This document shows, one piece after another, positions 1-64,000 of a DNA stretch of 64,000 bases. Where the stretch lies: the NCBI GenBank assembly GCA_016182235.1, contig JACOXT010000003.1, positions 130,209 to 194,208 of the forward strand, given 5' to 3'. The stretch's first letter is position 1. Each line of letters starts with the position of its first letter. Under the pieces are notes generated by a model. The model worked only from the letters and a program-made list of their open reading frames with translations. It was not told the DNA's origin and did no database searches. Both the position numbers and the translations under genes were made by a program. This stretch comes from Candidatus Levyibacteriota bacterium (GTDB lineage Bacteria; Patescibacteriota; Microgenomatia; Levybacterales; UBA12049).

Positions 1-421
1 TATTTTTATCTCCATGATACTCATGAACCCAAGTTTTTATATCTTTATCTGTTTTTTGAGGTTTAGCAATTACTAAGGAAGCTCCATCGAATAATTCTGT
101 GCCAGCAATTTGTTTCTTGCCAGAAATACCGACATAAAATATATCACCATCTCTAAAAAACTGACTTTCTATAGAAAATTCCCATGATCTTGGATATTCT
201 ATCTAGAATCTGTATATAGTGTTTCTGTACCTCTTCCAGTAAAGTTTATCTGTATCTTCGATTATATACGGAAGTATTTTAATGGTCGGTTTAGAATCCG
301 TATTTTGCTTATTTTGGAGGTCTAAATAAGATATTAGAGTAAAAAGAAAAATAAGTATTATTAGAGTAATTATTACTTTGGACAAAAAGGAAACTTTTGT
401 TAATCTTTTAGGGAGCTTCAT
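1..421 (-). pseudogene. Membrane-anchored exported protein broken by one in-frame TAG (203-205); partial at window edge
   Basis: ORF 203..421 encodes an N-terminal TM anchor (VIITLIILIFLFTLISYL). My reverse translation of 1..202 stays open in the same frame for 67 codons (IEYPRSWEFSIESQFFRDGDIFYVGISGKK...) with no ATG/GTG/TTG. The two parts therefore read as one gene split by TAG. Confidence 0.5.
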
Positions 422-575
422 TGCTTTTGCGATCTTTCTTATTTCTCGATTCTATCAGATCCCAAATCATGTCGTTAATTTTAACACGCATATCTTTAAG
501 GACCCCGTCGATATCTTTAGTATTATCCTGTAGGTTTATTAACTTTTGGGTTAACTTTTTAATATTCTCTTCCAT
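408..575 (-). CDS. Small 55-aa hypothetical helical protein, below the ORF-track cutoff
   Basis: Hand translation: MEENIKKLTQKLINLQDNTKDIDGVLKDMRVKINDMIWDLIESRNKKDRKSNEAP. It overlaps the start of the next minus-strand gene by 14 nt and has a consensus promoter upstream. It replaces the implausible plus-strand ORF 421..648. Confidence 0.45.
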   Translation of the reverse strand: MEENIKKLTQKLINLQDNTKDIDGVLKDMRVKINDMIWDLIESRNKKDRKSNEAP

Positions 576-597
576 TCACAAAAAGATAATTACAAGA

Positions 598-626
598 ATC
601 ATATCAGCTGACACTTATTTTGTCAA
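598..626 (-). promoter_or_regulatory. sigma70-type promoter TTGACA-17-TATGAT (minus strand)
   Basis: Reverse complement of 621-626 is TTGACA and of 598-603 is TATGAT, with a 17-nt spacer. It lies upstream of the small ORF 408..575. Confidence 0.5.
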
Positions 627-636
627 CTATTTGATA

Positions 637-1455
637 TCAATTATTTGATAACTGGGTGGAGGAGAAAAATTTTTCTGTTCCTTTATCGGCAGGATAACAT
701 AAAATTACTTGAAATCTTGGATCTTTAATAACTCTTGCAGTTGAAAGATGTAAATTAAGTATTTTTTTTCTTTTTCCATAGATTCCAATTATTCTCTTAT
801 ACTCATAATCAAAAAGTTTTTTGGGATATGAATTTTGATCGGTACTAGGCCAAAGCTTCCTAAAATCATCATATTTCATTAGGCTTTGAATCAATTTTTT
901 ATACCAAGACTCATTTTGGTATTTTTCATTTTCTGTTTTAAAAGAAGCTATTTGTGCGATTTTAAAAGTCTTTAGGTTTTTTTCATCCTCACCTTTCATA
1001 ATTTCTACACTAATTTGATCGGAAGGGAGAAAAGGAAATTCTAAAAAATTTGGTTTATTTTTTTCTACCCATTTTTTTTGATTAATTGACATTTTCATAA
1101 CTTTTAAAGTATATAAATTTGTATATAGCCATCGAAAGCTGAAATCCATAAGAAAAGCTGGAAACGGCCAATTATCAATCTTGCTGCCAATTACTTTAAT
1201 AACATTTTTAACTTCCTGGTTGTTTGGTAAATATCCGCCTACCAATAAAAAATTCCCTTTTTCTTGCACATTTAATTTTAATGCTTTAATAATTCTTTCA
1301 ATTGTATCCCTAGAGGGTTTACTCACTCTACCTTGTTCTATCTTTGAAAGACGACTTGAATCTTTCCAGCCAATTCGCAAGGAAACTTCTAGCTGTGAAA
1401 GTCTTTTTCTAATTCTATGATCCTTTATCAGCCCACCTAATGTTGAAGTTAGCAT
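637..1455 (-). CDS. XRE-family helix-turn-helix transcriptional regulator with a C-terminal domain of unknown function
   Basis: The N-terminus LIKDHRIRKRLSQLEVSLRIGWKDSSRLSKIEQGRVSKPSRDTIERIIKAL matches the HTH_XRE pattern. Confidence 0.8.
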   Translation of the reverse strand: MLTSTLGGLIKDHRIRKRLSQLEVSLRIGWKDSSRLSKIEQGRVSKPSRDTIERIIKALKLNVQEKGNFLLVGGYLPNNQEVKNVIKVIGSKIDNWPFPAFLMDFSFRWLYTNLYTLKVMKMSINQKKWVEKNKPNFLEFPFLPSDQISVEIMKGEDEKNLKTFKIAQIASFKTENEKYQNESWYKKLIQSLMKYDDFRKLWPSTDQNSYPKKLFDYEYKRIIGIYGKRKKILNLHLSTARVIKDPRFQVILCYPADKGTEKFFSSTQLSNN

Positions 1456-1665
1456 AGATCTAAATCAGTTATTATAATTTTAGAAGAAAATAGATGGGCG
1501 TAACAATAAAACTTATATGTAGATTTTGTTACGGACATAAGCTAATTTTAGCATATTATTAGAATAATTTCATTTTCAGGACATGACCACACCATGCTCG
1601 TTAAATGAAAATCTACCGATAAATGTAAATAGAAAAATGTCTAACAGGTAATGCTCCGCTTCAGG

Positions 1666-2079
1666 CTATTGGGCTAAAATTTTTGCAGCTTCTTGTGCGC
1701 ATTGAGAATCTTGAGCGGTATCGGTTGATCCTCCGACACCTACTCCTCCAACTAGCTTATTTCCTATTTTTACAGGATGTCCTCCTGCTATTGGTGTAAT
1801 TTCTCCACCAAAAATAGTATTGAGTCCGAAATACGGTTTTCCTTCCGCAGTATAAGCACCTATGCCTTCAGTAGGCATGCCTAAGCTTGCCGACGTAAAA
1901 GCTTTGCTATATGCAAACCTTGGACTAATAGGAATTGCTCCATCCATTCTGCCAGCAGCTATTAAACTTCCATGTTCATCGACTATTACGGTAGTTACTG
2001 CAGTTCCTAGCTCTTTTGCTTTTTGTTCGGAAGCCTCAATTGCCCTTTTAGCCTTATCTAGCGTTATCAATACACTCAC
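1666..2079 (-). CDS. GlcG/HbpS-like heme-binding protein (DUF336 family)
   Basis: 137 aa. The GGHPVKIGNKLVGGVGVGGSTDTAQDSQCA motif is typical of GlcG/DUF336. Confidence 0.8.
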   Translation of the reverse strand: MSVLITLDKAKRAIEASEQKAKELGTAVTTVIVDEHGSLIAAGRMDGAIPISPRFAYSKAFTSASLGMPTEGIGAYTAEGKPYFGLNTIFGGEITPIAGGHPVKIGNKLVGGVGVGGSTDTAQDSQCAQEAAKILAQ

Positions 2080-2167
2080 CTCCTTTTACATGTATAATTA
2101 AAACTATAATAACGGATAAGCTTACAGCTTGTCAATCAAAGAATCTATTCTCTATATAGCTCATAAA

Positions 2168-2196
2168 TTGACAAGCCATTGGAGGATATATACAAT
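2168..2196 (+). promoter_or_regulatory. Candidate upstream promoter TTGACA-17-TACAAT
   Basis: TTGACA at 2168-2173 and TACAAT at 2191-2196. The -35 lies inside a 10-bp inverted repeat partnered with 2127-2136. Confidence 0.4.
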
Positions 2197-2232
2197 GATT
2201 AAGAATATTAGTTCCCGCTTTATTATTTTGGC

Positions 2233-2261
2233 TTGACAAAGGGGCGTTAGCAGTATATACT
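2233..2261 (+). promoter_or_regulatory. Consensus sigma70 promoter TTGACA-17-TATACT for gene 2278
   Basis: TTGACA at 2233-2238 and TATACT at 2256-2261. The ATG at 2278 implies a leader of about 9 nt with no Shine-Dalgarno sequence. Confidence 0.6.
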
Positions 2262-2277
2262 ATAAGTTATTATAAAT

Positions 2278-3261
2278 ATGCTTACAGAACGTAGTCTCCC
2301 TTCCCAGGACACATCTAGATTGAAGATCTCTCATGATAAAAATGTAGGGGGACTTCATCCTCTACTGAAAGTGGAGGGTGAAAATGGAACAAAATCTATT
2401 CCTATCCTATCAGTGCGTGAAAAAGCCCATCATGAAGCAATTGCAAATGCAATGGTGTCTGGAGATGCAGTAGCATTTGAAGTAGGAGTAGTTGGGCTCA
2501 TGATTGCTGTCGGTGATAAAAGATTAGGAGGAAATGCCTGGAAAACATTCTGGGAGGTAAAAAAAGGAAGAGCACCCGAAGATAAAGTCCCCTTTATGAT
2601 GTTGCCAGAAGATCATGATAAAGTTGTAGATTTCACTAAAATTCATGAAGATTTCCAATTCTTAAAAGATGCAGAAGCAAGAAAAAAGTTTTTTGGAGCT
2701 TTACCATTTCATACAATTTTACCTATTAGGGAAGATAATGAATCCCTTAATCGTAATGCATTTGTCACTACTCCTGAAGAAACTTTGAAAAAACCTGCAG
2801 ATCAACGCTTATCTGAATCAACTGTTTGTATATATTGGCAAGGTGGAGACACTGATTGGAGACGTATTGCAGAGTTGGCAAAGAAAATAAACCCAGATGT
2901 TTATCTTGGGATAACTTCGCTTAACGAGCATGGTAAGCCTTCTCCTTGGAATTTCAGTGAGCTTTTGAAACATATAGAAGATGGTCGGGGAAAGGAACTT
3001 AATCATATTGTTCAAGATCCAGTAATAGCAAAAGCAGATATAAAAAGTTCTCATACGCAAGTTAGAGTTCCACTTAAGGGAGAAAAGCCTGCAATTATTA
3101 TTGTAAGAAAAGGACCAATAAGCGCAGATACAATTAACAAATTCACCGGTTTTCCAGTTAGAACATTAGAAAGTGCAAAGCTAGCTTCTCGCGGTCATTC
3201 TCCAGACGTCTCTCTTGATGAAAGAATACTTGAACATCTTCAAAAAGTTAATAGAGCTTAA
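2278..3261 (+). CDS. Hypothetical protein, possibly a divergent YrdC/Sua5-like fold
   Basis: Weak resemblance to the YrdC pattern (VKKGRAPEDKVPFMML; SLNEHGKPSP; IIIVRKGPIS). The functional call is uncertain. Confidence 0.4.
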   Translation: MLTERSLPSQDTSRLKISHDKNVGGLHPLLKVEGENGTKSIPILSVREKAHHEAIANAMVSGDAVAFEVGVVGLMIAVGDKRLGGNAWKTFWEVKKGRAPEDKVPFMMLPEDHDKVVDFTKIHEDFQFLKDAEARKKFFGALPFHTILPIREDNESLNRNAFVTTPEETLKKPADQRLSESTVCIYWQGGDTDWRRIAELAKKINPDVYLGITSLNEHGKPSPWNFSELLKHIEDGRGKELNHIVQDPVIAKADIKSSHTQVRVPLKGEKPAIIIVRKGPISADTINKFTGFPVRTLESAKLASRGHSPDVSLDERILEHLQKVNRA

Positions 3262-3337
3262 AAGCATCCCCTCCAATTTTCGTTTACTAGTCAATTAGTT
3301 TCCTCGAATCCAAAATTACTGTATTATAATAAGGACA

Positions 3338-4798
3338 ATGTCCGAAATAACTAATTCACAAATTCTACTATTATTAATTTTAATAGTTATATCTCTTTCT
3401 TTGGGTGGTATATATTACCATAGGAGAAAAGTGGGGGGGATTAGACAGCGATCTGAGAGAGACCTTGAAGAAATAAATAGAGCACTTGTCACAAGCCAGA
3501 GAATAAACAAAATTATTTTGCAAAGTCTCAATTTTGATGATGTTGTCCAGAAAATATCAGATACTATCCCAAATGAACTTTTTTTTGTTACGGGTGTTGT
3601 TGCAGTAATTGAGAAAGTTAAAAGAACAATTAGAAGAGTGGGAGTTTCTTCTACAAAAGAAGCAAGCGAAGCAGTAAGTGCTTTGCGAGTTCCATTTAAT
3701 AAAATTGAGATCTCCTTAGATGATCCAAATAATTTTATGGCTAGAGCTGTCAGAGAAAAAAAAGGTCTTATTACTGAAGATATTTATGACGTACTAGGTC
3801 CTGTTTTGACGCATGATGAAGCAAATAAAATCCAAAATCTTATGGGTACAAAAACAACTGTAGTTTATCCAATTTATGGAGGAAGAGAAGGGGCAATTGG
3901 AGTGTTCGTTGCTAGCACAAAAAAGAAAAAAGAGGATCTTTCAGAATACGATTATGCTATGATTCAAAGTTTTGTTGACGGAGTTGGTATCGCAATGGAA
4001 CATGCAATGTTATATTCAAATCTTGAAAAAACTTCAGAGCAATTACAAGAAGCAAATATAAAATTAAAAGAGGTGGATAAATTGAAAGATGAGTTTGTGT
4101 CTTTGGCGTCTCATGAATTGAGAACTCCTATGACTATAATTAGTTCTTATTTGTGGTTAATGCTAAATAAGGATAATGCTTCCTCGCTTTCCGAAAAACA
4201 AAAAATGTATCTTGACCGTGCGTACATATCGACCCAAAGACTTATAAATTTAGTTAATGACATGCTGAATGTTTCTAGAATTGAATCCGGAAGACTTACT
4301 CTTGCGATAAAACCAACAGATATTGCTGAGCTAGTTAATTCTGTCTATGTAGAGATACTGCCTAAAGCGCAAGTGCAAAAAATAAATTTGATTTTTGAAA
4401 AACCTCAAGAAGTTTTACCCAAAGTTCAAGCTGATCCAGAAAAAATAGAGCAAGTGCTAATAAACTTAATTGGCAATTCACTCAAATTTACGAAAGAGCA
4501 AGGTTTGATAAAGATATCAATAGCTAACAATCCTTTACAAAAAACAGTAACAGTTACAGTTTTGGACGACGGAAAAGGGATAAACAAAGAAGACATACCC
4601 AAGCTTTTTCAAAAGTTTGGTATGGTAGGAAATAATTATCTTGTAAAGCAGAATACCCAAGGAACAGGACTAGGATTGTATTTATCCAAATCGATAATTG
4701 AACTCCATGGAGGAAAAATCTGGGTAGAGTCAGAAGGTGAAGGAAAAGGTTCTAAGTTTAGTTTTACTTTAAAAACAGTGGATAGTAAAGTTAGCTAA
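3338..4798 (+). CDS. Membrane sensor histidine kinase (TM, GAF-like domain, HisKA, HATPase_c)
   Basis: H-box FVSLASHELRTPMT; G-boxes DDGKGI and GTGLGLYLSKSIIELHGGKIWVESEGEGKGSKFSFTL; N-terminal TM helix. Confidence 0.9.
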   Translation: MSEITNSQILLLLILIVISLSLGGIYYHRRKVGGIRQRSERDLEEINRALVTSQRINKIILQSLNFDDVVQKISDTIPNELFFVTGVVAVIEKVKRTIRRVGVSSTKEASEAVSALRVPFNKIEISLDDPNNFMARAVREKKGLITEDIYDVLGPVLTHDEANKIQNLMGTKTTVVYPIYGGREGAIGVFVASTKKKKEDLSEYDYAMIQSFVDGVGIAMEHAMLYSNLEKTSEQLQEANIKLKEVDKLKDEFVSLASHELRTPMTIISSYLWLMLNKDNASSLSEKQKMYLDRAYISTQRLINLVNDMLNVSRIESGRLTLAIKPTDIAELVNSVYVEILPKAQVQKINLIFEKPQEVLPKVQADPEKIEQVLINLIGNSLKFTKEQGLIKISIANNPLQKTVTVTVLDDGKGINKEDIPKLFQKFGMVGNNYLVKQNTQGTGLGLYLSKSIIELHGGKIWVESEGEGKGSKFSFTLKTVDSKVS

Positions 4799-6006
4799 AT
4801 TATATATTCCACCAATGCATTCGCTAATTGTCTTTTTGATTGTAAAGGGAACTTTTTATATGTTCCGTTTTTTGCAACAACTACTGCTGCATTTGTATCA
4901 ACATCAAAACCCTGTTTTAGTTTTCCAACGTCGTTGACTACAAGAAAATCTATATTTGAATTGTGTAATTTGCGCCTTGCTTCTTCAAGCAATTCCTTAC
5001 CGCTCTTTTTCCACTCTGCTTTAAAAGCGATAAGCTTAATCTTTGGATTACTTGCTTTAACTTGTGTATATATTTTTTGTCTTGGCATTAACCGTAATGT
5101 TAAAGCTTGTTCGCTTGGTATTTTTCCTTCTTGCGCAGCAACTTTAAAGTCAGATACAGCTGCAGTATGAAAACAAATATTGTATATTGAAGCATGTCGT
5201 TTGACTAGTGAGGTTAATTCATCAGCAGTTTCAAAGGTCGCTTCTTGTATTGGATAACGTGGTTTTATTGCATTTCTACTCCTCAACAAAAGTACATCTG
5301 CTCCTTGTAAGAAGCACACCTCTGCGATGGAGATTCCCATCTTCCCCGAACTTCTATTCGTGATAAAACGAATATTATCAATTGGTTCTCTTGTACCGCC
5401 TGCAGTAACAATAATTCGTTTTCCTTTTAGTTGTTCTTGTTTATATAATGCAGTTAAAATCTCTTTTTTGATTTTCGAAACGTTTGTTAGTCTTCCTTTG
5501 CCTTCGTATCCACAAGCAAGCATACCTGAATCTGGTCCAAGGAATTGATAACTAAGAGATTGTAATTTTTTTACATTTTCTTGTACAACCGAATTTGCCC
5601 ACATATTGACATTCATGGAAGGACAAATCATAACAGGGGCTTGAGTTGCAAGAAGGGTAGTAGTTAGAAAATCATCTGCGATACCATGAGCGATTTTCCC
5701 TATAATGTTTGCGGTAGCAGGTATTATTATAAAAAGATCAGCTTTATCAGCAAGTTCGATATGATCAACTTTACGATTTTTTAATATTGTTTTGTAGTTA
5801 AAATTCTCTTCAAAAAGTGTTCTAAAAACTTTATGTCCTGATATCTTATGGAATTCTTCTGGATTTACAAATGCCTCAGCACTTTTTGTCATAATGACAA
5901 ATACATCAATATTTTCTTTCTTTAAACCCTTAATCAATTCAATAACTTTAAATGCCGCTATGCCACCACTTATCCCAATTACTACTGTTTTGTTTACATA
6001 TTTCAT
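4795..6006 (-). CDS. coaBC: Bifunctional phosphopantothenoylcysteine decarboxylase / phosphopantothenate-cysteine ligase
   Basis: Flavoprotein N-domain GISGGIAAFKVIELIKGL and PATANIIGKIAHGIADDFLTT, followed by a DFP ligase C-domain. Confidence 0.9.
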   Translation of the reverse strand: MKYVNKTVVIGISGGIAAFKVIELIKGLKKENIDVFVIMTKSAEAFVNPEEFHKISGHKVFRTLFEENFNYKTILKNRKVDHIELADKADLFIIIPATANIIGKIAHGIADDFLTTTLLATQAPVMICPSMNVNMWANSVVQENVKKLQSLSYQFLGPDSGMLACGYEGKGRLTNVSKIKKEILTALYKQEQLKGKRIIVTAGGTREPIDNIRFITNRSSGKMGISIAEVCFLQGADVLLLRSRNAIKPRYPIQEATFETADELTSLVKRHASIYNICFHTAAVSDFKVAAQEGKIPSEQALTLRLMPRQKIYTQVKASNPKIKLIAFKAEWKKSGKELLEEARRKLHNSNIDFLVVNDVGKLKQGFDVDTNAAVVVAKNGTYKKFPLQSKRQLANALVEYII

Positions 6007-6008
6007 AC

Positions 6009-7217
6009 TTAGAATCTTCCTTTTACCAAATCAGGCAATACACGTAGATTATCTCTTTGGCGCTGCATAGTAATAGAATGGAAAATATTATCGAGAGGTA
6101 ACGACGAGTCATTATGAAGTTTTAAAATTCCACCTTCTGAACTGGTCGCTTCAATAGCATTTCTAATTGCTTGGTGTAATTTTATTGGAGAAAGATAGGG
6201 AATAGTGTTGGCGCAATGTACTAACGCAGAATCTTGGATAACAGTTTTAATACTAGGATTCAAAGGTTCTCCGAAGTCAACTCCATAGAGAATAGTCAAT
6301 ACTCGATTTTCTCTTAAGTCCTCCATTTTTGCCAAAGCTTCATTTAAGGGAACAAGTCGTCTATTAGGATTTGCATAATCAATTATGCGTAATGAACTTA
6401 GATTGCGCAGGGGATTATTATAATCTAAAAGAATAATACGTCCCTGCATTTGCAATGTTTTTGCTATCTCAACAGCAGATATCCCAATACTTGAACCAAC
6501 ATCTAATAAATTTCCTTCTTTATTGACAATTTTTCCAACTGTATCCCATGGTTCTGTGGCAAAGCGATTAAATCCTGTCCATTCGGAGCTCATTAATTGT
6601 TTCATAAGCTGCAAATAGTCTTCTCGTCTATTATGGGAGTAAACATACCATAATCCTTCTGTGCCCCTTACCTTAAACAGTTCTGTTAGAAGAGGATTCC
6701 ATGTTGTATTTAAGGGCATTACAGGCGATATTCTCTGGCTAAAATAATCCTGTAGGTTCACCAAATCATGGAAAAATTCAGAATTTGTTCTTAAAAGTAC
6801 TAACATGCGTCTTGTCTCTATAGGACTTTCAATTCCTCGACGTGCTTGCGGAACACTAGCAATACGTAAACGCTCACCAATAAAACGTTTGAAAGGCTGA
6901 GAAAATTCGCCAGTATAATTATGGCTTGCTGCAATTTCTGTTAAAAATTCTTCGGTTCCTTCATGTAATTGAGGTTTCCCTTCTAATAAAAAAGAGAACG
7001 TTAAAATAAGCGCTTGTTGATCCAACGAATCAGTTTGTTGCAATTCTTGAACAGCGGTTGTAATTAATGATCTTGGTCCTATATCTTCAGTTTTAAACAG
7101 TTCTGAAATGGCTCTAGCTGTCGTTACCACATCTATAGGGGATGATGCTTTAACCCTATTGAGTGTTTGGGCATAATTTATTTCCCCTTCCGGGACGAAT
7201 CGTAAGTTTTCTTGCAT
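6009..7217 (-). CDS. Hypothetical protein with a class I SAM-methyltransferase-like C-terminal half
   Basis: Motif I-like NLLDVGSSIGISAVEIAKTL, then ILLDYN. Tightly packed between coaBC and the Nudix-PPAT gene. Confidence 0.5.
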   Translation of the reverse strand: MQENLRFVPEGEINYAQTLNRVKASSPIDVVTTARAISELFKTEDIGPRSLITTAVQELQQTDSLDQQALILTFSFLLEGKPQLHEGTEEFLTEIAASHNYTGEFSQPFKRFIGERLRIASVPQARRGIESPIETRRMLVLLRTNSEFFHDLVNLQDYFSQRISPVMPLNTTWNPLLTELFKVRGTEGLWYVYSHNRREDYLQLMKQLMSSEWTGFNRFATEPWDTVGKIVNKEGNLLDVGSSIGISAVEIAKTLQMQGRIILLDYNNPLRNLSSLRIIDYANPNRRLVPLNEALAKMEDLRENRVLTILYGVDFGEPLNPSIKTVIQDSALVHCANTIPYLSPIKLHQAIRNAIEATSSEGGILKLHNDSSLPLDNIFHSITMQRQRDNLRVLPDLVKGRF

Positions 7218-8254
7218 TAGCTAGCTGGTTTATTATTTTGTTCTGCTTGTCGTAAAAGTGTGGAAGAGATCACTTCGCCTTGTGTAGTTCTAAATAATGG
7301 GATAATAACAGTTTCAAGTGGATAAACATGGTTTTGAGCTCTCAGGTTATTAACAAAATCTCCCCCAGTACGTGTCTCCTCGCTCACAACAATTGCCGAC
7401 AATTTCGGATCAAGTGCCTTTGGTCCAGCAGTATCTTCCAAGGGAAATATAATTGTACGATTTAAAACTCCTTCTTCATCTAAATATCTTCGTAGGCTAG
7501 CAAGTCGTTCCTCATAAGGATATACTTTTTCTTTGAGTTGTTTGCTTGACCGTTCAATATACTCATCTGTTGTGAGTCCAATGTAGGCATAATCTCCAAC
7601 TTCAAGGGCTTTTTGTAAGAGTCTCTTGTGTCCTTCGTGTAGTCTATCAAAAGTTCCTCCCATAAGTACTTCGCCATATTGGCGTATATGTTCACCTGAT
7701 AAGTACTCTTTAACCCTCTGGATTGCAAAAATTCCTGACGGAAGAATTTTCATCTCTCCGTTTGTTGCCTTATCTAAAGCCTCTTGAGGGTCAAACCACC
7801 CCCAATCGGTCATTTCATCTGGAGAAGCAACTTTTGGCTGTGGTTGATCATCATGATATCTTGTTACATACACTAATAGATCATGTTTAATATTAAATGC
7901 ATCAGGGTCAGTAATATAATTTGCTAGGGGAAAAAGTCTATTACGTTCTGAATCAAGGATTATTCCTGCTTCTTCAAAGGTTTCCCTTCTAGCTGCTTGG
8001 TTATGTGTTTCTCCTGGATCAACGGAACCACCAGGATAAACCCAATCATCACCATAATTATTACCATAATCAACACGTTTCATTAAAAGAATTTTATTTT
8101 CTGAGTTAACAATAGCAACTGCAGAAGCCGCTTTAGGAGCTTCTGGAGAACGAAGTTGCTCTCTGTTTGGTAACTCTTGTCTAAATTCTCTTGGACTCTC
8201 TTGGTATGTCATATGAAATTTTAATTGGAGATGAGTGTACATCAAATCAGGCAC
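7217..8254 (-). CDS. Fusion protein: N-terminal Nudix hydrolase plus C-terminal archaeal-type phosphopantetheine adenylyltransferase-like cytidylyltransferase
   Basis: Nudix box GGSVDPGETHNQAARRETFEEAGI. The C-domain GGTFDRLHEGHKRLLQKA...IVVSEETRTGGDFVNNLR...ISSTLLR matches the (T/H)xGH nucleotidyltransferase pattern of archaeal PPAT. Confidence 0.75.
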   Translation of the reverse strand: MPDLMYTHLQLKFHMTYQESPREFRQELPNREQLRSPEAPKAASAVAIVNSENKILLMKRVDYGNNYGDDWVYPGGSVDPGETHNQAARRETFEEAGIILDSERNRLFPLANYITDPDAFNIKHDLLVYVTRYHDDQPQPKVASPDEMTDWGWFDPQEALDKATNGEMKILPSGIFAIQRVKEYLSGEHIRQYGEVLMGGTFDRLHEGHKRLLQKALEVGDYAYIGLTTDEYIERSSKQLKEKVYPYEERLASLRRYLDEEGVLNRTIIFPLEDTAGPKALDPKLSAIVVSEETRTGGDFVNNLRAQNHVYPLETVIIPLFRTTQGEVISSTLLRQAEQNNKPAS

Positions 8255-8303
8255 ACTTGCAAGTTTTTCTGCTTCGCTTTTATTAATGAATAAATATTAG
8301 GAG

Positions 8304-9314
8304 TTACTTAACTTGGGAACTATAATCTGGAAAATCGTCGATATCTTCAGCATGAAGAATGCTGCTTTTTATTGCTTTGGCTAAAGCGTCAGCTGCCCCA
8401 AGCCCTACAACATCTGTAACTATCGTATCTGCAACTCCTGGAATATTTCGTCGTTCTCCTGAGTGAGAAGATGTTGCAAATACAATGTCTCCATCATAAG
8501 TGGCATGAACAGGAAGAATAGAACGAGCCATGCCGTCTTGCGCTATCTCTGCCACTTTTAGTAATTGATTCCTATTCATTGCCATATTTGTAGCAATCAC
8601 AGCAAGTGTAGTATTTAAAGGGATTGAGCTTGATTGGGTAAATCCCTCAAGATTGTCAGGTAAATGATGTTTCCCCAAGTCAAAATTGCCCTCATCATAG
8701 TAGAATTTCCCCGTTTTCGGGTTAACAATATCTCCAGATGAATTCGTTACAACAAAAGCGCAGACTAAAATATCTTGAGGTAAATGTACTTCGGCAATGC
8801 CAAAACCGCCTTTAAGGTGTTTTCCGTCAAACCACTTACCGGTCGTTGCTCCGGTGCCAACACCTACATTTCCTTCCCTGGGAATATTATAGGAGGAATT
8901 TTCTGCTGCTTTATATCCATTTTCTTTCGTCGGTCGAACTTTCGCGCTACCTACGGTTAAATCATAAATAACCCCGCCGGTTATTCCAGGTACGATACCA
9001 GCTTTTGTTTTATTGCCAATACCCTGTTTCTCAAGATATTCCATAACTCCAAAGATCGATTCAAGACCGTATGAGCTGCCACCGGTTAAAACAATTGCTT
9101 GAGCAAGCCGAGTTGCAGCTTTCGGATTACCATAAGCTTCTGTATTATGTGATCCCGTACTTGATCCCTTAACATCTATCCCAATATCTGCGCCTTTCTC
9201 GGCAATAAAAACAGTTAATCCTGTAAGATTTTCTCTATCTGTATAATGGCCGATTTTTATACCAACTCTTCTTAGCGACTCTTTATCCATGCAGATACAT
9301 TTTAGCAGAATCAC
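8304..9314 (-). CDS. Peptidase S58 (DmpA/BapA-type aminopeptidase family)
   Basis: GLTVFIAEKGADIGIDVKGSSTGSHNTE and NTTLAVIATNMAMNRNQL. The true start is probably the ATG at 9290 (MDKESLRR...). Confidence 0.8.
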   Translation of the reverse strand: MILLKCICMDKESLRRVGIKIGHYTDRENLTGLTVFIAEKGADIGIDVKGSSTGSHNTEAYGNPKAATRLAQAIVLTGGSSYGLESIFGVMEYLEKQGIGNKTKAGIVPGITGGVIYDLTVGSAKVRPTKENGYKAAENSSYNIPREGNVGVGTGATTGKWFDGKHLKGGFGIAEVHLPQDILVCAFVVTNSSGDIVNPKTGKFYYDEGNFDLGKHHLPDNLEGFTQSSSIPLNTTLAVIATNMAMNRNQLLKVAEIAQDGMARSILPVHATYDGDIVFATSSHSGERRNIPGVADTIVTDVVGLGAADALAKAIKSSILHAEDIDDFPDYSSQVK

Positions 9315-9342
9315 GATTTTTTTTAATATGCCACTTGCCTAA

Positions 9343-9500
9343 GAAGGAAGAAATTGCTGAAGCAATTTTGAAAGGGACAGGATTATATGGGAGGGAAAAT
9401 TTGGGCAGAGTCTGAGGGGATTGGTAAAGGTTCGAAGTTTAGTTTTACTTTAAAGACAGCTGAGGACGCACAAGAAATACAACATATAAAGACTCTATAA
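9343..9500 (+). pseudogene. Remnant of a histidine kinase C-terminus (HATPase_c fragment)
   Basis: 9387..9500 translates to MGGKIWAESEGIGKGSKFSFTLKTAEDAQEIQHIKTL, paralogous to the end of the kinase at 3338..4798. A shifted upstream frame reads KEEIAEAILKGTGLY, which indicates an internal deletion. There is no HisKA part. Confidence 0.7.
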
Positions 9501-9508
9501 TTTTTTTA

Positions 9509-9538
9509 TTGACAATAAGCTATTGTTTGTTCTATAGT
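9509..9538 (+). promoter_or_regulatory. sigma70 promoter TTGACA-18-TATAGT
   Basis: TTGACA at 9509-9514 and TATAGT at 9533-9538, upstream of the ATG at 9567. Confidence 0.55.
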
Positions 9539-9566
9539 AAGGCCGTTGAGTAATTAATCAACAAAA

Positions 9567-9857
9567 ATGGCAAATATAGAAGCACTTCGAGGGACAGCTT
9601 TGGAAACTGGTAGAGCAGAATCGACCTCTGTTAAGTGGGATTTTATTTCTACTTTTTCACCTAAACATGGAGCTGCTGTAGGTGAGTCATTAGGACCAGA
9701 AGCAATTGCCGGTCATTTAAAGGGTGAAAATGGTGATGCAATAAAAGTGGACCATTTTGATATGCAGCTTGATTCACTTGAAAAGATTATGTCAAACGTA
9801 TCTACACATGAGCCGGACGTAATTGGCATATCGGTCAAAATTGGAGCGCTTCAGTAA
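9567..9857 (+). CDS. N-terminal fragment (start of the B12-binding domain) of a B12-binding radical SAM enzyme, ending at an in-frame TAA
   Basis: ...HEPDVIGISVKIGALQ then TAA. The same frame continues open from 9858. Confidence 0.6.
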   Translation: MANIEALRGTALETGRAESTSVKWDFISTFSPKHGAAVGESLGPEAIAGHLKGENGDAIKVDHFDMQLDSLEKIMSNVSTHEPDVIGISVKIGALQ

Positions 9858-10019
9858 ACAGACCAAATTGTTAATGCTATCAATGATATCTCATGGAAAA
9901 AGGGACGAAAACCCCTACTCGTTTTAGGCGGTGTTGTTCCAACATTTGCTACATCTGATCTTTTACGTCGTTATCCGAAAACGATTTTAGCAACAGGTGA
10001 AGCTGAAGTCGCATCGCAA

Positions 10020-11252
10020 ATGATAGTTGAGGCTATACGAGGCGACAGAACTTTTGAAGAAATTCCTGGAGTTGCTTATATTAACGGTGACGGTAGGCTT
10101 GTTGCAAATCATCATAAATTGTGGCCGCAAGAAAACCTTCATTTGCCCGCAAGAATTACCACCAAACGAATTCATGATGAAGTCAAAGGGATGGTTTGGG
10201 CAGAAGATTCTCGTGGATGCGATTCTAATTGTACATTTTGTTCAAGACGCGGATTAAGAGGATCTGGATTTTCGGGAGATATGTCGCCAAAACGTGTTGC
10301 GGATGATCTGGAACAATTAAATAACATGGACATTTATAAAGTAAGTTTTACTGGCGATGATTTTGGTGGTGATCCAGAAAGGACATTTCGTATTGCTGAT
10401 GAAATTATACAAAGAGGAATTCGGATGGAGTGGTCTGTATCCACTCGAGCTGATCATGTTTTTGAAAGAAAAAATACTCCCGAACAAAACGCTCGATTAA
10501 AAGAAATAATGAAACATTGTGCAGAAGCAGGATTGACTCGTGTATTCTTAGGCTTAGAGTCCGGTTCACAGTCACAGTTGAAAAGATATGGTAAACAAAT
10601 AACTGTTGAAGAAAACTATAAGGCAATTGAAGTGCTTCGAGAGATAGATGTAGATGTAGTTGCGGGATATATGCCAATAGATTATCTTATGACGGTTACA
10701 GAATTGCGTGAAACGCTGGAGTTTCTAGAAAAGACAGGAATGGGCCTTAAAGTTTCAAACCCTCTTAGCGTGTTGCGTGTACAAGCCGGCAGTCCATATC
10801 TGAAGCTTATGAAGAATGAAGGTCTTTTAGGAGAAAAAACTGAGGATCTCGTATTTTATAAGGCACATTTTAAAGATCCAAGGATTGAACTTGTTGCTCA
10901 ACTGGCAGATAAGTGGGTGGAAGATTTGTATCCTTTAATCTTCGGATTAAAAGGAGAAGTTGCAACTGTAACTCTTGCAAAAGAAAATCAAAATAGTCCT
11001 GCCCGAAATGTAGAAACAACACTCCATGCGTTTCGTCGGCTAGAGTTAGAATTTCTCAAGGTTCTAGTTGGCAACTTGGAAGTAAGCGAAAGTATTGATC
11101 GCGATTCTGTCAACACAATCCGAGAAACTTTTGTAGAAAAAAGGCGCCAGCTTTTAGAAGGGGTTAAATCTCAACTTCTTATGGGCGCATATGGTGATAT
11201 TCAAACGTCCCGGTTGCTTAATTGTCTTAAAGAGGTTTCTCAGTATTGTTAG
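10020..11252 (+). CDS. B12-binding radical SAM enzyme, main part (same frame as 9567..9857; frame open from 9858)
   Basis: Codons 9858-10019 read TDQIVNAINDISWKKGRKPLLVLGGVVPTFATSDLL...ILATGEAEVA, the rest of the cobalamin-binding fold. Radical SAM cluster motif CDSNCTFC. Confidence 0.8.
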   Translation: MIVEAIRGDRTFEEIPGVAYINGDGRLVANHHKLWPQENLHLPARITTKRIHDEVKGMVWAEDSRGCDSNCTFCSRRGLRGSGFSGDMSPKRVADDLEQLNNMDIYKVSFTGDDFGGDPERTFRIADEIIQRGIRMEWSVSTRADHVFERKNTPEQNARLKEIMKHCAEAGLTRVFLGLESGSQSQLKRYGKQITVEENYKAIEVLREIDVDVVAGYMPIDYLMTVTELRETLEFLEKTGMGLKVSNPLSVLRVQAGSPYLKLMKNEGLLGEKTEDLVFYKAHFKDPRIELVAQLADKWVEDLYPLIFGLKGEVATVTLAKENQNSPARNVETTLHAFRRLELEFLKVLVGNLEVSESIDRDSVNTIRETFVEKRRQLLEGVKSQLLMGAYGDIQTSRLLNCLKEVSQYC

Positions 11253-11256
11253 GTTT

Positions 11257-11847
11257 TTATTTACTTCTATTCTGTACGTGAATGTATCCTGCCCATATAC
11301 ACGCTCTACTTGGTAAATCAACGATTTTACCCTCATCCATTAATTTAAATGCATCCTCAAATGTCATCTCTACTTTTTCAATGTTTTCATCTACGTCATG
11401 TTTATGGTCACCATGCAACAATCCTTCGGCAATATAAAAGTAATTATAACCTTCTTCATGAATACCGTTGTAATGCGTACTAACCAGTGTCCATTTTGTT
11501 GCAGATAAACCCACTTCTTCTTTGATCTCTCTTTTTGCTGCTGCTAAAGGATTAATGTCATTTTTTTCTTTCTTTCCCATCGGGACACCATATACAAGCC
11601 CATGGTTATGACGATATTCTTTTGTAAGAATTATGTTTCCTTCCCGAGTCAATGGTAAGATAAGAACGCCTTCTGGCGATTGGAGAATTTCATGAATTTC
11701 CTGTTGTCCATTAGCATGAATGACTGTATCTTCACGAATGGAAAATTCTGCAGTTTCGAATGTTACTCTAGAATGAACTTCATAAACCTTTTCTTTCATA
11801 ATTATTTTATTGGGCATGGTGTTTTGATAGGCTGGTTTTTTCAACAA
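11257..11847 (-). CDS. Nudix hydrolase (ADP-ribose pyrophosphatase-like)
   Basis: Nudix box GKKEKNDINPLAAAKREIKEEVGL. The 11847 start is TTG; ATG alternatives are at 11817 and 11799. Confidence 0.8.
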   Translation of the reverse strand: MLKKPAYQNTMPNKIIMKEKVYEVHSRVTFETAEFSIREDTVIHANGQQEIHEILQSPEGVLILPLTREGNIILTKEYRHNHGLVYGVPMGKKEKNDINPLAAAKREIKEEVGLSATKWTLVSTHYNGIHEEGYNYFYIAEGLLHGDHKHDVDENIEKVEMTFEDAFKLMDEGKIVDLPSRACIWAGYIHVQNRSK

Positions 11848-11930
11848 TAATCACATCGCATCTCTTGATTAACCTTTTCTTGCCGGCGAAAGAAGAGTGG
11901 AAATAAATTTTCATTTTCTTATAGGGGCTT

Positions 11931-11959
11931 ATTATACACGAAATATCCATTTCAGACAA
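11931..11959 (-). promoter_or_regulatory. Promoter TTGTCT-17-TATAAT (minus strand, TG directly upstream of the -10)
   Basis: Reverse complement of 11954-11959 is TTGTCT and of 11931-11936 is TATAAT. Confidence 0.5.
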
Positions 11960-12012
11960 TAAAATAAAGAAAGCAATGCAGAGACTTCAAAGAGGTCAGT
12001 ACTCAGATAATT

Positions 12013-12405
12013 CTATTTATATTTGTCAAGATATACCCTTACTTCCTCAACAAGATTTCCCGGGGTGATTTTACTTTTAATTAAATAGCCATTTCCCAGC
12101 TGCAAAGCTGCTTTAATTTCTTCGTCCTTGTCGAGATTTGTCAAGAAAATAACGCATTTGTTGGGATTTTGAGGAGACGGTTCACTTTTTATTCGCCTCA
12201 TGACCTCTAATCCATCTATTTTTGGCAAGATTATATCCAACAGAACTAGATCGTATCCCCCGAGTTTTATTTTTGAGAGAGCCTCTTCCCCATCTTCCGC
12301 CACATCAATCTGGTATCCTTCTGTTTTTAGGGTATCTATATATAATTCCCGTAGAAACAAATCATCCTCGACAATCAAAATTCTTCCTGTATTCATAAAA
12401 ATCAA
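12013..12405 (-). CDS. Single-domain response regulator (CheY-like receiver)
   Basis: ILIVEDDLFLRELY...DLVLLDIILPKIDGLEV...K. Confidence 0.85.
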   Translation of the reverse strand: MIFMNTGRILIVEDDLFLRELYIDTLKTEGYQIDVAEDGEEALSKIKLGGYDLVLLDIILPKIDGLEVMRRIKSEPSPQNPNKCVIFLTNLDKDEEIKAALQLGNGYLIKSKITPGNLVEEVRVYLDKYK

Positions 12406-12463
12406 TTAAAATTATGTATAATCTTATTGAATAGTATAGCATAAATATAGTATTATCTAAAAT

Positions 12464-12799
12464 ATGGGGAGTATTAATCTTTCTGATTATAAGGAGATAT
12501 ATTTTGAGACGGCAAGGGAATATGTTAAAAATTTATTCAAGAGCAGTGCTGAACTAGAGAAGGATTTTTCTAATATTGACGCATTAAAGCAGTTACATAT
12601 AAGCGCTCATTCATTAAGGAGTCAAAGTCATGTAATGAATTACATGAAAATTGCAGGTTTTGCGCAAAGTATTGAAAGTTCAGCAAGAAACTTGTTGGCT
12701 AATGATATTGAACTGGATAAAAGAACTTTTGATTCTATAAAAATTAATGTTAATAATTTGAACTCGGCTTTCACAGAGATTGAAAAAGAAGAAACATGA
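12464..12799 (+). CDS. Hpt (histidine phosphotransfer) domain protein
   Basis: LKQLHISAHSLRSQSHVMNY fits the HxxKG-type Hpt helix. 4-nt overlap with the downstream receiver gene. Confidence 0.6.
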   Translation: MGSINLSDYKEIYFETAREYVKNLFKSSAELEKDFSNIDALKQLHISAHSLRSQSHVMNYMKIAGFAQSIESSARNLLANDIELDKRTFDSIKINVNNLNSAFTEIEKEET

Positions 12800-13191
12800 A
12801 GATTTTACTTATAGAAGATGATAGATTTTTTCAAAAATTCTATGCGTCAAAACTTAAAGAGCAGAACATTGACGTTGATATCGCTTCTGATGGAGAAGAG
12901 GGGCTTTTAAAAATGAGAAACGGGATGCCGGATTTGATTTTACTTGATTTAATTATGCCAAAAATAGACGGCTTTTCGGTCCTTAAATCTAGGCTTCAAG
13001 ATCCAACTCTTGCAAAAATTCCAGTTATTGTATTCTCCACTTTGGGGCAGGAAAATGATGTGAAGTTTGCCAAATCTCTTGGAGCAAATGATTATATTAA
13101 TAAAAGTTTTTTTGACTTTGGAATTATGATGACAAAAGTCAATAATATTATGAAGATGTCAAGAGTCGAAAATATAATGAAAAGCTCATAG
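12796..13191 (+). CDS. Single-domain response regulator (receiver)
   Basis: ILLIEDDRFFQKFY...DLILLDLIMPKIDGFSVL. Confidence 0.85.
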   Translation: MKILLIEDDRFFQKFYASKLKEQNIDVDIASDGEEGLLKMRNGMPDLILLDLIMPKIDGFSVLKSRLQDPTLAKIPVIVFSTLGQENDVKFAKSLGANDYINKSFFDFGIMMTKVNNIMKMSRVENIMKSS

Positions 13192-13206
13192 TTATTTTAC
13201 TGCCCT

Positions 13207-14889
13207 ATGCTTATTTCGAATGATCAATTAAAATCGTTAATACTTAAGACTGGTCTTATTGATGAAAGAGGATACGCCAAAATTGAGGCAGAGGCAAAAA
13301 GCGCTGACAGAACAATTTCGGAAATCTTAATTGAAAGAGATGTAATCTCCGATGAGAATTTAGGCATATTAATCGGTGATTTTCTTAAGATCCCTTTTAT
13401 AGTTCTTGCAAAGACTGCGATAGCTCCAGATGTTTTTAATATAGTTCCAGAAAAAATGGCACGAAAGCAAAAAGTGATACCTTTTACTCGCGATAGTAGC
13501 GGAGTTAAGCTTGCGATGGCAGACCCTTTCAACAAAGAATTGGCTCAAATGATATCGAAAAAAATTGGCCTACCTGTTATCCCATATCTTGCTACAGAAC
13601 AAGATATTTACAACACTCTTCGGATATATAGAAAAGATTTACAAAAAACCTTTAACCTTATGGTAAAAAGTGAAATCGGGACAGGCGCAGGAACCATTAA
13701 TGACGTACCGATGACAAAAATTGTTGATTTATTGATAAACTATGCTTATCAAGATAAAGCTTCAGATATCCATATAGAGCCTGAGGAAAAAGATTCTCTG
13801 GTTCGATTTAGAATAGATGGAGTCTTACACGATGTTTTATTCTTGCCGAAAAATCTCCATGACCAGATAATTACAAGAATAAAAATTTTGTCTCGTCTTA
13901 GAACAGATGAGCATTTAAGCCCACAGGACGGAAAAATGAGAATGGTTTTGGAGGAAGAGGAAATTGATATCCGGGTTTCAATCCTCCCTGTTACTGAGGG
14001 CGAGAAGGCAGTTCTAAGACTTTTATCCTCAAGATTTAGAAAGTTTTCTCTTATGGATTTGGGGATGAACGAGAAAGATTTGAAAAAAGTTACGAATGCT
14101 TACAAAAAATCCTATGGAATGATTCTTTCAACGGGCCCTACCGGATCCGGAAAAACCACATCTATTTACGCAATTTTAAAAATATTAAATACAAGAGAGC
14201 AGAATATTACGACAATAGAGGATCCGGTTGAGTATAGAATAAAAGGCGTAAATCAGATTAATGTTAATGCTAAGACAAACCTGACTTTTGCAAGCGGTCT
14301 AAGATCTATTCTTCGGCAAGATCCTAATATAATTTTTGTTGGAGAAATTAGAGATAGCGAAACAGCCGGCATTGCGGTTAACGCTTCTTTGACAGGACAT
14401 TTAGTTCTATCTACCCTTCATACGAATGATGCGGCAACAGCACTGCCCAGACTTTTGGATATGAATATAGAGCCTTTCTTGGTAGCATCAACTATAAATG
14501 TAATTATTGCTCAAAGGCTTGTTCGCAGAATTTGCGAGATGTGCAAAGGCAGCATCTCTATTACAAAAGAGGAACTCTTGCAGAACCTTCCTTCAGATAT
14601 TATTGAAAAGCAAATTGGCAGTAAGAGAAGTGTTACTATTTATCAGGGAATCGGGTGCAAAATATGTCATTTTACTTCTTATTCCGGAAGAGTTGGGGTA
14701 TTTGAAGTTTTGGGTATGACCGAGGCCATAAGGGATTTGGTAGCAAAAAGAAGTAATGCAGATGTAATTTTACAAAAAGCAAAAGAAGAAGGAATGACGA
14801 CAATGCTGGACGATGGTTTGGAAAAGGTGCTAAAAGGAGTTACTACCATAGAGGAGATATTAAGAGTAACAAAGGTACAAATTAATTAA
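13207..14889 (+). CDS. pilB: Type IV pilus assembly ATPase (GspE/PilB family)
   Basis: Walker A GPTGSGKTT; Asp/His boxes; C-terminal CxxC...CxxC tetracysteine motif. Confidence 0.9.
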   Translation: MLISNDQLKSLILKTGLIDERGYAKIEAEAKSADRTISEILIERDVISDENLGILIGDFLKIPFIVLAKTAIAPDVFNIVPEKMARKQKVIPFTRDSSGVKLAMADPFNKELAQMISKKIGLPVIPYLATEQDIYNTLRIYRKDLQKTFNLMVKSEIGTGAGTINDVPMTKIVDLLINYAYQDKASDIHIEPEEKDSLVRFRIDGVLHDVLFLPKNLHDQIITRIKILSRLRTDEHLSPQDGKMRMVLEEEEIDIRVSILPVTEGEKAVLRLLSSRFRKFSLMDLGMNEKDLKKVTNAYKKSYGMILSTGPTGSGKTTSIYAILKILNTREQNITTIEDPVEYRIKGVNQINVNAKTNLTFASGLRSILRQDPNIIFVGEIRDSETAGIAVNASLTGHLVLSTLHTNDAATALPRLLDMNIEPFLVASTINVIIAQRLVRRICEMCKGSISITKEELLQNLPSDIIEKQIGSKRSVTIYQGIGCKICHFTSYSGRVGVFEVLGMTEAIRDLVAKRSNADVILQKAKEEGMTTMLDDGLEKVLKGVTTIEEILRVTKVQIN

Positions 14890-14897
14890 AGTGTCAA

Positions 14898-15950
14898 ATG
14901 AAAACAGAAAATATTACCCTTTCAAACAACGACAAGCTTAGCATATTAAGCGATCTTTCGACCATGCTTTCTGCTGGAATTCCTCTTCTTGAAAGCGTCA
15001 ATGCCCTGCTTGAAGACTCAAAAGGAAACCAGAGAAAACTTTTAGAGACTCTGCAAAGCGACCTGACTCAAGGCAAGCATGTGTACTTTACTTTTTCCAA
15101 ATTTCCAAATGTTTTTACAAAAGTTACAACAAATATTGTTAAGGCATCTGAAGAGGCTGGGACGCTAGATGTCACACTAAAGGATCTTAAAGATAATTTG
15201 AAAAAAGAGATAGAGTTCTCAGACAAAATAAAATCAGCTTTAGTGTATCCACTATTTATAGTTTTTGTTTTTTTCGGAGTACTACTTATGATTCTTATTG
15301 TGGTAATTCCTAAAATTTCCTCAGTCTTTTTAAGACTAAATGTTGAGTTGCCATTACCAACCAAGATGCTAATCTTTATGTCAAATGCGCTTTTGACTCA
15401 GACAATCCCTGTAGTGATAGGATTTGTATTATTCACTTTGGTACTGCTATTTCTTTACAAAAAAAATAAGTCATTTCTTTTAAACGCATTATTTAATTTG
15501 CCGCTTCTGTCTAGCTTGGCAAGAGATATTGATCTCACTCGCTTTTCAAGAAGCTTTTACCTTCTTCTTAACGCAGGTCTGCCAATTACAAATGCTTTGG
15601 AGCTGACAGAAGACGTTATTGTAAAAAAAGAGGTTGCAACTGCTGTCAGGCATGCTAGAGAAGCAGTGGTTGGAGGCAAGAAGCTTTCGGAAGGCTTCAA
15701 AGACAAAAAGAAGATTTTTCCCTCAATCGCAATAAGAATTACTGAGGCGGGAGAAAGAAGCGGAACTCTGGACAAATCCATGGTTGAGATTTCAGAATTT
15801 CTTGATTATCAAACAGGCAATCGCCTAAAAACAATAACCTCGCTTCTTGAACCAATCCTTATGGTTGTGATTGGAGGATTGGTTGGCGGAATGATGCTTG
15901 CGATTATTGCCCCCATATATGGACTTATTGGACAAATCGGACAAAGATGA
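14898..15950 (+). CDS. pilC: Type IV pilus platform protein (GspF/PilC family)
   Basis: Duplicated T2SF domain with three TM segments. Adjacent to pilB. Confidence 0.9.
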   Translation: MKTENITLSNNDKLSILSDLSTMLSAGIPLLESVNALLEDSKGNQRKLLETLQSDLTQGKHVYFTFSKFPNVFTKVTTNIVKASEEAGTLDVTLKDLKDNLKKEIEFSDKIKSALVYPLFIVFVFFGVLLMILIVVIPKISSVFLRLNVELPLPTKMLIFMSNALLTQTIPVVIGFVLFTLVLLFLYKKNKSFLLNALFNLPLLSSLARDIDLTRFSRSFYLLLNAGLPITNALELTEDVIVKKEVATAVRHAREAVVGGKKLSEGFKDKKKIFPSIAIRITEAGERSGTLDKSMVEISEFLDYQTGNRLKTITSLLEPILMVVIGGLVGGMMLAIIAPIYGLIGQIGQR

Positions 15951-16423
15951 AGATTTTTAAAGTTTTAAAAAGTGGTCGCGGGTTTACCTTAGTGGAATTG
16001 GGAATAGTAATTGGCATGCTCGCGACCCTTATTGGATTTGCGACAATAAGTTTGTTAAATGTTCAACAGAAGGCCTCTATAAATACAACAGTTCAAGTAA
16101 TAATAGCAGACTTAAAAGCACAACAAGCAAAAGCAATGATTGGAGACACAGAGGGTAGGCCAACACCTAGCCCATATGGCGTGCATCTTGACAATGATCA
16201 ATACGTCTTATTTTATGGCTCAACTTATTCATCAACTGAGACAACAAATTTTGTAGTTAAGCTTTCTGAAAATCTTGAATTTACAACCCCAAGTACAGAT
16301 ATTATTTTTTCTCAAACAACTGGCGAAATATCATCGCCAGTTTCAATAACAATTAGAAATACCAGTAGCGAAGAGAAAACAATTCAACTAAATAAGTACG
16401 GAGTGGTTACGGGAGTAAACTAA
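15947..16423 (+). CDS. Prepilin-type pseudopilin
   Basis: Leader and cleavage/methylation motif MKIFKVLKSGRG/FTLVELGIVIGML. Confidence 0.8.
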   Translation: MKIFKVLKSGRGFTLVELGIVIGMLATLIGFATISLLNVQQKASINTTVQVIIADLKAQQAKAMIGDTEGRPTPSPYGVHLDNDQYVLFYGSTYSSTETTNFVVKLSENLEFTTPSTDIIFSQTTGEISSPVSITIRNTSSEEKTIQLNKYGVVTGVN

Positions 16424-16424
16424 G

Positions 16425-18398
16425 ATGAAAAATCAAAAGGGACAGTCGTTAATTGAGATATTGATTGTAATAGGTTTGAGCGCGATTTTGTTGCCCGCGC
16501 TTCTCACTGGACTTGTCGCGTCTCGGGAAGGAAAAGCTCAAGATTCTCAAAGATCTCAGGCTTTAACTCTTCTAACAACGACTATAGAGGCAGCGCGCAG
16601 CGTACGCGAGAACGGTTGGGCTAGTTTTGCTATAAACGGTACATTTCATCCGGAAATTTCAGGGTCGTCTTGGACGCTTGTAGGAGGGAGTGATACTATA
16701 AATGGATTCACGAGAAAAATTGAGATTAGCGATGTAAACAGAGACTCAAATGGAACAATTGTTACAACTGGCGGAACTCTTGACCCATCAACTAAAAAAA
16801 TAGTAGCAACAATTTCATGGGGACTTCCTTATATTTCCTTAATTTCCGACACGCTTTATATGACCAGATATTTAGACAACAATGGCCATATAGATACTAC
16901 CACAAGTGATTTCACAATTGGAGCTACGCATACAAGCACAGTCACCCAAGATCCTCCGTCTGCAGATGGAGAGGTTATTTTGGGTGCTGGTGGAGGAGGA
17001 GGAAATTGGTGCACGCCAAGCGCATCAATTGTTGCACAAGATTTGCCCAAAAGTGGAGTGGCAAATGCGATTACAGCAATAGAGGGATCAGATGGAAATG
17101 TTATTGTATTTGCTGGTACGGGGGATAATTCTTCCGGTGTATCATTTGCAGATGTTGATATTGTTGGAGATACTCCGTCCATTTCTACTTCTATTCCTGC
17201 AACTTTTGATGGTTACAAAACTAACGCGGTTTTTGGAGAGAATGACTATTCATATCTTGCAACGGATAACAATTCAAAAGAAATAGTAATAATGAGCCTA
17301 ACTCAATTTAGCAATCCTCCTACAAATTCGAAATATCTGGAAGTTGGTTCAATTAATTTACCGGGAAACGTAAATGGAAATAGTATTTTTGTGGTCAACA
17401 ACAAAGCTTATGTCCTTTCTTCCAATAATAAGTTTTATATTTATAATCTTTCAGCTGATCGAACTTCTGCTACTCTTCAAAATACAGGAGGCCTTACGAT
17501 TTCAGGATCTGGCAAAAAAGTTTTGGTTGCAGAAGATTATGCGTATGTAGCAACTGGTGCAACATCAAATCAGTTCCAGATAATCAACGTAGAAAGTTCT
17601 TCAAGTCCAAATATTGCCGGACAAATAACTCTTGGATCATCCCAAACAGGAGTTGATATATATGTGAATACCAACATAGAGGAACCTTCTGTTGCTTATT
17701 TTGTAACTTCGTATTCAGCAGGTAATTCGAATGTATTTAAAATTAATATCTCAAATGAATCCAGCCCAGTGGTAGAAGGTAGTGGTTATAGCACGAATGG
17801 AATGAATCCTACAGGTATAACTGTTGTTACAGGGAATAAGGGAATAGTCGTAGGATCTGGGGGAACAGAACAATATCAAGTGTTTGATGTTGGAACTTTC
17901 GTTAAATGCGCAGGGCTAGTTTATTCCACAGGAATAAATGGTGTGTCGTCTGTTTTGAAAACCAGTGGATATGCTTATTCTTATATTATTACTGGAGATG
18001 CGAGCGCAGAGCTTAAAATAATTCTTGGAGGCGGCGGAAGCGGAACAACTTATGCTCCGGCAGGAAGTTTTATTTCAGATGCAGTAGATGCTCTTATTCC
18101 AACAGTATTTAATCGATTTGAATTTACAGTTACTCAGCCTTTGCAGACAACCATAGGATTTCAGGTAGCAGTTGCAAATCCTGCTCCAGATTGTGCAAGC
18201 GCAACCTATGAATTCATTGGTCCGGGTCTTACTTCTAATATAAGTGATGTATTTACAACCGGAAGTCCAGTACCAATACTAAGCAGTGGCTCTTATCAAA
18301 ATCCCGGTCAATGTTTTAAATATAAAGTTTATTTTACAACTGTTGATTCAAACCAAACACCAGTTTTATATGATTTTACACTAAATTATAGTCCATGA
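16425..18398 (+). CDS. Large (657 aa) pseudopilin with an LVIVD-like beta-propeller module; candidate tip adhesin
   Basis: N-terminus KG/QSLIEILIVIGLSAILL. Repeated blocks include DYSYLATDNNSKEIVIMSL..SNPP, NKAYVLSSNNKFYIYNLS, DYAYVATGATSNQFQIINVESSSSP and VAYFVTS...VFKINISNESSP. Confidence 0.7.
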   Translation: MKNQKGQSLIEILIVIGLSAILLPALLTGLVASREGKAQDSQRSQALTLLTTTIEAARSVRENGWASFAINGTFHPEISGSSWTLVGGSDTINGFTRKIEISDVNRDSNGTIVTTGGTLDPSTKKIVATISWGLPYISLISDTLYMTRYLDNNGHIDTTTSDFTIGATHTSTVTQDPPSADGEVILGAGGGGGNWCTPSASIVAQDLPKSGVANAITAIEGSDGNVIVFAGTGDNSSGVSFADVDIVGDTPSISTSIPATFDGYKTNAVFGENDYSYLATDNNSKEIVIMSLTQFSNPPTNSKYLEVGSINLPGNVNGNSIFVVNNKAYVLSSNNKFYIYNLSADRTSATLQNTGGLTISGSGKKVLVAEDYAYVATGATSNQFQIINVESSSSPNIAGQITLGSSQTGVDIYVNTNIEEPSVAYFVTSYSAGNSNVFKINISNESSPVVEGSGYSTNGMNPTGITVVTGNKGIVVGSGGTEQYQVFDVGTFVKCAGLVYSTGINGVSSVLKTSGYAYSYIITGDASAELKIILGGGGSGTTYAPAGSFISDAVDALIPTVFNRFEFTVTQPLQTTIGFQVAVANPAPDCASATYEFIGPGLTSNISDVFTTGSPVPILSSGSYQNPGQCFKYKVYFTTVDSNQTPVLYDFTLNYSP

Positions 18399-18967
18399 AG
18401 ACAATACAAATTGTTAAATTGCTAAATTGTTATATTGCCAAGTTAATAAAAAACAATACAACAATAAAACAATACAACAATCATAATGGCTTTACGATTG
18501 TTGAGTTGCTGATGTTTATGGGGCTTTTGTCAATAATGCTTGTTATATTGACGGGGATCTTTGTATCAGCTCTAGATGTTCAGCTTGAATCTGAAGCCAA
18601 TTCTTCTGTACAGCAAGATGGAAATTACATCCTTGCCAAATTATCGGGAGACATGCATAAGGCAACAAATATTTCAATCCCGAGTTCCTTAGGCGGATCT
18701 GCAACCAATTTTCAAGTAGTTGTTGGAGGTGTAAGCTATACGTATAATGTAAATTCGGATAACCTTGAGCTAAATGATGGGGTTTCAGCAGACGCTCTTA
18801 ATAGTTATAATTCAAGTATCTCTAATTTTTCGGCAACTCGATTGGGAAATAGCGGAAAAGTAGAAGATACGCTTAAAATTAATTTTACACTGACAAGCAA
18901 AACAAAAAAAAATACGGGTTTTGAGACAAAAGATTTTGAGACAACGCTTTCTCTTAGAAGACAATGA
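18395..18967 (+). CDS. Prepilin-type pseudopilin with an unusually long 32-aa leader
   Basis: ...YNNHNG/FTIVELLMFMGLLSIML. ATGA overlap with the upstream gene. Confidence 0.75.
   Translation: MKTIQIVKLLNCYIAKLIKNNTTIKQYNNHNGFTIVELLMFMGLLSIMLVILTGIFVSALDVQLESEANSSVQQDGNYILAKLSGDMHKATNISIPSSLGGSATNFQVVVGGVSYTYNVNSDNLELNDGVSADALNSYNSSISNFSATRLGNSGKVEDTLKINFTLTSKTKKNTGFETKDFETTLSLRRQ
18401..18482. repeat. Mirror-symmetric array of degenerate 8-bp repeats (about 4 x AAATTGNT, then about 4 x AACAATAN) inside the prepilin leader coding region
   Basis: Read directly: ttaaattg ctaaattg ttatattg ... aacaatac aacaataa aacaatac aacaatca. The arms are imperfect reverse complements. Confidence 0.6.
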
Positions 18968-19371
18968 TGCATAAATTTCAAATTTCAAATTTCAAATTTC
19001 AAATTTCAGAGGGTGGGCAGGCTTTAACTACACTTTTGATTTTTGTAATAATAGCTGTAACAATTACATCGGGAGCAATAGTAGTTCTTATCGCGAATAC
19101 CACATCGACAAGTAAAATTCAGGAAGGTTTGGCTGCGTATTACGCGGCAGAGAGCGGCGTTGAGAATGCGCTACTTCGTCTGTTAAGAGACCCGAATTAT
19201 ACAGGTGAAACTTTATCTATAGATACGTCAACTGCTGAAATTACCGTAACAGGAAGTAATCCAAAAACTGTTGTTTCAGTTGGGCAAAATGGAAACTTTA
19301 AACGCACTGTTCAAGTACAAATGAATTATAATAGTGGGTATTACACCTTTTCCAGTTGGAAAGAGATTTAA
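18964..19371 (+). CDS. PilX-N-like minor pilin / pseudopilin
   Basis: GGQALTTLLIFVIIAVTITSGAIV followed by AAYYAAESGVENALLRLL, the PilX N-terminal pattern. Confidence 0.6.
   Translation: MMHKFQISNFKFQISEGGQALTTLLIFVIIAVTITSGAIVVLIANTTSTSKIQEGLAAYYAAESGVENALLRLLRDPNYTGETLSIDTSTAEITVTGSNPKTVVSVGQNGNFKRTVQVQMNYNSGYYTFSSWKEI
18973..19007. repeat. Perfect tandem heptamer (AAATTTC) x5 in the 5' coding region of the PilX-like gene
   Basis: Read directly; encodes KFQISNFKFQIS. The unit length is not a multiple of three. Confidence 0.9.
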
Positions 19372-19373
19372 TT

Positions 19374-20099
19374 ATGTTTTCAAAAAACAATACGATTATT
19401 TTACTATTAGATAGAAGCGGATTTATTCTATTTAGAGACAGCTTGACGAATGTTTTGAGGTTCCCATTTGCGCCTGATATTGTCGCGAATCTGGATGTAG
19501 TTAATAAAGATCAGCTTACTAATCTAGTCATTTCCTTTATTGAAAAAAATAAGATAAATCCAGGCATAATGGTAGTATTATTGTCAGACGCTACTATATA
19601 CGAAAAAAACATATCTATACTTCCGCAGAAAACTCAATCTTCGGTTAACGGCATGAATCATAACTTTAATCACGAGGAAGAGATTCAACAGTATCTCCAG
19701 AATATTCCATTTGAAGACATTCTTGCCAGGGTTATAAAAACAGAGAAGAATTCCATGTTGGTTGCGGCCAACAAAGATCTTATTTCTTCAATTATAAACC
19801 CATTTATTAAAAAGGGGTTTGTTGTAGAATATGTAGTTCCAAGCTTCTTATACGGACAAAACTTAAATATTACAAATGGATTAACGTCAGATATTGCTCG
19901 GGCAGTCTTAAGAAAAACAGAGTTATTAAAAGTTGCCAATCTGTTAATAGGTCAAGAACATATAAACATTCCTCAGGATTCGCAACGAAATGGAAAAGAT
20001 ATAGAAGAAAAACCAAAAAGTATCAGGCAATTTATTCTCATTGGTGTCTTTATTTTTTTGGCAATAGTTTTGGTAGTTATGCTTCTTACTTTAAAATGA
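19374..20099 (+). CDS. Hypothetical tail-anchored membrane protein in the pilus operon (possible PilM/N-like role)
   Basis: C-terminal TM FILIGVFIFLAIVLVVMLLTL. The ORF-track start at 19356 overlaps the upstream gene; the ATG at 19374 follows its stop. Confidence 0.5.
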   Translation: MFSKNNTIILLLDRSGFILFRDSLTNVLRFPFAPDIVANLDVVNKDQLTNLVISFIEKNKINPGIMVVLLSDATIYEKNISILPQKTQSSVNGMNHNFNHEEEIQQYLQNIPFEDILARVIKTEKNSMLVAANKDLISSIINPFIKKGFVVEYVVPSFLYGQNLNITNGLTSDIARAVLRKTELLKVANLLIGQEHINIPQDSQRNGKDIEEKPKSIRQFILIGVFIFLAIVLVVMLLTLK

Positions 20100-20103
20100 C
20101 CCC

Positions 20104-20133
20104 TTGACAACAGCTTTTTTATATGTTTATACT
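20104..20133 (+). promoter_or_regulatory. Consensus promoter TTGACA-18-TATACT for the major pilin
   Basis: TTGACA at 20104-20109 and TATACT at 20128-20133. This argues that the TTG start at 20104 in the ORF track is not used. Confidence 0.6.
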
Positions 20134-20157
20134 GGATATATCAGAAATTTACTGCCC

Positions 20158-20652
20158 ATGAAATTATTTAGAAATAATCAAAAAGGTTTTACACTCATAG
20201 AGCTTTTAGTCGTAATCGGCATCCTCGCAATCCTTCTGGCAATCACACTTATCGCTATTAATCCCGCAAGACAATTTGCCCAAGCAAACAATACCCAGAG
20301 ACAGAGTGATGTAAACGCAATCTTGAATGCTGTCCATCAGTATATGGCGGATAATAATGGCACTCCACCTGCGGGCATTCCTGTTGATGATGGAGATCCG
20401 GCAACAGATGACACTCTTCCAATTGGAGTAAATGCAGCACTCCCGGCAAGCGTAGTTGATCTTTGCACTCCTCTAGCTCCTACATATATTGCGGCCATTC
20501 CTACCGATCCGCAATCAGGCGTTACCCCTGTAACCGATTGTGCGGTTGATCACGATACTGACTACAGGATAGTACAAAGTGCTACAAATTCAAGAATTAC
20601 TATATCTGCTCCAGATGCTGAACTAACTGCAATCATTTCTGTAACAAGATAA
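20158..20652 (+). CDS. Type IV major pilin
   Basis: MKLFRNNQKG/FTLIELLVVIGILAILLAI, a class III signal, plus a C-terminal Cys pair. Start moved to the ATG at 20158. Confidence 0.85.
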   Translation: MKLFRNNQKGFTLIELLVVIGILAILLAITLIAINPARQFAQANNTQRQSDVNAILNAVHQYMADNNGTPPAGIPVDDGDPATDDTLPIGVNAALPASVVDLCTPLAPTYIAAIPTDPQSGVTPVTDCAVDHDTDYRIVQSATNSRITISAPDAELTAIISVTR

Positions 20653-20742
20653 ATTCCTCATAATACTTAAAATAAGATATATACTCTGGTTTTACTCATC
20701 TTATCTTGCATTACACAATATTCTCTATTATAATTTAATAAA

Positions 20743-22935
20743 TTGAGATTAATAGCCGGTGGATTTTTCTGTTTGTTTCTTTTTCTATTTTCTTTGAGTA
20801 ACGTAAATAAAGTTTATGCGGACTTAACTAATGAATTTTTTGCAACTAGCAATATCATTTGCAATAATTGGGTAAATATAGAAAGTTCTTTAGGTCCTCC
20901 TGATTTAATATATGCAACTATTTCTAACAAAATTCCTGTTTGTAGATGGAATTTTAATACACCTTTTAATATTCCTCTAGAGTCAGAAATAAATGAGATA
21001 AAAGTAAAAGTTTATTACAGCAGTTCAGGGAATAATGGTAATTCTTCAATGTCACCTTTTTATAATGGAATCCAATCGTGCGTTCCACCTCCTTTTTGGC
21101 CTGCTCGTATCTTTAACGATGCTCACGAATATGTAGTTACACCCTTAAATTGTCCTACAACATTTCCAACTCTTGCACAACTGAATAGTTCTGGGATGAG
21201 TTGGCGTTTCTTCAACTCAGGCAATATAAACGCAGCTATAGATGCAGTATCCATGCGGGTTTCTTATACTCCATTCAGTACGCCAGCTCCTCTTCCCCTT
21301 TTCGATCTTCCGTGGGATTATGAGGGGAAAGGAATTTCATTTAATGAGGCCGCATTGGCGATAAATTCATATTTTGACCATGACTATCCTTTATTAAGTT
21401 CTGGTTTAAGCGAGCCAGCAGACAGTTTGGGGACAATTATTAATTATTTAGGTTTTCCCCGTGTGAATAAATTTTACTCGAGTCATGATGGTTATGATTA
21501 TGGCATACCTGCAAATGTTCATCTCGGCGATCCAGTTCTGGCTGCAGGAGATGGAATTGCGACTTATATTAATTCCTGTAGTGATTGCGGAAATATGATT
21601 ATTATAGATCATGGAAACGGATATCAAACTCGATATCTTCATTTACAAAAAGATGGATTAATATCATCCACTCCTGGTGAAGAAATTAATGTAAATGCAG
21701 GACAGCAAATTGGCCTTGTTGGCGCGACTGGGAAAACTACAGGAGCCCATATCCATTTTGGAGTTTTCCAAGACAAAAATAATGATGGAAATTTTTCAGA
21801 CAATATCCCAGATGGTGTAACAGATCCATTTGGATGGCAGTCAAAAGATCCTGATCCTTGGGAGACTTACTCGTTTTTCTACAATGGTGAAGATAGATCA
21901 GGAAATAAATCTTATTATCTTTGGAAGAAAAATCTTGACAAGCTTGACGCGATACTTACATCAAATGGCGGCGTATTTAATACAGAAAGATTTGAACTTG
22001 ATTTTCCGCAAGATTCGGTAGTTAACGAAACGCATTTGAGCATTAAGTCGGCTCCAATAATAAAAGACTTAAATAACCTTTCGTCTATTGGTTCAACTTT
22101 AGACATTCATGCTTTTGATTCTCAGGGCAACGAAGTTTTAAATTTTGAAAAAGAATTCACTTTGACGGTTGGTTTTAATGACTTTGATCTTATCCCTTAT
22201 AACACAGATAGTTTCTCTATTTATTCAAGTGCGGATGGAGTTGTTTGGAATAAAGAACCAACTCTTGTTGATTTTGTTAATAAGTCTGCAATTGCTAGAT
22301 TTAATCACCTAACTCATTTTGCTCTTATGGCAGAAAGATTTGATACAGATCCTCCCGTTACGACTGCTGTTTTAGATGGACAAAATGGTCAATCAAATTG
22401 GTTTAGATCCGATGCTTATGTTAGTTTAAATTCGGATGACGGAAGAGGTTTGGGTACTGACTATACTTTATATAGAAAAGAAGATGAGGACTGGGAAACT
22501 TACGAAGGCCCACTACTATTTACCGATGAAGGGCATCATAAAATAGAATTTTATTCTGTTGACAAAGACGAAAATATTGAGGATGTGAAATCAGTAAAAT
22601 TCGATATTGATAAAACAGCGCCTGAGGCAGAAATTGACATAAATCCCAAAACAATTTGGCCGGCAAACGGGAAGATGATAAATATTTCTGTTACCGGCGA
22701 TGTAAGCGATTTACATCTATTCTCCAAACAAATTTTAGTTATTGACGAGTATGACCAAATACAGCCTGCTATTTCTGATTTTGGACAAACAATTCAGCTT
22801 GAAGCAAAAAGAAGAGGTAATGATTTAGATGGAAGAATATATGTTCTAGGAATACTAGCAGAAGATTTAGCAGGAAATGTAAAAGAGGATCAAGTTAAAG
22901 TAGTAGTTCCTCATGATCAGGGAAAAGACAAATAG
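20743..22935 (+). CDS. Secreted M23 family metallopeptidase with a C-terminal Ig-like/adhesion region
   Basis: Signal peptide; HDGYDYG (HxxxD), IIIDHGNGYQTRYLHL, GATGKTTGAHIHFGVF (HxH). Confidence 0.85.
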   Translation: MRLIAGGFFCLFLFLFSLSNVNKVYADLTNEFFATSNIICNNWVNIESSLGPPDLIYATISNKIPVCRWNFNTPFNIPLESEINEIKVKVYYSSSGNNGNSSMSPFYNGIQSCVPPPFWPARIFNDAHEYVVTPLNCPTTFPTLAQLNSSGMSWRFFNSGNINAAIDAVSMRVSYTPFSTPAPLPLFDLPWDYEGKGISFNEAALAINSYFDHDYPLLSSGLSEPADSLGTIINYLGFPRVNKFYSSHDGYDYGIPANVHLGDPVLAAGDGIATYINSCSDCGNMIIIDHGNGYQTRYLHLQKDGLISSTPGEEINVNAGQQIGLVGATGKTTGAHIHFGVFQDKNNDGNFSDNIPDGVTDPFGWQSKDPDPWETYSFFYNGEDRSGNKSYYLWKKNLDKLDAILTSNGGVFNTERFELDFPQDSVVNETHLSIKSAPIIKDLNNLSSIGSTLDIHAFDSQGNEVLNFEKEFTLTVGFNDFDLIPYNTDSFSIYSSADGVVWNKEPTLVDFVNKSAIARFNHLTHFALMAERFDTDPPVTTAVLDGQNGQSNWFRSDAYVSLNSDDGRGLGTDYTLYRKEDEDWETYEGPLLFTDEGHHKIEFYSVDKDENIEDVKSVKFDIDKTAPEAEIDINPKTIWPANGKMINISVTGDVSDLHLFSKQILVIDEYDQIQPAISDFGQTIQLEAKRRGNDLDGRIYVLGILAEDLAGNVKEDQVKVVVPHDQGKDK

Positions 22936-22973
22936 AGCAACATCTATCTGTCAGAGTTTTGTCATTTTGGCTA

Positions 22974-23001
22974 TTGACGTTTGGGAAGAAATATGTATAA
23001 T
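22974..23001 (+). promoter_or_regulatory. Candidate tuf promoter TTGACG-16-TATAAT
   Basis: TTGACG at 22974-22979 and TATAAT at 22996-23001. Confidence 0.5.
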
Positions 23002-23010
23002 ATAGTTTAG

Positions 23011-23036
23011 CCTTAAAAGACTTAAGGTCTTTTTTT
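23011..23036 (+). terminator. Terminator-like hairpin plus T-run located in the tuf leader
   Basis: ccttaa-aagac-ttaagg followed by tcttttttt. Confidence 0.4.
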
Positions 23037-23042
23037 GAAGTT

Positions 23043-24230
23043 ATGGCGGAATCTAAAAAATACGAAAGAACAAAACCTCATGTTAATATTGGAACAATTG
23101 GCCATGTTGATCACGGAAAAACCACTTTAACAGCAGCTATAGCAACAGTTCTCTCAAAAAAAGGGTTGGCCCAAGCTAAAAAATACGAAGACATTGATAA
23201 CGCCCCTGAAGAAAAAGCAAGAGGTGTTACTATTAACATTTCCCATATCGAGTATGAGACGGCAAAGCGCCATTATGCTCATATAGATGCTCCGGGACAT
23301 GCGGATTATATTAAAAATATGATTACGGGAGCCGCTCAAATGGATGGGGCGATCTTAGTTGTATCTGCTCCAGATGGACCGATGCCACAAACTCGAGAAC
23401 ACATTCTTCTTGCACGGCAAGTTGGAGTTCCAGCAATTGTTGTATTTCTTAATAAAGTTGACATGGTTGCCGACAAAGAGCTTTTGGATTTGGTTGAAAT
23501 GGAAGTTAAAGATCTTCTTAAAAAATATCAATATCCGGGGGATGAAATCCCGATCATAAAAGGATCTGCTCTTAAGGCTCTTAATGGAGATGCTGAGGGA
23601 GAAAAGCAGATAATGGAGTTGATGGATAAAGTTGATAGTTATATTCCAACTCCAAAAAGAGACATTGATAAGCCATTTCTCATGCCTGTTGAGGATGTTT
23701 TTTCTATTAAAGGACGCGGAACTGTTGTAACAGGAAGAATTGAAAGAGGGAAGATAAAAATTAATGATCCTGTTGAGATTGTCGGTATTCGCGAAACCAA
23801 ATCAAGTGTCGTAACTGGAGTTGAAATGTTTAGAAAGCAATTGGATGAAGGGCAAGCAGGAGATAACGTCGGACTTCTGGTCCGAGGAATTGAGAAAAAC
23901 GATGTTGAAAGAGGACAGGTATTAGTCAAGCCGGGATCAATGACTCCACATAAAGAATTTGAGGCAGAAGGTTATATTCTTACAAAAGAAGAAGGGGGAA
24001 GACATACGCCATTCTTTACAGGCTATAGACCTCAGTTCTATATCAGAACAACAGATGTAACCGCTGAAGTGACTCTCCCAAAGGGCGTTGAAATGGTAAT
24101 GCCAGGAGATAACACCAAAATGACAGTTAAGCTTATTGTTCCTGTTGCTATGGAAGACGGACTTAGATTTGCAATTCGTGAAGGCGGAAAGACGGTTGGA
24201 GCAGGAGTAATAAGCAAAATTATTGCATGA
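23043..24230 (+). CDS. tuf: Translation elongation factor Tu
   Basis: [19 protein letters not shown]; full-length 395 aa. Confidence 0.98.
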
Positions 24231-24253
24231 AATTGGTAAATGTGATATAAATG

Positions 24254-24276
24254 TGGCCGTAAAGGCCATTTTTTTT
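24254..24276 (+). terminator. Rho-independent terminator after tuf
   Basis: tggcc-gtaaa-ggcca followed by tttttttt. Confidence 0.6.
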
Positions 24277-24318
24277 GGTTTTTGCCAAGTCAAACTTGGC
24301 CTTGCACCTTAATTTAAT

Positions 24319-24627
24319 ATGCCAAAAGGAAGAATAAGGGTACGTTTAAAAAGTTATGACGCTCGAGTAATTGATAACTGCTGTCAACAGATATTAGATA
24401 CAGCTATTAGAACAGGTGCAAAAGTCGTTGGCCCTATACCTCTTCCTACTCAAAGAAGCGTTTACGCGGTTAATAAATCTCCATTTATAGATAAAGACGC
24501 AAGAGATCATTTTGAAATAAAAGTCCACAAAAGATTAATAGATATAATTTCCCCGACAGACAAAACAATAGATAGTCTTACTCATTTAGAATTGCCTGCA
24601 GGAGTAAGTATAGAAATCAGAATGTAG
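24319..24627 (+). CDS. rpsJ: 30S ribosomal protein S10
   Basis: IRVRLKSYDARVIDN...; position in the cluster. Confidence 0.97.
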   Translation: MPKGRIRVRLKSYDARVIDNCCQQILDTAIRTGAKVVGPIPLPTQRSVYAVNKSPFIDKDARDHFEIKVHKRLIDIISPTDKTIDSLTHLELPAGVSIEIRM

Positions 24628-24716
24628 TCAACCTCACGTGTCTATTGCATTTATATCCACCTCGTTATATAATTATTCTTAGAAAAGTCATGATAAACCG
24701 ATTGGGGGTGTTGAGA

Positions 24717-24780
24717 ACTACATAGACAACTAATCGAAGGCATGCTTGAGATTAAGGCGACTCTATGTAGTCGCTTTTTT
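24717..24780 (+). promoter_or_regulatory. Attenuator-like structure: long-range stem competing with an intrinsic terminator between rpsJ and rplC
   Basis: actacataga (24717-24726) is complementary to tctatgtagt (24762-24771). A gcgac/gtcgc hairpin (24757-24774) uses that same segment as its loop and is followed by tttttt. Confidence 0.4.
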
Positions 24781-24802
24781 GGTGCACTTGACTTAACTTA
24801 AT

Positions 24803-25471
24803 ATGAATTCATTATTAGGTATAAAAGTAGAGCAATCGCAAAAGTTTTTGGAGAATGGTCTTCGTATACCTGTCACAAAATTGAAGGTGGGAGGTAATGT
24901 TGTGGCTGGCATTAAAACCTTGGATAAACACTCATATTCTGCCATACAACTAGGATTTGGAGGCACAAAGCCTCCTTTTAAATTTTTAAGAGAGATTAGG
25001 ATTGCTGATGGCAATTCCTCTTTGCCAGATAAAGGCGAGATGCTTAAGGCAACTTCTCTTTTCAAGCCAGGCGATGTGATTAATGCTACTGGTATTTCTA
25101 AGGGAAAAGGATATGCTGGCGTTGTTAAGAGACATCATTTTAAGGGAGGTCCTAGAACTCACGGTCAATCAGATAGAGAAAGAGCACCAGGCGCAATTGG
25201 ATCAACCACAACTCCGGGAAGAGTATATCGGGGAAAGCGTATGGCAGGCCGAATGGGACATGAAAGAATAACAATTAAAAATCTAGAAGTAGTTTCTGTA
25301 GATGACGATTTCATGCTGGTAAAAGGTTTAGTGCCCGGAGGAAAAAATAGTTTATTAATGCTTAAAAAGGTTGGAGAGGATAAGAAATTTGTACCCATTC
25401 ACACAGAAACGCAGAGTATTCCACAGAAAGAAACTGAAACGCAGAAGGAGGTAAAGGGAAATGCCAGCTAA
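24803..25471 (+). CDS. rplC: 50S ribosomal protein L3
   Basis: GISKGKGYAGVVKRHHFKGGPRTHGQSDRERAPGAIG. Confidence 0.95.
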   Translation: MNSLLGIKVEQSQKFLENGLRIPVTKLKVGGNVVAGIKTLDKHSYSAIQLGFGGTKPPFKFLREIRIADGNSSLPDKGEMLKATSLFKPGDVINATGISKGKGYAGVVKRHHFKGGPRTHGQSDRERAPGAIGSTTTPGRVYRGKRMAGRMGHERITIKNLEVVSVDDDFMLVKGLVPGGKNSLLMLKKVGEDKKFVPIHTETQSIPQKETETQKEVKGNAS

Positions 25472-26246
25472 GAAGTTTCCGTCAAAGGCGGATCAGCCTA
25501 AGGTTGAGAAAGTTGCTAAAAAGAGCGCTAAGCTTGATCTTAAGAAAGAATTAAAATCTGAGGTTAAATTTGTTAAAAAAGAAGTTAAGAGCGTAAGCAA
25601 ATTGAACGCTGACGTTTTTGATGTTAAGGGAAAAGTAATAGGAAAAGTTTCTCTTCCTCAAGAAATATTTGGAGCAAAAATCAATAAAGTACTTTTGTCT
25701 CAAGCTGTGAGAGTGTATCTTGCCAATCAACGCTTGGGAACTGCGAAAACAAAAGACAGAGGAGAAGTTCATGGGACAACAAAAAAAGTCTGGCAGCAGA
25801 AAGGAACTGGGCGTGCAAGACATGGTTCAAGAAAAGCTCCAATCTTTGTTCATGGGGGCATTGCCTTTGGTCCTCGCCCTCGAGATTTTTCACTGAAACT
25901 TTCAAAAAAAATGAGAAAACAAGCTCTTTTTTCGGCATTTTCCTCTAGAGTTAAAGATAGGCAGTTAAGAATAGTCGCAGGACTTGAGAAAATTAAACCC
26001 AAAACAAAAGTAATGGTTGGGACTTTTAAAGATTTGGGAATAAAAGATAAAGAAAAGATTCTTCTGATAACTCCTTCAAAAGGTGGTTCTTATGACAATG
26101 TTTATAGGTCTGCAAGAAATATCGAAGGAGTACAAATTCTCGCTTCTAATATTCTTAATGCTTACGAAGTTTTAGATAACAATTTAGTTATTGTTATGCG
26201 GGATGCGATAAATTCTATAAAAGATAATTTTTTGAGGGAAAGATAA
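25461..26246 (+). CDS. rplD: 50S ribosomal protein L4 with a Lys-rich N-terminal extension of about 48 aa
   Basis: Core VWQQKGTGRARHGSRKAPIFVHGG, preceded by KKFPSKADQPKVEKVAKKSAKLDLKKELK... Confidence 0.93.
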   Translation: MPAKKFPSKADQPKVEKVAKKSAKLDLKKELKSEVKFVKKEVKSVSKLNADVFDVKGKVIGKVSLPQEIFGAKINKVLLSQAVRVYLANQRLGTAKTKDRGEVHGTTKKVWQQKGTGRARHGSRKAPIFVHGGIAFGPRPRDFSLKLSKKMRKQALFSAFSSRVKDRQLRIVAGLEKIKPKTKVMVGTFKDLGIKDKEKILLITPSKGGSYDNVYRSARNIEGVQILASNILNAYEVLDNNLVIVMRDAINSIKDNFLRER

Positions 26247-26247
26247 A

Positions 26248-26547
26248 ATGGATACAAGAGATGTTATCATAGCGCCAATTATAACCGAAAAATCAACTAA
26301 GGATTCTAGCCTTGGAAGATTTACTTTCAAAGTAACAAAGATTGCTGATAAAAATGTTATAAAAAAAGCAGTTGAAGAAAAATTCAAGGTAAAAGTACTT
26401 CAAACTTTCGTTATCGTTACTAAGGGGAAAAGGAATAGGATTGGAAAAAGGAGAACTGAGGTAAATGTAACGCCTTGGAAGAAAGCAATTGTTAAATTGG
26501 CAAAAGATCAGAAGATAAGCTTGTTTGAATCAGGAGCAAAGGCATAA
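26248..26547 (+). CDS. rplW: 50S ribosomal protein L23
   Basis: IIAPIITEKSTKD...FTFKV; position in the cluster. Confidence 0.93.
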   Translation: MDTRDVIIAPIITEKSTKDSSLGRFTFKVTKIADKNVIKKAVEEKFKVKVLQTFVIVTKGKRNRIGKRRTEVNVTPWKKAIVKLAKDQKISLFESGAKA

Positions 26548-27284
26548 TGAATAAACTTAAGTTTATAAAAAAGAAAAAATCGGGTAGGGATGCAAGCGGG
26601 AAAGTAGTTGTCAGACATCAGGGCGGAGAGCATAAACGGTTTATGCGAGTTATTGATTTCAAGCGAAGAAAGACAACTTCAGGAAGAGTCATCTCGATAG
26701 AATATGATCCCAACAGAACTTCTGAAGTTGCGTTAGTTCAATATACTGATGGAGAAAAAAGATATATTCTTAGACCTTCAGGGTTAGATATCGGGAGAGA
26801 AATAAAGTCTTGGGAAAATAATGAAATTCAAGTTGGCAATGCGCTGCCGTTAAAAGTACTTCCGGTCGGTACGTTTGTGCATAATGTCGAAATAACTCCG
26901 GGTCGGGGAGGACAGTTGGTAAGAGGGGCAGGAACAGGAGCTCTTGTTCTGGCAAAAGAGGGAGATTTTGTTGATCTTAAGTTACCTTCTGGGGAATTAA
27001 GAAGAATAAGCAATTTATGCTTTGCTACGGTTGGAACTTTGGGAAATGAAGATTTAAAGAATGAGAAAAGAGGCAAAGCAGGACGAAATATACATATGGG
27101 TATACGGCCGAGTGTTCGTGGGGTAGCTCAGAACCCAAGATCGCATCCTCATGGAGGAGGAGAAGGAAGAAGCGGAATTGGAATGTCTACTCCAAAAACA
27201 TATGCTGGGAGGTCAGCCGTTGGAAAGACAAGAAGAAAGAGGAAATATTCGGACAAGTATATACTGAAAAGGAGAAAGAAATGA
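26547..27284 (+). CDS. rplB: 50S ribosomal protein L2 (short N-terminus)
   Basis: [20 protein letters not shown]...GGGEGRSG. Confidence 0.95.
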
Positions 27285-27565
27285 GCAGAAGTTCTAAGAA
27301 AGGTCCATTCATAGATCCGAAATTACAAAAAAAAGTGATGAAGCAAAAACAAATGGGAGATAAATCTCCTATAAAGACATGGGCAAGAGCTTCACAAATT
27401 CCACCCGAGTTTGTTGGGCACACATTCGCAATTCATAATGGAAAAGTGTTTATAAGTGTGTTTATACAGGAGGCTATGGTTGGACATAGGCTTGGAGAGT
27501 TTGCGCCAACAAGAACATTTAGGAGTCATGGTAGAGTTGTTGCAAGGGAAATTTCCAAGACATAG
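27281..27565 (+). CDS. rpsS: 30S ribosomal protein S19
   Basis: [12 protein letters not shown]...[10 protein letters not shown]. Confidence 0.96.
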
Positions 27566-27573
27566 TAAAAATT

Positions 27574-27921
27574 ATGGAGATAGTTGCTAGAACAAAATCA
27601 ATTAGGATAAGCCCAAGAAAAGTAAGGTTAGTTGCGGATAGCATAAGAAATCTTACAATAAGAGAAGCTCTTAATACTCTAAGTTTGGTTCAGAAAGTAG
27701 GAGCCAGTGCTCTTTACGACACATTACAAAGTGCAGTAGGGAATGCAATAAATAATGCAAAGAAAAAAGAAAGCGACATGTTTATTAAGAGCATCGAGGT
27801 TTTCGAAGGACCTTCCCTTAAAAGATTTCATCCCTCAACGAGAGGAAGAATACATTCATACAAAAAAAAGAGCAGCCACATAAAGATAGTACTTGAAACG
27901 AAAGGAGAACATAGCGCCTAG
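27574..27921 (+). CDS. rplV: 50S ribosomal protein L22
   Basis: IRISPRKVRLVADSIR; position in the cluster. Confidence 0.95.
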   Translation: MEIVARTKSIRISPRKVRLVADSIRNLTIREALNTLSLVQKVGASALYDTLQSAVGNAINNAKKKESDMFIKSIEVFEGPSLKRFHPSTRGRIHSYKKKSSHIKIVLETKGEHSA

Positions 27922-27981
27922 CAATTAGCCTCTAGCGTTCAGTTTTAACTAGACGCTTGACGCTGATAACTAAACGCTAAA
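27912..27981. repeat. Heptamer-periodic mirror array (4 x TAGCNNN, then CGCTNNN/AACTNNN units) spanning the rplV stop and the rplV-rpsC gap
   Basis: tagcgcc tagcaat tagcctc tagcgtt cagtttt aactaga cgcttga cgctgat aactaaa cgctaaa. tagcgtt (27933-39) pairs with aacgcta (27973-79). Confidence 0.65.
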
Positions 27982-27986
27982 AAGAT

Positions 27987-28631
27987 ATGGGACAAAAAGT
28001 TAATCCAAGAATATTAAGACTGGGAACAATTTACAACTGGAGCAGTCGTTGGTTTGATGATAAAAAATACAAAGATGTTCTTCTTGAGGACTACAAACTT
28101 AGGCGTGCTCTTATGGAAAAACTCTCAAGTGCTGGAATTTCAGAGATTGAGATCGAAAGATCTATTAACAGTTTGAAATTAACCATATATGTTTCAAGGC
28201 CAGGTATGGTTATAGGGCGCGGTGGTTCGGGACTGGAAGATATGAAAGATTATATATATAAACTTCTTAATATTAAGAAAAACGCTAAAACAGCGCCAAA
28301 GATAGATATTAGAATAGAGGCTATAAAAGAACCAAATTTAGACGCATACTTAGTCGCAAAAAACATTTCTGACCAGCTGGTAAAACGGCTTCCTCATAGA
28401 AGAGTTATGGCTCAGGCAGTTGATAGAGTTATCGGAGGGGGCGCAAAAGGAATAAGAATCATTATTTCTGGAAGAGTTGGTGGCGCAGAAATAGGAAGAC
28501 GAGAAAAGTTACAGCAAGGTACGGTTCCTTTATCAACCATTAGAGAAAAGATTAATTTCGCAAGTGTTCCCGCGCTTACAAAGAAAGGCTATATAGGGGT
28601 AAAGGTTTGGATAAATAGAGGAGAGAAATAA
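27987..28631 (+). CDS. rpsC: 30S ribosomal protein S3
   Basis: [13 protein letters not shown]... Confidence 0.97.
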
Positions 28632-28632
28632 T

Positions 28633-29052
28633 ATGTTGGTTCCAAAAAGAGCAAAGTATAAAAAACAACAAAAAGGCAGAGTAAGAGGTAAAGCTCACAA
28701 AGGAGTTAGGGTTTCCTTTGGTGAATATGGCCTCCTTGCGGAGAAACGGGGATTGATTACAAGTAGGCAAATAGAGGCGGCAAGAAGGGCTATAACTCAT
28801 TATACCCAAAGGGGAGGAAGGCTTTGGATAAGAATTTTCCCTCATAAGCCGATTACAAAAAAACCAGCAGAGACAAGAATGGGTGGAGGTAAAGGAGACG
28901 TATTTGAATTTGTTGCCCAGATTAAGCCTGGCAGAATGTTATTTGAAATGGGTGGAGTTACAAAAGATATAGCTTTCTCAGCACTAAAACTTGCGTCACA
29001 TAAGCTTAATATAAAAACAAGAATTGTTGTAAAAGAAGAATACAATCTCTAA
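28633..29052 (+). CDS. rplP: 50S ribosomal protein L16
   Basis: [16 protein letters not shown]... Confidence 0.97.
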
Positions 29053-29054
29053 AT

Positions 29055-29270
29055 ATGAAAACAAAAGATAAAACGACACTTAGAACTAAAAGTTTAAATG
29101 AGCTTAAGGACATGGCTATAAGTGCCCAAGATTTACTTTCAGAATTAAATCTTTCCAAATCTCAAAACAAACTTAAGAACACAAGACAAATTTTTCTAAA
29201 GAGGAAAGAGCTTGCGCAGATCTTGACTATTATAAGAGAGAAGGAATTATTGGAGGGTTTGAGGACTTAA
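29055..29270 (+). CDS. rpmC: 50S ribosomal protein L29
   Basis: Size, position in the cluster and helical pattern. Confidence 0.85.
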   Translation: MKTKDKTTLRTKSLNELKDMAISAQDLLSELNLSKSQNKLKNTRQIFLKRKELAQILTIIREKELLEGLRT

Positions 29271-29271
29271 T

Positions 29272-29514
29272 ATGAGAAAAATACAGGGATTTGTTATTTC
29301 GGTTAATATGCAAAAAACAGCGGTTGTTAATGTTACGAGGAAAAGTCCCCATCCGTTATATTCTAAGCTTATAAAGAAAGACAAAAAGATAAAAGTTGAT
29401 ATCGGAAATTTTACTCCTGTTGTAGGAGATAGGGTAAAAATTATTGAGACAAAACCAATTTCGGCTACTAAATATTTTAAGATTGTTGAGGTAATAAAAC
29501 ATGGTACAACATAG
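29272..29514 (+). CDS. rpsQ: 30S ribosomal protein S17
   Basis: GFVISVNMQKTAVVNV...HPLY.K; position in the cluster. Confidence 0.92.
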   Translation: MRKIQGFVISVNMQKTAVVNVTRKSPHPLYSKLIKKDKKIKVDIGNFTPVVGDRVKIIETKPISATKYFKIVEVIKHGTT

Positions 29515-29875
29515 AACAATGCTTGAGGTTGCGGATAATTCAGGGGCAAAAAGCCTAATGGTTATTCATATTTTTGGAGGATCAAAAAGAAGGTATGGGT
29601 ATGTTGGAGACACGCTTAATTGCGTAGTAAAAGGAGCAAGCAGTGTTGGGTTGGTTAAAGATAATCAGATAGTAAAAGTAGTTATTGTTAGAACTAGAAA
29701 AGAGAAGAGAAGAAGTGACGGATCCTATATTAGATTTTCTGATAACGCGGGAGTCCTGATCGATAATTTGACAGACAAAAATCCGATCGGAACAAGAATT
29801 TTTGGTCCAATTGCTCGAGAAGTTAAAGACAAAGGTTTCTCAAAGATCGCAAGTATGGCACTTGAGGTTGTTTGA
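29501..29875 (+). CDS. rplN: 50S ribosomal protein L14
   Basis: MVQHRTMLEVADNSGAK. Confidence 0.97.
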   Translation: MVQHRTMLEVADNSGAKSLMVIHIFGGSKRRYGYVGDTLNCVVKGASSVGLVKDNQIVKVVIVRTRKEKRRSDGSYIRFSDNAGVLIDNLTDKNPIGTRIFGPIAREVKDKGFSKIASMALEVV

Positions 29876-29925
29876 AAAAATATGACCCCTCAACAAGTTC
29901 AGGGTCATAGTGAGGAATTCGAACT

Positions 29926-30231
29926 ATGAAATTAAAAAAAGGAGATAATGTCAAGGTGGTTTTGGGAAAAGATAAAGGTAGGATTGCCAAAATAGAAAAA
30001 GTATTTTCAAAGACTGGAAAAGTGCTTGTTACTGGGGTCAATCAATATAAAAGGCATCTTAAGGCAAGGTCTCAAAGTCAGCGTTCGGAGATTATTACGA
30101 TCACAAAACCTTTACCTTTACAAAACGTTTCTTTGATTTGTCCGAACTGTAAAAAACTAACAAGAGTTGGGTTTAAAATCGAAGCTGATAAGAAAATTAG
30201 AGTCTGCAGGAAGTGCAAGAAAGAGATATAA
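29926..30231 (+). CDS. rplX: 50S ribosomal protein L24 (with a C-terminal CxxC...CxxC ribbon)
   Basis: MKLKKGDNVKVVLGKDKGR; CPNC...CRKC. Confidence 0.93.
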   Translation: MKLKKGDNVKVVLGKDKGRIAKIEKVFSKTGKVLVTGVNQYKRHLKARSQSQRSEIITITKPLPLQNVSLICPNCKKLTRVGFKIEADKKIRVCRKCKKEI

Positions 30232-30244
30232 TCTGAAGCTTAAT

Positions 30245-30784
30245 ATGGATAATTTGAGAGATAAATTTAGAAAACAAATAATTAAAGATTTACAAAAAGC
30301 GCTAGGTCTTAAAAACCTTCAGGCCGTACCTCATTTGACAAAAATTGTTCTTAATATGGGAGTAAAAGATGCGCTTTTAGATAAGAAAAATTTGGAAAAA
30401 GGAAGCATGGTTCTTACTCAAATAACCGGGCAGAAACCCAAGTGGACTTCTGCCAAAAAATCTATATCCACTTTTAAATTAAGAGAGGGAGACAGGATAG
30501 GAATGATGGTAACGCTTCGAGGCAAGAGAATGTATGATTTTTTTGAAAGATTAATTTCTGTGGTATTGCCAAGACTTCGTGACTTTCATGGTTTGGATAA
30601 GAAAAGTTTTGATGGACATGGAAACTATTCAATGGGTTTTTCGGAAAGTACAGTCTTTCCCGAGATAGATCCTGGAAAAATTGATAGAATACAAGGGTTT
30701 GAAGTAAGTATCGCAACTAATGCAAAAACAGATAAGGAGAGCTTTGAGCTTCTAAAGGCATTGGGAATGCCGTTTCAAAAATAA
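30245..30784 (+). CDS. rplE: 50S ribosomal protein L5
   Basis: Start moved to the ATG at 30245 ([17 protein letters not shown]...[13 protein letters not shown]). The ORF-track start at 30167 would overlap rplX. Confidence 0.93.
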
Positions 30785-30786
30785 AT

Positions 30787-30972
30787 ATGGCTAAAGTATC
30801 TAATATCATAAAAATGAGGAGAAAGCAGAAATATAAAGTAAGAAATAAAAATATTTGCAATCTCTGTGGCAGGTCAAAAGGGTATATGAGGAGATTTGGT
30901 TTATGCAGGCTTTGTTTTAGGGATCTTGCATTAAAAGGTCAGTTGCCCGGAGTGACTAAAGCAAGTTGGTAG
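30787..30972 (+). CDS. rpsN: 30S ribosomal protein S14, type Z (zinc-binding, 61 aa)
   Basis: [22 protein letters not shown]. Confidence 0.95.
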
Positions 30973-30989
30973 TTCTAGTTCTGTAGAGA

Positions 30990-31391
30990 ATGGATGATAT
31001 GAATCATAAAGTATCGGATTTAATAATTAGAATTAAAAATGCATCAAGGGCTCGAAGGCGCGAGATAGTTGTTGACAATTTGCGTATCAATAAGGCAATT
31101 TGTAAAGTTTTGGTTGACTTAGGATTTTTGGAAGAAGCTAAGACAGACACCAAGGATGGAAAAAAGGTTCTGGTTGCCAGGATTAAGTATTATAAAAGAG
31201 AACCTGTTTTGAATGATGTCAAGGTAGTTTCCAAACCTTCCCTTAGGATATATGCTGGAGCAAGTAATGTTTCAGGGATTCAAAGGCGCGGGAAAGTAAC
31301 AGCAGTGCTCTCAACTAGTAGGGGAATTATGACAGGACAGGACGCGGTAAAGAGGAAGATTGGAGGCGAGGTTCTTTTTAAGATATGGTAA
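30990..31391 (+). CDS. rpsH: 30S ribosomal protein S8
   Basis: VSDLIIRIKNA...; position in the cluster. Confidence 0.94.
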   Translation: MDDMNHKVSDLIIRIKNASRARRREIVVDNLRINKAICKVLVDLGFLEEAKTDTKDGKKVLVARIKYYKREPVLNDVKVVSKPSLRIYAGASNVSGIQRRGKVTAVLSTSRGIMTGQDAVKRKIGGEVLFKIW

Positions 31392-31397
31392 TACACT

Positions 31398-31952
31398 ATG
31401 TCTAAACTTGCAAAAAAACCAGTTATTATAAAAGAAGGTGTTAATGTAACAATCGAAAATGGCACTCTTAAGGTAAGTGGACCTAAGGGAGTCCTTGCTT
31501 TTAAAATTCCCGAGGGAGTTGTTGTCAAAGTTACGAATGGCCAGGGCATTGTCACAATTTTGGAAAAAAATACTGAAGATTTAAAGCCTGTACTTGGTTT
31601 GACAAGGGCAATGTTGGCGAATATGGTTACGGGGGTATATAGTGGATTCGAGAAGAAGCTTGAGTTGTCTGGAGTTGGATATAGAGCGCAAGTTTCCGGA
31701 AATGATCTTTCGCTTTCTGTAGGATTTTCTCATCCAGTTAAGATCGCGAAGGCTCCCGGAATAAACTTTGAAGTCGCAGATAATATTATTACTGTTTCTG
31801 GAATTGATAAAGATAGTGTTGGAAGTATGGCAGCAGAGATCAGAGCCATACAGCCACGCGAACCCTATAAGGGTAAAGGAATTGGGTATGTGGGTGAGCG
31901 AATAAGGAGAAAAGCCGGAAAAGCGGCAAAGACATTGGGGGCAACGAAATAA
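31398..31952 (+). CDS. rplF: 50S ribosomal protein L6
   Basis: SKLAKKPVIIKEGVNV...; position in the cluster. Confidence 0.94.
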   Translation: MSKLAKKPVIIKEGVNVTIENGTLKVSGPKGVLAFKIPEGVVVKVTNGQGIVTILEKNTEDLKPVLGLTRAMLANMVTGVYSGFEKKLELSGVGYRAQVSGNDLSLSVGFSHPVKIAKAPGINFEVADNIITVSGIDKDSVGSMAAEIRAIQPREPYKGKGIGYVGERIRRKAGKAAKTLGATK

Positions 31953-31960
31953 ATTAATAT

Positions 31961-32308
31961 ATGGATAAAAATATTCAGAAATTAAGAAGAAAAGAAAGAA
32001 CTCGGAAAAAAATTAAAGGCACAAAAGATCGGCCAAGACTTTCTGTGTTTAAATCGAATCGTTTTAGCTATGCGCAGTTGATAAATGATGAGACTGGAGA
32101 GACAATTGTTGGCGTATCGGAAAAACATATTTCTCAAAAAGTAAATTTAAAAAAGAAAGAATTGGCAAAAAAAGTTGGGATTCTGTTAGCAAAAAAAGCG
32201 CAAGATATGAAGATAAAAAAAGTTGTATTTGACAGGGGGAGTTATACTTATCAGGGAAGAGTAAAGGAGATTGCGGAAGGAGCAAGGGAAGGAGGTTTGA
32301 AATTTTGA
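31961..32308 (+). CDS. rplR: 50S ribosomal protein L18
   Basis: RPRLSVFKSNRFSYAQLIND...FDRGSYTYQGRVKEIAEGAREGGLKF. Confidence 0.95.
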   Translation: MDKNIQKLRRKERTRKKIKGTKDRPRLSVFKSNRFSYAQLINDETGETIVGVSEKHISQKVNLKKKELAKKVGILLAKKAQDMKIKKVVFDRGSYTYQGRVKEIAEGAREGGLKF

Positions 32309-32796
32309 TGAATGATTCTAGATTTTCAAAAGCGAAGAGCCCAGACGGTTTTGAAGAAAAAATAGTTCAGGTTAATAGAGTTTCTAAGAAAACAAAAGGC
32401 GGAAATAAGATTGGATTTTCGGTTTTGGTAGTTGTTGGAGATAAAAAAGGTAAGGTTGGAGTGGGACTAGGAAAAGCACCGGATATATCTGCGGCCATTA
32501 AAAAAGGAGTATCAATAGGAAAGAAGCATTTGATTACCGTACCCATTATAAATGGAACTATTCCTTTTGAATTTAATATAGAGCTTGGTGCTGCGAAAAT
32601 AATGATTAAGCCAGCACCGCGCGGCAGCGGAGTTATCGCGGGAGGTGCCGTAAGAAGCGTTGTTGCTGCGGCGGGAATAGAAAATATTTCATCAAAGGTT
32701 TTGGGAACAAAGAATCAGGCAAGTAATGTTTATGCAACAATCACAGCCTTAAAAAGAATGACAGAAAGATATAATAAGGAAAGAAAAATTAAATAG
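32305..32796 (+). CDS. rpsE: 30S ribosomal protein S5
   Basis: VVQVNRVSKKTKGGNKIGFSVLVVVGD. Confidence 0.95.
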   Translation: MMNDSRFSKAKSPDGFEEKIVQVNRVSKKTKGGNKIGFSVLVVVGDKKGKVGVGLGKAPDISAAIKKGVSIGKKHLITVPIINGTIPFEFNIELGAAKIMIKPAPRGSGVIAGGAVRSVVAAAGIENISSKVLGTKNQASNVYATITALKRMTERYNKERKIK

Positions 32797-32798
32797 GT

Positions 32799-33239
32799 AT
32801 GAAGCTTTCATCTTTGACAAAAATAACGGCAGTTGAGAAAAGAAGACTTGGACAAGGCCCTGGGTCAGGAAGGGGAAAAACAGGCGGTCGTGGCACAAAG
32901 GGGCAAAAAGCAAAAAGAACAATTCCTCTTGATTTTGAAGGAGGAGCGCTTCCTCTTATAAAAAGACTTCCTTTTATGAGAGGGAAGGGTAAAAATAAGC
33001 TGTTTAAGAAAAAACCAATTATTATTAATGTAAAGGCATTAAATCTATTGAAAAAGGATAGCATAGTTGACTTAAAGACTCTTGTTGCAAATCGTATAGT
33101 TCTTGAGGAGGAGGGAAAAATGTATGGTGTTAAAATTTTGGGAGATGGAGAACTTTCTATTCCCCTAACTGTAAAATTGCCAGTTTCCAAGGGAGCTAGG
33201 AAAAAAATTGAGAAAATAGGTGGAAAGGTGGAGGTATGA
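32799..33239 (+). CDS. rplO: 50S ribosomal protein L15
   Basis: [17 protein letters not shown]. It starts 3 nt after rpsE, so there is no L30 gene. Confidence 0.94.
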
Positions 33240-34522
33240 ATAGCATATTCGAGGTTTTTACCAGAAGCTTAAAGACTCCAGAGGTAAGGAAAAAACTTCT
33301 ATTTACGTTTGGGATATTTGTAATATTTAGAATTTTTGCTCATATACCAGTTTCGGGTGTGAATTTAGCCGCGTTAAAAGCGCTTTTTTCTCAAAATCAA
33401 TTCTTAGGACTTTTGGATATCTTTTCCGGGGGAACTCTTGCAAATTTTTCAGTGATGGCTCTGGGGCTTAATCCTTATATCAACTCTTCAATTATCTTGC
33501 AGCTTTTAACCATGGTTTTTCCAAAGCTTGAGGCTTTATCAAAAGAAGGAGAAACTGGACGGCAGAAAATAAATCAATATACTAGATTTCTTACAGTTCC
33601 CTTGGCGGTTTTACAAGCCGTTGGAATGTACGCTTTACTTAGAAGCCAGGGAATTATTTCCTCTTTAGACCCAGTTAACATTGTTTCATTTGTCGTCACA
33701 ATGACTGCCGGTACAATGCTTCTTGTCTGGCTGGGAGAACTTATTTCTCAAAAAGGAGTTGGAAATGGCATATCTTTATTAATTTTTGCGGGAATAGTCA
33801 ACAGAATTCCTGTAATTTTTGGTCAAACAATATCAACTGCGCAAGCCGCCAATTATTTCAATCTGGCGGTCTTTATTGTGATGGGGGTAATGGTAATAGC
33901 TTCAATAGTTGTTATTAATGAAGGCACTCGCAAGATAACGGTTTATTATGCTAAAAGAGTAAGAGGAAACAAGATGTATGGAGGTCAGTCAACGCATCTC
34001 CCCCTTAGGGTTAATCAGGCAGGAGTTATTCCGATCATTTTCGCGGTTTCTTTGGTGCTTCTTCCATCAATTGTCGCGAACTATCTGACAGCATCTCCAA
34101 ATAAGATTTTATATAACATTGCTACATCAGTTACAGCGCTATTCAATCCGTCCGGCCCATTTTATAACGGATTGTACTTTTTATTAGTTGTTGGGTTTAC
34201 TTATTTTTATACCGCAGTAATTTTTAGCCCAAAAAAAATAGCCTCAGAAATACAGAAATACGGCGGTTTTATTCCGGGCATTAGGCCGGGAAGTCCTACC
34301 GCAAACTACTTAAACTATATCTTAACTCGCATAACGCTGGCCGGTGCAATTTTTTTAGGTACCATAGCAATCTTTCCAGAAATCGCCCGCGCGCTTACAA
34401 ATGTTCAGACTCTTGTTCTGGGCGGAACGGGAATACTGATTGTGGTCTCTGTGGTTTTGGAGACTATTAAGAAAATTGAAGCTCAATTGGTAATGAGAAG
34501 TTACGAAAGATTCACTAAGTAA
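33236..34522 (+). CDS. secY: Preprotein translocase subunit SecY
   Basis: 10-TM protein; [16 protein letters not shown]; position in the cluster. Confidence 0.97.
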
Positions 34523-34533
34523 AATCCTAAACT

Positions 34534-35076
34534 ATGAAGATAATATTGATTGGTATTCAAGGTGCGGGAAAATCTACTCAAGGAAACCTTCTTTCAAAGG
34601 AACTCGGAATTCCCTACCTTTCAACAGGACATATATTTAGGGCTCTTGCCAAGGAGAAGACAAAACTTGGTCGCTACATAAAAGAGGTAATGAATGCAGG
34701 GTATCTTATCCCTGACAGAAAAACAATGTCGATTGTTAGCGACTATCTCAAAAGATCTAAATATCAGAATGGATATATATTGGACGGTTTTCCAAGGACT
34801 ATTGTGCAGGCAAAGGCGTTTAGAAATGGAATTGACAAAGTGATTTACCTTAGAGTCTCTGATAAAGAGGCATTGTGGAGACTTTCTTATAGAAATGGGG
34901 ATGACCGAAATGATGAGACATTGATGGCGATTAGAAAAAGAATCGAGCTTTTTCATAAATTGACAGAGCCGGTTTTAGATTTTTACCGAGCAAAAAAAGC
35001 GTTAATTGAGGTTGACGGCGAAAGGCCGATAGGGGAGATTTATAAGGAAATTTTAGATAAAATTAACACTAAATAA
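34534..35076 (+). CDS. adk: Adenylate kinase (short form without a zinc lid)
   Basis: GIQGAGKSTQ, ILDGFPRTIVQA. Confidence 0.88.
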   Translation: MKIILIGIQGAGKSTQGNLLSKELGIPYLSTGHIFRALAKEKTKLGRYIKEVMNAGYLIPDRKTMSIVSDYLKRSKYQNGYILDGFPRTIVQAKAFRNGIDKVIYLRVSDKEALWRLSYRNGDDRNDETLMAIRKRIELFHKLTEPVLDFYRAKKALIEVDGERPIGEIYKEILDKINTK

Positions 35077-35081
35077 TTGCT

Positions 35082-35735
35082 ATGGTTGAGGCAGGATCTG
35101 GTATTCAAGGTAGTTCGCCAGAGGCTCAAGAAAGAAGGCGGGAAATAGTTGTGATTTGCGGTCCGGAAGGGTCCGGAAAAACAACTCAAGCAATTAATCT
35201 TTCGAGAGATTTAAATTTACCTTATGTCACAATGGGGGATGTATTTGTAGAACTAGCAAAAGAGGAAACAGAATTCGGCCTAGAAATTAAAACTATGCTA
35301 AAAGAACATAGATACTCGACCATAAAAGAGTTTGAAACGGCTTTTCTTTGGAGAATGGCAAAAGGTGATGTTAAAGAGGGATTTATACTTGATGGAGGAT
35401 TTAGGACAGTAGAGCAAGTTCAAAATTTTGAGTTACAGCTCAGAAAAGCAGGGATATCAGAGAGCATTCCTATTGATGTTGTATATTTCCGTGTAGCAGG
35501 ATGGGAGGCAATAGATAGGGTTTTAACTGGAAACAGAGAGGGTCGTTTGTATGACACTGAGGAAGGAGTATTAGATAGACTTTCTCATCATTATTATCAA
35601 TTAGGAGAAAGAATGTCATATGCCCGAAGGAAATGGCCATTTATTATAATAGATTGCACAAATAAGACTGAAGAGATGATCGAAGAAGAGACAATGAAAA
35701 ATTTAGCAGCTAACAGGGTGGTGATGAAAGAATGA
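35082..35735 (+). CDS. Adenylate-kinase-family paralog (divergent NMP kinase)
   Basis: GPEGSGKTTQ, ILDGGFRTVEQV. Confidence 0.65.
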   Translation: MVEAGSGIQGSSPEAQERRREIVVICGPEGSGKTTQAINLSRDLNLPYVTMGDVFVELAKEETEFGLEIKTMLKEHRYSTIKEFETAFLWRMAKGDVKEGFILDGGFRTVEQVQNFELQLRKAGISESIPIDVVYFRVAGWEAIDRVLTGNREGRLYDTEEGVLDRLSHHYYQLGERMSYARRKWPFIIIDCTNKTEEMIEEETMKNLAANRVVMKE

Positions 35736-35935
35736 ATGAAAGATATCAGGAATTGCATCCGTTACATTTTGAAATTCTAAATGAAGTTAAAGATGCTTCA
35801 GGAAATAAGCGGGTATCATTAGCAAAGGATTATATTAGCGGAATCGATGGAGGTTTAGCAACAACGTTTGATACGGAAGTGAACTTTGAGGGATTATTAA
35901 TACTTAAGAATCTACTCGAGAAAAGACTAAAATGA
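35732..35935 (+). CDS. Hypothetical 67-aa protein embedded in the kinase array
   Basis: 4-nt overlap with the upstream gene. No recognisable motif. Confidence 0.45.
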   Translation: MNERYQELHPLHFEILNEVKDASGNKRVSLAKDYISGIDGGLATTFDTEVNFEGLLILKNLLEKRLK

Positions 35936-35949
35936 AGTAATTCAAACGC

Positions 35950-36534
35950 ATGGCGCTAACAGAACATAAACCTTTTATTATCGGAATTACCGGGGCGTTT
36001 GGGAGCGGCAAGTCAACAGCCGCTAATTTTTTTGAAGATAAGGGGCTTAAAAAAATCGTTCTCTCCTCTTTCATTGAGGAGGAAGCGAAAAAAAGAGGGA
36101 TAAAAAAGATTACCAGAAAGTTGTTACAAGATATTGGAAATGATTTAAGAGATAAATTTGGTTCTGGAATTCTTGCTAAAAAAGCAGTTCTATTTTTGAA
36201 AAATGAGAGGTTAGATAGGGCAGTTGTTGATGGAGTGAGAAATCTTGGTGAAGTTGAAGAATTTAAAAAGAATAGCAATTTTGTTCTTATCGCGGTTGTA
36301 GCTAATCGAAAAACCAGGTTTGAACGCTTAAGAAATCTTAAAAGACGTGAAAAGTTAAATTGGGATACATTCGAAAAGCTTGATAGAAGAGATCTGGGCA
36401 TTGGAGAGAAACAAACAGGTCTTCAAACAGCTTTTTGCATAGCTTCGGCTGATATATTTGTCGAAGGAAATGAAGATATTGATGAATTTAGGCAAAAACT
36501 AGATAAGATTCTAAGAAGAATTGAGAATTTATGA
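35950..36534 (+). CDS. P-loop kinase of the dephospho-CoA-kinase / dNMP-kinase-like type
   Basis: IIGITGAFGSGKSTAANFF resembles the CoaE P-loop. Substrate unknown. Confidence 0.55.
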   Translation: MALTEHKPFIIGITGAFGSGKSTAANFFEDKGLKKIVLSSFIEEEAKKRGIKKITRKLLQDIGNDLRDKFGSGILAKKAVLFLKNERLDRAVVDGVRNLGEVEEFKKNSNFVLIAVVANRKTRFERLRNLKRREKLNWDTFEKLDRRDLGIGEKQTGLQTAFCIASADIFVEGNEDIDEFRQKLDKILRRIENL

Positions 36535-37091
36535 TAATTGTTTTTATAGGCCCGCCATTTGCGGGAAAAGATACTCAAGCAGTAATGCTGTCAAAGAAAT
36601 TATCGTTATCGCTATTTAGCATGGGTGGTTTGATAAGAGAAGCTCGTGAGAAAGGAGACAAAGTTATAGAAGATGCATATAGGAATTATTCATTGAAAGG
36701 CTTGCATCTGCCGATTGGTATTAAGTTTGGGTTGCTTAGGAAAAAAATAGAAAATCTCAATGACGGATTCATTCTAAACAATTTCCCTGCGACAAATGAA
36801 GACCTGCAAGTTTTTAATGAATATTTAAAAGAGCATAATCTAAGCGTATATAAAGCATTTTATCTAAATATCTCAAAAAATATAATGCAAAAAAGACTTG
36901 ACGCATCAACCAGAAAAAGATCGGATGATGATTTAAAAATAATTTTGGCAAGAAGAGAGATACAAGACAAAGATAGAATTCCTGTTATCAATTACTTTAG
37001 AAATTTGGGAATACTTGAGGAGGTAGACGGAGAAAGAGAGATTGATGAGGTAAATAAAGATATATTAAGTCGTTTGAGAAAAATAACATGA
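36531..37091 (+). CDS. Adenylate-kinase-family paralog (third copy)
   Basis: GPPFAGKDTQ, ILNNFPATNEDL. Confidence 0.65.
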   Translation: MIIVFIGPPFAGKDTQAVMLSKKLSLSLFSMGGLIREAREKGDKVIEDAYRNYSLKGLHLPIGIKFGLLRKKIENLNDGFILNNFPATNEDLQVFNEYLKEHNLSVYKAFYLNISKNIMQKRLDASTRKRSDDDLKIILARREIQDKDRIPVINYFRNLGILEEVDGEREIDEVNKDILSRLRKIT

Positions 37092-37870
37092 TCAATATTA
37101 AAACTAAAGAGGAAATAGAGATAATGAGAGAAGGGGGAAGGATATTGGCGGAAGTTTTATTTACGCTTATTGAAAGTGTGAGGCCAGGAGTTTCTGAGCT
37201 GGATATTGATAAACTTGCCGAAACATTAATTTTAAAGGCGGGAGGAGAACCAGCATTTAAAAGAGTGAAAGACTACAAAAATACAATTTGTGTATCTACA
37301 AATGACGTTGTAGTTCATGGCGTCCCAACTGACTATACATTTAAAGAAGGGGACGTTGTCGGAATAGATTGCGGAGTCTATTATAAAGGATTTAATACGG
37401 ATATGGCGGAAACGCTTCGCGTCTCAACAGAGAACGAAGGACTAAGAACTAAAAACTCAAGTAATGAAATAGATAGGTTTTTGGAGACTGGGATGAAGGC
37501 GCTTCAGGCTGGGATAAATGCCGCTCATTTAGGAAATAGAGTTGGACATATTTCTAGGGCAATCCAGAGCATTGTTGATAAGGAAGGATACTCTGTTGTA
37601 AAGAGTCTTGTTGGGCATGGGATTGGGCAAAACCTTCACGAGGAGCCAGATGTGCCTGGATATCTTTCTCAATCTCTTGATAAGACTTCGGAGTTAAGAC
37701 AGGGAATGGCAATTGCGATTGAGGCCATCTATAATATGGGAAAAGATGATGTAATTTACTCCAACTCAGACGGATGGACTATTAAAACTAAAGATCAAAG
37801 CTTGTCAGGGCTTTTTGAAAGAACAGTCGCGATTACAAAAGAAGGGCCATTAATCTTAACTAAGAAGTGA
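37088..37870 (+). CDS. map: Methionine aminopeptidase type I
   Basis: GIDCGVYYKGFNTDMAET, GHGIG, IEA. Carries an extra segment of about 9 aa encoded by a heptamer repeat. Confidence 0.93.
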   Translation: MINIKTKEEIEIMREGGRILAEVLFTLIESVRPGVSELDIDKLAETLILKAGGEPAFKRVKDYKNTICVSTNDVVVHGVPTDYTFKEGDVVGIDCGVYYKGFNTDMAETLRVSTENEGLRTKNSSNEIDRFLETGMKALQAGINAAHLGNRVGHISRAIQSIVDKEGYSVVKSLVGHGIGQNLHEEPDVPGYLSQSLDKTSELRQGMAIAIEAIYNMGKDDVIYSNSDGWTIKTKDQSLSGLFERTVAITKEGPLILTKK

Positions 37871-37899
37871 TTGAAGTTTTGAGGCAGATTTGATATAAT
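37871..37899 (+). promoter_or_regulatory. Internal promoter TTGAAG-17-TATAAT upstream of infA
   Basis: TTGAAG at 37871-37876 and TATAAT at 37894-37899. Confidence 0.55.
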
Positions 37900-37907
37900 T
37901 TGTAGTT

Positions 37908-38126
37908 ATGCCACATCAGGGTTCTTTTGAAATTGAAGGAGTTGTTAAAGAGTCTTTGCCGAATACCCTTTTTAGAGTTGAGTTGGCAAACGGGGTTGTT
38001 ATCTTATGTCATTTATCAGGCAAGATGAGAATGAATTTTATTAAAATTTTGCCCGGAGACAAAGTGCGTATAGAGATGACTCCCTATGATAAAGCAAAAG
38101 GAAGGATAGTGTACAGATATAAATGA
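37908..38126 (+). CDS. infA: Translation initiation factor IF-1
   Basis: [20 protein letters not shown]...[16 protein letters not shown]. Confidence 0.97.
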
Positions 38127-38236
38127 AAGTTCAGGCGAGTGTTAAAAAAAGATGCGTTAAGTGCAAAATTATAAGAAGACGCGGAGTTGTCCGTGTTGTT
38201 TGTGACAATCCAAAGCACAAGCAGAGACAAGGATAA
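38123..38236 (+). CDS. rpmJ: 50S ribosomal protein L36 (37 aa, absent from the ORF track)
   Basis: Hand translation [41 protein letters not shown] overlap with the infA stop. Confidence 0.93.
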
Positions 38237-38237
38237 T

Positions 38238-38645
38238 ATGAGGATTGCAGGATATAATTTACCGGATACAAAAAGAGTAGATATTGCTCTGACCTACGTT
38301 TATGGAATCGGACGGAGAAATGTTGTGGGAATTCTTAAAAAAGCCGGTGTTGAAAGCTTTAAAAGAGTGAATGTTCTTTCTGAAGAAGAGCAGAAAAGAA
38401 TACAAAATGCTTTAGAGACATATAAACTTGAAGGAGATCTAAGAGCAGAGGTAAGCACTGATATTAAAAGATTAAAAGAAATTTCTTCTTATAGAGGAAC
38501 GCGTCATAGCAAGAATCTTCCAGCGAGAGGACAGCGCACAAGATCTAATGCGAGAACCAAAAGAGGAAAAAGAGTTACAATTGGAGCGATTAAAAAAGAA
38601 GTCGCTGTAAAGCTCGGGATTGACAAGAAAGAAGAGGGGAAATAG
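38238..38645 (+). CDS. rpsM: 30S ribosomal protein S13
   Basis: Start moved to the ATG at 38238 (MRIAGYNLPDTKRVDIALTYVYGIG). Confidence 0.95.
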   Translation: MRIAGYNLPDTKRVDIALTYVYGIGRRNVVGILKKAGVESFKRVNVLSEEEQKRIQNALETYKLEGDLRAEVSTDIKRLKEISSYRGTRHSKNLPARGQRTRSNARTKRGKRVTIGAIKKEVAVKLGIDKKEEGK

Positions 38646-38651
38646 TTTTAT

Positions 38652-39050
38652 ATGGCGGATAGTAAAAGTGAAAAAGAAAAAGTAAAGAAAAAAAATGTTC
38701 TGGTCTCTAGTAACGGTAGAGCTTATATAACCTCTACATTTAATAATACTATAGTTACAATAACAAATGACAAAGGAGAGGTTATCGGATGGAGTAGTGC
38801 CGGAGCAAGCGGTTTTAAGGGTACAAGAAAATCTACTCCATATGCTGGAACTACAGCAGCAGAGAATGTTACTAGAAAGGCAGTTGCAAAAGGTCTGAAG
38901 ACAGTTGAGGTATACGTAAAAGGTCCGGGGGGAGGTCGGGACTCTGCGCTTCGCGGAATTAAAAGCGGCGGACTTTCGATATCTTTGATTGCAGATATAA
39001 CACCTATGCCACATAACGGACCGAGGGCTAAAAAGAAGAGGAGGATCTAG
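38652..39050 (+). CDS. rpsK: 30S ribosomal protein S11
   Basis: [15 protein letters not shown]...WSSAG..GFKG.RK.TP.A. Confidence 0.96.
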
Positions 39051-39064
39051 TTAACTTATAGTTT

Positions 39065-39142
39065 TTGGTCTTTGGTCTATAGCAAATGACTAAAGACTAA
39101 TAGCAAATGACTAAAGACTAATAGCAAATGACTAAAGACTAA
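39065..39142. repeat. 2 x TTGGTCT followed by 3 perfect copies of a 21-bp unit (tagcaaatgactaaagactaa = three heptamers), ending immediately before the rpsD ATG
   Basis: Read directly: copies at 39080-39100, 39101-39121 and 39122-39142. uuggucuuugguc can pair with gacuaaagacuaa using G-U wobbles. Confidence 0.9.
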
Positions 39143-39143
39143 T

Positions 39144-39752
39144 ATGGGAAGATATACTGGGCCGAAACATAAAACAGCAAGAAGAGAAGGAATAAATATT
39201 CTAGAAAAAGAGTCGGAAAGCCTCAAAAGAAGGTTGAATGTTCCACCGGGAGGCATACAGAGAAAAAAAATAAGAAGAAGGCTTTCTGAATATGGCCAAC
39301 AGCTTCGAGAGAAACAGAAAGCTAAAGCAATATACGGGCTTTTGGAAAAACAGCTTGCAAATTTGGTTAAAGAATTGGGAAAGAAAAAGGGAGAAACAGG
39401 AGAAATGATAATAGCCTCTCTAGAAACAAGATTAGACAATATCGTTTTTCGTTTGGGTTTTGCAAAAACAAGAGCACATGCTCGCCAGCTTGTTGCTCAT
39501 AAACACGTTTTAGTTAATGACAAGAAAGTAAATATCCCATCTTACTATGTAAAGGTAAATGATGTTATTTCTTTGACTTCCCCAACGCAGAGTAATGTTC
39601 AGATAGCGCCTCTTCTCTCGGAAAAAGATCGTAAGGTTTTACCATATCTTAAAAAAGAGGGAACAGTAGGGAAGCTTTTAAGAATGCCCAAAAAAGATGA
39701 CGTCCAAGTTCTTTTTGATTTGCAGCCCATTATTGAATATTATTCAAGATAA
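39144..39752 (+). CDS. rpsD: 30S ribosomal protein S4
   Basis: MGRYTGPKHKTARREG... Confidence 0.96.
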   Translation: MGRYTGPKHKTARREGINILEKESESLKRRLNVPPGGIQRKKIRRRLSEYGQQLREKQKAKAIYGLLEKQLANLVKELGKKKGETGEMIIASLETRLDNIVFRLGFAKTRAHARQLVAHKHVLVNDKKVNIPSYYVKVNDVISLTSPTQSNVQIAPLLSEKDRKVLPYLKKEGTVGKLLRMPKKDDVQVLFDLQPIIEYYSR

Positions 39753-39768
39753 TGGTACAATGTAGCTT

Positions 39769-40692
39769 ATGGTAAATCCGATATTTAAGGTAAAAGAAGA
39801 GAAAACTGGCGAAAATGAAAGCAGATTTATTATTGAACCTTTAGACCAGGGTTTTGGTCATACTCTCGGAAATGCTTTACGAAGAGTGCTTTTAACTTCT
39901 ATAACAGGTGCTGCAGTCACTTCAGTTAAGATTCCTGGTGTAAAACATAAATTCTCAACCATTTCTGGAGTTAAAGAAAACGTTATTGATCTTTTACTTA
40001 ATATAAAAGGTTTAAATTTTAAACTTCTTGACTCAACGAATAAAGGAAAGGTTTCCTTGTCAATTAAAGGGCCGAAGAAAATAACAGCTTCAGATTTTGA
40101 CCTGCCTGAAAATATTGAGATTGTAAATAGCGACCATTATATTGCTTATATTAACGATAAAAAGGCAAAGCTTGAAATGGATTTGACAGTCGAGCAAGGC
40201 TTGGGATTTACTTCGTCTGAAGATCAAAAAACCAGCTCACTTGGCGTAATGCCGCTAGATGCAGTTTTTACCCCTGTTAGAAGAGTAAGCTACGAAGTCT
40301 CTGCTACCCGAGTTGGCAGACAGACAGATTTAGACAAACTAGTTTTGAATATTTTGACGAATGGAGTTGTCAGTCCAAGGGAGGCATTGGATGAAGCAGC
40401 TGAAATATTAAGCTCGTACTTTTTGCAGGTTTATGAACCAAAATATTCGGAACCCTCAAAATCATCAACTCAAGAGTCTATGGCTGTTGATAGTATTTCA
40501 AAACTTACAATCGACGAACTAGATTTGCCAACGAGAATTTATAACAGTCTTCGCAATGGAAGCGTTGAGACTATAGGCGATCTTTTGTCTTCAACAAAAA
40601 AGAACTTGATGTCAATGCGAAATATGGGAAACAAATCAATCATGGTTATAGAGGAAAAACTTAAACAAAGAGGGGTATCGTTAGCACAATAA
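39769..40692 (+). CDS. rpoA: DNA-directed RNA polymerase alpha subunit
   Basis: GFGHTLGNALRRVLL; C-terminal domain LDLPTRIYNSLRN. Confidence 0.96.
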   Translation: MVNPIFKVKEEKTGENESRFIIEPLDQGFGHTLGNALRRVLLTSITGAAVTSVKIPGVKHKFSTISGVKENVIDLLLNIKGLNFKLLDSTNKGKVSLSIKGPKKITASDFDLPENIEIVNSDHYIAYINDKKAKLEMDLTVEQGLGFTSSEDQKTSSLGVMPLDAVFTPVRRVSYEVSATRVGRQTDLDKLVLNILTNGVVSPREALDEAAEILSSYFLQVYEPKYSEPSKSSTQESMAVDSISKLTIDELDLPTRIYNSLRNGSVETIGDLLSSTKKNLMSMRNMGNKSIMVIEEKLKQRGVSLAQ

Positions 40693-40776
40693 TTGTGCTA
40701 AATCTCAAATCTTAAATCGCAAAGCCCAAAGCTGCAGCTTTCAGTTTTGACTTTTGACATTTGAGTTTTGAGATTT
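40681..40776. repeat. 9-bp perfect hairpin across the rpoA stop codon, then a mirror array of heptamers (5 x AAANNNN | 6 x NNNNTTT)
   Basis: ttagcacaa-taa-ttgtgctaa; then aaatctc aaatctt aaatcgc aaagccc aaagctg | cagcttt cagtttt gactttt gacattt gagtttt gagattt. Confidence 0.85.
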
Positions 40777-40781
40777 TTATT

Positions 40782-41279
40782 ATGCGGAAAAATGTTTTTG
40801 GAAGAAAGTTCAAAAGAGACACAAATGAGAGAAAAGCTTTGTTTAAAAGTTTGATATCTTCTTTGATTTTAAATGGAAAAATTAAGACAACTTTGGAAAA
40901 GGCAAAAGCTATAAAAGGAGATGTTGATAAAATTGCCAATAAGGCAAAAAAGGGAGAGGCGCGATATCTCTTACAGCCCATTTTGGACAGTGATGTATTA
41001 GAGAGATTAATCAAGAATATTGTACCCAGGGTTTCTGATAGAAATAGCGGATACACAAAGCTTACCAAACTTGGAAGGAGGTTTTCTGACAATGCTCAAA
41101 TGGTTTTGATGGAATGGATAGGAGAAGAAATTAAAGATCAAGGATCTCGCCTCGCAGCGAAGCGGGCAAACATAAAAAATGAAAACAAAAAACTTGCAAT
41201 TATAGAAGCACCCGTCTCTGCTAAGGCTTCGGCGGGCAAGCAGAAAAAACGTGAAGTACAGAAAGCAAGAAGGAAATAG
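40782..41279 (+). CDS. rplQ: 50S ribosomal protein L17 with a Lys/Ala-rich C-terminal extension
   Basis: Start moved to the ATG at 40782 (MRKNVFGRKFKRDTNERKALFKSL...KTTLEKAK). Confidence 0.92.
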   Translation: MRKNVFGRKFKRDTNERKALFKSLISSLILNGKIKTTLEKAKAIKGDVDKIANKAKKGEARYLLQPILDSDVLERLIKNIVPRVSDRNSGYTKLTKLGRRFSDNAQMVLMEWIGEEIKDQGSRLAAKRANIKNENKKLAIIEAPVSAKASAGKQKKREVQKARRK

Positions 41280-41283
41280 TTCT

Positions 41284-41709
41284 ATGAACAATTCAACTAA
41301 GGCAACAAAATTATCTGATGTCAAACGAGAGTGGCATTTGGTTGATGTTGAGGAGAAGATTTTAGGGAGAGTGTCCTCGGATATAGCGAAGATTTTAATG
41401 GGCAAATCAAAGCCCTATTATGTTAGCAACTTAGACTGTGGAGATTATATAGTTGTCGTAAACGCCAGTAAAGTTAAAGTTACCGGAAAAAAAGAATACT
41501 TGAAAAAATATTCTCATCATTCAGGATACCCGGGGGGATATACAGAAGAGAGTTTAGGTGCACTTAGAAAAAGAAACCCCTCAGAAATTATAAGGCATGC
41601 TGTTTTGGGGATGTTGCCGCAAAATAAATTAAGGGATAGAATGATGACTCGTTTGTTTGTGTTTGAAGGTATGGATCACTCGTATAAAGATAAATTCAAA
41701 AATGGTTAA
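41284..41709 (+). CDS. rplM: 50S ribosomal protein L13
   Basis: Start moved to 41284 (MNNSTKATKLSDVKREWHLVDVEEKILGR). Confidence 0.93.
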   Translation: MNNSTKATKLSDVKREWHLVDVEEKILGRVSSDIAKILMGKSKPYYVSNLDCGDYIVVVNASKVKVTGKKEYLKKYSHHSGYPGGYTEESLGALRKRNPSEIIRHAVLGMLPQNKLRDRMMTRLFVFEGMDHSYKDKFKNG

Positions 41710-42157
41710 GCAAACAAATAAAATAACACAAAATAATAAAGATTATATTTCTGCTCTTGGGAGACGAAAAAACGCCACAGCTTTAGTCCGTTTGTATAAA
41801 AATGATGTGACTTTGTTCGGAGGAGTTGTTAAAAAAGGAGAGATTGTTGTTAACAAAAAAAATGCATTAGAATATTTTGGAAAAGACACGGAATCAATAT
41901 GTAGAGAGCCCTTACGTATTACAAATATCGAGAACAAGTTTGCTGTCTCGATCAAGGTAACTGGTGGAGGCAATAGGGGGCAATTAGACGCTGTAGTTTT
42001 GGGAATGGCTAGAGCCTTGGATAAATTTGACCGCGAAAAGTTCCACACAGTTCTTAAAAGAAAGGGAATGCTTACTCGAGATTCTAGAATTAAAGAAAGA
42101 AGAAAAGTTGGAATGGGTGGAAAATCAAGAAGAAAGAAACAGTCTCCAAAGAGATAA
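41702..42157 (+). CDS. rpsI: 30S ribosomal protein S9
   Basis: Start moved to 41702 (MVKQ...ALGRRKNATALVRL; C-terminal KKQSPKR). Confidence 0.93.
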   Translation: MVKQTNKITQNNKDYISALGRRKNATALVRLYKNDVTLFGGVVKKGEIVVNKKNALEYFGKDTESICREPLRITNIENKFAVSIKVTGGGNRGQLDAVVLGMARALDKFDREKFHTVLKRKGMLTRDSRIKERRKVGMGGKSRRKKQSPKR

Positions 42158-42214
42158 CCTGCAACCACAGAAATACTGAAGTCTTCTGAAGTACAGAGGT
42201 CGTTCGCATTTTTT

Positions 42215-42775
42215 CTAAAGTACGCTGCTATGTAGCAACATACTTTGGAAATGTCTATTTTCTAATAATTCTTGTACTTCCAACACGCTCCAGGGGGAAT
42301 ATTTATTTGGGTTTTTATTTATATCTTCAACAAATGTTTTCCATTCAATCCATTTAGTGTCTTCAATCTCATCTTTATTGATCACTGGTTTCTGATTTGT
42401 AAATCCAACAAGAACAGGACATATCTCATTTTCTACAATTTCATCCTTTTCTACCCTATAAGAAAAGTTGGGTAGTATTTCGTGTAATTCGCCAAGTTCT
42501 ATTCCTAATTCAAATATTGCTCTCCTTTTTGCAGCATTAATACTTGACTCATTTAACTTTGGATGTCCGCAGACGGAATTTGACCATACCAACGGCCAAG
42601 TTTTTTTCTTGCGACTTCTTTGCTGAAGCAATAGTTCTCCATCAGAATTAAATAAAAAAACAGAAAAACCCCTATGAAGCGGCGTATTAGCATTATGAGC
42701 TGCTAATTTTGGAGAGGTTCCCAAAACATTATTTTGTTTATCAACTAAAACAACGTATTCTTGATTACTATTCAT
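42215..42775 (-). CDS. idi: Isopentenyl-diphosphate delta-isomerase, type 1 (Nudix fold)
   Basis: LHRGFSVFLFNSDGELLLQQRS..K..WPLVWSNSVCGHP. Confidence 0.85.
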   Translation of the reverse strand: MNSNQEYVVLVDKQNNVLGTSPKLAAHNANTPLHRGFSVFLFNSDGELLLQQRSRKKKTWPLVWSNSVCGHPKLNESSINAAKRRAIFELGIELGELHEILPNFSYRVEKDEIVENEICPVLVGFTNQKPVINKDEIEDTKWIEWKTFVEDINKNPNKYSPWSVLEVQELLENRHFQSMLLHSSVL

Positions 42776-42781
42776 ATTACT

Positions 42782-43099
42782 TTATTTTTTCCACAACGCG
42801 ATTAAGAAATTAATTAACAAGTATAATAATAAAGCCTGCCAAAGAAGTATTGAAATTAAAACAGTGCTTAAGAAAATTGCAATCGCTTCTCTTCTTAGGC
42901 CATAAAAATCCAATAGAAATGCTCCAAGTCTGCCAAAAACAAAAAAGGAAGCAAGACCTATAAATGGGGAGAATATAACAGGTAAAAGGACAGGTCGTCT
43001 TGTAACTTGTCTTATTGTGGAGAAAGGATGGAATGTAATACCAAGAAGTGTCTTGGTCCATACATAAGCGACAAAGATTAAAAATGTACTTTTCTTCAT
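42782..43099 (-). CDS. Hypothetical integral membrane protein
   Basis: Three predicted TM helices. Follows the sigma factor operon. Confidence 0.5.
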   Translation of the reverse strand: MKKSTFLIFVAYVWTKTLLGITFHPFSTIRQVTRRPVLLPVIFSPFIGLASFFVFGRLGAFLLDFYGLRREAIAIFLSTVLISILLWQALLLYLLINFLIALWKK

Positions 43100-43120
43100 G
43101 TCCTTCGACTCCGCTCAGGA

Positions 43121-43348
43121 TTATAATTTTCCAAATATCTTCAAAATAAATTCATCATAGCGTCCTCCAAATAGTCCGTGAAGTATTAAAGTGACAATTA
43201 ATGCAAGCGGAATTAAAATTCTATAAGGGTGATTGCCTAACCAGAAACTTACAGAAGTAAAGATATTTGGCAAAAACGTGCTTTTTATGATTTTTTCTTG
43301 TTCCTTCGCTCTTTGCTCTAGTGTTTTAAGAAATTCACGCTCGTTCAT
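43121..43348 (-). CDS. Small membrane protein, possible anti-sigma factor
   Basis: 14-nt overlap with the ECF sigma gene. Cytoplasmic N-terminus followed by TM segments. Confidence 0.4.
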   Translation of the reverse strand: MNEREFLKTLEQRAKEQEKIIKSTFLPNIFTSVSFWLGNHPYRILIPLALIVTLILHGLFGGRYDEFILKIFGKL

Positions 43349-43871
43349 AAGCGAGTTTAAAACTCCGGCGGGCTCTAAAAAGAAGAGATTCCGTTGCTTT
43401 GAAAGTTAAATTTAAAATAATTGATAGTTCTTTTACTGAAACATTTTCTTCATAATGAAGTCTTAATATTTTTTGATACTTAAGAGAAATTTTATGGAAT
43501 GTAAACTCAATTCTATCCCGGATTTTATTTTTTTCGTATTGGAATTCCGGTTGATTAATTTCAGAAGCAACGATTTGTAGAAATGGCATTTGGGATAAAA
43601 GTATTGATTTTATTTTCCTTTTACGATAAAAATCAACCATTTTGTTGTGGGCTATTCGATAAAGCCAAGAAGAGATATTTTCTTCTTTACTAAGCATTGA
43701 TAATGAGTCAGTTGCTTCTAAAAAAACGTCATTCGTCAGCTCCTGCGCATCCTCAAAACATGGTAGTTTTTTTGAAAGATAAGAGAGAATCTTTGGGGAG
43801 TAAAATTTGTAAAATTCTCTTACTGCTTTACTGTCTCCTTCCAGGATTCGTTTTACAAAAGAGTGAGACAT
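43335..43871 (-). CDS. ECF-type RNA polymerase sigma-70 family factor
   Basis: Region 2 WLYRIAHNKMVDFYRKRK; region 4 HTH LSVKELSIILNLTFKATESLLFRAR. Confidence 0.85.
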   Translation of the reverse strand: MSHSFVKRILEGDSKAVREFYKFYSPKILSYLSKKLPCFEDAQELTNDVFLEATDSLSMLSKEENISSWLYRIAHNKMVDFYRKRKIKSILLSQMPFLQIVASEINQPEFQYEKNKIRDRIEFTFHKISLKYQKILRLHYEENVSVKELSIILNLTFKATESLLFRARRSFKLAYERA

Positions 43872-43959
43872 AATGAGATTATAACAGATTTATTATCAAA
43901 GTTGCATTTTCGAATGATTTTGCCCAATTCTCCGTCTAAATTATAAAGAGGGCAAAATT

Positions 43960-44676
43960 ATGAAAGAGCAAGAAAGACAAATTGATCCATTAAAAGAACC
44001 AGTCGCAGAAGAGACAATTGGAGCTATTGTTGAGGAATGTCATAGAATATTTCTTGACCCAACGCCTCCTACAATAGTAAAAGAGTCAATATTTGATGAT
44101 CGTGAAGGGATAACAAGAGATGGAAAAACCGTTGCAATAATACATAATTATTTTAGAATTGATTCGGAAGATGAAAAAAATGGAGAGATGGCGGAACGAT
44201 ATGGTCTTAAAGATACTTCCTTTTCAGATTCATACAATCCAATAAATAGATATGGCATACATGTTACAGAGATATTTAGCCAAGATAGTACTAAACCAAA
44301 GAAAATTATTTCAATAGATAAATATTTTCTTGCAGAAGATTTAATAGACAACGGCATAATAAATGATAAGTATCAAGTGATTTCTTATTTATATGCAATA
44401 GATTCAGATGCTAATTTTTTGCAATTATATATATGTCATCCTGCTTTATTATTTTGGTTTCCAAAAGAACTTCCTTTAGCGGAGAACGAGGCCAAAGATC
44501 TTTTGACAAGAGGAGTTCCCATGGCTAGAGTTAGTTTTGAGACAGGTTGGCCTAACTTTGGTGTTTCTCTTTCTGATGCAATTAGACCAAGTGAGGAACA
44601 CGCACAAACTTTACTTCAGTCGTTAAAGGGATTACAGCAGGTTATAAGAATAAATCTTGATAAGCCGGACTTTTAG
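43960..44676 (+). CDS. Hypothetical protein
   Basis: Long ORF with no motif I recognise. Confidence 0.5.
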   Translation: MKEQERQIDPLKEPVAEETIGAIVEECHRIFLDPTPPTIVKESIFDDREGITRDGKTVAIIHNYFRIDSEDEKNGEMAERYGLKDTSFSDSYNPINRYGIHVTEIFSQDSTKPKKIISIDKYFLAEDLIDNGIINDKYQVISYLYAIDSDANFLQLYICHPALLFWFPKELPLAENEAKDLLTRGVPMARVSFETGWPNFGVSLSDAIRPSEEHAQTLLQSLKGLQQVIRINLDKPDF

Positions 44677-44784
44677 TTTTAAAAATTTTAATTTTTACTC
44701 CGAATGATTACGGGGAATTTTACGACTATAATTATACTAATACTTAGCATGGATAGGGTACAGGCTTAATGTTTATAATAAACT

Positions 44785-45300
44785 ATGGTTGAATCTTTTC
44801 GTCCAGGTTTTCCAATAGATGAATCTGGTGTGTCTATTCCAACTACGGAGCAACCTAAGTACAAGGACTTAATCAATCTTCCAGGTAATCATAGAAAATT
44901 AATTGCAGAAAGGATTGCGAAGTTGGATATTCCCCTATCTGAGTCAGAGCTTAAGTTTTTTGAGTTTCCAAATAGGCATAACGGTTCAGACGCAGTCTAT
45001 TTGTTGGAACAGTTTGTAGATGAAGATTGGCTTTTGGCTTCTCATCTTGAACCAAAGCGCAATACATCCAGACATAAACACATTGCTCCTATGGGTACAG
45101 AGCAATATTATTGGCTTGCTGGAGAAGCTATTCTTAATATCGATGGAGAGGATGTGCCATTAGATAGTGAGCATGATTTTAGAGTGGTTCCATTAGATGC
45201 GGTTCATCAATTAAGAACAGAAGGTGCTTTTGTTCTGACTCTTATCGTAATGAAAAACGCAAGATTGGTAACGCCGGAAAATCGACATATTCGCGTTTAA
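44785..45300 (+). CDS. Cupin-fold protein (hypothetical)
   Basis: HKHIAPMGTEQYYWLAGEAILNIDGE...VVPLDAVHQLRTEG resembles the two cupin motifs. Confidence 0.5.
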   Translation: MVESFRPGFPIDESGVSIPTTEQPKYKDLINLPGNHRKLIAERIAKLDIPLSESELKFFEFPNRHNGSDAVYLLEQFVDEDWLLASHLEPKRNTSRHKHIAPMGTEQYYWLAGEAILNIDGEDVPLDSEHDFRVVPLDAVHQLRTEGAFVLTLIVMKNARLVTPENRHIRV

Positions 45301-45316
45301 GTTCTGTATCTCCATT

Positions 45317-46093
45317 ATGAGAAAAGTAATCCTTATTAAATTTGGAGGATCAATAATTACGGACAAAAACGTGCCGTATAAGGCGCGTCCAGATGTTATA
45401 AGAAGATTAGCAAAAGAGTTGAAAAAAATAAAAGATGCATCTATAATTCTTGCTCATGGTAGCGGAAGTTTTGGGCATACTTCTGCCAAAGAATTTGGGG
45501 GAAAAAAGGGTTATAAGAGTAATTGGGGCATTGCCAAAGTTGCAAGGGATGCAATGGAAATAAATAGAATTGTTATGGACATACTTGTTGATGAAGGATT
45601 ACCCACAGTATCTCTTCGACCCATGAGCATGATGACAACAAATGCTGGAAAGCTAGAAGAAAATTTCTTTAAACCAATAGTTGAAGTTCTCAATCGAGAC
45701 TTACTACCCGTTGTATATGGAGATGTTATTTGGGACAGAGAATGGAAAAGTACAATTCTTTCTGGAGAGGTGATCCTTAATGAAATTGGAAAATATCTAA
45801 TGAAAAAGGGCTTTAAGGTTGGTAAAATTATTCAGGTTGGAGAAACAAATGGAGTTTATGACGATAATGGCAACACAATCCCTTTTATTACAAATACAAA
45901 CTGGGAGAATATTAAACATTATATTTTTAGAAAAAATAAAATTGATGTAACTGGAGGAATGCGACACAAAATAGAAAACGCATTACTAATAGCAAATGAA
46001 GGTGTTGAAACATGGATTGCTAATGGAATTATTCCAAACGAATTATCTCATGCGCTTAACGGCAAAGATATTCGAGGTACGATTATTCAATAA
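45317..46093 (+). CDS. Isopentenyl phosphate kinase (amino acid kinase family)
   Basis: ILIKFGGSIITDK, AHGSGSFGH, DVTGGMRHKIENAL. Confidence 0.8.
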   Translation: MRKVILIKFGGSIITDKNVPYKARPDVIRRLAKELKKIKDASIILAHGSGSFGHTSAKEFGGKKGYKSNWGIAKVARDAMEINRIVMDILVDEGLPTVSLRPMSMMTTNAGKLEENFFKPIVEVLNRDLLPVVYGDVIWDREWKSTILSGEVILNEIGKYLMKKGFKVGKIIQVGETNGVYDDNGNTIPFITNTNWENIKHYIFRKNKIDVTGGMRHKIENALLIANEGVETWIANGIIPNELSHALNGKDIRGTIIQ

Positions 46094-46095
46094 AT

Positions 46096-46806
46096 ATGAT
46101 CAGAGAAAGAGAATCAGGTAGCATTAATGGGGTCCACCTTGAACAGGAAAGAAGAAAAGGATTTGGAGTACTTTTGCCTATCGTTGAGATAGATCCCAGT
46201 AGAAATGGAGAAAATATAACACAGCCTAAATTGTTCACTATTATAGAGAAGAAATCTAAGCCTGAGACAGGAAAGATAGCTGGACAAATTTCATTTCCAG
46301 GCGAAACTGCAAAAATTCATAATGAACCGATGGGGGACAATATAATTGGAGGAATAGCAGAGGTTACAGATAATGATTATACAATTAGAAACAATATTTT
46401 TTTCATGCGAGATTCCTCTTTTATTAAAGAAAGAATTTTTATAAACGGCAATCCTTTTGATATGGCTATATTAATACATGTTGGTCCTTTCGATAATGCC
46501 ATCAAACCTGTGGATGTTAATGAAGTTTCACCAAACGGACCAATGACAATTCAAGAAATTAGAAGAAAAGATCCTACCAGAGATTCTAGAATTGTAAGAC
46601 GAATTGTGCATCAAGTCGCAGACTTAGAAGATTCGGAAGGTCTCATAAGAAGGGTCGTATCTGACTTTTTTAATTTTCCTACCTTGAGAATTCCTTTGCG
46701 AGCTATTTTGCCTGATGGCTTTTCCTCTATAAGGGATTTTTTTCAAGAAAGAGAAAGGACTGTAGACGTTATTGGCTCACTTTCCAAACCTTCTCTGTCT
46801 TCTTGA
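46096..46806 (+). CDS. Hypothetical protein with a degenerate Nudix-like segment
   Basis: GQISFPGETAKIHNEPMGDNIIGGIAEVT lacks the REx2EE catalytic residues. It starts 3 nt after the kinase gene. Confidence 0.45.
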   Translation: MIRERESGSINGVHLEQERRKGFGVLLPIVEIDPSRNGENITQPKLFTIIEKKSKPETGKIAGQISFPGETAKIHNEPMGDNIIGGIAEVTDNDYTIRNNIFFMRDSSFIKERIFINGNPFDMAILIHVGPFDNAIKPVDVNEVSPNGPMTIQEIRRKDPTRDSRIVRRIVHQVADLEDSEGLIRRVVSDFFNFPTLRIPLRAILPDGFSSIRDFFQERERTVDVIGSLSKPSLSS

Positions 46807-47475
46807 GTATTCTGCAATAGCGTTTTCTATATCTTCGTCATTAAGATCTGGAAAGTGTTTCTCAAGAAAAAAATACTCCGCATATGCTGCTTGCCAGATC
46901 ATAAGGCCTGATGTTCGCATCTCTCCACTTGTTCTTATGATTAAATCCGGATCAGGATGAGGTTGATTAGCAGTATCTAAAAATTGGCTAAAGTTCTCTA
47001 TGTTAATACTTAATACTTTATACTTTATACTTAATACTTTCTTTATTGCCCTTATTACTTCATCGCGTCCTCCATAATCGAGCGCAATATTTAAGACATA
47101 TTTGTCAAATGATTTTGTTTTTTCCTCTGAATTTTGGATTTTTTTAAGTAAACCTTTTGGGATTCTGTCTTTTCTTCCAAGATGAATAATTCTTATTTTT
47201 TCCTTCATTGCCTCCTTTAGATTTTTGTCTATGAATATTTCGTACATCTTCATAAGGTAATTCACTTCTTCTTTACTTCTGTCCCAATTTTCAGTTGAGA
47301 ATGCCCACATTGTGAGAGTATTAACGCCAAGGGATCGAATTTTTCTCCCGATTTTTATTGCCACATCAAATCCTCGTCTATGTCCTTCAAGACTTGGAAG
47401 TCTGTGTTCTTTTGCCCACCTTCTGTTTCCATCAGGAGTAATTGCTATATGATTAGGGATATTAAGATTAGCCAT
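46777..47475 (-). CDS. uppS: Isoprenyl transferase (undecaprenyl diphosphate synthase family)
   Basis: HIAITPDGNRRWAK, DLIIRTSGEMRTSGLMIWQAAYAE. Confidence 0.92.
   Translation of the reverse strand: MANLNIPNHIAITPDGNRRWAKEHRLPSLEGHRRGFDVAIKIGRKIRSLGVNTLTMWAFSTENWDRSKEEVNYLMKMYEIFIDKNLKEAMKEKIRIIHLGRKDRIPKGLLKKIQNSEEKTKSFDKYVLNIALDYGGRDEVIRAIKKVLSIKYKVLSINIENFSQFLDTANQPHPDPDLIIRTSGEMRTSGLMIWQAAYAEYFFLEKHFPDLNDEDIENAIAEYSRRQRRFGK
47003..47037. repeat. Five tandem heptamers (ttaatac ttaatac tttatac tttatac ttaatac) inside the uppS coding sequence
   Basis: Read directly. On the minus strand it encodes KVLSIKYKVLSI. Confidence 0.8.
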
Positions 47476-47532
47476 TTATTTGCATAAGTATACCATATTG
47501 TATTTTTGTAGAAATTGTGCAATAATCTAAAA

Positions 47533-48192
47533 ATGGCAAGTAGAAAAACCTCAAGAGAGAAATCAGATACATCAGTGCTGCCTATAAATACGAAATCTTC
47601 AGGATTTGGAAGAGTTAAAAACTCAAGGATCTTTTATATTTTTATAATTTTAGTTATTGCAGGAATATTGTTTTATTTCAAAGGATTTTTTATTGCAGCC
47701 TTAGTAAATGGTCAACCGATTTCAAGGCTTGCGATAATTGAGGAACTTGAGAGAAGAGATGGAAAGAACGCCATGACCGCCCTTGTAAATCAGGCTCTTA
47801 TTATGCAGGAGGCGAAGAAAAAAAATATAGAAGTTAATCAAGAAGAAATTAATGCGGCATCTAAAGAAATTGAGGATAGTCTAAAAAAGCAAGGACAAAA
47901 TTTGGATTCCGCGTTAACCGCGCAAGGGATGACAAGAAAAGATTTTGAGGATCAACTTAAAATAAGAAAATTGGTTGAGAAGTTGTTGGCAAATGATATA
48001 AAAGTTACAGATAAAGAGATTAATGGTTATATAGACCAAAATAAAGATCTAATTCCAAAGGACCTAAAAGCTGAAGAAGTGACAGCAAGTGCACGACAAC
48101 AGTTAGAACAACAAAAATTGTCTGTCAAATCTCAGGAATGGTTGGCAAGTCTTGAGAAAAACGCGAAAATCAACTACTTCGTAAATTACTAA
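47533..48192 (+). CDS. Membrane-anchored SurA-N-like chaperone domain protein (no PPIase domain seen)
   Basis: N-terminal TM, then VNGQPISRLAIIEELERRDG...; ATG at 47533 preferred over the TTG at 47515. Confidence 0.6.
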   Translation: MASRKTSREKSDTSVLPINTKSSGFGRVKNSRIFYIFIILVIAGILFYFKGFFIAALVNGQPISRLAIIEELERRDGKNAMTALVNQALIMQEAKKKNIEVNQEEINAASKEIEDSLKKQGQNLDSALTAQGMTRKDFEDQLKIRKLVEKLLANDIKVTDKEINGYIDQNKDLIPKDLKAEEVTASARQQLEQQKLSVKSQEWLASLEKNAKINYFVNY

Positions 48193-49130
48193 TCCTTGTT
48201 AGTAAGTTTATTCTTTTCTATGTAATTAGTATACCAGCTGTAACTTCCTCCCAGAAGTTTTGCGATTAACTCAATTCCAAGTTCCGCAGTTTTTCCATCG
48301 ATATCTCTTAGGGGATTATATTCATCAATATCAAGTCCAACAACATTACAATTTTTACCTATATATTCTGCAATAGTTGTTATTTCTCGGTAATTAAACC
48401 CTCCTTTATTTGGCATACCAACGCCCGGTGCATAAATTTCATCTATTACATCTAGATCCAGACTTACCCAAATATTTTTTACTCTTTTGCAAAGATTATT
48501 AATATAGTCAAACAATGGCCTTAGTCCAAAAGAAAGCATGTCGATTGTTTTGAAGCATAATAGATTTTCTTTTTCAATAAGCTCAATTTCTCCAGGATCA
48601 AAATCAATCCCGCCAATATGAAGTACGTTTTCTTTTGAAATCTTCTTTTTTAGTTTGTAGATATTTATAAGCTGTTCGTCTCCAAATCCCATGAGTGAGG
48701 CTAATGGCATACCGTGAATGTTTCCCGTTAAGGTCGTTTCCGTCGTATTCATGTCTCCATGAGCATCAAGATAGATTATTCCAATCTCCCCATTTAGAGC
48801 AGCTGACGCGCCGGAGACAACGCCCAAACATAGTGAGTGGTCGCCTCCAAGCGCTACTGCTTTCTCCCCTTTTTGAATAATTTGAAATGTTTTTCCCGCA
48901 GATTCTTCAGAAACTCTAAGAATTTCCTCAAGATATCTTAGCTTTGGATTTCCAATTTGTAGGTGTTTTTTGGGTAGACATTTAATATTGCCCCCATCTT
49001 TGACAGTAAAACCAACATTAGTTAATTTTTCAACAATTTTCTGATGTCTGAATGCATCCGGTCCTATATCAACTCCTAAATTTTCAGCACCCAAATCAAG
49101 AGGAACCCCAAAAATAGTAATTTTTTCCAT
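48189..49130 (-). CDS. rocF: Arginase (ureohydrolase family)
   Basis: GGDHSL, DAHGD, GNIHGMPLA, SLDLDV. Confidence 0.8.
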   Translation of the reverse strand: MEKITIFGVPLDLGAENLGVDIGPDAFRHQKIVEKLTNVGFTVKDGGNIKCLPKKHLQIGNPKLRYLEEILRVSEESAGKTFQIIQKGEKAVALGGDHSLCLGVVSGASAALNGEIGIIYLDAHGDMNTTETTLTGNIHGMPLASLMGFGDEQLINIYKLKKKISKENVLHIGGIDFDPGEIELIEKENLLCFKTIDMLSFGLRPLFDYINNLCKRVKNIWVSLDLDVIDEIYAPGVGMPNKGGFNYREITTIAEYIGKNCNVVGLDIDEYNPLRDIDGKTAELGIELIAKLLGGSYSWYTNYIEKNKLTNKD

Positions 49131-49159
49131 CCATGTATTTTAGCAGGTTTTTTCAGCTA

Positions 49160-49197
49160 TTGACAAATATAATTACAGCATTTATTATATTAATATA
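49160..49197 (+). promoter_or_regulatory. Promoter TTGACA-17-TATTAT with an overlapping 12-bp palindrome TATATTAATATA; likely leaderless start at the ATG at 49197
   Basis: TTGACA at 49160-65, TATTAT at 49183-88, palindrome at 49186-49197. The ATG lies 8 nt after the -10. Confidence 0.5.
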
Positions 49198-49565
49198 TGT
49201 TCAATCGTTCATACATACAACTTCACAAAGGGCATCCTCATTACATGACAGACTCGAAAGCTTTATCCTTGCAAAAAAAGACCACATTGTCTATTGAAGA
49301 AGAAAAGCTTTTAATAATTGCACATAATCTCTCCAATCCCACAAAACTTAAAATCTATTCACTTCTGACAAGAGTAAAATCAATGCCTGTAACAGATATA
49401 AGTCTAATTTTAAATCTTTCTCAATCTGCAGTATCTCATGCATTGGCTGATTTAAGAAATCTGGGACTAGTAGAAAGTTATCGCTGTGGACAATTGATTT
49501 GTTATTCACTCAAAAGAGGTAAACAAAAGAATAAATTCTTAAGTTTTTTTGATAATTTTAATTAG
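49197..49565 (+). CDS. ArsR/SmtB-family transcriptional regulator (copy 1)
   Basis: LSNPTKLKIYSLL...VTDISLILNLSQSAVSHALADLRNLGLV. Confidence 0.8.
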   Translation: MFNRSYIQLHKGHPHYMTDSKALSLQKKTTLSIEEEKLLIIAHNLSNPTKLKIYSLLTRVKSMPVTDISLILNLSQSAVSHALADLRNLGLVESYRCGQLICYSLKRGKQKNKFLSFFDNFN

Positions 49566-49567
49566 CT

Positions 49568-50014
49568 ATGAAACCGTTTAACATTTTTGTAATTTTAATA
49601 CTAGCAATAATTACAATAGGATTTATCTTCTTTAAAGATATGTTTAATTTGCCTCAAAATAAAACTGAGAGCGAGAGTTCTAATAACCCTATTCTAATGG
49701 ATCGGATTAACTATCTTGATTACACAAAAGAGAGCTTAAATTCTTCGAAAGGATCTGGAAGGTCAGTTTTGTTTTTTGCGGCAACTACCTGGTGTCAGAC
49801 TTGTAGTCAGTTAGATAAAGAAATTAAAGAGAATGCCCAACGTTTGCCATCAGATGTAACTATTTTGAAAGTAGATTATGATAATGATAGGGAGATGAAA
49901 AGAGCATGGGGAATAACTATCCAACATACTCTTATTGTTTTGGATAAAGACGGCAAAGAAATCAAAAGATGGGTGGGAGGGAATTTCGATTTACTGCTTA
50001 GGGAGCTTTCTTAA
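49568..50014 (+). CDS. Membrane-anchored thioredoxin-fold protein (CxxC)
   Basis: N-terminal TM; FFAATTWCQTCSQLDKEI. Confidence 0.75.
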   Translation: MKPFNIFVILILAIITIGFIFFKDMFNLPQNKTESESSNNPILMDRINYLDYTKESLNSSKGSGRSVLFFAATTWCQTCSQLDKEIKENAQRLPSDVTILKVDYDNDREMKRAWGITIQHTLIVLDKDGKEIKRWVGGNFDLLLRELS

Positions 50015-50029
50015 GAGGAAAGGCTAGAT

Positions 50030-51037
50030 ATGAAATTTATTATACTAATTATCGGAATCATAGTTTTAATAATTTGGGTATTGATAAACATGCCAAAAAT
50101 ATGGACTCAGATTGATCAATCAAGAGGAGGAACACCGGTGCAAAAAGCAAGCCCCGGTGAAATTGTTGTAAGAAAAGTGTCTTTGCAAAATGATTTTACT
50201 GGAGCTAAGGTAAAACAAGAAGATCTATTGCAGGGGTGTTTTGGACAGGACTGCATTCCTTCTATTGACAGTCCGAAATTTGAATCAGCGCAGGATGCTA
50301 GCTGGTTAAGAGGTGAAGACAGAGTATTTGCAATTGATTATAAGGAAACTCAAAGAGCCTATCCACAAAGAATTTTGAATTGGCATGAGATTGTAAATGA
50401 TACTATAACAGGCGATCCAATTGTCATAACTTTTTGCCCTCTTTGTGGATCAGCTTTGGCATTTGAGCGAAAAGTTGACGGAGTAATCACCGAGCTTGGA
50501 GTATCCGGCAAACTGCATAACTCTGATTTAGTTATGTACGATAGATATGAAGGCAATTTATGGCAGCAAGTTACAGGCGAGGGAATTGTTGGTCCGGCGG
50601 CAAGAAGAAATGAGATTCTAAAACAAGTGCCGATAATAACTGTTCCGTGGGGGCAATGGAAAAAGGAACATCCAGGAACACAAGTTCTTTCAAGGGATAC
50701 GGGCCATAGCAGGAATTACGACCAATACCCCTATGGAACTTACGAACAGGATGATGAAATTTACTTCGGAGTTAAAGATCTAAACAGACAACTTCAAATA
50801 AAAACAGTAGTCTATGGAGTAGAGATAAATGGATCATCTAAGGCTTACCCTGAAAGTGTTTTTGATAAGAGAAAAGTAGTTGAGGACACGGTTGGAAATA
50901 CAGCAATAAGATTGGAAAGAACTGACTCAGGACAAATTAAAGTCACTAACTTGCAAACCCAAGAGGAAATCATTCCAATTCGGCTATTCTGGTTTGCCTG
51001 GGCAGCATTCCATCCGGATACAGAGCTTTTTAAGTAA
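50030..51037 (+). CDS. DUF3179 domain protein (membrane-anchored)
   Basis: DCIPSIDSPKF, YPQRILNWHEIVND, ITFCPLCGS, GVSGKLHNSDLVMYDR..GNLWQQ. Confidence 0.8.
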   Translation: MKFIILIIGIIVLIIWVLINMPKIWTQIDQSRGGTPVQKASPGEIVVRKVSLQNDFTGAKVKQEDLLQGCFGQDCIPSIDSPKFESAQDASWLRGEDRVFAIDYKETQRAYPQRILNWHEIVNDTITGDPIVITFCPLCGSALAFERKVDGVITELGVSGKLHNSDLVMYDRYEGNLWQQVTGEGIVGPAARRNEILKQVPIITVPWGQWKKEHPGTQVLSRDTGHSRNYDQYPYGTYEQDDEIYFGVKDLNRQLQIKTVVYGVEINGSSKAYPESVFDKRKVVEDTVGNTAIRLERTDSGQIKVTNLQTQEEIIPIRLFWFAWAAFHPDTELFK

Positions 51038-51260
51038 TCCTTGATGACAATTGTAGAAAAAATCCGATAATAATTAGTATCATACCTAATAAGGTTAACC
51101 AAATTTCATTAGAGATTTCCGAGACCACAGACTTATCAATTTTGCGTTCTCTCCTAACTCCCAGATGAACTTTAAGAATGGAATATCCAATTAGGAGTTC
51201 GCCTAAAGTGGTGAGTATGAAACCAAATGCCGGCAGAGTCATATTTTTAGTGTAACACAT
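51030..51260 (-). CDS. Small two-TM membrane protein (hypothetical)
   Basis: Two hydrophobic helices. Convergent 8-nt overlap with the DUF3179 gene. Confidence 0.45.
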   Translation of the reverse strand: MCYTKNMTLPAFGFILTTLGELLIGYSILKVHLGVRRERKIDKSVVSEISNEIWLTLLGMILIIIGFFLQLSSRIT

Positions 51261-51270
51261 TTAGGAGCTC

Positions 51271-51318
51271 TTGACAGACAGATTTTAAAGATGTATTATT
51301 TGAATAATCGTTCAAATA
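51271..51318 (+). promoter_or_regulatory. Promoter TTGACA-17-TATTAT plus operator TATTTGAA-N6-TTCAAATA
   Basis: TTGACA at 51271-76 and TATTAT at 51294-99. A perfect 8-bp inverted repeat at 51297-51318 overlaps the -10. The same operator recurs at 53581-53602. Confidence 0.7.
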
Positions 51319-51320
51319 GT

Positions 51321-51632
51321 ATGGATAAACACTCTTGGATTAAAAAGAAATTAGGTAATAAAAAAGAACTGGTTGAGTGTGCCAAGCAGCTGGGAGTTGT
51401 TGGTGACACTACCAGACTCAAGATTTGTTATCTTCTCTGCAATTATCCAGAGATAAGTGTTGGCGATATGGCAGAAATATTAGATACCTCTGTTTCCGTT
51501 GTTTCCCATAGCGTTAAGAAACTTCTTAAACTTGATCTTGTAAAAAGAAGAAAGGAAGCTCAGACAGTATATTACTCGCTTGCAAAGAACGAGTTTACAA
51601 GGACTTTGAGAGATTTCATTACGAGTCTATGA
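51321..51632 (+). CDS. ArsR/SmtB-family metal-sensing regulator (copy 2)
   Basis: TTRLKICYLLCNYPEISVGDMAEILDTSVSVVSHSVKKL. Start moved to the ATG at 51321 because 51291 lies inside the promoter/operator. Confidence 0.8.
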   Translation: MDKHSWIKKKLGNKKELVECAKQLGVVGDTTRLKICYLLCNYPEISVGDMAEILDTSVSVVSHSVKKLLKLDLVKRRKEAQTVYYSLAKNEFTRTLRDFITSL

Positions 51633-51838
51633 AAAATAATGAATCAAAAATGAACAATTGGATTTTTCTTGCTGCTATTTTCTGCTGCGGATTGCCTTTA
51701 TTGCTTCTTTTGGGCGCAGGGTCAGCTTTTGCGCTAGGCATAAGTTTCTTAACAGACAATCTAATCTTTCTGATTTTAGGACTGGTTTTTGCTTTTGTAT
51801 TTATCTGGTTGTTTATAAAAAGGAGAGTTGGTGAGTAA
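51629..51838 (+). CDS. Small two-TM protein with a vicinal Cys pair in TM1 (MerT/MerF-like)
   Basis: AAIFCCGLPLLLLLGAG resembles the CC-x-x-P motif of the first TM helix of mercury transporters. Confidence 0.5.
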   Translation: MKNNESKMNNWIFLAAIFCCGLPLLLLLGAGSAFALGISFLTDNLIFLILGLVFAFVFIWLFIKRRVGE

Positions 51839-52397
51839 TTCTAGTATGGTAAAAATTACAAGTACTATAATTGTGATTGCGGTTGTGGTTCTCGGACTTC
51901 TTACAACAGACGTTATCAAATTTGGGGAGTCGAGTTCTGAGACTAAAGTCTCATCGCAAGTTCAGACTGCTGGTTTGTCCATCGGAGACAAGGCTCCGGA
52001 TTTTACACTTACTACTATTGATGGCGTAAATTTGACGCAAAGCAATCTTCAGGGAAAAATTCTGGTAATTACATCTGGTGCTGCCTGGTGCCCAACCTGC
52101 ATTATTGAAAATAAAAATTTCAATCCAGTTTTTAAGGAAGTCAAAGATAAAGGAGTTGAGTTTATAACAGTTGACATAGACCCGATAGATGACGAAGTGG
52201 CAATTGCTGAATTTCAAAGACTTTATGCGCCTTGGCATAATGTTTCGCAAGAAAACGCAAAGAAAATGATTGAAGATTATGGATTTTGGAGATTTGAAAT
52301 TACTTATATTGTAGATAGAGAAGGAATTATCCGCTTTAAAGATGGTGGTATTACCTCAACAGAAACTCTACGCAACGAGCTTGGTAAACTAATATGA
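51828..52397 (+). CDS. Membrane-anchored TlpA-like thiol:disulfide oxidoreductase (redoxin fold)
   Basis: GKILVITSGAAWCPTC. Confidence 0.8.
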   Translation: MVSNSSMVKITSTIIVIAVVVLGLLTTDVIKFGESSSETKVSSQVQTAGLSIGDKAPDFTLTTIDGVNLTQSNLQGKILVITSGAAWCPTCIIENKNFNPVFKEVKDKGVEFITVDIDPIDDEVAIAEFQRLYAPWHNVSQENAKKMIEDYGFWRFEITYIVDREGIIRFKDGGITSTETLRNELGKLI

Positions 52398-53056
52398 TTG
52401 ATTCGGGACTATTAATACTTGCTTCTACCTCCGGCATTTTTGCTTTTTTTACACCATGCAGCGTGGCCTTGATTCCCGGCTTTGTAGGTTTTCTCGTGAA
52501 GACTGACGACGAAGGCAAGATATTAAGAGGGGTGAAAGTCGGGTTAGTTTCTGCTTTGGGGCTTTTGACTGTTTTTATGGGGCTGGGACTCCTGATAAGT
52601 TTGTTTGGCAATTTTATAGCGCCTTTTACATTCTTTATTGGCGTTACTGCCGGAGTGATACTGATTATTTTGGGTCTGTATCTTCTGGCAGGGAAAACGA
52701 TAGGTGTGGCTATTCCTAATTCGATAGGGGAAAATCGCGGAGTTAAAGGATATTTTTTATTTGGAGCGACTTATGGACTTGCCTCTTTGAGCTGCACTTT
52801 GCCTATTTTTCTTCTGGTAATGTTTCAGGCTTTGTCTGTAGGCGGAGCAAAAGCGGGAATACTGATCTTTTTAATTTACAGCGCAACAGCAGCCTCTTTT
52901 ATGGCGCTGACTGCTTTTGCAGCTATTCTATCCAAGGATTTAGTGAGAAATTACCTTGGAAAAGCATTGCCTGTTGTAACAAGACTTAGCCCAATTCTAA
53001 TAATATTGGCAGGAATGTATCTGATATATTTTCAGTTAAGAGCTTTTTATTTATGA
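52394..53056 (+). CDS. ccdA: CcdA/DsbD-type transmembrane thiol-disulfide electron transporter
   Basis: FFTPCSVALIPGFVG and ASLSCTLPIFL, one conserved Cys in each half. Confidence 0.75.
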   Translation: MIDSGLLILASTSGIFAFFTPCSVALIPGFVGFLVKTDDEGKILRGVKVGLVSALGLLTVFMGLGLLISLFGNFIAPFTFFIGVTAGVILIILGLYLLAGKTIGVAIPNSIGENRGVKGYFLFGATYGLASLSCTLPIFLLVMFQALSVGGAKAGILIFLIYSATAASFMALTAFAAILSKDLVRNYLGKALPVVTRLSPILIILAGMYLIYFQLRAFYL

Positions 53057-53574
53057 GAGAGGTTTACTTGGCAATAATAAACGTTTTTAAGGAAAGAAAT
53101 TATTTTTTGGCTTTTGTACTTATAGCAATGGTCTTTTTTGCGCTGTTTATTTTTATTCCTGTTTTCACTATTCCAGGAAATGATCTTGGGTTTCAACTGT
53201 CCATTTACTCGCAAAAGGACTATGTTCTGATGTTTTTATTAGCCGCTCTGGTAGGACTTAATTTGGCCTTGCAAGTTTATATTTTTAGAAAACAAAGAGA
53301 GGAACGCAGGTTAACTCAGTCAACAGGTCAATTAGCAGTGTCGGGAATTTCTGGAGTATTTGGAGCAGTTGTTGGGACAGCGGCCTGTGCATCATGTCTT
53401 GCATTCTTTTTCGGACTTATTGGGTTGGGAGCAGGAAGCGTCATTTTTGTTTTGAATAATCAAATATATTTTTTTGTTGGCGCAATAATTTTGCTCTTAA
53501 TTTCTCTATATTTTACAGCTCGAAAAGTTAATGGTGTCTGTGAATCTTGCCATATTGACAAAGCGAAAACATAG
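53053..53574 (+). CDS. Integral membrane protein with an intramembrane CASC and a C-terminal CESC motif (unknown; candidate metal or thiol handling)
   Basis: VGTAACASCLAFFFGLIGLG; NGVCESCHIDKAKT. Confidence 0.5.
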   Translation: MREVYLAIINVFKERNYFLAFVLIAMVFFALFIFIPVFTIPGNDLGFQLSIYSQKDYVLMFLLAALVGLNLALQVYIFRKQREERRLTQSTGQLAVSGISGVFGAVVGTAACASCLAFFFGLIGLGAGSVIFVLNNQIYFFVGAIILLLISLYFTARKVNGVCESCHIDKAKT

Positions 53575-53602
53575 AGTTACTATTTGAATAGTTGTTCAAA
53601 TA
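53555..53602 (+). promoter_or_regulatory. Internal promoter TTGACA-17-TACTAT plus a second copy of the operator TATTTGAA-N6-TTCAAATA, upstream of the merA-like gene
   Basis: TTGACA at 53555-60, TACTAT at 53578-83, inverted repeat at 53581-53602. Confidence 0.65.
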
Positions 53603-53608
53603 AATATT

Positions 53609-55009
53609 ATGGATACTTATGATTTAATTATCATCGGCGGCGGAGCAGGAGCTTTTGCTGCGGCTATCAAAGCCAATGAACTTGGCGCAAAAACTTTGAT
53701 GGTTAATAAAGGATTACCTCTCGGTGGAACTTGCGTCAATGTGGGTTGTGTTCCTTCCAAGACTTTACTTTGGGCAGGGGAAGTAATGCACCTTGCCAAA
53801 AACCATAAAATTCCGGGAATTGATATGGAAGTAAAAAACTTCGATTTTGCAACTGTTCTTCAGCATGAACTCGATCTTGTTGCAAAATTAAGAGAAGAAA
53901 AATATGAGAAGGTGCTAAGGAATTTAGAAAACGTCACTCATTTAGAAGGACGCGCATCTTTTGTGTCTGCAAATGAAATTGAGGTTAATGGTCAGAAATA
54001 TCAAGGAAAGAAATTTATTATTGCCGCCGGATCAACAACTACAGTACCGCCGATTGAAGGTATTAAGGAGGTAGGCTTTATAACCCATATTGAAGCCTTA
54101 AAACTTAAAGAACAGCCAAAAGAACTGATTGTTATTGGTGCGGGTCCTGTAGGGCTTGAGTTTGCCCAAATGTATGCCCGGTTCGGCACGAAGGTAACAA
54201 TTCTTCATAGAGGCTCAACTATTTTTAGAGGTGAAGAAGAATTGACCACAAGATTGGCAGAGATACTGACTGATGAAGATATTACTATTAAAACAAATGT
54301 CCAAGTGAAAAGTGCGAGAAAAGAAGGCGACAAAAAGATTGTTTCCTATCTTGTTGAGGGCAAGCAGGAAGAAGTAGTGGCAGATGAAGTTTTACTCGCC
54401 GTTGGCAAAACACCAAATACGAAAGATCTAGGACTTGATAAAGCCGGCATTGAAATTGATGAAAAACAAGCAATCAAAGTAAGTCCCAATTTTCAAACTT
54501 CTCAACAGTATGTTTATGCGGTAGGCGATGTAATAAACTTACCCATAAGACAAGAACCGACAGCAGGTAGAGAAGGAACATTAGCTGCTGAAAATGCTCT
54601 GAAAAATACGCAAAATAGTATTGACTACAATACTGTTCCCTGGACTATTTTTACAGACCCGCAACTTGCAGGAGTTGGATTTACCGAGGAGGAACAGATG
54701 AAACGGTTTGGAACGTGTATGTGTAAGGCTGTCTCTTTCAAAGATATACCTAAAGCTATTATTTTAAATAGAACCGAAGGACTTATTAAGATGGCAATTC
54801 ACCCAGAAACAAAACAAATTATGGGGGTTCATATTCTGGCGCCTAATGCGGGAGAGTTAATCGCGCAAGCTATGATTCTTATTAAAAATAAAAATACTAT
54901 TGACGATGTTGTTAATTCCCTGCCGATGTTTCCGACACTTTCCGAGGCTATTAAAATTGCCGCCCTATCCTTTACCCAAGACATTACCAAACTTAGTTGT
55001 TGTGTTTAG
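53609..55009 (+). CDS. merA: Mercuric reductase-like FAD-dependent disulfide oxidoreductase (core MerA without the NmerA domain)
   Basis: Redox-active GGTCVNVGCVPSK and a C-terminal vicinal cysteine pair ...ITKLSCCV, as in MerA. Confidence 0.7.
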   Translation: MDTYDLIIIGGGAGAFAAAIKANELGAKTLMVNKGLPLGGTCVNVGCVPSKTLLWAGEVMHLAKNHKIPGIDMEVKNFDFATVLQHELDLVAKLREEKYEKVLRNLENVTHLEGRASFVSANEIEVNGQKYQGKKFIIAAGSTTTVPPIEGIKEVGFITHIEALKLKEQPKELIVIGAGPVGLEFAQMYARFGTKVTILHRGSTIFRGEEELTTRLAEILTDEDITIKTNVQVKSARKEGDKKIVSYLVEGKQEEVVADEVLLAVGKTPNTKDLGLDKAGIEIDEKQAIKVSPNFQTSQQYVYAVGDVINLPIRQEPTAGREGTLAAENALKNTQNSIDYNTVPWTIFTDPQLAGVGFTEEEQMKRFGTCMCKAVSFKDIPKAIILNRTEGLIKMAIHPETKQIMGVHILAPNAGELIAQAMILIKNKNTIDDVVNSLPMFPTLSEAIKIAALSFTQDITKLSCCV

Positions 55010-55011
55010 CT

Positions 55012-55677
55012 ATGAATAGTAAACTTTGGTATTTAAAACAATTAAATCTTTTTAAATCATTACCTCAAAAAGAGGTCGAGATGCTTTCGCACAATCTGGT
55101 GATGAAGGAATACGGCAAGAGGAAAGTTATTTTAGAGCCCGAAGATAGCGATAAAGTTTTTATATTAAAGATGGGGAGGGTAGAAATATATGAACTGACC
55201 CCTGATGGCAAAAAGATCATTGTGGATATCCTTACCCCAGGGAATGTTTTTGGGGACTTAGGTGTTGAAGAAACAAATGAGAATTTTGTAGAAGCCACAA
55301 CAAATTCACTTGTTTGTGTTATGAAAAAACAGGAATTCTTCGAGATGGTATCTAAAAACCTGGCTGTTTCTTATCAGCTGATTCGGGAGCTGTTCCAAAA
55401 AACTGTTGAAGATAAAAAAACTGTTGCAGCATTAGCTTCTGATAGTTTACTCACTAAGGTCAAAAACTTACTATTAAGATTGGCTAAAAGATATGGAGAG
55501 AAAAAAGAAAATACAGTAACCATAGCTGCTAAGTTTACTCATGAGGAGTTGGCAGACATGGTGGGAATTTCCCGTCCAACGATGACTGAACTGCTTAATA
55601 AACTAGATCGCATAGGGGTTATTAAAAGAGTAGGAAAAATTATTACATTTGATCCCCGGAAACTTGCTGAGATATAG
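55012..55677 (+). CDS. Crp/Fnr-family transcriptional regulator (no FNR Cys cluster)
   Basis: cNMP-binding-like beta-roll followed by a C-terminal HTH HEELADMVGISRPTMTELLNKL. ATG at 55012 preferred over the TTG at 54997. Confidence 0.85.
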   Translation: MNSKLWYLKQLNLFKSLPQKEVEMLSHNLVMKEYGKRKVILEPEDSDKVFILKMGRVEIYELTPDGKKIIVDILTPGNVFGDLGVEETNENFVEATTNSLVCVMKKQEFFEMVSKNLAVSYQLIRELFQKTVEDKKTVAALASDSLLTKVKNLLLRLAKRYGEKKENTVTIAAKFTHEELADMVGISRPTMTELLNKLDRIGVIKRVGKIITFDPRKLAEI

Positions 55678-55681
55678 CATT

Positions 55682-55702
55682 TTGTCGCCCGAATGACAGA
55701 AT
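55682..55702 (+). promoter_or_regulatory. CRP-geometry site 1: TTGTCGCCCGAATGACAGAAT
   Basis: Core TGTCG-N6-TGACA. TATAGT begins 30.5 bp from the site centre, the class II activator geometry. Confidence 0.65.
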
Positions 55703-55771
55703 TAAGCGTCACTTTCTTTATATAGTTTATTTAGGTTTTAAATCTGAAAACCTGGAAGGAGGTGAAAACTT

Positions 55772-56131
55772 ATGAAAAACATGACACCAATAATGATGGG
55801 AATGATGATGGCACTTATGCTCGCAGGTATTATTTTTGCCTGGCAGGGAGTAAGCATGCACAGACAAGTAAGTGTTGAAGAAGCGAAATTTCATGCGCTT
55901 CAATCCGAGTATTTCATTCAGAGCAAAGAAGTTAGAGATGAGGCAGTAACAGGGTCAGAACTCAATTCCCAACTGGTGCAAATACAAAATTACCCCTCTG
56001 AGCTTTTAAGACTCAAACTTGTAGGGGTAGGTAATATACTGACCGGAATATTTATCCTTCTTTTTGGAATTTTGGTTGCATTAATTATGATGCCAAAGAG
56101 ACTTGGGAAGATTATTTCGGAAAAAAGATAA
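55772..56131 (+). CDS. Hypothetical two-TM membrane protein
   Basis: Strong SD GGAAGGAGGTGA; TM helices at both ends. Confidence 0.6.
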   Translation: MKNMTPIMMGMMMALMLAGIIFAWQGVSMHRQVSVEEAKFHALQSEYFIQSKEVRDEAVTGSELNSQLVQIQNYPSELLRLKLVGVGNILTGIFILLFGILVALIMMPKRLGKIISEKR

Positions 56132-56137
56132 AAGAGC

Positions 56138-56151
56138 GTCGTCCGGACGAC
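56138..56151. terminator. Bidirectional terminator-like GC palindrome GTCGTCCGGACGAC between convergent genes
   Basis: Perfect 14-bp palindrome with A/T runs on the flank. Confidence 0.45.
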
Positions 56152-56181
56152 CGAACAAAAACAAATTTTTTTAAGATCAAC

Positions 56182-56910
56182 TCAAAGCTTAATCGTCCCC
56201 TCTTTTGTGAAAAGATGCGTTATGTTAATCCCTAATTTTTCATATACTTGTTTTGGAATAGACAAATCAGCAACATATAACTCTCCAACATAATCTTTTG
56301 CTTTGTCCACCAAAAGACCAACCTTAGGTAAAGCAAGAGTGATTGTTGTTGAGGCCCTTACGGTAGGATTATTAGCATCTCCTGAATTTCCGTTAAGACC
56401 TGAAGGAATATCAACAGCAAGAATTAGCTTACCTGAATTATTCGAAATATCAATTAGGTTAGAGTAGGGCACCCTAGGATTGCCTTTCAAATTATATCCA
56501 AGGAGGGCATCGATTATCAGATCCGAATCTTTTATTTTTTCCTGGATCAAGTTTATTTGTTCATTTGAGAATTCTATAATGTCTGCTCCTGTATTTATTA
56601 AGATATTAAACTGTACTTGAGCATTTTCAGCAAGATTTTCCTTCTTTTCTGCAAGTATACAAGTAATCTTCCCGCCAAAGTTAATCAAATGGCGTGCAGC
56701 GCCAAGCCCATCCCCGCCGTTATTTCCTCTGCCGCAAAGAATAACGATTTTTTTATTCTTTACACTTCCCGAAAGTATTTTCCGGGTAAGCCCTGCAATA
56801 TTTATTGATGCGTTTTCCATCATCATAAGGATTGAAGTACCAATCTCCTCAACCATAAGTCTATCTACCTCTGCCATCTGATCAACGGTTAGGGCCGGAA
56901 TTCTTCTCAC
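56182..56910 (-). CDS. nnrE: NAD(P)H-hydrate epimerase (YjeF N-terminal domain)
   Basis: ILCGRGNNGGDGLGAARHL. Confidence 0.85.
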   Translation of the reverse strand: MRRIPALTVDQMAEVDRLMVEEIGTSILMMMENASINIAGLTRKILSGSVKNKKIVILCGRGNNGGDGLGAARHLINFGGKITCILAEKKENLAENAQVQFNILINTGADIIEFSNEQINLIQEKIKDSDLIIDALLGYNLKGNPRVPYSNLIDISNNSGKLILAVDIPSGLNGNSGDANNPTVRASTTITLALPKVGLLVDKAKDYVGELYVADLSIPKQVYEKLGINITHLFTKEGTIKL

Positions 56911-56940
56911 GTCTTAATAATACATTATTCTCTAGTAAAT

Positions 56941-56961
56941 TTGTCGCCTGGATGACAGAAT
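56941..56961 (+). promoter_or_regulatory. CRP-geometry site 2: TTGTCGCCTGGATGACAGAAT
   Basis: 18 of 21 nt identical to site 1. TAGAAT at 56979-84 begins 29.5 bp from the centre. The predicted TSS is at or next to the ATG at 56992 (leaderless). Confidence 0.65.
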
Positions 56962-56991
56962 ATAAAAAATGCAAAGACTAGAATTAGTTTT

Positions 56992-57324
56992 ATGAAAGGA
57001 ATAGCTACGTGTCAAAATTGCATTATTGAGCTGTGGAAAAATGATTGCGAACATTGTGAGGCTGTTAAGCCCATTGTCGCGGAGCTTGAAAAAGAAGGAT
57101 ATGTTTTTGAAAAACACAATATTGAAGAAAAAGATGGAGAAACTCTGTGGCATGAGTATGCCGAGGAAATTGAGAAAAATAATAAAAGCATGGGATATGA
57201 TGAAGGGTATATTTATACACCAACATTTATTAATCCAGACAACAGAAACATTATTGCGTTTACCGATCGTGAGCCGACTAAAACTGAGTTAATCCGGTTT
57301 GCGGAAGGAGGCGAACCAAAATGA
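56992..57324 (+). CDS. Thioredoxin/glutaredoxin-fold protein with a CEHC motif
   Basis: IIELWKNDCEHCEAVKPIVAELEKEG. Confidence 0.65.
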   Translation: MKGIATCQNCIIELWKNDCEHCEAVKPIVAELEKEGYVFEKHNIEEKDGETLWHEYAEEIEKNNKSMGYDEGYIYTPTFINPDNRNIIAFTDREPTKTELIRFAEGGEPK

Positions 57325-57461
57325 TGGGGCATGGAAAACACGATAACTGCGCGATGTGCAGAATGGGAAAAGCTGTTGGGATGATAGAAAAGCATCCTGA
57401 GGGCTGTGAGTGCGAAACTCATCCAAAGAAGAAAGATGAAAGAGAAAACTATGGTAAATAA
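57321..57461 (+). CDS. Cys/His-rich micro-protein A (46 aa; absent from the ORF track)
   Basis: Hand translation MMGHGKHDNCAMCRMGKAVGMIEKHPEGCECETHPKKKDERENYGK. SD GGAGG lies 9 nt upstream. ATGA overlap with the upstream stop and 11-nt overlap with the gdh start. A paralog lies at 59433. Confidence 0.7.
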   Translation: MMGHGKHDNCAMCRMGKAVGMIEKHPEGCECETHPKKKDERENYGK

Positions 57462-58743
57462 TAATCCCTGGAAAAGAGCACAAAAACAATTACGGAAAGC
57501 GGCAAGGTATATCAAGCTTGATCCTCTAACGCTCGCAAAACTATCAAATCCTGATAGGGTGGTTGAGGTTTCTCTGCCTATAAAACTTGGCAGTGGCGAA
57601 ATAAAGGTTTTTCAAGGTTATAGAGTTCAACATAATAATATCAGAGGTCCCTATAAAGGTGGGCTAAGATATCATCAAAAGGTGGACATGGATGAAGTAA
57701 AAGCTTTGGCTTTTTGGATGACTATAAAAAATGCAGTGGTAAACGTGCCGTTTGGTGGTGGTAAAGGCGGTATTGCAGTTGATCCCAAGACTCTTGAGGA
57801 ATTGGAGCTTGAAAAACTCACCCGCCAGTTTACCAGAAAAATTGCAGACTTTATTGGCCCTCAAAAAGATGTCCCAGCGCCTGATGTAAATACTAATCCT
57901 AAAATCATGTCTTGGATTAAGAATGAATATAGCAATCTAACGGGTCAAGATTCGCCTGCGGTGGTAACTGGTAAGCCTATTGAGGATGGGGGTTCGCAAG
58001 GCAGAACTGAAGCTACAGGATTGGGTGGCGTTTACGCTTTGTTGACTGTTTTAAGCAAATTAGGTAAAGATCCCAAAGGGATGAGTGTGGCTATCCAGGG
58101 TTTTGGTAATGTGGGGAGTTTTTTGGCTAAATTTTTACAAAAAGAGGGATTTAAAGTTGTAGCGCTATCAGATTCTAAGGGTGGAATTTATATTCCGGAT
58201 GGCATAAGGGATATTGATGAAGTTAAGCGTTGTAAAGAAGAAAAAGGACTACTGGCTGGATGCTATTGCGTTGGTTCTGTCTGTGATCTAAAAAATATGA
58301 AAAACTTAGGAGGAAAAAATATTGAAGCCGATAAAGTTTTAACTCTTCCTGTTGATATCATTGTACCTGCTGCTTTAGAAAACTCAATTACCAAAGAGAA
58401 TGCTGAAAAGATAACAGCAAAGATAATACTAGAAATGGCTAATGGTCCGACAACATTAGAAGCGGATGAAATATTGCAAAAAAAGGACGTTGTGGTAATA
58501 CCGGATATTTTAGCAAACTCTGGAGGCGTGGCTGTTAGTTACTTTGAGTGGTATCAAAATTTAAACAGTAAGCACTGGGGTAAGGAAGAAGTGTTTAAGA
58601 AGCTAAGGGAAAAAATGGAAAAAGCTACAGGTAAAGTACTTGATACTTCTAATAAATATGGCGTTAGTTTAAGAGAAGCCGCATACATAGTCGCTTTAAA
58701 TAGGATTCAAGAAAAGAGCCAAAATATTTTGTCGTTGAAATAA
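57451..58743 (+). CDS. gdhA: Glutamate dehydrogenase (Glu/Leu/Phe/Val dehydrogenase family)
   Basis: VNVPFGGGKGGIAVDPK. Start moved to the ATG at 57451 (MVNNNPWKRAQKQL). Confidence 0.9.
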   Translation: MVNNNPWKRAQKQLRKAARYIKLDPLTLAKLSNPDRVVEVSLPIKLGSGEIKVFQGYRVQHNNIRGPYKGGLRYHQKVDMDEVKALAFWMTIKNAVVNVPFGGGKGGIAVDPKTLEELELEKLTRQFTRKIADFIGPQKDVPAPDVNTNPKIMSWIKNEYSNLTGQDSPAVVTGKPIEDGGSQGRTEATGLGGVYALLTVLSKLGKDPKGMSVAIQGFGNVGSFLAKFLQKEGFKVVALSDSKGGIYIPDGIRDIDEVKRCKEEKGLLAGCYCVGSVCDLKNMKNLGGKNIEADKVLTLPVDIIVPAALENSITKENAEKITAKIILEMANGPTTLEADEILQKKDVVVIPDILANSGGVAVSYFEWYQNLNSKHWGKEEVFKKLREKMEKATGKVLDTSNKYGVSLREAAYIVALNRIQEKSQNILSLK

Positions 58744-58749
58744 CAGAAT
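58729..58749 (+). promoter_or_regulatory. CRP-geometry site 3: TTGTCGTTGAAATAACAGAAT (overlaps the gdh stop codon)
   Basis: 16 of 21 nt identical to site 1. TATACT at 58767-72 begins 29.5 bp from the centre. Confidence 0.55.
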
Positions 58750-58796
58750 TAAATTAAAAGCTCGAATATACTGTGTTTATACAAAAATAAGATTTT

Positions 58797-59417
58797 ATGA
58801 AAGCAAATCAAAAATTTAGCAAATTAGCAAGCAATCAAATAATTGAAAAAACAGTTAATGCGCTTGAGAGAAACGGAATTAAAACGTTTGTTGCAGAAAA
58901 TGGCAGCGAGGCAAAAAGGAAAGTTGTAGAAATGTTGCCGGATGGGGCAGAGGTTTTAACCATGACGTCTCAGACCGCAGAAATAGTGAGTTTGGCAAAA
59001 GAAATAAACGAATCTGGAAAATATAATTCCGTGAGGCAAAAACTCATAGCAATGGATAAAAGTACGCAGGGTCGTGAGATGGCAAAAATGGGGGCGGCAC
59101 CCGAATTTGTAGTAGGGTCTTTGCATGCGGTCACAGAGGATGGGCAGCTTTTGATAGCTTCTGCAACAGGCAGTCAACTTCCGGCAGAGTCCTATGCCGC
59201 AGGAAAGGTTATTTTCGTGGTTGGAGCACAAAAGATAGTTAAGGATACTCAAGAGGGATTAAGAAGAATTTATGAGTACTCCTATCCTTTGGAAGACGAA
59301 AGAGCGCAAAAAGCATATGGCATGAGAAGCGGAGTTAATAAAATCCTTATAATCAACAAAGAAATGATGCCGGGCAGAATAACGATTGTTTTTATTAAAG
59401 AAAACTTAGGATTTTAA
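58797..59417 (+). CDS. LUD-domain (LutC/YkgG-like, DUF162) protein
   Basis: Size and the pattern ...LIASATGSQL...VIFVVGAQKIVKD. Confidence 0.6.
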   Translation: MKANQKFSKLASNQIIEKTVNALERNGIKTFVAENGSEAKRKVVEMLPDGAEVLTMTSQTAEIVSLAKEINESGKYNSVRQKLIAMDKSTQGREMAKMGAAPEFVVGSLHAVTEDGQLLIASATGSQLPAESYAAGKVIFVVGAQKIVKDTQEGLRRIYEYSYPLEDERAQKAYGMRSGVNKILIINKEMMPGRITIVFIKENLGF

Positions 59418-59432
59418 GGGAGGTGACATTAT

Positions 59433-59576
59433 ATGATGGGGCATGGAAAACACGATAACTGCGCGATTTGTCAAATGGGAAAAGCTGTTGGTATGATAGA
59501 AAAATGTACAGATAAAAATTGTACTAATCCAGTTCATAAAAAAGAGAAAGAGGAGGAAATTAAAAAAAGTGAGTAG
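59433..59576 (+). CDS. Cys/His-rich micro-protein B (47 aa; absent from the ORF track)
   Basis: Hand translation MMGHGKHDNCAICQMGKAVGMIEKCTDKNCTNPVHKKEKEEEIKKSE. SD GGGAGGTGA. 8-nt overlap with the GTG start of the downstream glutaredoxin-like gene. Confidence 0.7.
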   Translation: MMGHGKHDNCAICQMGKAVGMIEKCTDKNCTNPVHKKEKEEEIKKSE

Positions 59577-59868
59577 TAAAAACAAACTTATCTTTTATGG
59601 AGCTGACTGGTGTCCGGATTGTAGAAGATCTAAGCAATTTCTGGATGAAAAAGGAATTGAGTATGAATATATAAATATCGAGGAAGTGCCGGGAGCAGCT
59701 AAAGAGGTAGAAAGAATTAACAATGGTTACCAGTCAATTCCAACTATTGTTTTTCCTGACGGGAAAGTGCTTGTTGAACCATCCAATGCTGAGTTGGAAA
59801 AAGCACTGGAAGAAAATAAAAATCTGATTATTGTTCATAAAAGCGACATGGAAGGAGGTGGTAAATAA
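59569..59868 (+). CDS. Glutaredoxin/NrdH-like small redoxin (CPDC)
   Basis: LIFYGADWCPDCRRSKQFLDEKGIEYEYINI. Confidence 0.8.
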   Translation: MSSKNKLIFYGADWCPDCRRSKQFLDEKGIEYEYINIEEVPGAAKEVERINNGYQSIPTIVFPDGKVLVEPSNAELEKALEENKNLIIVHKSDMEGGGK

Positions 59869-60065
59869 TGGATGCTAATTTAAAATGCCCGACGTGCGGT
59901 GGTCAGTTTAACTCTCAACAGGAGTTGGATGAACATGCAAAAGGGACTCACAGTAACCAAGCAGGTGAGGAGCAACAGGAACATTCAATAAGTTGTTCAA
60001 AGTGTGGTTTAAAAGCAAACTCCAAAGTGGAGCTTGAAGAACATGAGCAACACCACAGTATGTAA
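59868..60065 (+). CDS. 65-aa protein with two classical C2H2 zinc-finger motifs
   Basis: CPTCGGQFNSQQELDEHAKGTH (C-x2-C-x3-F-x5-L-x2-H-x4-H) and CSKCGLKANSKVELEEHEQHH. Confidence 0.7.
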   Translation: MDANLKCPTCGGQFNSQQELDEHAKGTHSNQAGEEQQEHSISCSKCGLKANSKVELEEHEQHHSM

Positions 60066-60110
60066 TCCTTGGCGAAGATTACAATTTATTGATAAACTTA
60101 AGGAAGTACT

Positions 60111-61442
60111 ATGAAAAAATTTGATGTTTTGGTTGTCGGCAGTGGAGCTGGTCTTGAGGTGGCTTCATTTGCTGCAGAACGCGGTATGTCTGTTGCAGTA
60201 GTTGAGGAAGGTCCGCTGGGCGGAACATGTCTTAATCGCGGCTGTATTCCCTCTAAAATATTGATTCATTCGGCAGATGTTGCTGAGACTATTAAAAAAT
60301 TCGGGATTAAAAGCAAGATTGAAAATATTGATTTTGCAGCGATTGTAAAAAGAGTTTCTCAAGTTGTGGATGGTGACTCAAGTGGTATTGAAAAGGCAAT
60401 AAGACAAGGCAATAATCCAAACCTTTATAAAATGCGTGGTAAGTTTATCGGTCCAAAACTTATGCAAGTTGGCTCCGAACAAATAGAGGCAGACAAAGTG
60501 TTTATTGTGGGTGGAACAAGACCCTCTATTCCGCCAATTCCAGGCTTGAAAGATACACCATTTCTAGATAGTACAAAAGCATTAAGACTTGAAAAACAAC
60601 CGGAACATCTGGTAATTATAGGCGGTGGTTATATTGCGGCAGAGCTTGCTCATTTTTATGGATCACTCGGAACAAAGGTTACTATTCTAGTTCGGGGCAA
60701 TATCATGTTAAGTAACGAGGATGAAGAAATAGCACAATGGTTTACAAAAGAATTTATTAAGAAACATGAAATCCTCTTCAGCACGAAGGTAAGTAGTGTT
60801 TCTTATCATGATGAAATTTTTAATATTGGATTAAATGATGGGAAGAAATTGGAAGCGGACCAATTGCTGATTGTCACAGGAAGGATTCCTAATACCGATA
60901 TTTTGAATGTTAAAGCAACAGGGGTTGAAACGGACGAAAAAGGATATATAAAAGTAAACGAGTATTTGGAAACTAATGTAAACGGTGTCTTTGCATTCGG
61001 AGATATTATTGGGATTTTACCCTTTAGGCATACTGCCAATGATCAAGTTAGCTTTGCAATCAGAAACGCATTTACAGAAAAGAAGATTCCTGTCAACTAT
61101 TTTGCCATTGGTCATGCAGTATTTTCCTCTCCCCAAGTCGGTGGAGTTGGTAAAACCGAGGAGGAGTTAAAAAAGGAAGGAGTTTCATATAAAGTTGGCA
61201 GAGCAGAGTTAAAAGATACAGGTATGGGAGGAGCATTGCAAGAAAATGGTCTTGCTAAAGTTCTGGCAGATCAGGAGGGAAATATTTTAGGAGTTCATAT
61301 AGTTGGCCCACAAGCTTCAGTTTTAATTCATGAAGCAATAGTCGCCATGAAGGCAAATGGAACAGTCAGTGCTATTACCGATTCCGTTTATATTCACCCG
61401 GCTTTGCCTGAATGGCTGCAAAGAGCATTTTTTGCAATATGA
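60111..61442 (+). CDS. Class I FAD-dependent pyridine nucleotide-disulfide oxidoreductase (lipoamide/mycothione-reductase-like; not MerA)
   Basis: GGTCLNRGCIPSK; C-terminal HIHPALPE His-Glu dyad; no C-terminal Cys pair. Confidence 0.8.
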   Translation: MKKFDVLVVGSGAGLEVASFAAERGMSVAVVEEGPLGGTCLNRGCIPSKILIHSADVAETIKKFGIKSKIENIDFAAIVKRVSQVVDGDSSGIEKAIRQGNNPNLYKMRGKFIGPKLMQVGSEQIEADKVFIVGGTRPSIPPIPGLKDTPFLDSTKALRLEKQPEHLVIIGGGYIAAELAHFYGSLGTKVTILVRGNIMLSNEDEEIAQWFTKEFIKKHEILFSTKVSSVSYHDEIFNIGLNDGKKLEADQLLIVTGRIPNTDILNVKATGVETDEKGYIKVNEYLETNVNGVFAFGDIIGILPFRHTANDQVSFAIRNAFTEKKIPVNYFAIGHAVFSSPQVGGVGKTEEELKKEGVSYKVGRAELKDTGMGGALQENGLAKVLADQEGNILGVHIVGPQASVLIHEAIVAMKANGTVSAITDSVYIHPALPEWLQRAFFAI

Positions 61443-63049
61443 GTAGTAAAACCCAGCTTAATTGGTCAAGAAAAGTTGTTGTTTATCAAATTTATCCGCG
61501 AAGTTTTAAGGACAGCAATAATGATGGTATTGGTGATTTGCAAGGGATAATCGACAAGCTCGATTATCTGAATGACGGAACAGAAAAATCTCTTGGCATT
61601 GATGCAATTTGGCTTTCTCCCATCTATAAATCTCCTATGATTGATTTCGGTTACGACATTTCAGATTATCTGGATATAGATCCTGTTTTTGGCGATCTTG
61701 AAATATTCGATCGTTTCATAAAAGAGGCCCATAAACGCAATATAAAAGTTATTATGGATTTTGTTGCAAATCATACTTCAGATAAGCACATTTGGTTTAA
61801 AGAGTCTAGGTCTTCAAGGCATAATTCAAAAAGAGATTGGTATATTTGGAAAGACCCAAAACCTGATGGATCACCACCCAATAATTGGCTTAGTGTGTTT
61901 GGCGGTTCTTCTTGGGCTTTGGATAAAAGAACAAATCAGTATTATCTCCATAGTTTTTTACCTGAGCAGCCTGATTTAAATTGGCGAAATATTGAGGTAA
62001 AAACAGCAATGGAAAAGGTATTGGAATTTTGGATTCACAAAGGCGTTGACGGTTTTCGATCCGATGCTTCTTACCATTTGATAAAAGATGATCAATTTCG
62101 AGACGATCCTGGAAATCCAAACTACAAAGGCCCTAAAAATTCTTACAAAAGATTTCTCCATATCTATAGTCAGGGTCGGCCTGAAGCTTTAGATACTATA
62201 AACACTTTTTGTTCGATTCTGGGACTTCATAAAGATAAATATATTGTCAGTGAGGCCTATCTTGATATCCCCGAAATGACCAAACTTTACAAAGCTTGTT
62301 CCAATGGCCTCCATGCTCCGTTTAACTTTAATCTTATATCGCTTCCATGGGACGCACAAATAGTAAAAAGCCACATAGATAATTTTGAGGCATCCCTTAA
62401 TAAAAATGATTGGCCAAATTATGTATTAGGCAATCACGACAGACAGCGCGTGGTTTCACGTGTTGGCAAGAAAAGAGCAAAATTGTTAGCTATGCTACTT
62501 TTCACCTTGCGGGGCATGCCTTTTGTGTATTATGGCGAAGAGATTGGCATGGAGAATGTCGGCCTATCTTCCGATAAGCAAAAAGATTTAGTTGGGAATC
62601 GTCTAACAGCAAATCGAGATGGTGAAAGAACACCCATGCAATGGGACGAATCGGCGCATGCCGGTTTTTCTATTGTTAAACCATGGTTGCCAGTGGGAGA
62701 AAAATACAAAGATGTAAATGTCAAGAAAGAATTAAACGATCCCATATCTATGCTTCGTTTGTACCGTCATCTTATTCATTATCGTACTCATAATCATGTT
62801 CTTCTTCACGGATCCTATCGTTCATTAGGCTTTGGCAATAGAAATGTCTTTGCTTTTCTTCGCGAACTTGGTGATGAAAAAATTCTTGTTATATTAAATT
62901 TTTCAAAAGACGAAGAATCTGTTTCCCTTCCCTATCAAAAAGCAAAAGTTGTATGTACTACAAATAGAGAAAAAGAGGGAGAAACTATTAATATCAAAAA
63001 GATAATTTTGTTCGCATATCAAGGGTATGTGATGGAGGTGATTGAGTAA
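61439..63049 (+). CDS. GH13 alpha-glucosidase / oligo-1,6-glucosidase family enzyme
   Basis: YQIYPRSFKDSNNDGIGDLQGI, DFVANHTS, GVDGFRSDA, VSEAY, GNHD. ATGA overlap, so start moved to 61439. Confidence 0.88.
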   Translation: MSSKTQLNWSRKVVVYQIYPRSFKDSNNDGIGDLQGIIDKLDYLNDGTEKSLGIDAIWLSPIYKSPMIDFGYDISDYLDIDPVFGDLEIFDRFIKEAHKRNIKVIMDFVANHTSDKHIWFKESRSSRHNSKRDWYIWKDPKPDGSPPNNWLSVFGGSSWALDKRTNQYYLHSFLPEQPDLNWRNIEVKTAMEKVLEFWIHKGVDGFRSDASYHLIKDDQFRDDPGNPNYKGPKNSYKRFLHIYSQGRPEALDTINTFCSILGLHKDKYIVSEAYLDIPEMTKLYKACSNGLHAPFNFNLISLPWDAQIVKSHIDNFEASLNKNDWPNYVLGNHDRQRVVSRVGKKRAKLLAMLLFTLRGMPFVYYGEEIGMENVGLSSDKQKDLVGNRLTANRDGERTPMQWDESAHAGFSIVKPWLPVGEKYKDVNVKKELNDPISMLRLYRHLIHYRTHNHVLLHGSYRSLGFGNRNVFAFLRELGDEKILVILNFSKDEESVSLPYQKAKVVCTTNREKEGETINIKKIILFAYQGYVMEVIE

Positions 63050-63052
63050 ATT

Positions 63053-63583
63053 ATGAACAACGAAAAAAAACTTTTAAAATTTAGAAAAGAAAAAGACATC
63101 GCTTGGAAAAATGATAAAGAATCGCCTTTAACTGAGGAACAGAGAAGAATTTTTGAAGGATTAAATTATTTTCCATCTAATCGTAATTTGAGTTTTGAGC
63201 TGTTGCTTAATAAAAACGTTCCCGATGCAGGCAAAGAGGTAACTATTAAAACTACAGGCGGAGAGGAACAGGTTTATTTAAGAGCTGGGAAAGTTAGATT
63301 CAGAGTTGAGGGTATTGATGTTGAAGCAATTGTTTTTGAAGATCCTGAGCAGGAACAGTTTCAGTATTGTCTACTTTTTAGAGACCTAACAACTGGGAAA
63401 GAGACCTATAAAAATGGCAGGATGTTACAAATTCCAAAAAAAGGAGACAAGTTAGTTGTTGACTTTAATTATGCCTATAATCCCTATAGTTCCTACAATG
63501 ATAATTGGGATTGTCCAATTACACCAGAAAAAAATGTGTTGCCTGTTGCAATTAAAGCCGGAGAAAAGAAGTTTAATTCATGA
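63053..63583 (+). CDS. DUF1684 domain protein
   Basis: YAYNPYSSYNDNWDCPITPEKNVLPVAIKAGEKKF. Confidence 0.75.
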   Translation: MNNEKKLLKFRKEKDIAWKNDKESPLTEEQRRIFEGLNYFPSNRNLSFELLLNKNVPDAGKEVTIKTTGGEEQVYLRAGKVRFRVEGIDVEAIVFEDPEQEQFQYCLLFRDLTTGKETYKNGRMLQIPKKGDKLVVDFNYAYNPYSSYNDNWDCPITPEKNVLPVAIKAGEKKFNS

Positions 63584-63942
63584 AGTCGCTGCTTTTTGTT
63601 TATAATGCTGACTCGTCTTTATTTAATCAAATTGGTGATTTAATTCACAAAACTATTTCTCCTAAAACCTATCAATGTAATTTATGCGGGCTAACTTACT
63701 CGGGAATAAGTATGAAAAGCGGCTGGAAAGATTTTATCAACTCGTTACCCATTAAAGCAGTGTTTCTACACAAGGATGAATTTCTTAAGCAATATCCTAA
63801 TATGCAGAATACAAATTTTCCCATAGCTTTTACCAAACAAAATAATAATCTGGTAGAACTAATTTCAACACAGGAAATAAACCAGGCAAAAAGTTTGGAA
63901 GAATTGGAAAAACTGATTTTAGAAAAAACGCTACGATTTTAA
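63580..63942 (+). CDS. Hypothetical protein with a CxxC motif
   Basis: LLFVYNADSSLFNQIGDLIHKTISPKTYQCNLCGLTY. Family not recognised. Confidence 0.5.
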   Translation: MKSLLFVYNADSSLFNQIGDLIHKTISPKTYQCNLCGLTYSGISMKSGWKDFINSLPIKAVFLHKDEFLKQYPNMQNTNFPIAFTKQNNNLVELISTQEINQAKSLEELEKLILEKTLRF

Positions 63943-64000
63943 GCCACTAAATTTTTCGTGGGCTCAGTTATTTACGGATTCACTTTCAGTCGGGGCGCCC

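Follow-up and report, generated by a model that had tools for sequence, protein, structure and literature searches.

A 64,000-nt stretch of a Candidatus Levyibacteriota genome (hereafter the window) carries a gene for a Crp/Fnr-family regulator and, close by, three similar palindromic sequences, which raises the question of whether these form a regulatory system and how the downstream genes would be controlled. An earlier note had interpreted them as a Crp-family system with three sites, an interpretation now strongly supported by comparative genomics. In the reading considered quite probable from the sequences, the regulator is a class II activator at ~22-bp palindromes and drives a conserved thiol-redox regulon.

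Three sites near the regulator gene

The 21-nt motif TTGTCG-N7-RACAGAAT, described before at 55682, 56941, and 58729, was refound at the same three places, each upstream of a gene (Table 1). These were the only matches in the window, all on the forward strand and free of mismatches, and no fourth match was found with up to two mismatches allowed. Relative to site 1, the 16 of 21 identical positions given for site 3 were reproduced, while the 18 of 21 given for site 2 became 19 on recounting. The 16-bp cores have the form TGTCG-N6-TRACA, and a stricter pattern, TGTCR-N6-YRACAGA, occurred three times in the window, whereas shuffles gave 0.06. Under a weight matrix built with these three sites included, they scored 27.6 to 34.3 bits, and the top shuffle scored about 15. 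Site 1 begins 5 nt past the regulator stop codon, and site 3 overlaps the gdh stop codon (58741-58743).

The palindrome at 56138-56151 is terminator-like as a hairpin, and it is also a degenerate site copy without the outer T/A. Two loci from other genomes (L009 and L027) contain an intact site at this place, after the orthologous membrane protein gene.

Table 1. Features of the window related to the putative regulatory system.
Feature	Position	Strand	Details
Promoter and ArsR-family regulator gene	51271..51632	+	TTGACA-17-TATTAT; merA-promoter palindrome again at 51298-51317
merA promoter	53555..53601	+	TTGACA-17-TACTAT, canonical; with palindrome ATTTGAATAGTTGTTCAAAT (53582-53601)
Mercuric reductase MerA, core form	53609..55009	+	ends ..SCCV; NCBIfam TIGR02053, 514.4 bits (cut-off 454.45)
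Crp/Fnr-family regulator gene, 221 aa	55012..55677	+	Pfam cNMP_binding 3.8e-15, HTH_Crp_2 2.9e-14
Site 1	55682..55702	+	TTGTCGCCCGAATGACAGAAT; core 55683-55698; 32.8 bits
Predicted -10 TATAGT (membrane protein gene)	55721..55726	+	offset 22 after site 1 core
Membrane protein gene, 119 aa	55772..56131	+	site 1 target (predicted); unannotated, no family assignment
Palindrome GTCGTCCGGACGAC	56138..56151	.	3' of membrane protein gene; 17.7 bits; terminator scan
Site 2	56941..56961	+	TTGTCGCCTGGATGACAGAAT; core 56942-56957; 34.3 bits
Predicted -10 TAGAAT (site 2 promoter)	56979..56984	+	ends 7 nt before ATG 56992
Trx/Grx-like protein, 110 aa	56992..57324	+	starts MKGIATCQNC..CEHC; Pfam Glrx-like weak, 3.7e-4
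Micro-ORF A, 46 aa	57321..57461	+	Cys/His/Met-rich (MMGHGKHDNCAMCRMGKAVGMIEKH...); tblastn
Glutamate dehydrogenase gene (gdh)	57451..58743	+	last of the predicted site 2 operon; Pfam ELFV_dehydrog 1.2e-76, ELFV_dehydrog_N
Site 3	58729..58749	+	TTGTCGTTGAAATAACAGAAT; core 58730-58745; 27.6 bits
Predicted -10 TATACT (site 3 promoter)	58767..58772	+	
LUD-domain protein	58797..59417	+	first gene of the predicted site 3 operon; Pfam LUD_dom 8.4e-17
Micro-ORF B, 47 aa	59433..59576	+	paralogue of micro-ORF A; comparison with orthologous loci
Glutaredoxin	59569..59868	+	Pfam Glutaredoxin 3.7e-13
Small C2H2 zinc-finger protein	59868..60065	+	Pfam zf-C2H2_4 1.1e-6
Pyridine-nucleotide disulfide oxidoreductase	60111..61442	+	Pfam Pyr_redox_2, Pyr_redox_dim
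GH13 alpha-amylase-family gene	61412..63049	+	Pfam Alpha-amylase 2.2e-137

Conservation of the sites and their promoter geometry

Co-occurrence of motif and regulator in relatives had been suggested as a check, and it was observed. The comparison set included 32 loci of other Microgenomates with genes for regulator orthologues at 43-95% identity. The strict motif occurred 33 times in 404 kb of these loci against 0.34 in shuffled sequence, and none was found in 288 kb around distant Crp genes (<30% identity). At least 24 of the 32 loci have a site no more than about 25 bp from the crp stop codon. Additionally, a scan of 241 million metagenome records by the DNA pattern alone identified nine loci. 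In eight, a gene for the regulator (40-64% identity) ends 10-45 bp before the site, and the remaining one was a chance match within a high-GC gene.

This arrangement makes it very improbable that the palindrome is the operator of another protein of the cluster, of the ArsR family or the small C2H2 type, and that the Crp gene is merely its neighbor. Genes of both kinds are frequent in the same clusters; however, several metagenome contigs show neither, while in all eight true metagenome loci, as in the genome loci counted above, the site sits right next to the crp stop codon. ArsR also has a different palindrome of its own at the arsR and merA promoters, and the geometry of the Crp/Fnr family is that of a 5-N6-5 palindrome framed by TGT..ACA.

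The predicted -10 hexamers begin 30.5, 29.5, and 29.5 bp from the centers of sites 1, 2, and 3, as reported before. Among the 36 sites of the window and the orthologous loci combined, TAnnnT begins exactly 21 nt past the core in 33, which places the site center at -41.5, assuming a start 7 nt after the -10. The class II spacing proposed from three sites was thus rigid across genomes while the spacer drifted: T-12, A-11, and T-7 were conserved at 92-94% (46 unique sites), and the 17-nt spacer was essentially random (identity of 0.31 against 0.27 for random sequence). For 32 of the 36 sites an ATG follows at an offset of 33-37, at or no more than 4 nt from the predicted start, which points to leaderless mRNAs; the leaderless start suggested for the Trx-fold gene therefore appeared to be a general pattern.

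The claimed absence of a -35 hexamer held at the consensus level. A consensus promoter scan (at least 4 of 6 matches per hexamer) reported no promoter at sites 1-3, and the hexamer at -35, CAGAAT, agrees with TTGACA in 2 of 6 bases. Canonical TTGACA-17-TAnnnT promoters were found elsewhere in the same genome (51271, 53555, and the leaderless genes 49130, 49197, and 43871), so the absence is specific to the site promoters. Even so, G-33, A-32, and T-30 were nearly invariant, the first two matching the TTGACA consensus. These bases are either what remains of a -35 or extend the site asymmetrically, and as a weak -35 they could render the promoters not strictly activator-dependent.

A center at -41.5 without a usable -35 most likely marks the regulator as a class II activator. 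The 221-aa protein would most likely bind, as a dimer, the ~22-bp palindrome aWT-TGTCR-N6-YRACA-GAWT, at promoters with a good -10 (TAnnnT). There it would occupy the place where sigma region 4 would need a -35, recruiting RNA polymerase directly. Repression by the same regulator at the same sites, where covering -52 to -31 would block sigma region 4 at a weak -35 (caGAwT) until the regulator leaves the DNA and the genes are derepressed, is unlikely. Lying over -49 to -31, a site could just as well stand in the way of RNA polymerase. The site does overlap the -35 position with its almost invariant bases, and Crp/Fnr-family proteins are able to repress, HcpR being predicted to do both (PMC545781). 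However, the poor hexamer is accompanied by no extended -10, and constitutive promoters of the same window have good -35 hexamers. Furthermore, spacing exact to the base pair despite a free spacer sequence is needed for face-of-the-helix contacts with RNA polymerase but not for steric occlusion.

The promoters also resemble a repeated cassette (site, -10, ATG-AAR-GG), and many sites may stem from duplicated cassettes and would then not be fully independent, though their spacers have fully diverged. It is hardly credible that the 21-mer is bound by no protein and is only a remnant of cassette duplication or recombination, or a structural element, even with a degenerate copy that doubles as a terminator-like hairpin. 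Across orthologues of 40-95% identity, only the palindrome arms, GA.T, and the -10 were conserved and the sequence between them was random, which argues for a footprint under selection rather than a recent duplication. Rfam gave no match, and with arms of 5 bp the palindrome is too short to form a stable hairpin.

The regulator and its putative inputs

The regulator had been described as the sole Crp-family gene in the window, and tblastn of the window agreed. A 100% identical protein is annotated in a Candidatus Levybacteria MAG, and no equivalog cut-off was reached in NCBIfam, the score being 60 bits against the 266-bit cut-off of the CRP equivalog. The regulator has the two-domain fold and dimerization helix of E. 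coli CRP, and their sites have in common the 16-bp core (5-N6-5), the TGT..ACA frame, and A/T-rich flanks. Class II promoters of E. coli CRP (e.g., galP1) are also centered at -41.5, with the site replacing the -35 element. In the recognition helix (S187-R188-P189-T190-M191-T192-E193), R188 is at the position of CRP R180 and invariant in the family, while the place of CRP E181 is taken by P or Q, in keeping with a TGTC rather than a TGTG half-site; the fourth base is indeed C rather than G (TGTCR here, TGTGA in CRP). The family also differs from CRP in that H, N, or Q stands in for the Arg that binds the cAMP phosphate, with an invariant Phe after it, and in that many targets are predicted to be leaderless. 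The closest solved structures were Mycobacterium tuberculosis CRP (Rv3676) and Corynebacterium GlxR (profile E 2e-27, Foldseek E 1.6e-19), but identity is merely 23-25%, and their cAMP-binding Arg and Thr are absent from the regulator.

FNR (E. coli, Aliivibrio fischeri) has the same fold and performs class II activation at -41.5, while its site, TTGAT-N4-ATCAA, differs from that of the regulator. The earlier note was correct that the N-terminal cysteine cluster of FNR (Cys-X2-Cys-X5-Cys) is missing, so that an FNR-type cluster cannot form. This is refined by the single Cys of the regulator, C102, which was kept in 100 of 101 homologues and lines up with Cys122 of FNR, where that residue is the fourth ligand of the [4Fe-4S] cluster. 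A sensor domain of this type could plausibly be a thiol-based sensor.

The outer pentamers of the site are also those of the CO-sensing CooA (Rhodospirillum rubrum, Desulfovibrio), whose target consensus is TGTCGGCnnGCCGACA, with outer pentamers TGTCG-N6-CGACA (PMC545781). CooA likewise activates and binds immediately upstream of the -35 region, and CooA-1, of solved structure, is clearly related in sequence (E 7e-23). In contrast to CooA, the inner site bases are YCY/RRR instead of GGC/GCC, the sensor domain has neither the conserved His nor the N-terminal Pro for heme ligation, and the regulon is unrelated to CO.

Upstream, the regulator ATG follows the merA stop codon after a 2-nt gap, and the palindrome ATTTGAATAGTTGTTCAAAT overlies the predicted merA start site. 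This ArsR-type palindrome (ATTTGAA-N6-TTCAAAT) was found only at the arsR and merA promoters, and it was also present upstream of arsR orthologues in L009, L010, L013, and L017. The sequence at 53555-53601 is a probable ArsR-operated promoter of merA-crp. The 2-nt gap and the operator-like palindrome suggest a two-tier cascade from ArsR to crp, while crp may instead have an internal promoter.

Two input layers probably act on the system. One would be the amount of regulator, with crp closing an upstream operon, here merA-crp, behind a canonical promoter with an ArsR-type operator. The other would be the sensor domain, with no cAMP binding in the manner of CRP and with the invariant Cys at the FNR Cys122 position. 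Both modes have precedents. In the Crp/Fnr protein FLP of Lactobacillus casei, cysteine thiols including the Cys122 equivalent constitute a redox switch, although FLP has two cysteines per subunit and the regulator family has one. SdrP of Thermus thermophilus, a Crp-family protein, activates oxidative-stress genes independently of an effector and is controlled via its own expression.

Predicted targets

The gene content was as described before, with the regulator, the membrane protein, and the stretches from Trx-fold to gdh and from LUD to GH13. The site 1 promoter would drive the membrane protein gene. This gene carries a leader, and its Shine-Dalgarno sequence (GGAAGGAGGTG) is strong. Its orthologues (76-80% identity) occur in L002, L009, and L027, and a more distant homologue is downstream of a site in L004.

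The site 2 promoter would drive the Trx-like, micro-ORF A, and gdh operon as a leaderless mRNA starting at the ATG of its predicted first gene, the Trx/Grx-like gene; a site lies immediately ahead of its orthologues in L001-L004, L007, and L010. Micro-ORF A, hypothetical in the source MAG annotation, was conserved in most orthologous loci by tblastn and had no family match in Pfam/NCBIfam-type searches. In L009, the gdh orthologue is directly preceded by a site.

The site 3 promoter would drive the LUD, micro-ORF B, glutaredoxin, C2H2, and disulfide reductase genes. The GH13 gene, on the same strand and overlapping the end of the reductase gene, probably belongs to this operon, while DUF1684 directly follows the reductase in most other loci. 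Sites also precede orthologues of LUD (L004 and L027) and C2H2 (L007, L009, and L017), and in L027 the micro-ORF B orthologue is directly downstream of a site. The disulfide oxidoreductase is lipoamide dehydrogenase/mycothione reductase-like, falls below every NCBIfam equivalog cut-off, and has orthologues of 74-84% identity in the same clusters.

Across all genomes examined, the targets were thiol-redox genes, their classes being Trx-like, Grx, disulfide reductase, GDH, LUD, C2H2, Cys-rich micro-ORF, and membrane protein genes. The regulon, seen here within 64 kb of the genome, would be a thiol/disulfide stress module, probably responding to thiophilic metals as well, that is conserved across Microgenomates. 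With a layout kept in related genomes, the regulatory system is real but mechanistically ordinary, and it belongs to a CPR group (Levybacteria) whose gene regulation is almost unstudied.

Candidate recognition sites and predicted promoter elements in the window

By motif search and by reading of the region 54800-59200, three plus-strand copies of TTGTCG-N7-RACAGAAT were found with zero mismatches, as had been claimed from the sequence, and no fourth copy was present in the window even when two mismatches were allowed. These copies are named sites 1, 2, and 3 in the table. The identity of site 2 to site 1, put at 18/21 in the earlier note, was corrected to 19/21 by a recount, while the 16/21 for site 3 was reproduced. 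The -10-like hexamers proposed for the three sites were likewise recovered, and a consensus promoter scan agreed that a two-hexamer promoter is absent at all three, while canonical promoters were detected elsewhere in the region by the same scan, including the TTGACA promoters before arsR and merA. At the -35 position, the site promoters carry CAGAWT, a 2/6 match that represents a weak or absent -35 element.

A weight-matrix scan of the whole window returned nothing beyond the three sites except a degenerate copy at 56137, and the next best score, 12 bits, was within the range of shuffles. The membrane protein gene and YjeF_N converge on a palindrome that is terminator-like and at the same time a degenerate Crp-type site. 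In two related loci (L009 and L027), the same position holds an intact site driving the next gene.

Several further candidates were rejected. An RNA element was discarded because the interval 50000-64000 contained no Rfam family. Autoregulation of the regulator gene (crp) was discarded because the window has no site upstream of crp or of the merA and arsR promoters; similarly, no site scoring at least 16 bits was found upstream of crp in L027 and L031. The YjeF_N gene is divergent from site 2 (interval 56908-56957, which runs over part of site 2), with TATTAT 6 nt before a GTG start, and it is likewise divergent in L004. Its co-regulation by site 2 is doubtful, as site and start are 31 bp apart in the window but 41 bp apart in L004, and the geometry is therefore not conserved.

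Features of the regulator region, with site positions given for the first base of the 21-nt motif, site sequences given as cores of 16 bp, and distances measured from the site centre to the start of the -10-like hexamer
Feature	Position	Strand	Sequence or size	-10-like hexamer	Distance (bp)
Canonical promoter before arsR	51271-51299		TTGACA-17-TATTAT		
Perfect palindrome	51298-51317		ATTTGAA-N6-TTCAAAT		
Canonical promoter before merA	53555-53583		TTGACA-17-TACTAT		
Perfect palindrome	53582-53601		ATTTGAA-N6-TTCAAAT		
merA	53609-55009				
Crp/Fnr regulator (crp)	55012-55677				
Site 1	55682	+	TGTCGCCCGAATGACA	TATAGT, 55721	30.5
Membrane protein, unassigned			119 aa		
Terminator-like palindrome	56138-56151		GTCGTCCGGACGAC		
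YjeF_N		opposite			
Site 2	56941	+	TGTCGCCTGGATGACA	TAGAAT, 56979	29.5
Trx/Grx-like protein			110 aa		
Micro-ORF A	57321-57461		46 aa		
GDH					
Site 3	58729	+	TGTCGTTGAAATAACA	TATACT, 58767	29.5
LUD					
Micro-ORF B	59433-59576		47 aa		
Grx					
C2H2					
Pyridine-nucleotide disulfide oxidoreductase					
GH13					
DUF1684					

Conservation of the sites and probable mode of action

A scan of the genome collection yielded 32 loci with orthologues of the regulator (L001-L032). Another 17 loci (L033-L049), whose Crp genes are distant at below 30% identity, were used as a control. The pattern TGTCR-N6-YRACA plus GA occurred 33 times in 404 kb of orthologous loci, compared to 0.34 in mononucleotide shuffles, and three times in the window, compared to 0.06. 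The 288 kb of control loci contained no occurrence. Motif and regulator were found to co-occur in related genomes, with a site no more than about 25 bp from the crp stop codon in at least 24 of the 32 orthologous loci, a count that takes in degenerate versions in L022 and L030.

The spacing of these promoters was nearly constant. Among 36 strict sites, TAnnnT begins exactly 21 nt past the core in 33 and at 22 nt in one, which is site 1 of the window, and an ATG was found at an offset of 33-37 in 32. The site centre thus precedes the first base of the -10 by 29.5 bp in 33/36, equivalent to -41.5 if transcription starts 7 nt past the -10. With the -10 placed at -12 to -7 by these predicted starts, the A of the ATG falls at +1 to +5, and the predicted geometry is that of class II promoters driving leaderless or near-leaderless mRNAs. 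Across 46 unique sites, the palindrome arms, G-33, A-32, T-30, T-12, A-11, and T-7 were conserved at 90-98%, while pairwise identity within the 17-nt spacer was 0.31, compared to 0.27 expected from composition. Conserved arms and -10 around a near-random spacer indicate that selection, as opposed to recent copying, has maintained the geometry.

Activation of the site promoters by the regulator is the favoured reading of these sequences, because the -35 (CAGAWT) is poor, an extended -10 is absent, good -35 elements occur at other promoters of the same genome, including leaderless ones, and the -41.5 spacing is exact to the base pair. Repression of the same promoters by the regulator is, on these grounds, unlikely. 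The near-invariant G-33, A-32, and T-30 introduce an asymmetry that could reflect either a remnant of a -35 or a longer recognition site.

Elsewhere in the window, a -10 was observed 5-8 nt before the ATG at 49130 (-), 49197 (+), 43871 (-), and 12464 (+), together with a -35 of TTGACA, TTGTCA, or TTGATA, and an SD-like sequence was present in only about half of a crude window gene set. The proximity of the -10 to the ATG at other window genes suggests that leaderless mRNAs are common in this genome and not specific to the regulon.

A pattern based on DNA only, combining the site, the -10, and ATGAARGG at a fixed offset, was run on 241 million metagenome records and returned nine loci. Eight of the nine carry a regulator orthologue (40-64% identity) whose gene stops 10-45 bp before the site; the ninth was a chance match within a high-GC gene. 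The fixed offset of ATGAARGG made this pattern over-specific, and it served as a test of co-occurrence that did not broaden the regulon. Taken together, the motif footprint, geometry, and metagenome co-occurrence supported and extended the original proposal of Crp-type sites, class II promoters, and a redox regulon.

Family, fold, and residues of the regulator

A tblastn search found no second Crp-family gene in the window, in agreement with the earlier note. The regulator is 100% identical to an annotated protein in a Candidatus Levybacteria MAG, and around 100 homologues with 40-95% identity were found among Levy-, Davies-, Curtiss-, and Gottesmanbacteria, Pacebacteria, WWE3, and unclassified Microgenomates. 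One orthologous locus, L010, carries two paralogues (6186-6848 and 10001-10657), both with about 68% identity to the protein in the window, and the second sits behind an apparently fragmented merA.

An N-terminal cNMP-binding-like beta-roll was identified (PF00027, E-value 3.8e-15, residues 32-116; modelled by AF2 with beta strands at 30-105), along with a long central dimer-interface helix (117-142, of low confidence at 131-144) and a C-terminal Crp-type winged helix-turn-helix (PF13545 HTH_Crp_2, E-value 2.9e-14, residues 150-221; helices 177-184 and 188-200). The AF2 monomer (pLDDT 76) confirmed the Crp fold and does not inform the effector. Its best Foldseek matches were GlxR, MtbCRP, CAP, NtcA, and CprK, and among solved structures, GlxR and M. 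tuberculosis CRP come closest.

The regulator exceeded no NCBIfam equivalog cut-off and differs from each of the known systems compared. It scored 60.2 bits against the CRP equivalog (cut-off 266) and lacks the cAMP phosphate-binding residues of CRP proper (R82/S83 in E. coli; R89/T90 in M. tuberculosis): in an alignment with MtbCRP, the position of the phosphate-binding Arg is occupied by H, N, or Q, followed by an invariant Phe92. Against the Fnr model, it scored 45 bits (cut-off 228). FNR requires four cysteine ligands for its [4Fe-4S] cluster, three N-terminal ones and Cys122, whereas the regulator has the Cys122 equivalent only and lacks the three N-terminal cysteines, in agreement with the missing FNR cysteine cluster of the earlier note. 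This equivalent, C102, is kept in 100 of 101 homologues, and 86 of the 101 have a single cysteine. It aligns with Cys122 of E. coli FNR, and the numbering of Cys122 came out right in the FNR sequence used.

The haem ligands of CooA in R. rubrum are His77 and the N-terminal Pro, while the regulator has no conserved His in its sensor domain and begins with MN(R/K)KLWYLK. The recognition helix reads S-R-(P/Q)-T-M-T-E, where the Arg matching R180 of CRP is invariant and the position of E181 is P or Q. In CRP, E181 reads the fourth base of TGTGA, and its replacement by P or Q fits a C as the fourth base of the new half-site. Likeness to CooA is confined to the DNA half-site: the outer TGTCG..CGACA is common to CooA sites (PMC545781). 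The literature searched offered nothing usable on the recognition-helix residues of CooA.

Predicted regulon and its proposed upstream control

The gene calls of the earlier note were confirmed by Pfam and NCBIfam. Across genomes, the gene directly downstream of a site was most commonly a Trx-like protein. Other first genes encoded small M(K/R)GIxxCxxC proteins, thioredoxin/Grx-like and TlpA-like proteins, a Cys-rich micro-ORF, C2H2, LUD, GDH, the 119-aa membrane protein, and an orthologue of a 120-aa ORF at 63580, while Grx, the disulfide reductase, and DUF1684 followed within operons. Given these thiol-redox genes, the label of a redox regulon is fair. A constant neighbor was DUF3179, some forms of which are selenoproteins bearing a UxxC/T motif (PMC9312934).

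The M(K/R)GIxxCxxC small proteins were always the first on a predicted leaderless transcript right after crp. This N-terminal module (56992-57021 in the window; also among the first genes after the sites in L001-L032) is common to several apparently unrelated small proteins heading leaderless transcripts, and its codons vary synonymously. In L021 and L025, the Trx-like orthologues start with MKKLIELWK and are without the module, and a separate MKGIxVCCDG ORF of 51-60 aa follows crp.

Micro-ORFs A and B are paralogues (MMGHGKHDNC.MC.MGKAVGMIEK..) that are kept in most related loci. They are rich in Cys, His, and Met (HG.HDNC.MC.M.KA.GM.EK), conserved across Microgenomates, and without family assignment; a homologue search with micro-ORF A returned eight matches, all unnamed. 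They may be peptides that bind metals or thiols. An apparent fusion of the micro-ORF to an extension on its upstream side was seen in L011 and L014. The 3' end of the disulfide reductase gene shares 31 nt with the GH13 ORF (61412-61442), and GH13 also lies nearby in L013. As DUF1684 directly follows the reductase in most related loci, GH13 appears to have been inserted into the operon.

Directly upstream of the regulator is a core MerA, which scored 514.4 bits on TIGR02053 (cut-off 454.45), contains the redox-active CxxxxC in GGTCVNVGCVPSK, and ends in ..SCCV with the C-terminal Cys pair. Upstream of merA lie ArsR, TlpA-like, DsbD/CcdA-like, and membrane protein genes, of which the arsR, TlpA-like, and DsbD/CcdA-like genes form a mer-like operon with merA in this Levybacteria genome; MerA in these phyla has already been catalogued (PMC8261052). 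The crp ATG lies 2 nt past the merA stop codon, and in orthologous loci crp starts 0-9 nt after merA or DUF3179. Since related loci lack the arsR..merA block and have DUF3179 abutting crp, the block looks inserted between the two.

Two copies of the palindrome ATTTGAA-N6-TTCAAAT, and no more, are present in the window, one at the predicted transcription start of each canonical promoter before arsR and merA; the palindrome was also found upstream of arsR orthologues in L009, L010, L013, and L017. It is probably an ArsR-family operator, and we infer that an ArsR-family repressor would control merA-crp. Release of ArsR, plausibly by Hg(II) or another thiophilic metal, would in that case raise the amount of regulator.

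The regulator system is a new CPR-specific Crp/Fnr subfamily with a CooA-like half-site, a conserved thiol-redox regulon, and predicted leaderless class II-type promoters; its signal is possibly thiol-based, and its mechanism is of a well-known kind. A bolder reading, which we consider unlikely, is that of a new single-cysteine Crp/Fnr sensor that retains no FNR cysteine but the Cys122 equivalent and senses thiol status directly, as the second tier of an ArsR to merA-crp to thiol-repair cascade in CPR, in which the M(K/R)GIxxCxxC proteins could be redox partners or feedback modulators and not mere targets. The input to such a sensor would be oxidation or S-thiolation, or else a thiophilic metal, for example Hg(II).

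To our knowledge, almost nothing is known of how members of the Candidate Phyla Radiation regulate transcription, because they are uncultured, and the literature searched contained no relevant publication on a Crp regulon or leaderless promoters in Patescibacteria or Microgenomates. As class II activation by the Crp family is textbook knowledge, the advance would be one of scope and not of principle. The system of CPR-specific regulator and sites provides a sharply defined pair of regulator and candidate operator. Its predicted promoters follow a rigid layout, with the site at -41.5, a -10, and a leaderless ATG, and its conserved targets are genes of thiol-redox and metal-related function. Each part is small enough to be synthesised and studied in vitro or in a heterologous host, which would give an experimental entry to CPR gene regulation and to the way in which these small-genome anaerobes meet oxidative, disulfide, or mercury stress.

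Follow-up and report, generated by a model that had tools for sequence, protein, structure and literature searches.

A candidate metal-binding micro-protein family in the thiol-redox gene clusters of Microgenomates-type Patescibacteria

Haloferax volcanii encodes stand-alone C(P)XCG proteins, archaeal micro-proteins of fewer than 70 residues built on Cys-based zinc knuckles and mostly without known function. In bacterial thioredoxin-2 (Trx2, or TrxC), an N-terminal zinc finger is thought to mediate interaction with targets (PMC8615215), and Zn-CxxC centres are established redox sensors in bacteria (review PMC3184428). We describe here two related micro-ORFs, copies A and B, found in the window, the whole 64-kb stretch of DNA that was analysed, where they lie among redoxin and disulfide reductase genes (Table 1). 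Their sequences suggest that the most likely role of the product, which we put forward tentatively, is that of a redox switch or adaptor built on a zinc-thiolate centre and serving the flanking redoxins, with a metallochaperone as the chief rival.

Table 1. Micro-ORFs, neighbouring genes and putative control sites (window positions)
Feature	Position	Strand	Remarks
Core mercuric reductase (MerA), same island	53609..55009	+	C-terminus ...LSCCV; NCBIfam TIGR02053 514 bits, cut-off 454
CRP/FNR-family transcription regulator, presumed cluster regulator	54997..55677	+	NCBIfam CRP and FNR models, 1e-16
Operator-like palindrome TGTCGCCCGAATGACA	55683..55698	+	
Operator-like palindrome TGTCGCCTGGATGACA	56942..56957	+	34 nt 5' of Trx-copy A operon
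Thioredoxin-fold protein, 110 aa	56992..57324	+	Active site WKxxC-E-H-C-E; weak Pfam Glrx-like and Thioredoxin matches
Copy A Shine-Dalgarno GGAGG	57307..57311	+	9 nt 5' of ATG
Micro-ORF copy A	57321..57461	+	46 aa, A-type: ...MIEK-H-PEG-C-E-C-ET-H...
Glutamate dehydrogenase (gdh)	57451..58743	+	Pfam ELFV_dehydrog 1e-76; alternative same-frame start ATG 57436
Operator-like site TGTCGTTGAAATAACA	58730..58745	+	1 mismatch; 51 nt 5' of LUD-copy B-Grx operon
LUD-domain protein	58797..59417	+	Pfam LUD_dom 8e-17; 15 nt 5' of copy B
Copy B Shine-Dalgarno GGGAGGTGA	59418..59426	+	Ends 6 nt before ATG; GGAGG core ends 9 nt before
Micro-ORF copy B	59433..59576	+	47 aa, B-type: ...MIEK-C-TDKN-C-TNPV-H-KKEKE...
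Glutaredoxin/mycoredoxin-like protein, 99 aa	59569..59868	+	CPDC, GTG start; Pfam Glutaredoxin 4e-13
Two-finger classical C2H2 protein, 65 aa	59868..60065	+	Pfam zf-C2H2_4 29.3 bits, cut-off 27
Class-I flavoprotein disulfide reductase	60111..61442	+	GGTCLNRGC redox disulfide; HPxxPE near C-terminus; Pfam Pyr_redox_2, Pyr_redox_dim
DUF1684 protein, conserved distal cluster member	63053..63583	+	Pfam 7e-37; synteny
Conserved CxxC-containing protein, 120 aa, last gene of canonical cluster	63580..63942	+	Synteny

Both ORFs are present as the first-pass annotation had reported them. They share the N-terminal 24 residues MMGHGKHDNCA[M/I]C[R/Q]MGKAVGMIEK, the first 35 nt are identical, and its count for the first 72 nt, 6 differences affecting 5 codons of which 3 are changed only synonymously, is exact. 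They are not unannotated, however, since GenBank holds identical entries from Candidatus Levybacteria, each called "hypothetical protein" (HYT07_01310 for copy A and HYT07_01325 / MBI2028227.1 for copy B). Nor does the synonymous pattern between the two copies prove protein-level selection, as had been argued, because gene conversion confounds the comparison within the window. The first 72 nt of copy B are 92% identical to copy A but 79-86% to any orthologue, whereas its 3' half is 97% identical to the orthologues L010-L012; this indicates a short gene-conversion tract, and gene conversion would account in part for how alike the two copies are at their 5' ends. Orthologues of copy A occur in L001, L002, L024, L043 and L045. 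The two copies may be products of an old duplication, after which one would have remained beside the gene for the thioredoxin-fold protein and one beside that for the glutaredoxin-like protein, their 5' halves being homogenised by recent gene conversion.

It is comparison across genomes that gives decisive evidence for selection. The search for relatives that had been proposed recovered 50 homologues from about 48 contigs, every one of 41-68 aa, and Cys/His positions are conserved among them; 30 close ones came from a word-indexed search and 13 more distant clusters from an exhaustive HMM scan, and scans of genomes and metagenomes yielded 44 loci. The HMM scan covered 1.84 billion proteins and returned only those 13 small clusters. 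Over 24 codons and all pairs of homologues pN/pS is 0.12, and copy A differs from its L001 orthologue by 9 synonymous and 0 non-synonymous changes. The strong Shine-Dalgarno sequences noted before both window copies recur as GGAGG(T)GA, 5-12 nt upstream, in 50/50 extracted homologue ORFs. The micro-ORFs are almost certainly a real protein-coding family with a strong ribosome-binding site and under purifying selection. Pfam, NCBIfam and PDB hold no match to it, in line with the earlier failure to recognise the family. It is an undescribed family of small proteins, of 45-56 residues, and is restricted to Microgenomates-type Patescibacteria (Levy-, Davies- and Roizmanbacteria).

Three explanations that would deny the peptide an ordinary function as a protein inside the cell can be weighed against the same data. 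The least probable of all, and already contradicted, is that the sequence is a non-coding repeat or RNA element, or that the gene lies on the other strand. The two copies do form an 85-nt direct repeat of 87% identity (57307-57391 / 59419-59503), the longest in the window, which spans the Shine-Dalgarno site, and antisense frames across the micro-ORFs are often open (30/39 distinct sequences in one frame). However, nucleotide similarity between the copies stops beyond codon 24 (the 3' halves are 35% identical) while the Cys/His ligand pattern continues, the Shine-Dalgarno site is conserved on the sense strand, and entropy summed over each codon position comes to 5.9 / 4.5 / 18.3, so that most variation sits at sense-strand third positions. 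Together with the lack of any Rfam match to the micro-ORF sequence, this entropy profile excludes an RNA element, as the first-pass annotation had maintained. Very unlikely, too, is a regulatory leader peptide or upstream ORF, in which translation, perhaps responding to the availability of Cys or Met, would control the downstream gene and the peptide itself would be functionless. The ORF is very short and unusually rich in Met and Cys codons, and in the window it overlaps downstream starts: the gdh start (ATG 57451 or 57436) falls within the 3' end of copy A, and the final 8 nt of copy B are shared with the CPDC gene, which starts at GTG 59569. Against this, the amino-acid sequence is conserved over about 35 residues, its substitutions preserve the ligands, and the ORF has its own strong Shine-Dalgarno site in every locus; the downstream gene changes between loci (Grx, LUD, C2H2, MerA, DUF427 or none), and no terminator or antiterminator structure was found. 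Still more doubtful is the precursor of a RiPP-like modified or disulfide-bonded secreted peptide, which would be matured with the help of thiol-disulfide oxidoreductases. Genes for such enzymes adjoin the micro-ORF, as they do in the sublancin operon, and the conserved N-terminal half is followed by a more variable C-terminal one. Yet the variable part is a low-complexity Lys/Glu tail whereas the Cys/His positions of the would-be core are conserved, there is no leader cleavage motif, and neither the window neighbours nor the annotated related loci include maturase, protease or exporter genes.

Five Cys/His positions (H4, H7, C10, C13 and C30) are among the 11 most conserved columns of the family. 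The N-terminal module is constant, H4-G-x-(H7 or C8)-x-x-C10-x-x-C13-x-M-G-K-x-x-G-M, and places CxxC at the start of a predicted helix. The C-terminal module, followed by a Lys/Glu-rich helical tail, is exchangeable: C25-x4-C30-x4-H35 in the B-type, the common form found in copy B and the majority of the 50 homologues, H25-x3-C29-x-C31 in the A-type, and SEC-C, CxCx8CH, in distant relatives. The second Cys pair followed by a His, described at first pass, holds for both window copies but not as a general rule, the His not being universal in A-type relatives. Position 25 thus alternates between Cys and His, and H7 becomes Asn exactly where D8 becomes Cys in distant members; as ligand swaps, these changes would not be explained by a role as a disulfide alone. 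In distant homologues (L015, L016, L046 and L047) the C-terminal half is a true SEC-C motif (Pfam PF02810, E = 7e-7, above cut-off), and 19/42 members give weak matches to DUF2116, a 'probable treble clef'. Tails that are His-rich or finish in Cys pairs, about one in four, fit metal binding as well. The Cys and His residues of the micro-protein probably coordinate a metal, Zn(II) being the simplest choice. The predicted ligand set is ambiguous and could form one site (C10/C13/C25/C30) or two (H4/H7/C10/C13 and C25/C30/H35). The metal-binding or redox-active partner role suggested earlier fits the ligand swaps and the SEC-C-bearing relatives.

The genomic setting links the family to thiol chemistry. 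Pfam and NCBIfam agree with the identities first given to the neighbours (redoxins, C2H2 protein, disulfide reductase and MerA), and synteny is conserved in the canonical order CxHC thioredoxin-fold gene, micro-ORF, CPxC glutaredoxin-like gene, C2H2 gene, disulfide reductase gene and DUF1684 gene. In 33/41 loci one or more thiol-redox homologues lie within 5 kb; in the other 8/41 none of the window's redox genes was detected near the micro-ORF. The CxHC thioredoxin-fold gene is directly 5' of the micro-ORF in 18/34 evaluable loci, and its stop codon usually overlaps the micro-ORF start, as in the window (ATGA, 57321-57324), and the glutaredoxin-like gene is directly 3' in 18/40. The C2H2 protein co-occurs in 17/41 loci and the LUD-domain protein in 12/41. 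Natural fusions, micro::finger (P0006/L017) and Trx::fingers (P0086), connect the micro-protein, the thioredoxin-fold protein and the C2H2 protein. Redoxin genes adjoin even the SEC-C-type relatives, which are flanked on one side by an ArsR-family regulator gene and on the other by Grx-like plus TlpA-like genes. The genes next to the micro-ORF are different ones in several loci (LUD, C2H2, MerA, CcdA, DUF427), which leaves a fixed protein partner unproven. The thioredoxin-fold protein (AF2 model pLDDT 91.5; Foldseek matches to thioredoxins at TM ~0.55) belongs to a family confined to the same clade as the micro-protein. The CPDC protein scores 80.6 bits against NCBIfam mycoredoxin, below the 89.5 cut-off, and the 120-aa CxxC protein at the cluster end has no family match. 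In H. volcanii, a DUF1684 protein of the OxsR regulon has been put forward as part of a thiol relay (PMC9426492). gdh is missing from the corresponding position in most related loci, being a lineage-specific insertion.

The disulfide reductase, which accompanies the micro-ORF in 21/41 loci, scores below cut-off with even its best NCBIfam models (dihydrolipoyl dehydrogenase and mycothione reductase), and because no equivalog cut-off is reached its substrate is not assignable. The micro-protein might fill this place as a ribosomally made dithiol carrier, its CxxC or second Cys pair serving as the disulfide substrate of an orphan lipoamide-dehydrogenase-like reductase and relaying electrons to the glutaredoxin-like protein, the thioredoxin-fold protein and a CcdA/TlpA pathway in place of a low-molecular-weight thiol or lipoyl domain. 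Genes able to supply NAD(P)H (gdh, transaldolase, a G6PD fragment) accompany the cluster, and the micro-ORF adjoins CcdA/DsbD_TM and TlpA-like genes in L017, L036, L038 and L042. We nevertheless consider a dithiol carrier improbable: invariant His, the Cys25-to-His swap and SEC-C replacement are expected of metal ligands and not of a redox-active disulfide, the sole CxxC is predicted at a helix N-terminus in a very small domain without a thioredoxin fold, and some micro-ORF loci show no reductase.

A soft-metal chaperone or buffer, binding Hg(II), Cu(I), Zn(II) or As(III) while the redoxins keep its thiols reduced, has a better claim, but we still think it rather unlikely; the metal would be passed to core MerA or an exporter, or buffered as by a miniature metallothionein. 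The micro-protein is rich in Cys, His and Met and has a flexible N-terminal G-H-G-x-H, and many members carry C8-x-C10-x-x-C13, with the spacing of the ArsR As(III) site. Its His-rich tails (HDHAHE, DHNHN, HEHDEHTH) resemble those of Ni/Zn chaperones, and those with terminal Cys pairs (CC, CSCC, CDSC, CPACSC) resemble the MerA C-terminal tail. The core MerA of the window, which is without the usual N-terminal HMA domain, scores above cut-off and stands 2-4 kb upstream together with a MerT/MerF-like membrane protein, and in L010-L012 MerA directly follows the micro-ORF, or micro-ORF plus Grx. ArsR/SmtB-family regulators, as in the smtB-smtA pair, stand directly 5' in L015, L016 and L017, and the island in the window has two more (49197 and 51291). 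However, MerA lies within 5 kb in only 5/41 loci, compared with 21-22/41 for reductase, thioredoxin-fold and glutaredoxin-like genes, the annotated neighbours include no metal-transporting ATPase or HMA protein, and in most members position 8 is Asp, not Cys, and the tail plain Lys/Glu. The His-rich and Cys-pair tails themselves are fitted by metal trafficking at least as well as by a redox switch.

As a redox switch or adaptor, the micro-protein would be made stoichiometrically with the thioredoxin-fold and glutaredoxin-like proteins. Under disulfide, oxidant or soft-metal stress its thiolates would be oxidised or metallated, and the flanking redoxins would reset them, drawing electrons from NAD(P)H and the flavoprotein disulfide reductase encoded nearby. 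The adjacent CRP/FNR-family regulator may turn on the whole set through a conserved palindrome, TGTCR-N6-YRACA, which is found upstream of micro-ORF operons and beside the regulator gene. In the window the motif occurs 5' of both micro-ORF operons and directly 3' of the CRP gene, and in at least 12 loci it lies 10-20 nt past the stop codon of the CRP/FNR gene, a homologue of which is within 5 kb in 19/41 loci. The position of TGTCGCCTGGATGACA is conserved in L001, L002, L006, L007, L009, L024, L033 and L037, and the AACA right-half variant of TGTCGTTGAAATAACA recurs in L006, L024 and L030-L032.

Several known families resemble the micro-protein in part. DUF2116 (Pfam PF09889), a group of small zinc-binding proteins, is similar in size and CxxC...C...C spacing, but all matches are below the gathering score (copy B 11.5 bits versus 26.8, copy A none). 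SEC-C, the metal-binding domain of SecA, YecA and YchJ, begins with CxC, as does the A-type C-terminal half, and forms that half in the distant relatives; neither window copy matches PF02810, however, and the defining N-terminal module is unrelated to it. The HMA-fold metallochaperones MerP, NmerA and CopZ and the metallothionein SmtA, found with SmtB of the ArsR family, are likewise small with CxxC near Met and His, and some micro-ORF loci adjoin MerA or ArsR-family genes. In contrast to them, the micro-protein has only 4 Cys, no HMA fold or GMTCxxC and no metallothionein match in Pfam, and in its genomic context it is tied far more strongly to redoxins than to MerA. The C(P)XCG proteins have unrelated motifs, whereas the micro-protein combines a single CxxC, conserved His residues and a redoxin neighbourhood in CPR bacteria.

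Also comparable are the Hsp33 C-terminal domain and the ZAS anti-sigma factor RsrA, in which a Cys/His zinc centre, putative in our case, lies inside a thiol-stress regulon with thioredoxin- or mycoredoxin-type reductants nearby that are able to reset it (PMC3184428). The ZAS motif is H-x3-C-x2-C, in contrast to H-x2-C-x2-C here, and the micro-protein has neither a sigma-factor nor a chaperone domain. Thioredoxin-2 differs in that its finger has two CxxC and is fused to the Trx domain, whereas the micro-protein is a separate polypeptide with one CxxC plus Cx4C or HxxxCxC and conserved His residues; sequence comparison found no similarity to Trx2 fingers or to any solved chain in the PDB. Nevertheless, both would couple a small Cys-based zinc module to a redoxin, tied to the oxidative-stress response, and the order of zinc module followed by redoxin is the same in TrxC as in copy B and its glutaredoxin-like gene. 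The micro-protein may be functionally like a free-standing N-terminal zinc finger of thioredoxin-2.

Both micro-ORFs are genes. A direct reading of 56.4-60.6 kb, together with an ORF listing, places them where the first-pass annotation had put them, at 57321..57461 (copy A, 46 aa) and 59433..59576 (copy B, 47 aa), and translation gives the common N-terminus MMGHGKHDNCA[M/I]C[R/Q]MGKAVGMIEK that it had reported. Alignment of the DNA likewise reproduces the claimed pattern, with the leading 35 bases identical and six differences in five codons over 72 nt, three of these codons differing only synonymously. The surrounding direct repeat (57307-57391 / 59419-59503; 85 nt, 87% identity) takes in the Shine-Dalgarno site and is the longest of the window; another direct repeat, 4709-4778 / 9390-9459 (70 nt, 83% identity), probably marks two paralogous genes. 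The gene overlaps on which the proposed translational coupling rests are visible at each junction: copy A begins with an ATG that shares bases with the TGA stop of the CEHC thioredoxin-fold gene, the glutamate dehydrogenase gene gdh starts within the 3' end of copy A (ATG 57451, or in the same frame 57436), and the GTG of the CPDC glutaredoxin-like gene, with GAGGAGG upstream, overlaps the end of copy B. However, the two ORFs are not unannotated, as had been supposed, being entered in GenBank as hypothetical proteins HYT07_01310 (A) and HYT07_01325 / MBI2028227.1 (B) of a Candidatus Levybacteria MAG, in which they lie on a contig of 600,876 bp.

Searching with a profile of the two copies recovered 30 proteins, 45-68 aa long. 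When 1.84 billion cluster representatives were scanned exhaustively with an HMM, only 13 clusters reached E <= 1e-3, all of 41-87 aa, so the family is real though narrow. Among 185,579 species genomes 16 loci were found, and among JGI metagenomes 28; exact-protein look-ups added three. From these we took 50 micro-ORFs for family analysis, and GGAGG(T)GA precedes each of them by 5-12 nt. Across all pairs, the first 24 codons give a pS of 0.60 and a pN of 0.07 (ratio 0.12). The summed column entropy is 5.9, 4.5 and 18.3 bits at codon positions 1, 2 and 3, and copy A differs from its orthologue at related locus L001 by nine synonymous and no non-synonymous changes. The homologue search and the dN/dS-type comparison proposed by the first-pass annotation thus returned relatives with the Cys/His positions kept and a purifying pattern between genomes. 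Its claim of protein-level selection is supported by these cross-genome comparisons, but the synonymous pattern within the window, from which that claim had been drawn, by itself says little, because copies A and B appear to share a gene-conversion tract. The 5' 72 nt of copy B match copy A at 92% identity and the B-type orthologues at only 79-86%, while the 3' half of copy B is 97% identical to three of the related loci (L010-L012) and 35% to copy A; the derived codons GGG at Gly3 and GCG at Ala11 are common to the two copies alone. The simplest reading is that a short tract was probably converted from A to B (57321-57392 versus 59433-59504). L024 has its two copies arranged as in the window (Trx-fold, copy A, gdh, LUD, copy B, Grx-like), except that gdh is missing; therefore the duplication predates this genome. 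A-type sequences are diverse.

Open antisense frames are common, which reflects the Lys/Glu codon bias, and an antisense gene is rejected because the variation falls at sense third positions and the Shine-Dalgarno site lies on the sense strand; the gene is therefore on the + strand. A leader peptide, a RiPP precursor and a non-coding repeat are poorly supported as readings of the two ORFs. An Rfam search of 56.8-60.2 kb matched zero RNA families, and a RiPP system would require a maturase, protease or exporter and a leader-core precursor, whereas the window from 43 to 64 kb and two related loci (L017 and L018) hold only redox, regulatory and metabolic families. A scan for promoter and terminator consensus sequences gave counts not above those of shuffled sequence.

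The thiol-redox neighbours named in the first-pass annotation are borne out by Pfam and NCBIfam (see table). The disulfide reductase is 77-82% identical across Levy- and Daviesbacteria and is an orphan, since it lies below every NCBIfam equivalog cut-off. The canonical order runs CRP/FNR regulator, gap, CxHC Trx-fold gene, micro-ORF, CPxC Grx-like gene, double C2H2 gene, reductase, DUF1684 gene and the gene for a 120-aa CxxC protein. Upstream, the island of the window starts near 49.2 kb with ArsR, Trx, DUF3179, ArsR, TlpA-like, CcdA, a MerT-like membrane protein, MerA and the CRP regulator.

Features of the redox island around the two micro-ORFs (window coordinates)
Feature	Position	Strand	Remark
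ArsR-family regulators (two)	49197, 51291		
Thioredoxin	49568		
DUF3179 protein	50030		
TlpA-like redoxin	51828		
CcdA/DsbD_TM	52394		
Membrane protein, looks MerT/MerF-like	53053-53574		CASC in transmembrane helix, C-terminal CESCH
Core MerA	53609 to 55009		TIGR02053 514 bits vs cut-off 454; without HMA domain; C-terminus LSCCV
CRP/FNR-family regulator	54997		Pfam/NCBIfam
Operator-like site	55683-55698		6 nt past CRP-family gene
YjeF_N/NnrE	56182-56910	-	NAD(P)H-related
Operator-like site	56942-56957		34 nt before copy A operon
Weak Glrx-like/thioredoxin protein	56992		Pfam/NCBIfam
Glutamate dehydrogenase (gdh)	57451-58743		Pfam/NCBIfam
Operator-like site, one mismatch	58730-58745		51 nt before LUD, copy B, Grx-like operon
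LUD-domain protein	between gdh and copy B		Pfam/NCBIfam
Glutaredoxin/mycoredoxin-like protein (CPDC)	GTG 59569		Pfam/NCBIfam
65-aa protein, two classical eukaryote-style C2H2 zinc fingers	59868-60065	+	
Class-I pyridine-nucleotide disulfide reductase, lipoamide-dehydrogenase/mycothione-reductase-like	60111-61442	+	
Alpha-amylase	61412-63049		inserted between reductase and DUF1684/CxxC genes
DUF1684 protein	63053-63583	+	near end of canonical cluster
120-aa CxxC protein	63580-63942	+	end of canonical cluster

Synteny was assessed by tblastn of the window proteins against all loci and counted over 41 distinct loci. The Trx-fold gene stands immediately upstream of the micro-ORF in 18 of 34 evaluable loci, usually with overlapping stop and start, and the Grx-like gene immediately downstream in 18 of 40. 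Within 5 kb, the reductase is found in 21 of the 41 loci, the CRP regulator in 19, the C2H2 protein in 17 and MerA in 5. The expected recurrence of Trx, Grx and disulfide reductase genes near the micro-ORF is thus seen: in 33 of the 41 loci, one or more thiol-redox homologues lie no farther than 5 kb away. Redox genes are also present in loci outside these counts: L042 reads CRP, TlpA-like, CcdA, micro-ORF, Grx-like; L015 and L016 read ArsR, micro-ORF, Grx-like, TlpA-like; L017 reads ArsR, Trx, DsbD_TM, a micro::C2H2 fusion, reductase, DUF1684; and L018 is a large island at the centre of which the micro-ORF follows a Trx-fold gene. Across different genomes, genes for NAD(P)H supply or repair recur in or beside the cluster (gdh, NnrE, a transaldolase at L018 8465-9349 and a G6PD fragment, P0042), which fits an NAD(P)H-driven reducing system. 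Six of the loci are labelled 'uncultured Gammaproteobacteria' (L002, L005, L006, L008, L010) or 'Micrarchaeota archaeon' (L015), and have a Levybacteria-like gene order with neighbours 60-95% identical to those of the window; the taxonomic labels of these MAG records are probably wrong.

The Trx-fold partner belongs to a clade-restricted family with invariant ELWK..C-x-[HDN]-C-E. The AF2 model of the CEHC protein is a confident thioredoxin fold (pLDDT 91.5), for which Foldseek returned generic thioredoxins only (TM about 0.55), which says little about a special function. At the level of sequence, natural fusions tie the micro-protein, the Trx-fold protein and the C2H2 protein together, as the micro-protein is joined to the second C2H2 finger in P0006 (L017, 1813-2019) and the Trx-fold protein to two C2H2 fingers in P0086. 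A peptide of the form MKGI..C..C, the N-terminus of longer Trx-fold variants, is fused straight to the micro-protein in the 76-aa protein P0033, and a separate 52-aa ORF starting with it lies just past the operator at L018 3089-3247; it could represent gene decay or an extra CxxC module.

Alignment of the DNA upstream of Trx-fold and micro-ORF operons revealed a 16-bp palindrome-like motif, TGTCR-N6-YRACA. Exact TGTC-N8-GACA occurs twice in the window against 0.42 expected. In related loci the motif is intergenic: it precedes Trx-fold, micro-ORF, LUD or reductase genes by 30-60 nt, and in more than 12 of the loci it stands 10-20 nt past the CRP stop codon. Since it precedes both operons and recurs in related loci, both micro-ORFs belong to one conserved regulon. 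We infer that the regulator is the CRP/FNR protein because the two are co-localised and the 5-N6-5 architecture is typical of that family. The motif is a candidate for the operator through which a CRP-family regulator of CPR bacteria would control this regulon.

The micro-protein itself is built from two ligand modules. The N-terminal one, H-G-x-[HN]-[DCH]-x-C-x-x-C-x-[MT]-[GA]-[KR]-x-x-G-[MLIV], is present in both copies and all 50 homologues; both copies also fall within the family length of 41-68 aa and have their own GGAGG ribosome-binding site. H4, C10, C13 and G20 are invariant in the family alignment, and M2, G5, H7, M15, K17, M21 and C30 are kept at 90% or above. The second module lies 11-12 residues past CxxC, as Cx4Cx4H, Hx3CxC or SEC-C, and reads C25-x4-C30-x4-H35 in copy B and H25-x3-C29-x-C31-x2-H34 in copy A; the outlier P0043 is without it. 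Position 25 is Cys in common B-type members and His in the A-type (H25-x3-C29-x-C31, often with a His after it). In distant members H7 is replaced by Asn exactly where D8 becomes Cys, and many members have H7 and C8 together. Four distant loci (L015, L016, L046, L047) retain the N-terminal module and have the SEC-C motif CxCx8CH as their C-terminal half, with PF02810 scores of 29.4 bits (L015) and 24.4 bits (L016) against a gathering score of 20.4. The AF2 model consists of two helices and zero strands.

Because the ligand at position 25 alternates between Cys and His, H7 swaps with C8 and a SEC-C half can replace the second module, metal ligation is favoured over a pure dithiol role, and the ligand pattern indicates that the micro-protein probably binds metal, most simply Zn. 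Its ligands may form a single site (C10/C13/C25/C30) or two (H4/H7/C10/C13 together with C25/C30/H35). The same swaps bear on a different reading, in which the peptide would be a ribosomally encoded thiol or metallo-thiol cofactor, the physiological substrate of the orphan reductase and the point from which electrons or metal pass to the CxHC Trx-fold and mycoredoxin-like proteins, to core MerA and to export by CcdA/TlpA. Such a dithiol carrier would be a gene-encoded stand-in for glutathione, mycothiol or a lipoyl domain in reduced-genome bacteria; conservation of the His residues, the Cys-to-His swap and the SEC-C swap argue against it, and we consider it quite improbable.

We tentatively prefer a model in which the mini-protein would bind metal, most simply Zn, through its Cys and His residues, would be made together with the CxHC Trx-fold and CPxC Grx-like proteins, and may act as their zinc-thiolate redox switch or adaptor. 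Its thiolates would be attacked by oxidants or thiophilic metals and reset by the redoxins, driven by the adjacent reductase and NAD(P)H. The main rival to the switch or adaptor is a soft-metal chaperone or buffer. The tails are otherwise Lys/Glu-rich, but roughly one in four is rich in His (HDHAHE, DHNHN, HEHDEHTH) or has CC, CSCC, CDSC or CPACSC at its end; these Cys-pair and His-rich tails, CxCxxC variants and the MerA and ArsR neighbours would all suit a chaperone. However, the link to the redoxins is much stronger than that to MerA, and metal transporters are absent among the annotated neighbours, so that we regard this role as unlikely.

Patescibacteria (candidate-phyla) genomes are small and poorly understood, and to our knowledge very little is known about how these bacteria handle oxidants and thiophilic metals. 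Literature searches on Levybacteria and glutaredoxin, on Patescibacteria and mercuric reductase, and on small zinc-finger proteins and thioredoxin operons found nothing directly relevant. The present work defines a mini-protein that is specific to one clade and under strong selection, and whose gene lies centrally in a conserved island of about 15 kb. Also encoded there are CRP/ArsR regulators, Trx- and Grx-like proteins, CcdA/TlpA, NAD(P)H-supplying enzymes and two flavoprotein disulfide reductases, of which MerA is one. The result is solid and clade-defining, adds one more family to the catalogue of functional bacterial small proteins concealed by ORF-length cut-offs, and offers a tractable entry to CPR redox and metal physiology, as a 47-residue peptide and two small redoxins make a cheap and concrete experimental target. 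It is no conceptual surprise by itself unless the peptide is a thiol carrier; if the orphan reductase proves to act on it, the peptide would represent a novel kind of thiol-redox currency.

Compared with known systems, the two copies belong to an undescribed family of small Cys/His proteins. What marks it is that the second ligand half is modular and can be exchanged, and that in CPR bacteria the gene keeps a fixed place between those of two redoxins. Pfam and NCBIfam gave nothing above threshold for either copy, and a PDB sequence search with the family profile (E <= 10) found only a chance RING-finger fragment (E = 6.6). Neither copy matches SEC-C (PF02810; CxCx8C[HC], at least 20.4 bits). 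DUF2116 (PF09889, 'probable treble clef') has sub-threshold matches in 19 of 42 members, with a best family E of 0.0058; against its cut-off of 26.8 bits copy B scores 11.5 (E = 0.3) and copy A does not match. Rubredoxins and desulforedoxins form an Fe(Cys)4 site from two CxxC(G) knuckles, or from CxxC plus CC, and match Pfam, whereas here there is one CxxC only, the second pair is Cx4C or CxC, position 25 may be His, and neither copy has a rubredoxin match in Pfam or NCBIfam. HMA metallochaperones (MerP, CopZ, NmerA) are about 70 aa long, contain GMxCxxC and fold as beta-alpha-beta-beta-alpha-beta; the present protein has 46-47 aa, a strandless two-helix model and no HMA match. ZAS anti-sigma factors (zf-HC2) need H-x3-C-x2-C and an adjacent ECF gene, as against the spacing H7-x2-C10-x2-C13 and no sigma-factor gene among the neighbours in the window or annotated loci. 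Metallothionein was also rejected, as were an ATCUN-type N-terminal Cu/Ni site (the His is at position 4 behind a retained Met-Met, and its position varies among homologues) and the c-type haem motif CxxCH (C13 is not followed by His). The thioredoxin-2 zinc finger is a fused N-terminal extension with two CxxC, whereas the micro-protein is a separate polypeptide with one. To SEC-C, DUF2116, rubredoxin, HMA chaperones, ZAS, the thioredoxin-2 zinc finger and metallothionein, the micro-protein is similar in kind only. As a redox switch it would resemble the Zn-CxxC sensors (reviewed in PMC3184428), and it would be a free-standing functional counterpart of the thioredoxin-2 zinc finger, a module believed to act in target interaction (PMC8615215).

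Follow-up and report, generated by a model that had tools for sequence, protein, structure and literature searches.

Classical C2H2 zinc fingers are considered an essentially eukaryotic feature and have been described as 'practically absent in bacteria', with 489 bacterial examples, or 0.003% of proteins, in UniProt 2013 (PMC3541406). The 64,000-nucleotide stretch of DNA analysed here, called the window below, contains an ORF for a 65-aa mini-protein with two such motifs (ZF protein), which lies between the genes for a glutaredoxin-like protein and a disulfide reductase. This raises the question of whether the ORF is a real gene and, if so, whether its product is a nucleic-acid binder or a metal-binding partner of the neighbouring redox enzymes. 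The original prediction, made from the letters alone, had allowed for a redox- or zinc-responsive nucleic-acid binder and for a zinc-buffer protein. The features of the locus are compiled in Table 1.

Table 1. Features of the ZF locus; positions are those of the window
Feature	Position	Strand	Basis or remark
Crp/Fnr-family regulator	54997..55677	+	Orthologues with cNMP_binding, HTH_Crp_2
Exact dyad box TGTCGCCCGAATGACAGA	55683..55700	+	6 nt 3' of the Crp/Fnr-family gene
Exact dyad box TGTCGCCTGGATGACAGA	56942..56959	+	5' of the second thioredoxin-fold gene
Second thioredoxin-fold gene, 110 aa, WKNDCEHC	56992..57324	+	Weak Pfam Glrx-like match, 3.7e-4
46-aa paralogue of the Cys/His mini-protein	57321..57461	+	ORF list, synteny
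Dyad box with one mismatch, TGTCGTTGAAATAACAGA	58730..58747	+	5' of the LUD-mini47-Grx-ZF-reductase run
47-aa Cys/His mini-protein, MMGHGKHDNCAICQMGKAVGMIEKC...	59433..59576	+	8-nt overlap with the glutaredoxin-like gene
Glutaredoxin-like gene, 99 aa, WCPDC active site	59569..59868	+	Pfam Glutaredoxin, 3.7e-13
GGAGG ribosome-binding site	59854..59858	+	9 nt 5' of the ATG; read from the sequence
65-aa two-finger C2H2 mini-protein (ZF) gene	59868..60065	+	Stop codon included; ORF list, Pfam, dN/dS, homologues
Finger 1, residues 7-28, CPTCGGQFNSQQELDEHAKGTH	59886..59951	+	Best Pfam stretch is residues 6-28
Linker, 14 residues, Q/E-rich, SNQAGEEQQEHSIS	59952..59993	+	Contains E38-H39
Finger 2, residues 43-63, CSKCGLKANSKVELEEHEQHH	59994..60056	+	Beta-hairpin and helix predicted
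Class-I flavoprotein disulfide reductase, 443 aa (FDR443)	60111..61442	+	Pfam Pyr_redox_2, Pyr_redox_dim
DUF1684 gene	63053..63583	+	Pfam 6.9e-37; conserved partner downstream of the reductase (synteny)

The translation of the ORF, MDANLKCPTCGGQFNSQQELDEHAKGTHSNQAGEEQQEHSISCSKCGLKANSKVELEEHEQHHSM (65 aa), contains both C2H2 motifs with exactly the spacings that had been claimed. The 1-nt overlap with the glutaredoxin-like gene, also noticed before, is directly visible in the sequence as TAATG (TAA at 59866-59868, ATG at 59868-59870), and the GGAGG of the ZF gene is located within the 3' end of that preceding gene. A six-frame search of the window for C..C.{12}H.{3,5}H gave two matches, both within the ZF ORF, versus a mean of 0.085 and a maximum of 1 match in the shuffled window (n = 200). 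Comparison with orthologues yielded dN/dS values of 0.06-0.23 (dN 0.15-0.36, dS saturated); the gene is under purifying selection. The family as a whole comprises 61 clusters of 52-76 aa. We conclude from the Shine-Dalgarno sequence, the overlap, the dN/dS values and the family that the ORF is a real gene. Its shortness, and the fact that its homologues are annotated only as 'hypothetical protein', would be compatible with a spurious or decaying ORF that carries the motif by chance. However, two motif matches in one ORF, purifying selection, conserved clusters with invariant ligands, the Shine-Dalgarno sequence and conserved synteny effectively refute this explanation, to which we assign next to no probability.

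All named homologues came from metagenome-assembled genomes (MAGs) of Candidatus Daviesbacteria or Levybacteria, and the earlier guess of a CPR origin therefore holds. To look for a viral origin, IMG/VR was scanned with the patterns of the family, which retrieved no relative, and PHROGs yielded marginal matches only (E >= 9e-4). Among the PADLOC anti-phage defence models, the ZF protein gave one marginal match (E 0.0015) and its neighbours gave none. The sole NCBIfam match of the ZF protein was ECs_2282, putative zinc-binding, at 21.6 bits and thus below the cut-off of 37. A RiPP precursor was ruled out by conservation over the entire length, with no split into leader and core and no genes for maturation or export.

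Both fingers of the ZF protein follow the pattern C-x2-4-C-x12-H-x3-5-H. Finger 1 is of the classical type (C7-x2-C10-x3-F14-x5-L20-x2-H23-x4-H28), and the hydrophobic positions that had been ascribed to it are indeed occupied, by F14, which is invariant in the 36 two-finger members, and by L20, which is L, M or I in the homologues. Finger 2 reads C43-x2-C46-x12-H59-x3-H63, with H62 as an alternative at x2 spacing; its core contains A50 where an aromatic residue is usual and L56, a position held by L, M, I, K, P or V in the homologues. The ZF protein exceeded the Pfam gathering thresholds for zf-C2H2_4 (29.3 bits, cut-off 27) and zf-C2H2 (27.2 bits, cut-off 25.2), the profile check suggested with the original prediction. 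Finger 2 by itself stayed under the Pfam threshold, and variants possessing finger 2 only had no Pfam match.

Structure prediction with AF2 resulted in two hairpin-plus-helix (beta-beta-alpha) units, with a mean pLDDT of 75.3 from the single sequence and 74.4 with a 36-sequence alignment (five models, 69.8-74.4), that is, with moderate confidence. Linker residues 34-37 had pLDDT values below 50, and the acidic linker is predicted to be flexible and disordered. In a Foldseek comparison with the PDB, all 50 of the 50 matches listed were C2H2 fingers of the classical kind (probability 0.82-1.0). An exhaustive profile search with the ZF family against 1.84 billion representatives returned 38,321 matches with long poly-zinc-finger proteins on top, which confirms the domain type and is uninformative on other bacterial relatives. 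Lack of a finger fold and poor conservation of the ligands had been named beforehand as grounds for giving up the two-finger interpretation. The fold was predicted as described, and the ligands proved well conserved.

Seven of the eight ligands (C7, C10, H23, H28, C43, C46 and H59) are invariant in the 36 two-finger homologues. The fourth ligand of finger 2 is variable or has a C-terminal C-x2-C in its place; C-x2-C substitutes for the finger-2 His ligands in 15 of 62 sequences, and finger 2 of one orthologue (P0003, locus L007) is devoid of the fourth ligand. Outside the ligands, E38 and H39 of the linker recur in 90% or more of the members, the linker length varies among homologues, and the finger-2 hairpin carries an invariant K45 and a conserved K49. 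Finger 1 is replaced in 14 members by the cluster CxxCxCxCxxHxxHxH, where a 6-residue deletion takes away F14 and the helix start, and the variants P0055/57/58 are missing the first Cys knuckle. In P0060 and P0061, the 47-aa Cys/His mini-protein is fused in frame with finger 2, and the fusion proteins are found at the same locus position as the ZF gene. The mini-protein itself forms a family of 55 clusters, all from the Daviesbacteria/Levybacteria clade, and its fusion to finger 2 in some relatives places it in the ZF module pool. Ligand invariance together with the swaps of ligands and modules indicates that metal binding is the property conserved in the ZF family; as far as the alignments tell, the metal ligands are kept across the variants and the DNA-reading helix is not. 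Invariant ligands and His-to-Cys swaps also lend indirect support to one tetrahedral Zn(II) per finger. The two-finger protein is one architecture of a modular, clade-specific family of Cys/His mini-proteins.

Does the protein bind nucleic acid? The fold and profile of classical C2H2 fingers would suit a two-finger DNA or RNA regulator that controls the redox operon and whose binding responds to zinc or to thiol oxidation, as would the conserved hairpin lysines. There are precedents in AFV1p06, a single archaeal-virus finger that binds DNA (PMC3541406), and in Loz1, whose two C2H2 fingers bind DNA in a zinc-dependent manner (PMC11761706). The ZF protein, however, is an acidic protein with a pI of 5.34 and a net charge of -6, it contains no Arg at all, and the entire family is acidic as well (median pI 5.8). 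Both fingers have Glu at helix positions +3 and +6, and the 14 residues between H28 and C43 form an acidic, disordered linker with no TGEKP. The protein thus does not display the attributes of a Zif268-like DNA-binding array, namely TGEKP-type 7-residue spacing, a basic surface and helix residues that contact DNA. Furthermore, finger 1 is dispensable or exchangeable for non-finger Cys/His clusters, and the operon already possesses a conserved dyad box beside a Crp/Fnr gene as well as nearby ArsR, MarR or HxlR genes. The proposal of a nucleic-acid binder consequently fared poorly, and we consider it distinctly unlikely.

The probable regulator of the island is the Crp/Fnr-family protein. Its orthologues are encoded 5' of the mini-protein and ZF genes in loci L001, L002, L004, L009, L010, L012, L020 and L022. 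The conserved box, with the consensus TGTCG-N6-CGACA, is dyad-symmetric and 16-18 bp long, a form typical of the site of a dimeric HTH protein. It adjoins the Crp/Fnr gene in at least seven loci; the placement after this gene recurs in L002, L009, L010, L012, L020 and L022, and L012 also has an equivalent box 5' of the LUD gene. The regions upstream of the operons contained neither canonical CRP boxes (TGTGA-N6-TCACA) nor FNR boxes (TTGAT-N4-ATCAA). A scan of positions 55600-64000 for promoter and terminator consensus sequences was uninformative, with counts equal to the shuffled expectation. Genes of the ArsR, MarR or HxlR type are situated near ZF operons.

The ZF gene is nearly always flanked by a thioredoxin-fold gene and a gene for an NAD(P)H disulfide reductase. 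In 13 loci, the immediate upstream neighbour of the ZF gene is a thioredoxin-fold gene, often with an overlap or a gap of at most 35 nt, and an FDR443 orthologue is located downstream in 15 loci. The redoxin/reductase context that had been pointed out for this operon is real, and about 15 independent loci share it. In many other loci, the gene directly 5' of the ZF gene encodes an orthologue of the 110-aa redoxin. The downstream partner varies between FDR, FMN reductase plus FDR, and Trx/TrxR, the last in L015, where a thioredoxin and a low-Mr thioredoxin reductase replace the FDR. The island around the ZF gene also contains MerA, two ArsR genes, DsbD_TM and thioredoxins.

For the glutaredoxin-like protein, the best NCBIfam model was mycoredoxin TIGR02200 (80.6 bits, under the 89.5 cut-off), and the best PDB match was M. 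tuberculosis Rv3198.1 (entry 2lqo), the nearest solved relative thus being mycoredoxin-1. The next gene does encode an FAD disulfide reductase, as predicted. FDR443 has the redox disulfide GGTCLNRGC and the His-Glu dyad HPALPE, and its best PDB matches were the mycothione reductases 8qcj, 8rx4 and 8rx5 (1e-76 to 2.5e-71); it remained under all NCBIfam cut-offs. A MerA-like metal reductase was ruled out for FDR443, which keeps the HPxxxE dyad and has no C-terminal Cys pair, unlike the MerA of the window. The latter, at 53609-55009, is a true MerA with FPTLSE in place of the dyad.

Docking onto other proteins is the role of many eukaryotic C2H2 fingers. The ZF protein might likewise be an adaptor with stable structural-zinc fingers that bind the reductase or the thioredoxin-fold protein, its own cysteines having no redox role; protein-protein contacts would then be its sole mode of action, in the role of a small subunit or of a specificity factor. 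Such a function is suggested by the tight translational coupling with the enzyme genes, by reductase adjacency in the 15 loci, by the unchanged position of the fusion proteins, and by the strong conservation of the surface residues E38, H39, K45 and K49 within an otherwise variable acidic protein. A single fixed interface is, however, hard to reconcile with a finger 1 that may lack its Cys knuckle or give way to unrelated Cys/His clusters, with the variable helix and ligands of finger 2, and with a downstream partner that changes from locus to locus. We regard the adaptor function, also in its specific form of a subunit or specificity factor, as possible but doubtful.

The genes for MerA, ArsR, DsbD_TM and thioredoxins could also be taken to mean that the ZF protein carries a metal other than zinc, either as a soft-metal (Hg, Cu, Cd) chaperone of a metal-resistance island or as an iron-containing, rubredoxin-like electron carrier for the flavoenzyme. 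The two CxxCG knuckles are rubredoxin-like, a cupredoxin is encoded in L001, a weakly MerC-like CPLC membrane protein follows the reductase in L020/L021, and binding of non-zinc metals has a precedent in some haloarchaeal C(P)XCG proteins (PMC11241148). On the other hand, the adjacent reductase has the disulfide-reductase dyad and not the C-terminal Cys pair of MerA, the invariance of the His ligands and the beta-beta-alpha prediction are in keeping with zinc sites, neither rubredoxin nor HMA families were among the 25 best Pfam matches, and the MerC match was below threshold. We consider a carrier of a non-zinc metal, in either form, very unlikely.

The explanation that we favour, if tentatively, is that the ZF protein, with its two independent classical fingers on a flexible linker, is a redox-labile metal-binding accessory of a co-translated thiol-disulfide system and not a DNA reader. 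On the basis of synteny, we propose a functional tie to two proteins, a thioredoxin-fold protein of mycoredoxin-like type and an NAD(P)H flavoenzyme that resembles mycothione reductase. For the metal, its redox lability, the path of the electrons and the physiological role, we infer the following. The bound metal is most likely zinc, and the protein is probably redox-labile. When oxidants or electrophiles stress the cell, oxidation of the Cys thiolates in the fingers would set zinc free, and the finger pair could serve as a zinc-thiolate switch or as a small store of labile zinc. Electrons from the reductase would then pass through the neighbouring redoxin to the ZF protein, which, once re-reduced, could rebind zinc and refold. 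Pairs of C2H2 fingers are known as zinc sensors in Zap1 and Loz1 (PMC2535606, PMC11761706). Judged from the gene context, a metal binder linked to zinc and thiol redox chemistry, the second option of the original prediction, fits the data better than a nucleic-acid binder. Two metal sites per 65 residues speak for a switch or an accessory and against a bulk buffer.

Several points count against a redox-labile accessory. Cys2His2 sites are less prone to oxidation than Cys4 sites, the buffering capacity of two sites per 65 residues is small, and finger 2 of P0003 has no fourth ligand. In addition, E38, H39, K45 and K49 could instead form a surface for docking or nucleic-acid contact, and the best structural matches are DNA-bound fingers.

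A bolder version of the accessory model, which we hold to be rather unlikely, extends it to the whole family. Daviesbacteria and Levybacteria would possess a toolkit of Cys/His modules, shuffled and fused at one locus, that acts in trans as a zinc/thiol relay or switch for the mycoredoxin/mycothione-reductase-like system. With the same reservation, its modules would be the C2H2 finger, the finger with a C-terminal CxxC, the CxxCxCxCxxHxxHxH cluster and the 47-aa H2C3-4 mini-protein. If this were true, it would be the first eukaryote-type C2H2 finger in bacterial thiol-redox or metal homeostasis and not in nucleic-acid recognition, and it might point to an undescribed mycothiol-like low-molecular-weight thiol in CPR.

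Whatever its function, the ZF family is a conserved bacterial C2H2 family under purifying selection in which the finger occurs as a free-standing module in an enzyme operon. If the proposed accessory role is right, these proteins of 52-76 residues would provide a minimal, tractable model of what C2H2 fingers can do apart from DNA binding, for instance in zinc sensing or redox switching, and a view into thiol and metal homeostasis of CPR, including a possible mycothiol-like system outside Actinobacteria. A small DNA-binding regulator, should that be all, would still be a rare bacterial case of the classical fold.

With the classical eukaryotic fingers of TFIIIA and Zif268 (PF00096, PF13894), the ZF protein has in common the ligand spacing, the predicted beta-beta-alpha fold and, in finger 1, the CPxCG knuckle and the F/L core; the best matches to its sequence and fold are C2H2 arrays, designed as well as natural. 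It differs in being a bacterial, stand-alone protein with two fingers only, encoded in a thiol-redox operon. Moreover, it is net negative without Arg, the linker is not of the TGEKP type, the aromatic place of finger 2 is taken by Ala, with a variable fourth ligand, and finger 1 can be exchanged for non-finger clusters. Ros/MucR proteins are likewise bacterial and have a Cys2His2 zinc site. Ros has one finger (C-x2-C-x9-H-x3/4-H) in a basic, globular DNA-binding domain of about 58 residues (PMC9779718, PMC5745721), whereas the ZF protein is acidic and has two minimal fingers with x12 spacing. ROS_MUCR (PF05443) was not among its 25 best Pfam matches (all E <= 0.055). The Pfam scores, the predicted fold and the classical-finger matches bear out the distinction from Ros/MucR that had been drawn at the outset.

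Among small prokaryotic zinc proteins, AFV1p06 and other C2H2 proteins of archaea or archaeal viruses are similar in carrying a eukaryote-type finger, usually one or two (PMC3541406). AFV1p06 has no fourth His, possesses N- and C-terminal extensions and binds DNA, and the study describing it found no bacterial homologues (PMC3541406); the ZF family, by contrast, is bacterial and belongs to an enzyme operon. The haloarchaeal C(P)XCG micro-proteins are below 70 aa with two C(P)XCG knuckles, and are mostly without assigned function, some with stress-related phenotypes (PMC11241148, PMC6562870). Most are single Cys4 domains, whereas each ZF knuckle pairs with two His; CPTCG (7-11) and CSKCG (43-47) place the ZF protein in this motif class as defined in Haloferax, by motif membership only and with no homology detected. 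Rubredoxin (PF00301), in which two CxxCG knuckles supply four Cys to a single Fe and the core is aromatic, was ruled out by the pairing of the knuckles with invariant His, by the knuckle-less P0055/57/58 and by its absence from the 25 best Pfam matches. The bacterial metallothioneins SmtA and BmtA have about 9 Cys in about 55 aa and form a Zn4 cluster. This family was ruled out as well, since the 65 residues of the ZF protein include only 4 Cys and 6 His and no metallothionein was among its 25 best Pfam matches.

The spacing H39-x3-C43-x2-C46 equals that of the ZAS motif. In ZAS anti-sigma factors, this motif belongs to an anti-sigma domain, and an ECF sigma factor is encoded alongside. A ZAS anti-sigma factor was nevertheless ruled out, given the location of H-x3-C-x2-C in a predicted beta-hairpin, no anti-sigma Pfam match and no adjacent sigma gene. 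In the zinc-thiolate switches of E. coli thioredoxin-2 (N-terminal zinc domain), Hsp33 and RsrA, CxxC zinc sites are paired with a thioredoxin-fold protein or a reductase, and oxidation drives the release of zinc. Their sites are Cys4 or Cys3His in unrelated folds, whereas the ZF zinc module has the C2H2 fold and is a separate polypeptide, with neither an anti-sigma domain nor a sigma gene next to it. The finger pairs of Zap1 (AD2) and Loz1 reside within large eukaryotic transcription factors, that of Loz1 still binding DNA, and are tied to the ZF protein in sequence through the domain; the analogy is functional, in that two tandem classical fingers sense zinc by labile binding and do more than read DNA, a non-canonical task for a finger pair (PMC2535606, PMC11761706).

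The original prediction placed two C2H2 zinc fingers of classical spacing in a 65-residue protein (ZF), whose gene was said to overlap that of a glutaredoxin-like protein by 1 nt. Inspection of the sequence bore out both points. Finger 1 has the ligands and core positions C7-x2-C10-x3-F14-x5-L20-x2-H23-x4-H28, and finger 2 reads C43-x2-C46-x12-H59-x3-H63, with H62 as a possible alternative ligand. The ATG of ZF shares one base with the TAA of the glutaredoxin-like gene, and a GGAGG lies 9 nt 5' of the ATG. A loose form of the finger motif, C..C.{12}H.{3,5}H, matched exactly twice in the six frames of the whole window, both times inside the ZF ORF, while 200 shuffled windows gave a mean of 0.085 matches per window and a maximum of 1. 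Thus, the two-finger ORF is confirmed, far beyond chance. Among nine orthologous genes on related contigs, dN was 0.15-0.36 and dS was saturated; in the cases with a computable dS, the dN/dS ratio came to 0.06-0.23. The G+C content of the gene (42%) is slightly higher than that of the window (36.5%).

Positions of the ZF gene and of associated features in the window
Feature	Position	Strand	Remarks
Metal/redox island	49197..55009
Membrane protein of the island	53053..53574		CASC and CESC motifs
MerA	53609..55009		TIGR02053, 514 bits, above cut-off; FPTLSE; C-terminal SCCV
Dyad box	55683..55700
Dyad box	56942..56959
110-aa thioredoxin-fold protein	56992..57324		WKNDCEHC active site, extra N-terminal CQNC
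46-aa Cys/His mini-protein	57321..57461		paralogue of the 47-aa protein
Dyad box, one mismatch	58730..58747		5' of the LUD-mini-protein (47 aa)-redoxin-ZF-reductase run
47-aa Cys/His mini-protein	59433..59576
99-aa glutaredoxin-like protein	59569..59868
ZF	59868..60065	+	product MDANLKCPTCGGQFNSQQELDEHAKGTHSNQAGEEQQEHSISCSKCGLKANSKVELEEHEQHHSM
Flavoprotein disulfide reductase	60111..61442
Alpha-amylase family protein	61412..63049		start overlaps the reductase stop
120-aa ORF	63580..63942		CNLCG motif; overlaps the DUF1684 stop

ZF belongs to the classical C2H2 domain family, as judged by its profile score, its ligand pattern and its predicted fold. It scored above both Pfam cut-offs, with 29.3 bits for zf-C2H2_4 (cut-off 27) and 27.2 bits for zf-C2H2 (cut-off 25.2), finger 1 being the best-scoring stretch. 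The best PDB sequence matches were designed consensus fingers (Aart, 1.8e-9; 1mey, 1e-6). AlphaFold2 predicted a hairpin plus helix twice, joined by a low-confidence linker; the mean pLDDT was 75.3 with ZF as the only input and 74.4 when a 36-sequence alignment was used (five models within 69.8-74.4). All 50 PDB matches listed by Foldseek were classical C2H2 fingers (probability 0.82-1.0). The tiny size of the domain limits their E-values to ~0.01, and the free orientation of one finger to the other makes the rmsd high. The family profile matched 38,321 of 1.84 billion representative proteins, and the top of this list consisted of long poly-zinc-finger proteins, in which as many as 65 stretches matched. 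In all 36 two-finger members, C7, C10, F14, H23, H28, C43, K45, C46 and H59 were invariant, and G11, E38, H39, S44, G47 and K49 were at least 90% conserved. We also considered a Ros/MucR identity and rejected it, as originally claimed, because the spacing is x12 instead of x9 and ROS_MUCR was absent from the 25 best Pfam matches. None of the in silico outcomes named beforehand as speaking against the prediction was observed.

Bacteria have been described as practically devoid of classical fingers (PMC3541406), and the literature on bacterial fingers centers on Ros/MucR (PMC9779718, PMC11241148). Our searches of the literature found no description of the ZF family; a full-text search on Daviesbacteria zinc fingers returned a mer-gene paper only. 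Homologues formed 14 clusters in a single-sequence search and 61 in a profile search, all of 52-76 aa; wherever a source name was attached, it read 'hypothetical protein' from Candidatus Daviesbacteria. A scan of 185,579 GTDB species (one genome each) yielded 12 loci, in MAGs of Daviesbacteria or Levyibacteriota or in 'binchicken' MAGs titled 'uncultured Gammaproteobacteria'; no relative was found in IMG/VR. Given this distribution, the window most likely stems from the same Microgenomates clade of the CPR. The 'binchicken' titles belong to the MAGs of loci L002/L008, L009, L011, L014 and L018; since their gene content matches the Daviesbacteria loci, we read the title as a placeholder or mislabel. 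The case should surprise specialists in zinc fingers or CPR bacteria and is experimentally tractable.

The most informative result came from sorting the 61 clusters plus the window protein into architectures by motif patterns, some of these 62 sequences being truncated or without a match to the second module. Finger 1 plus finger 2 was found in 36. In 14 others, a module CxxCxCxCxxHxxHxH (NB) replaces finger 1: it keeps the C, C, H and H that align with those of the finger and gains two Cys, but a 6-residue deletion removes F14 and the helix start, so that no beta-beta-alpha finger is possible there. Across architectures, a C-terminal H-x-C-x2-C replaces the last His ligands of finger 2 (15/62). 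The Cys knuckle of finger 1 has been lost in clusters P0055, P0057 and P0058, whereas P0059 combines NB with finger 1. In P0060 and P0061, the 47-aa Cys/His mini-protein is fused in frame to finger 2, and the genes for these fusions lie at the ZF site just upstream of the reductase. P0060 occurs on 16 contigs and is therefore not an assembly error. Common to all architectures are the metal ligands and a segment EH-x3-C-x-K-C-G-x-K; such conservation does not extend to the 'recognition' helices.

The mini-proteins form a family of their own (55 clusters) with the same narrow range, Daviesbacteria/Levybacteria. The two paralogues of the window read MMGHGKHDNCxxCxMGKAVGMIEK..., with invariant H4, H7, C10, C13 and C30, and neither Pfam nor NCBIfam has a family for the 46/47-aa proteins. 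Both genes overlap a thioredoxin-fold gene, and some relatives are joined to finger 2. The listed GTG start of glutamate dehydrogenase overlaps the 46-aa gene by 56 nt (57406..57461); judging from locus L004, the ATG at 57451 (MVNNNPW...) is the more likely start, leaving an overlap of 11 nt.

Mapping of the loci by tblastn and gene calling upheld the redoxin/reductase context. The order is consistent: [mini-protein], thioredoxin-fold gene, ZF, [FMN reductase], flavoprotein disulfide reductase, DUF1684 and 120-aa ORF. The reductase orthologue lies 3' of ZF in 15 loci (64-82% identity where measured). In 13 loci, the gene immediately 5' of ZF, often overlapping it or within ~35 nt, is of the thioredoxin-fold type; it encodes a 99-aa WCPDC glutaredoxin-like protein, a CPYC glutaredoxin or, most commonly, the orthologue of the 110-aa WKNDCEHC protein, which matched no curated family and only weakly thioredoxin/DsbA entries of the PDB. 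Loci L004/L014 are rearranged, with pseudogenized glutamate dehydrogenase fragments upstream of ZF. At L015, ZF is followed by a thioredoxin (WCGPC) and a low-Mr thioredoxin reductase, indicating that the link of ZF by gene neighborhood is a general one, to disulfide reduction driven by NAD(P)H. In the other loci with DUF1684 and the reductase both mapped, the former mostly follows the latter directly, with other insertions in a few loci; the alpha-amylase family gene separates them in this window only and is thus a lineage-specific insertion into the operon. The 120-aa ORF, without a Pfam family, is kept 3' of DUF1684 in L011, L013, L016 and L017. L020 (7179..7568) and L021 (5661..6050) carry a 129-aa membrane protein between reductase and DUF1684; CPLC falls within the first hydrophobic segment of this protein, and MerC matches it weakly, below threshold (E 9e-4).

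The 99-aa redoxin has its nearest solved structure in M. tuberculosis Rv3198.1 (mycoredoxin-1; 2lqo, 3e-10). Among NCBIfam models, mycoredoxin fits the redoxin best, with 80.6 bits against a cut-off of 89.5. Nearest to the reductase among solved structures are mycothione reductases (8qcj, 1e-76; 8rx4, 8rx5, 9lc9), ahead of dihydrolipoyl dehydrogenases; it remained under every NCBIfam cut-off. It has a CLNRGC redox disulfide and an HPALPE His-Glu dyad and, in contrast to the MerA of the window, no C-terminal Cys pair. In a closely related MAG, a four-gene cluster adjoins the ZF variant (L004 1781..5486 = L014 3733..7438). It encodes a GT4 glycosyltransferase (best NCBIfam model MshA), a His_Phos_1 protein, a 402-aa CysRS-like protein without the anticodon-binding part (MshC-like) and a PIG-L deacetylase, all scoring below curated cut-offs except cysS. 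The cluster, absent from the 64-kb window, may represent a CPR bacterium's pathway to a low-Mr thiol resembling mycothiol. Besides the membrane protein and MerA, the metal/redox island of the window encodes two ArsR-type regulators, thioredoxin-like proteins, DUF3179 and DsbD_TM; its MerA (466 aa) consists of the core only, without the N-terminal HMA domain. MerA was previously reported in Daviesbacteria (PMC8261052).

A few bases past the stop of the Crp/Fnr-family gene, and upstream of the mini-protein, redoxin and ZF genes, the window and at least seven related loci (L002, L004, L009, L010, L012, L020, L022) carry a conserved dyad box, TTGTCG-N6-CGACAGAA; L012 also has an equivalent box 5' of its LUD gene. 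The window holds eight matches with at most one mismatch versus 2.0 +/- 1.5 after shuffling, and none of 100 shuffles reached eight. As a 5-6-5 palindrome, the box would fit a helix-turn-helix protein that binds as a dimer. The box is likely the operator of a Crp/Fnr-type regulon, distinct from classic CRP and FNR boxes, and the Crp/Fnr protein would bind it. Thus, a conventional regulator and a putative operator are already in place for the redox operon.

While fingers and redox context of the original interpretation held, its nucleic-acid-binding role found little favor. A zinc- or redox-responsive nucleic-acid binder, ranked third, is unlikely: unlike a tandem DNA-binding C2H2 array, ZF is acidic (pI 5.34, net charge -6; family medians 5.8 and -3) and lacks Arg, helix positions +3 and +6 are Glu in both fingers, the disordered linker has twice the canonical length, finger 1 can be exchanged for other modules and Cys takes the place of His ligands. 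These features set our ranking. The data argue that the selected property is metal binding alongside thiol-disulfide enzymes, not base-specific recognition. We tentatively rank first a putative zinc-binding accessory, whose Cys2His2 sites would act as oxidant-labile zinc-thiolate centers serviced by the flanking redoxin and reductase. A purely structural-zinc adaptor that would dock on these enzymes comes second and is a lesser possibility; a carrier of a metal other than zinc, in fourth place, seems improbable. Zinc-thiolate switches attached to thioredoxin systems are known from Trx2, Hsp33 and RsrA. The finger pairs of Zap1 and Loz1, which serve as zinc sensors (PMC2535606, PMC11761706), provide a precedent for the role proposed for ZF.
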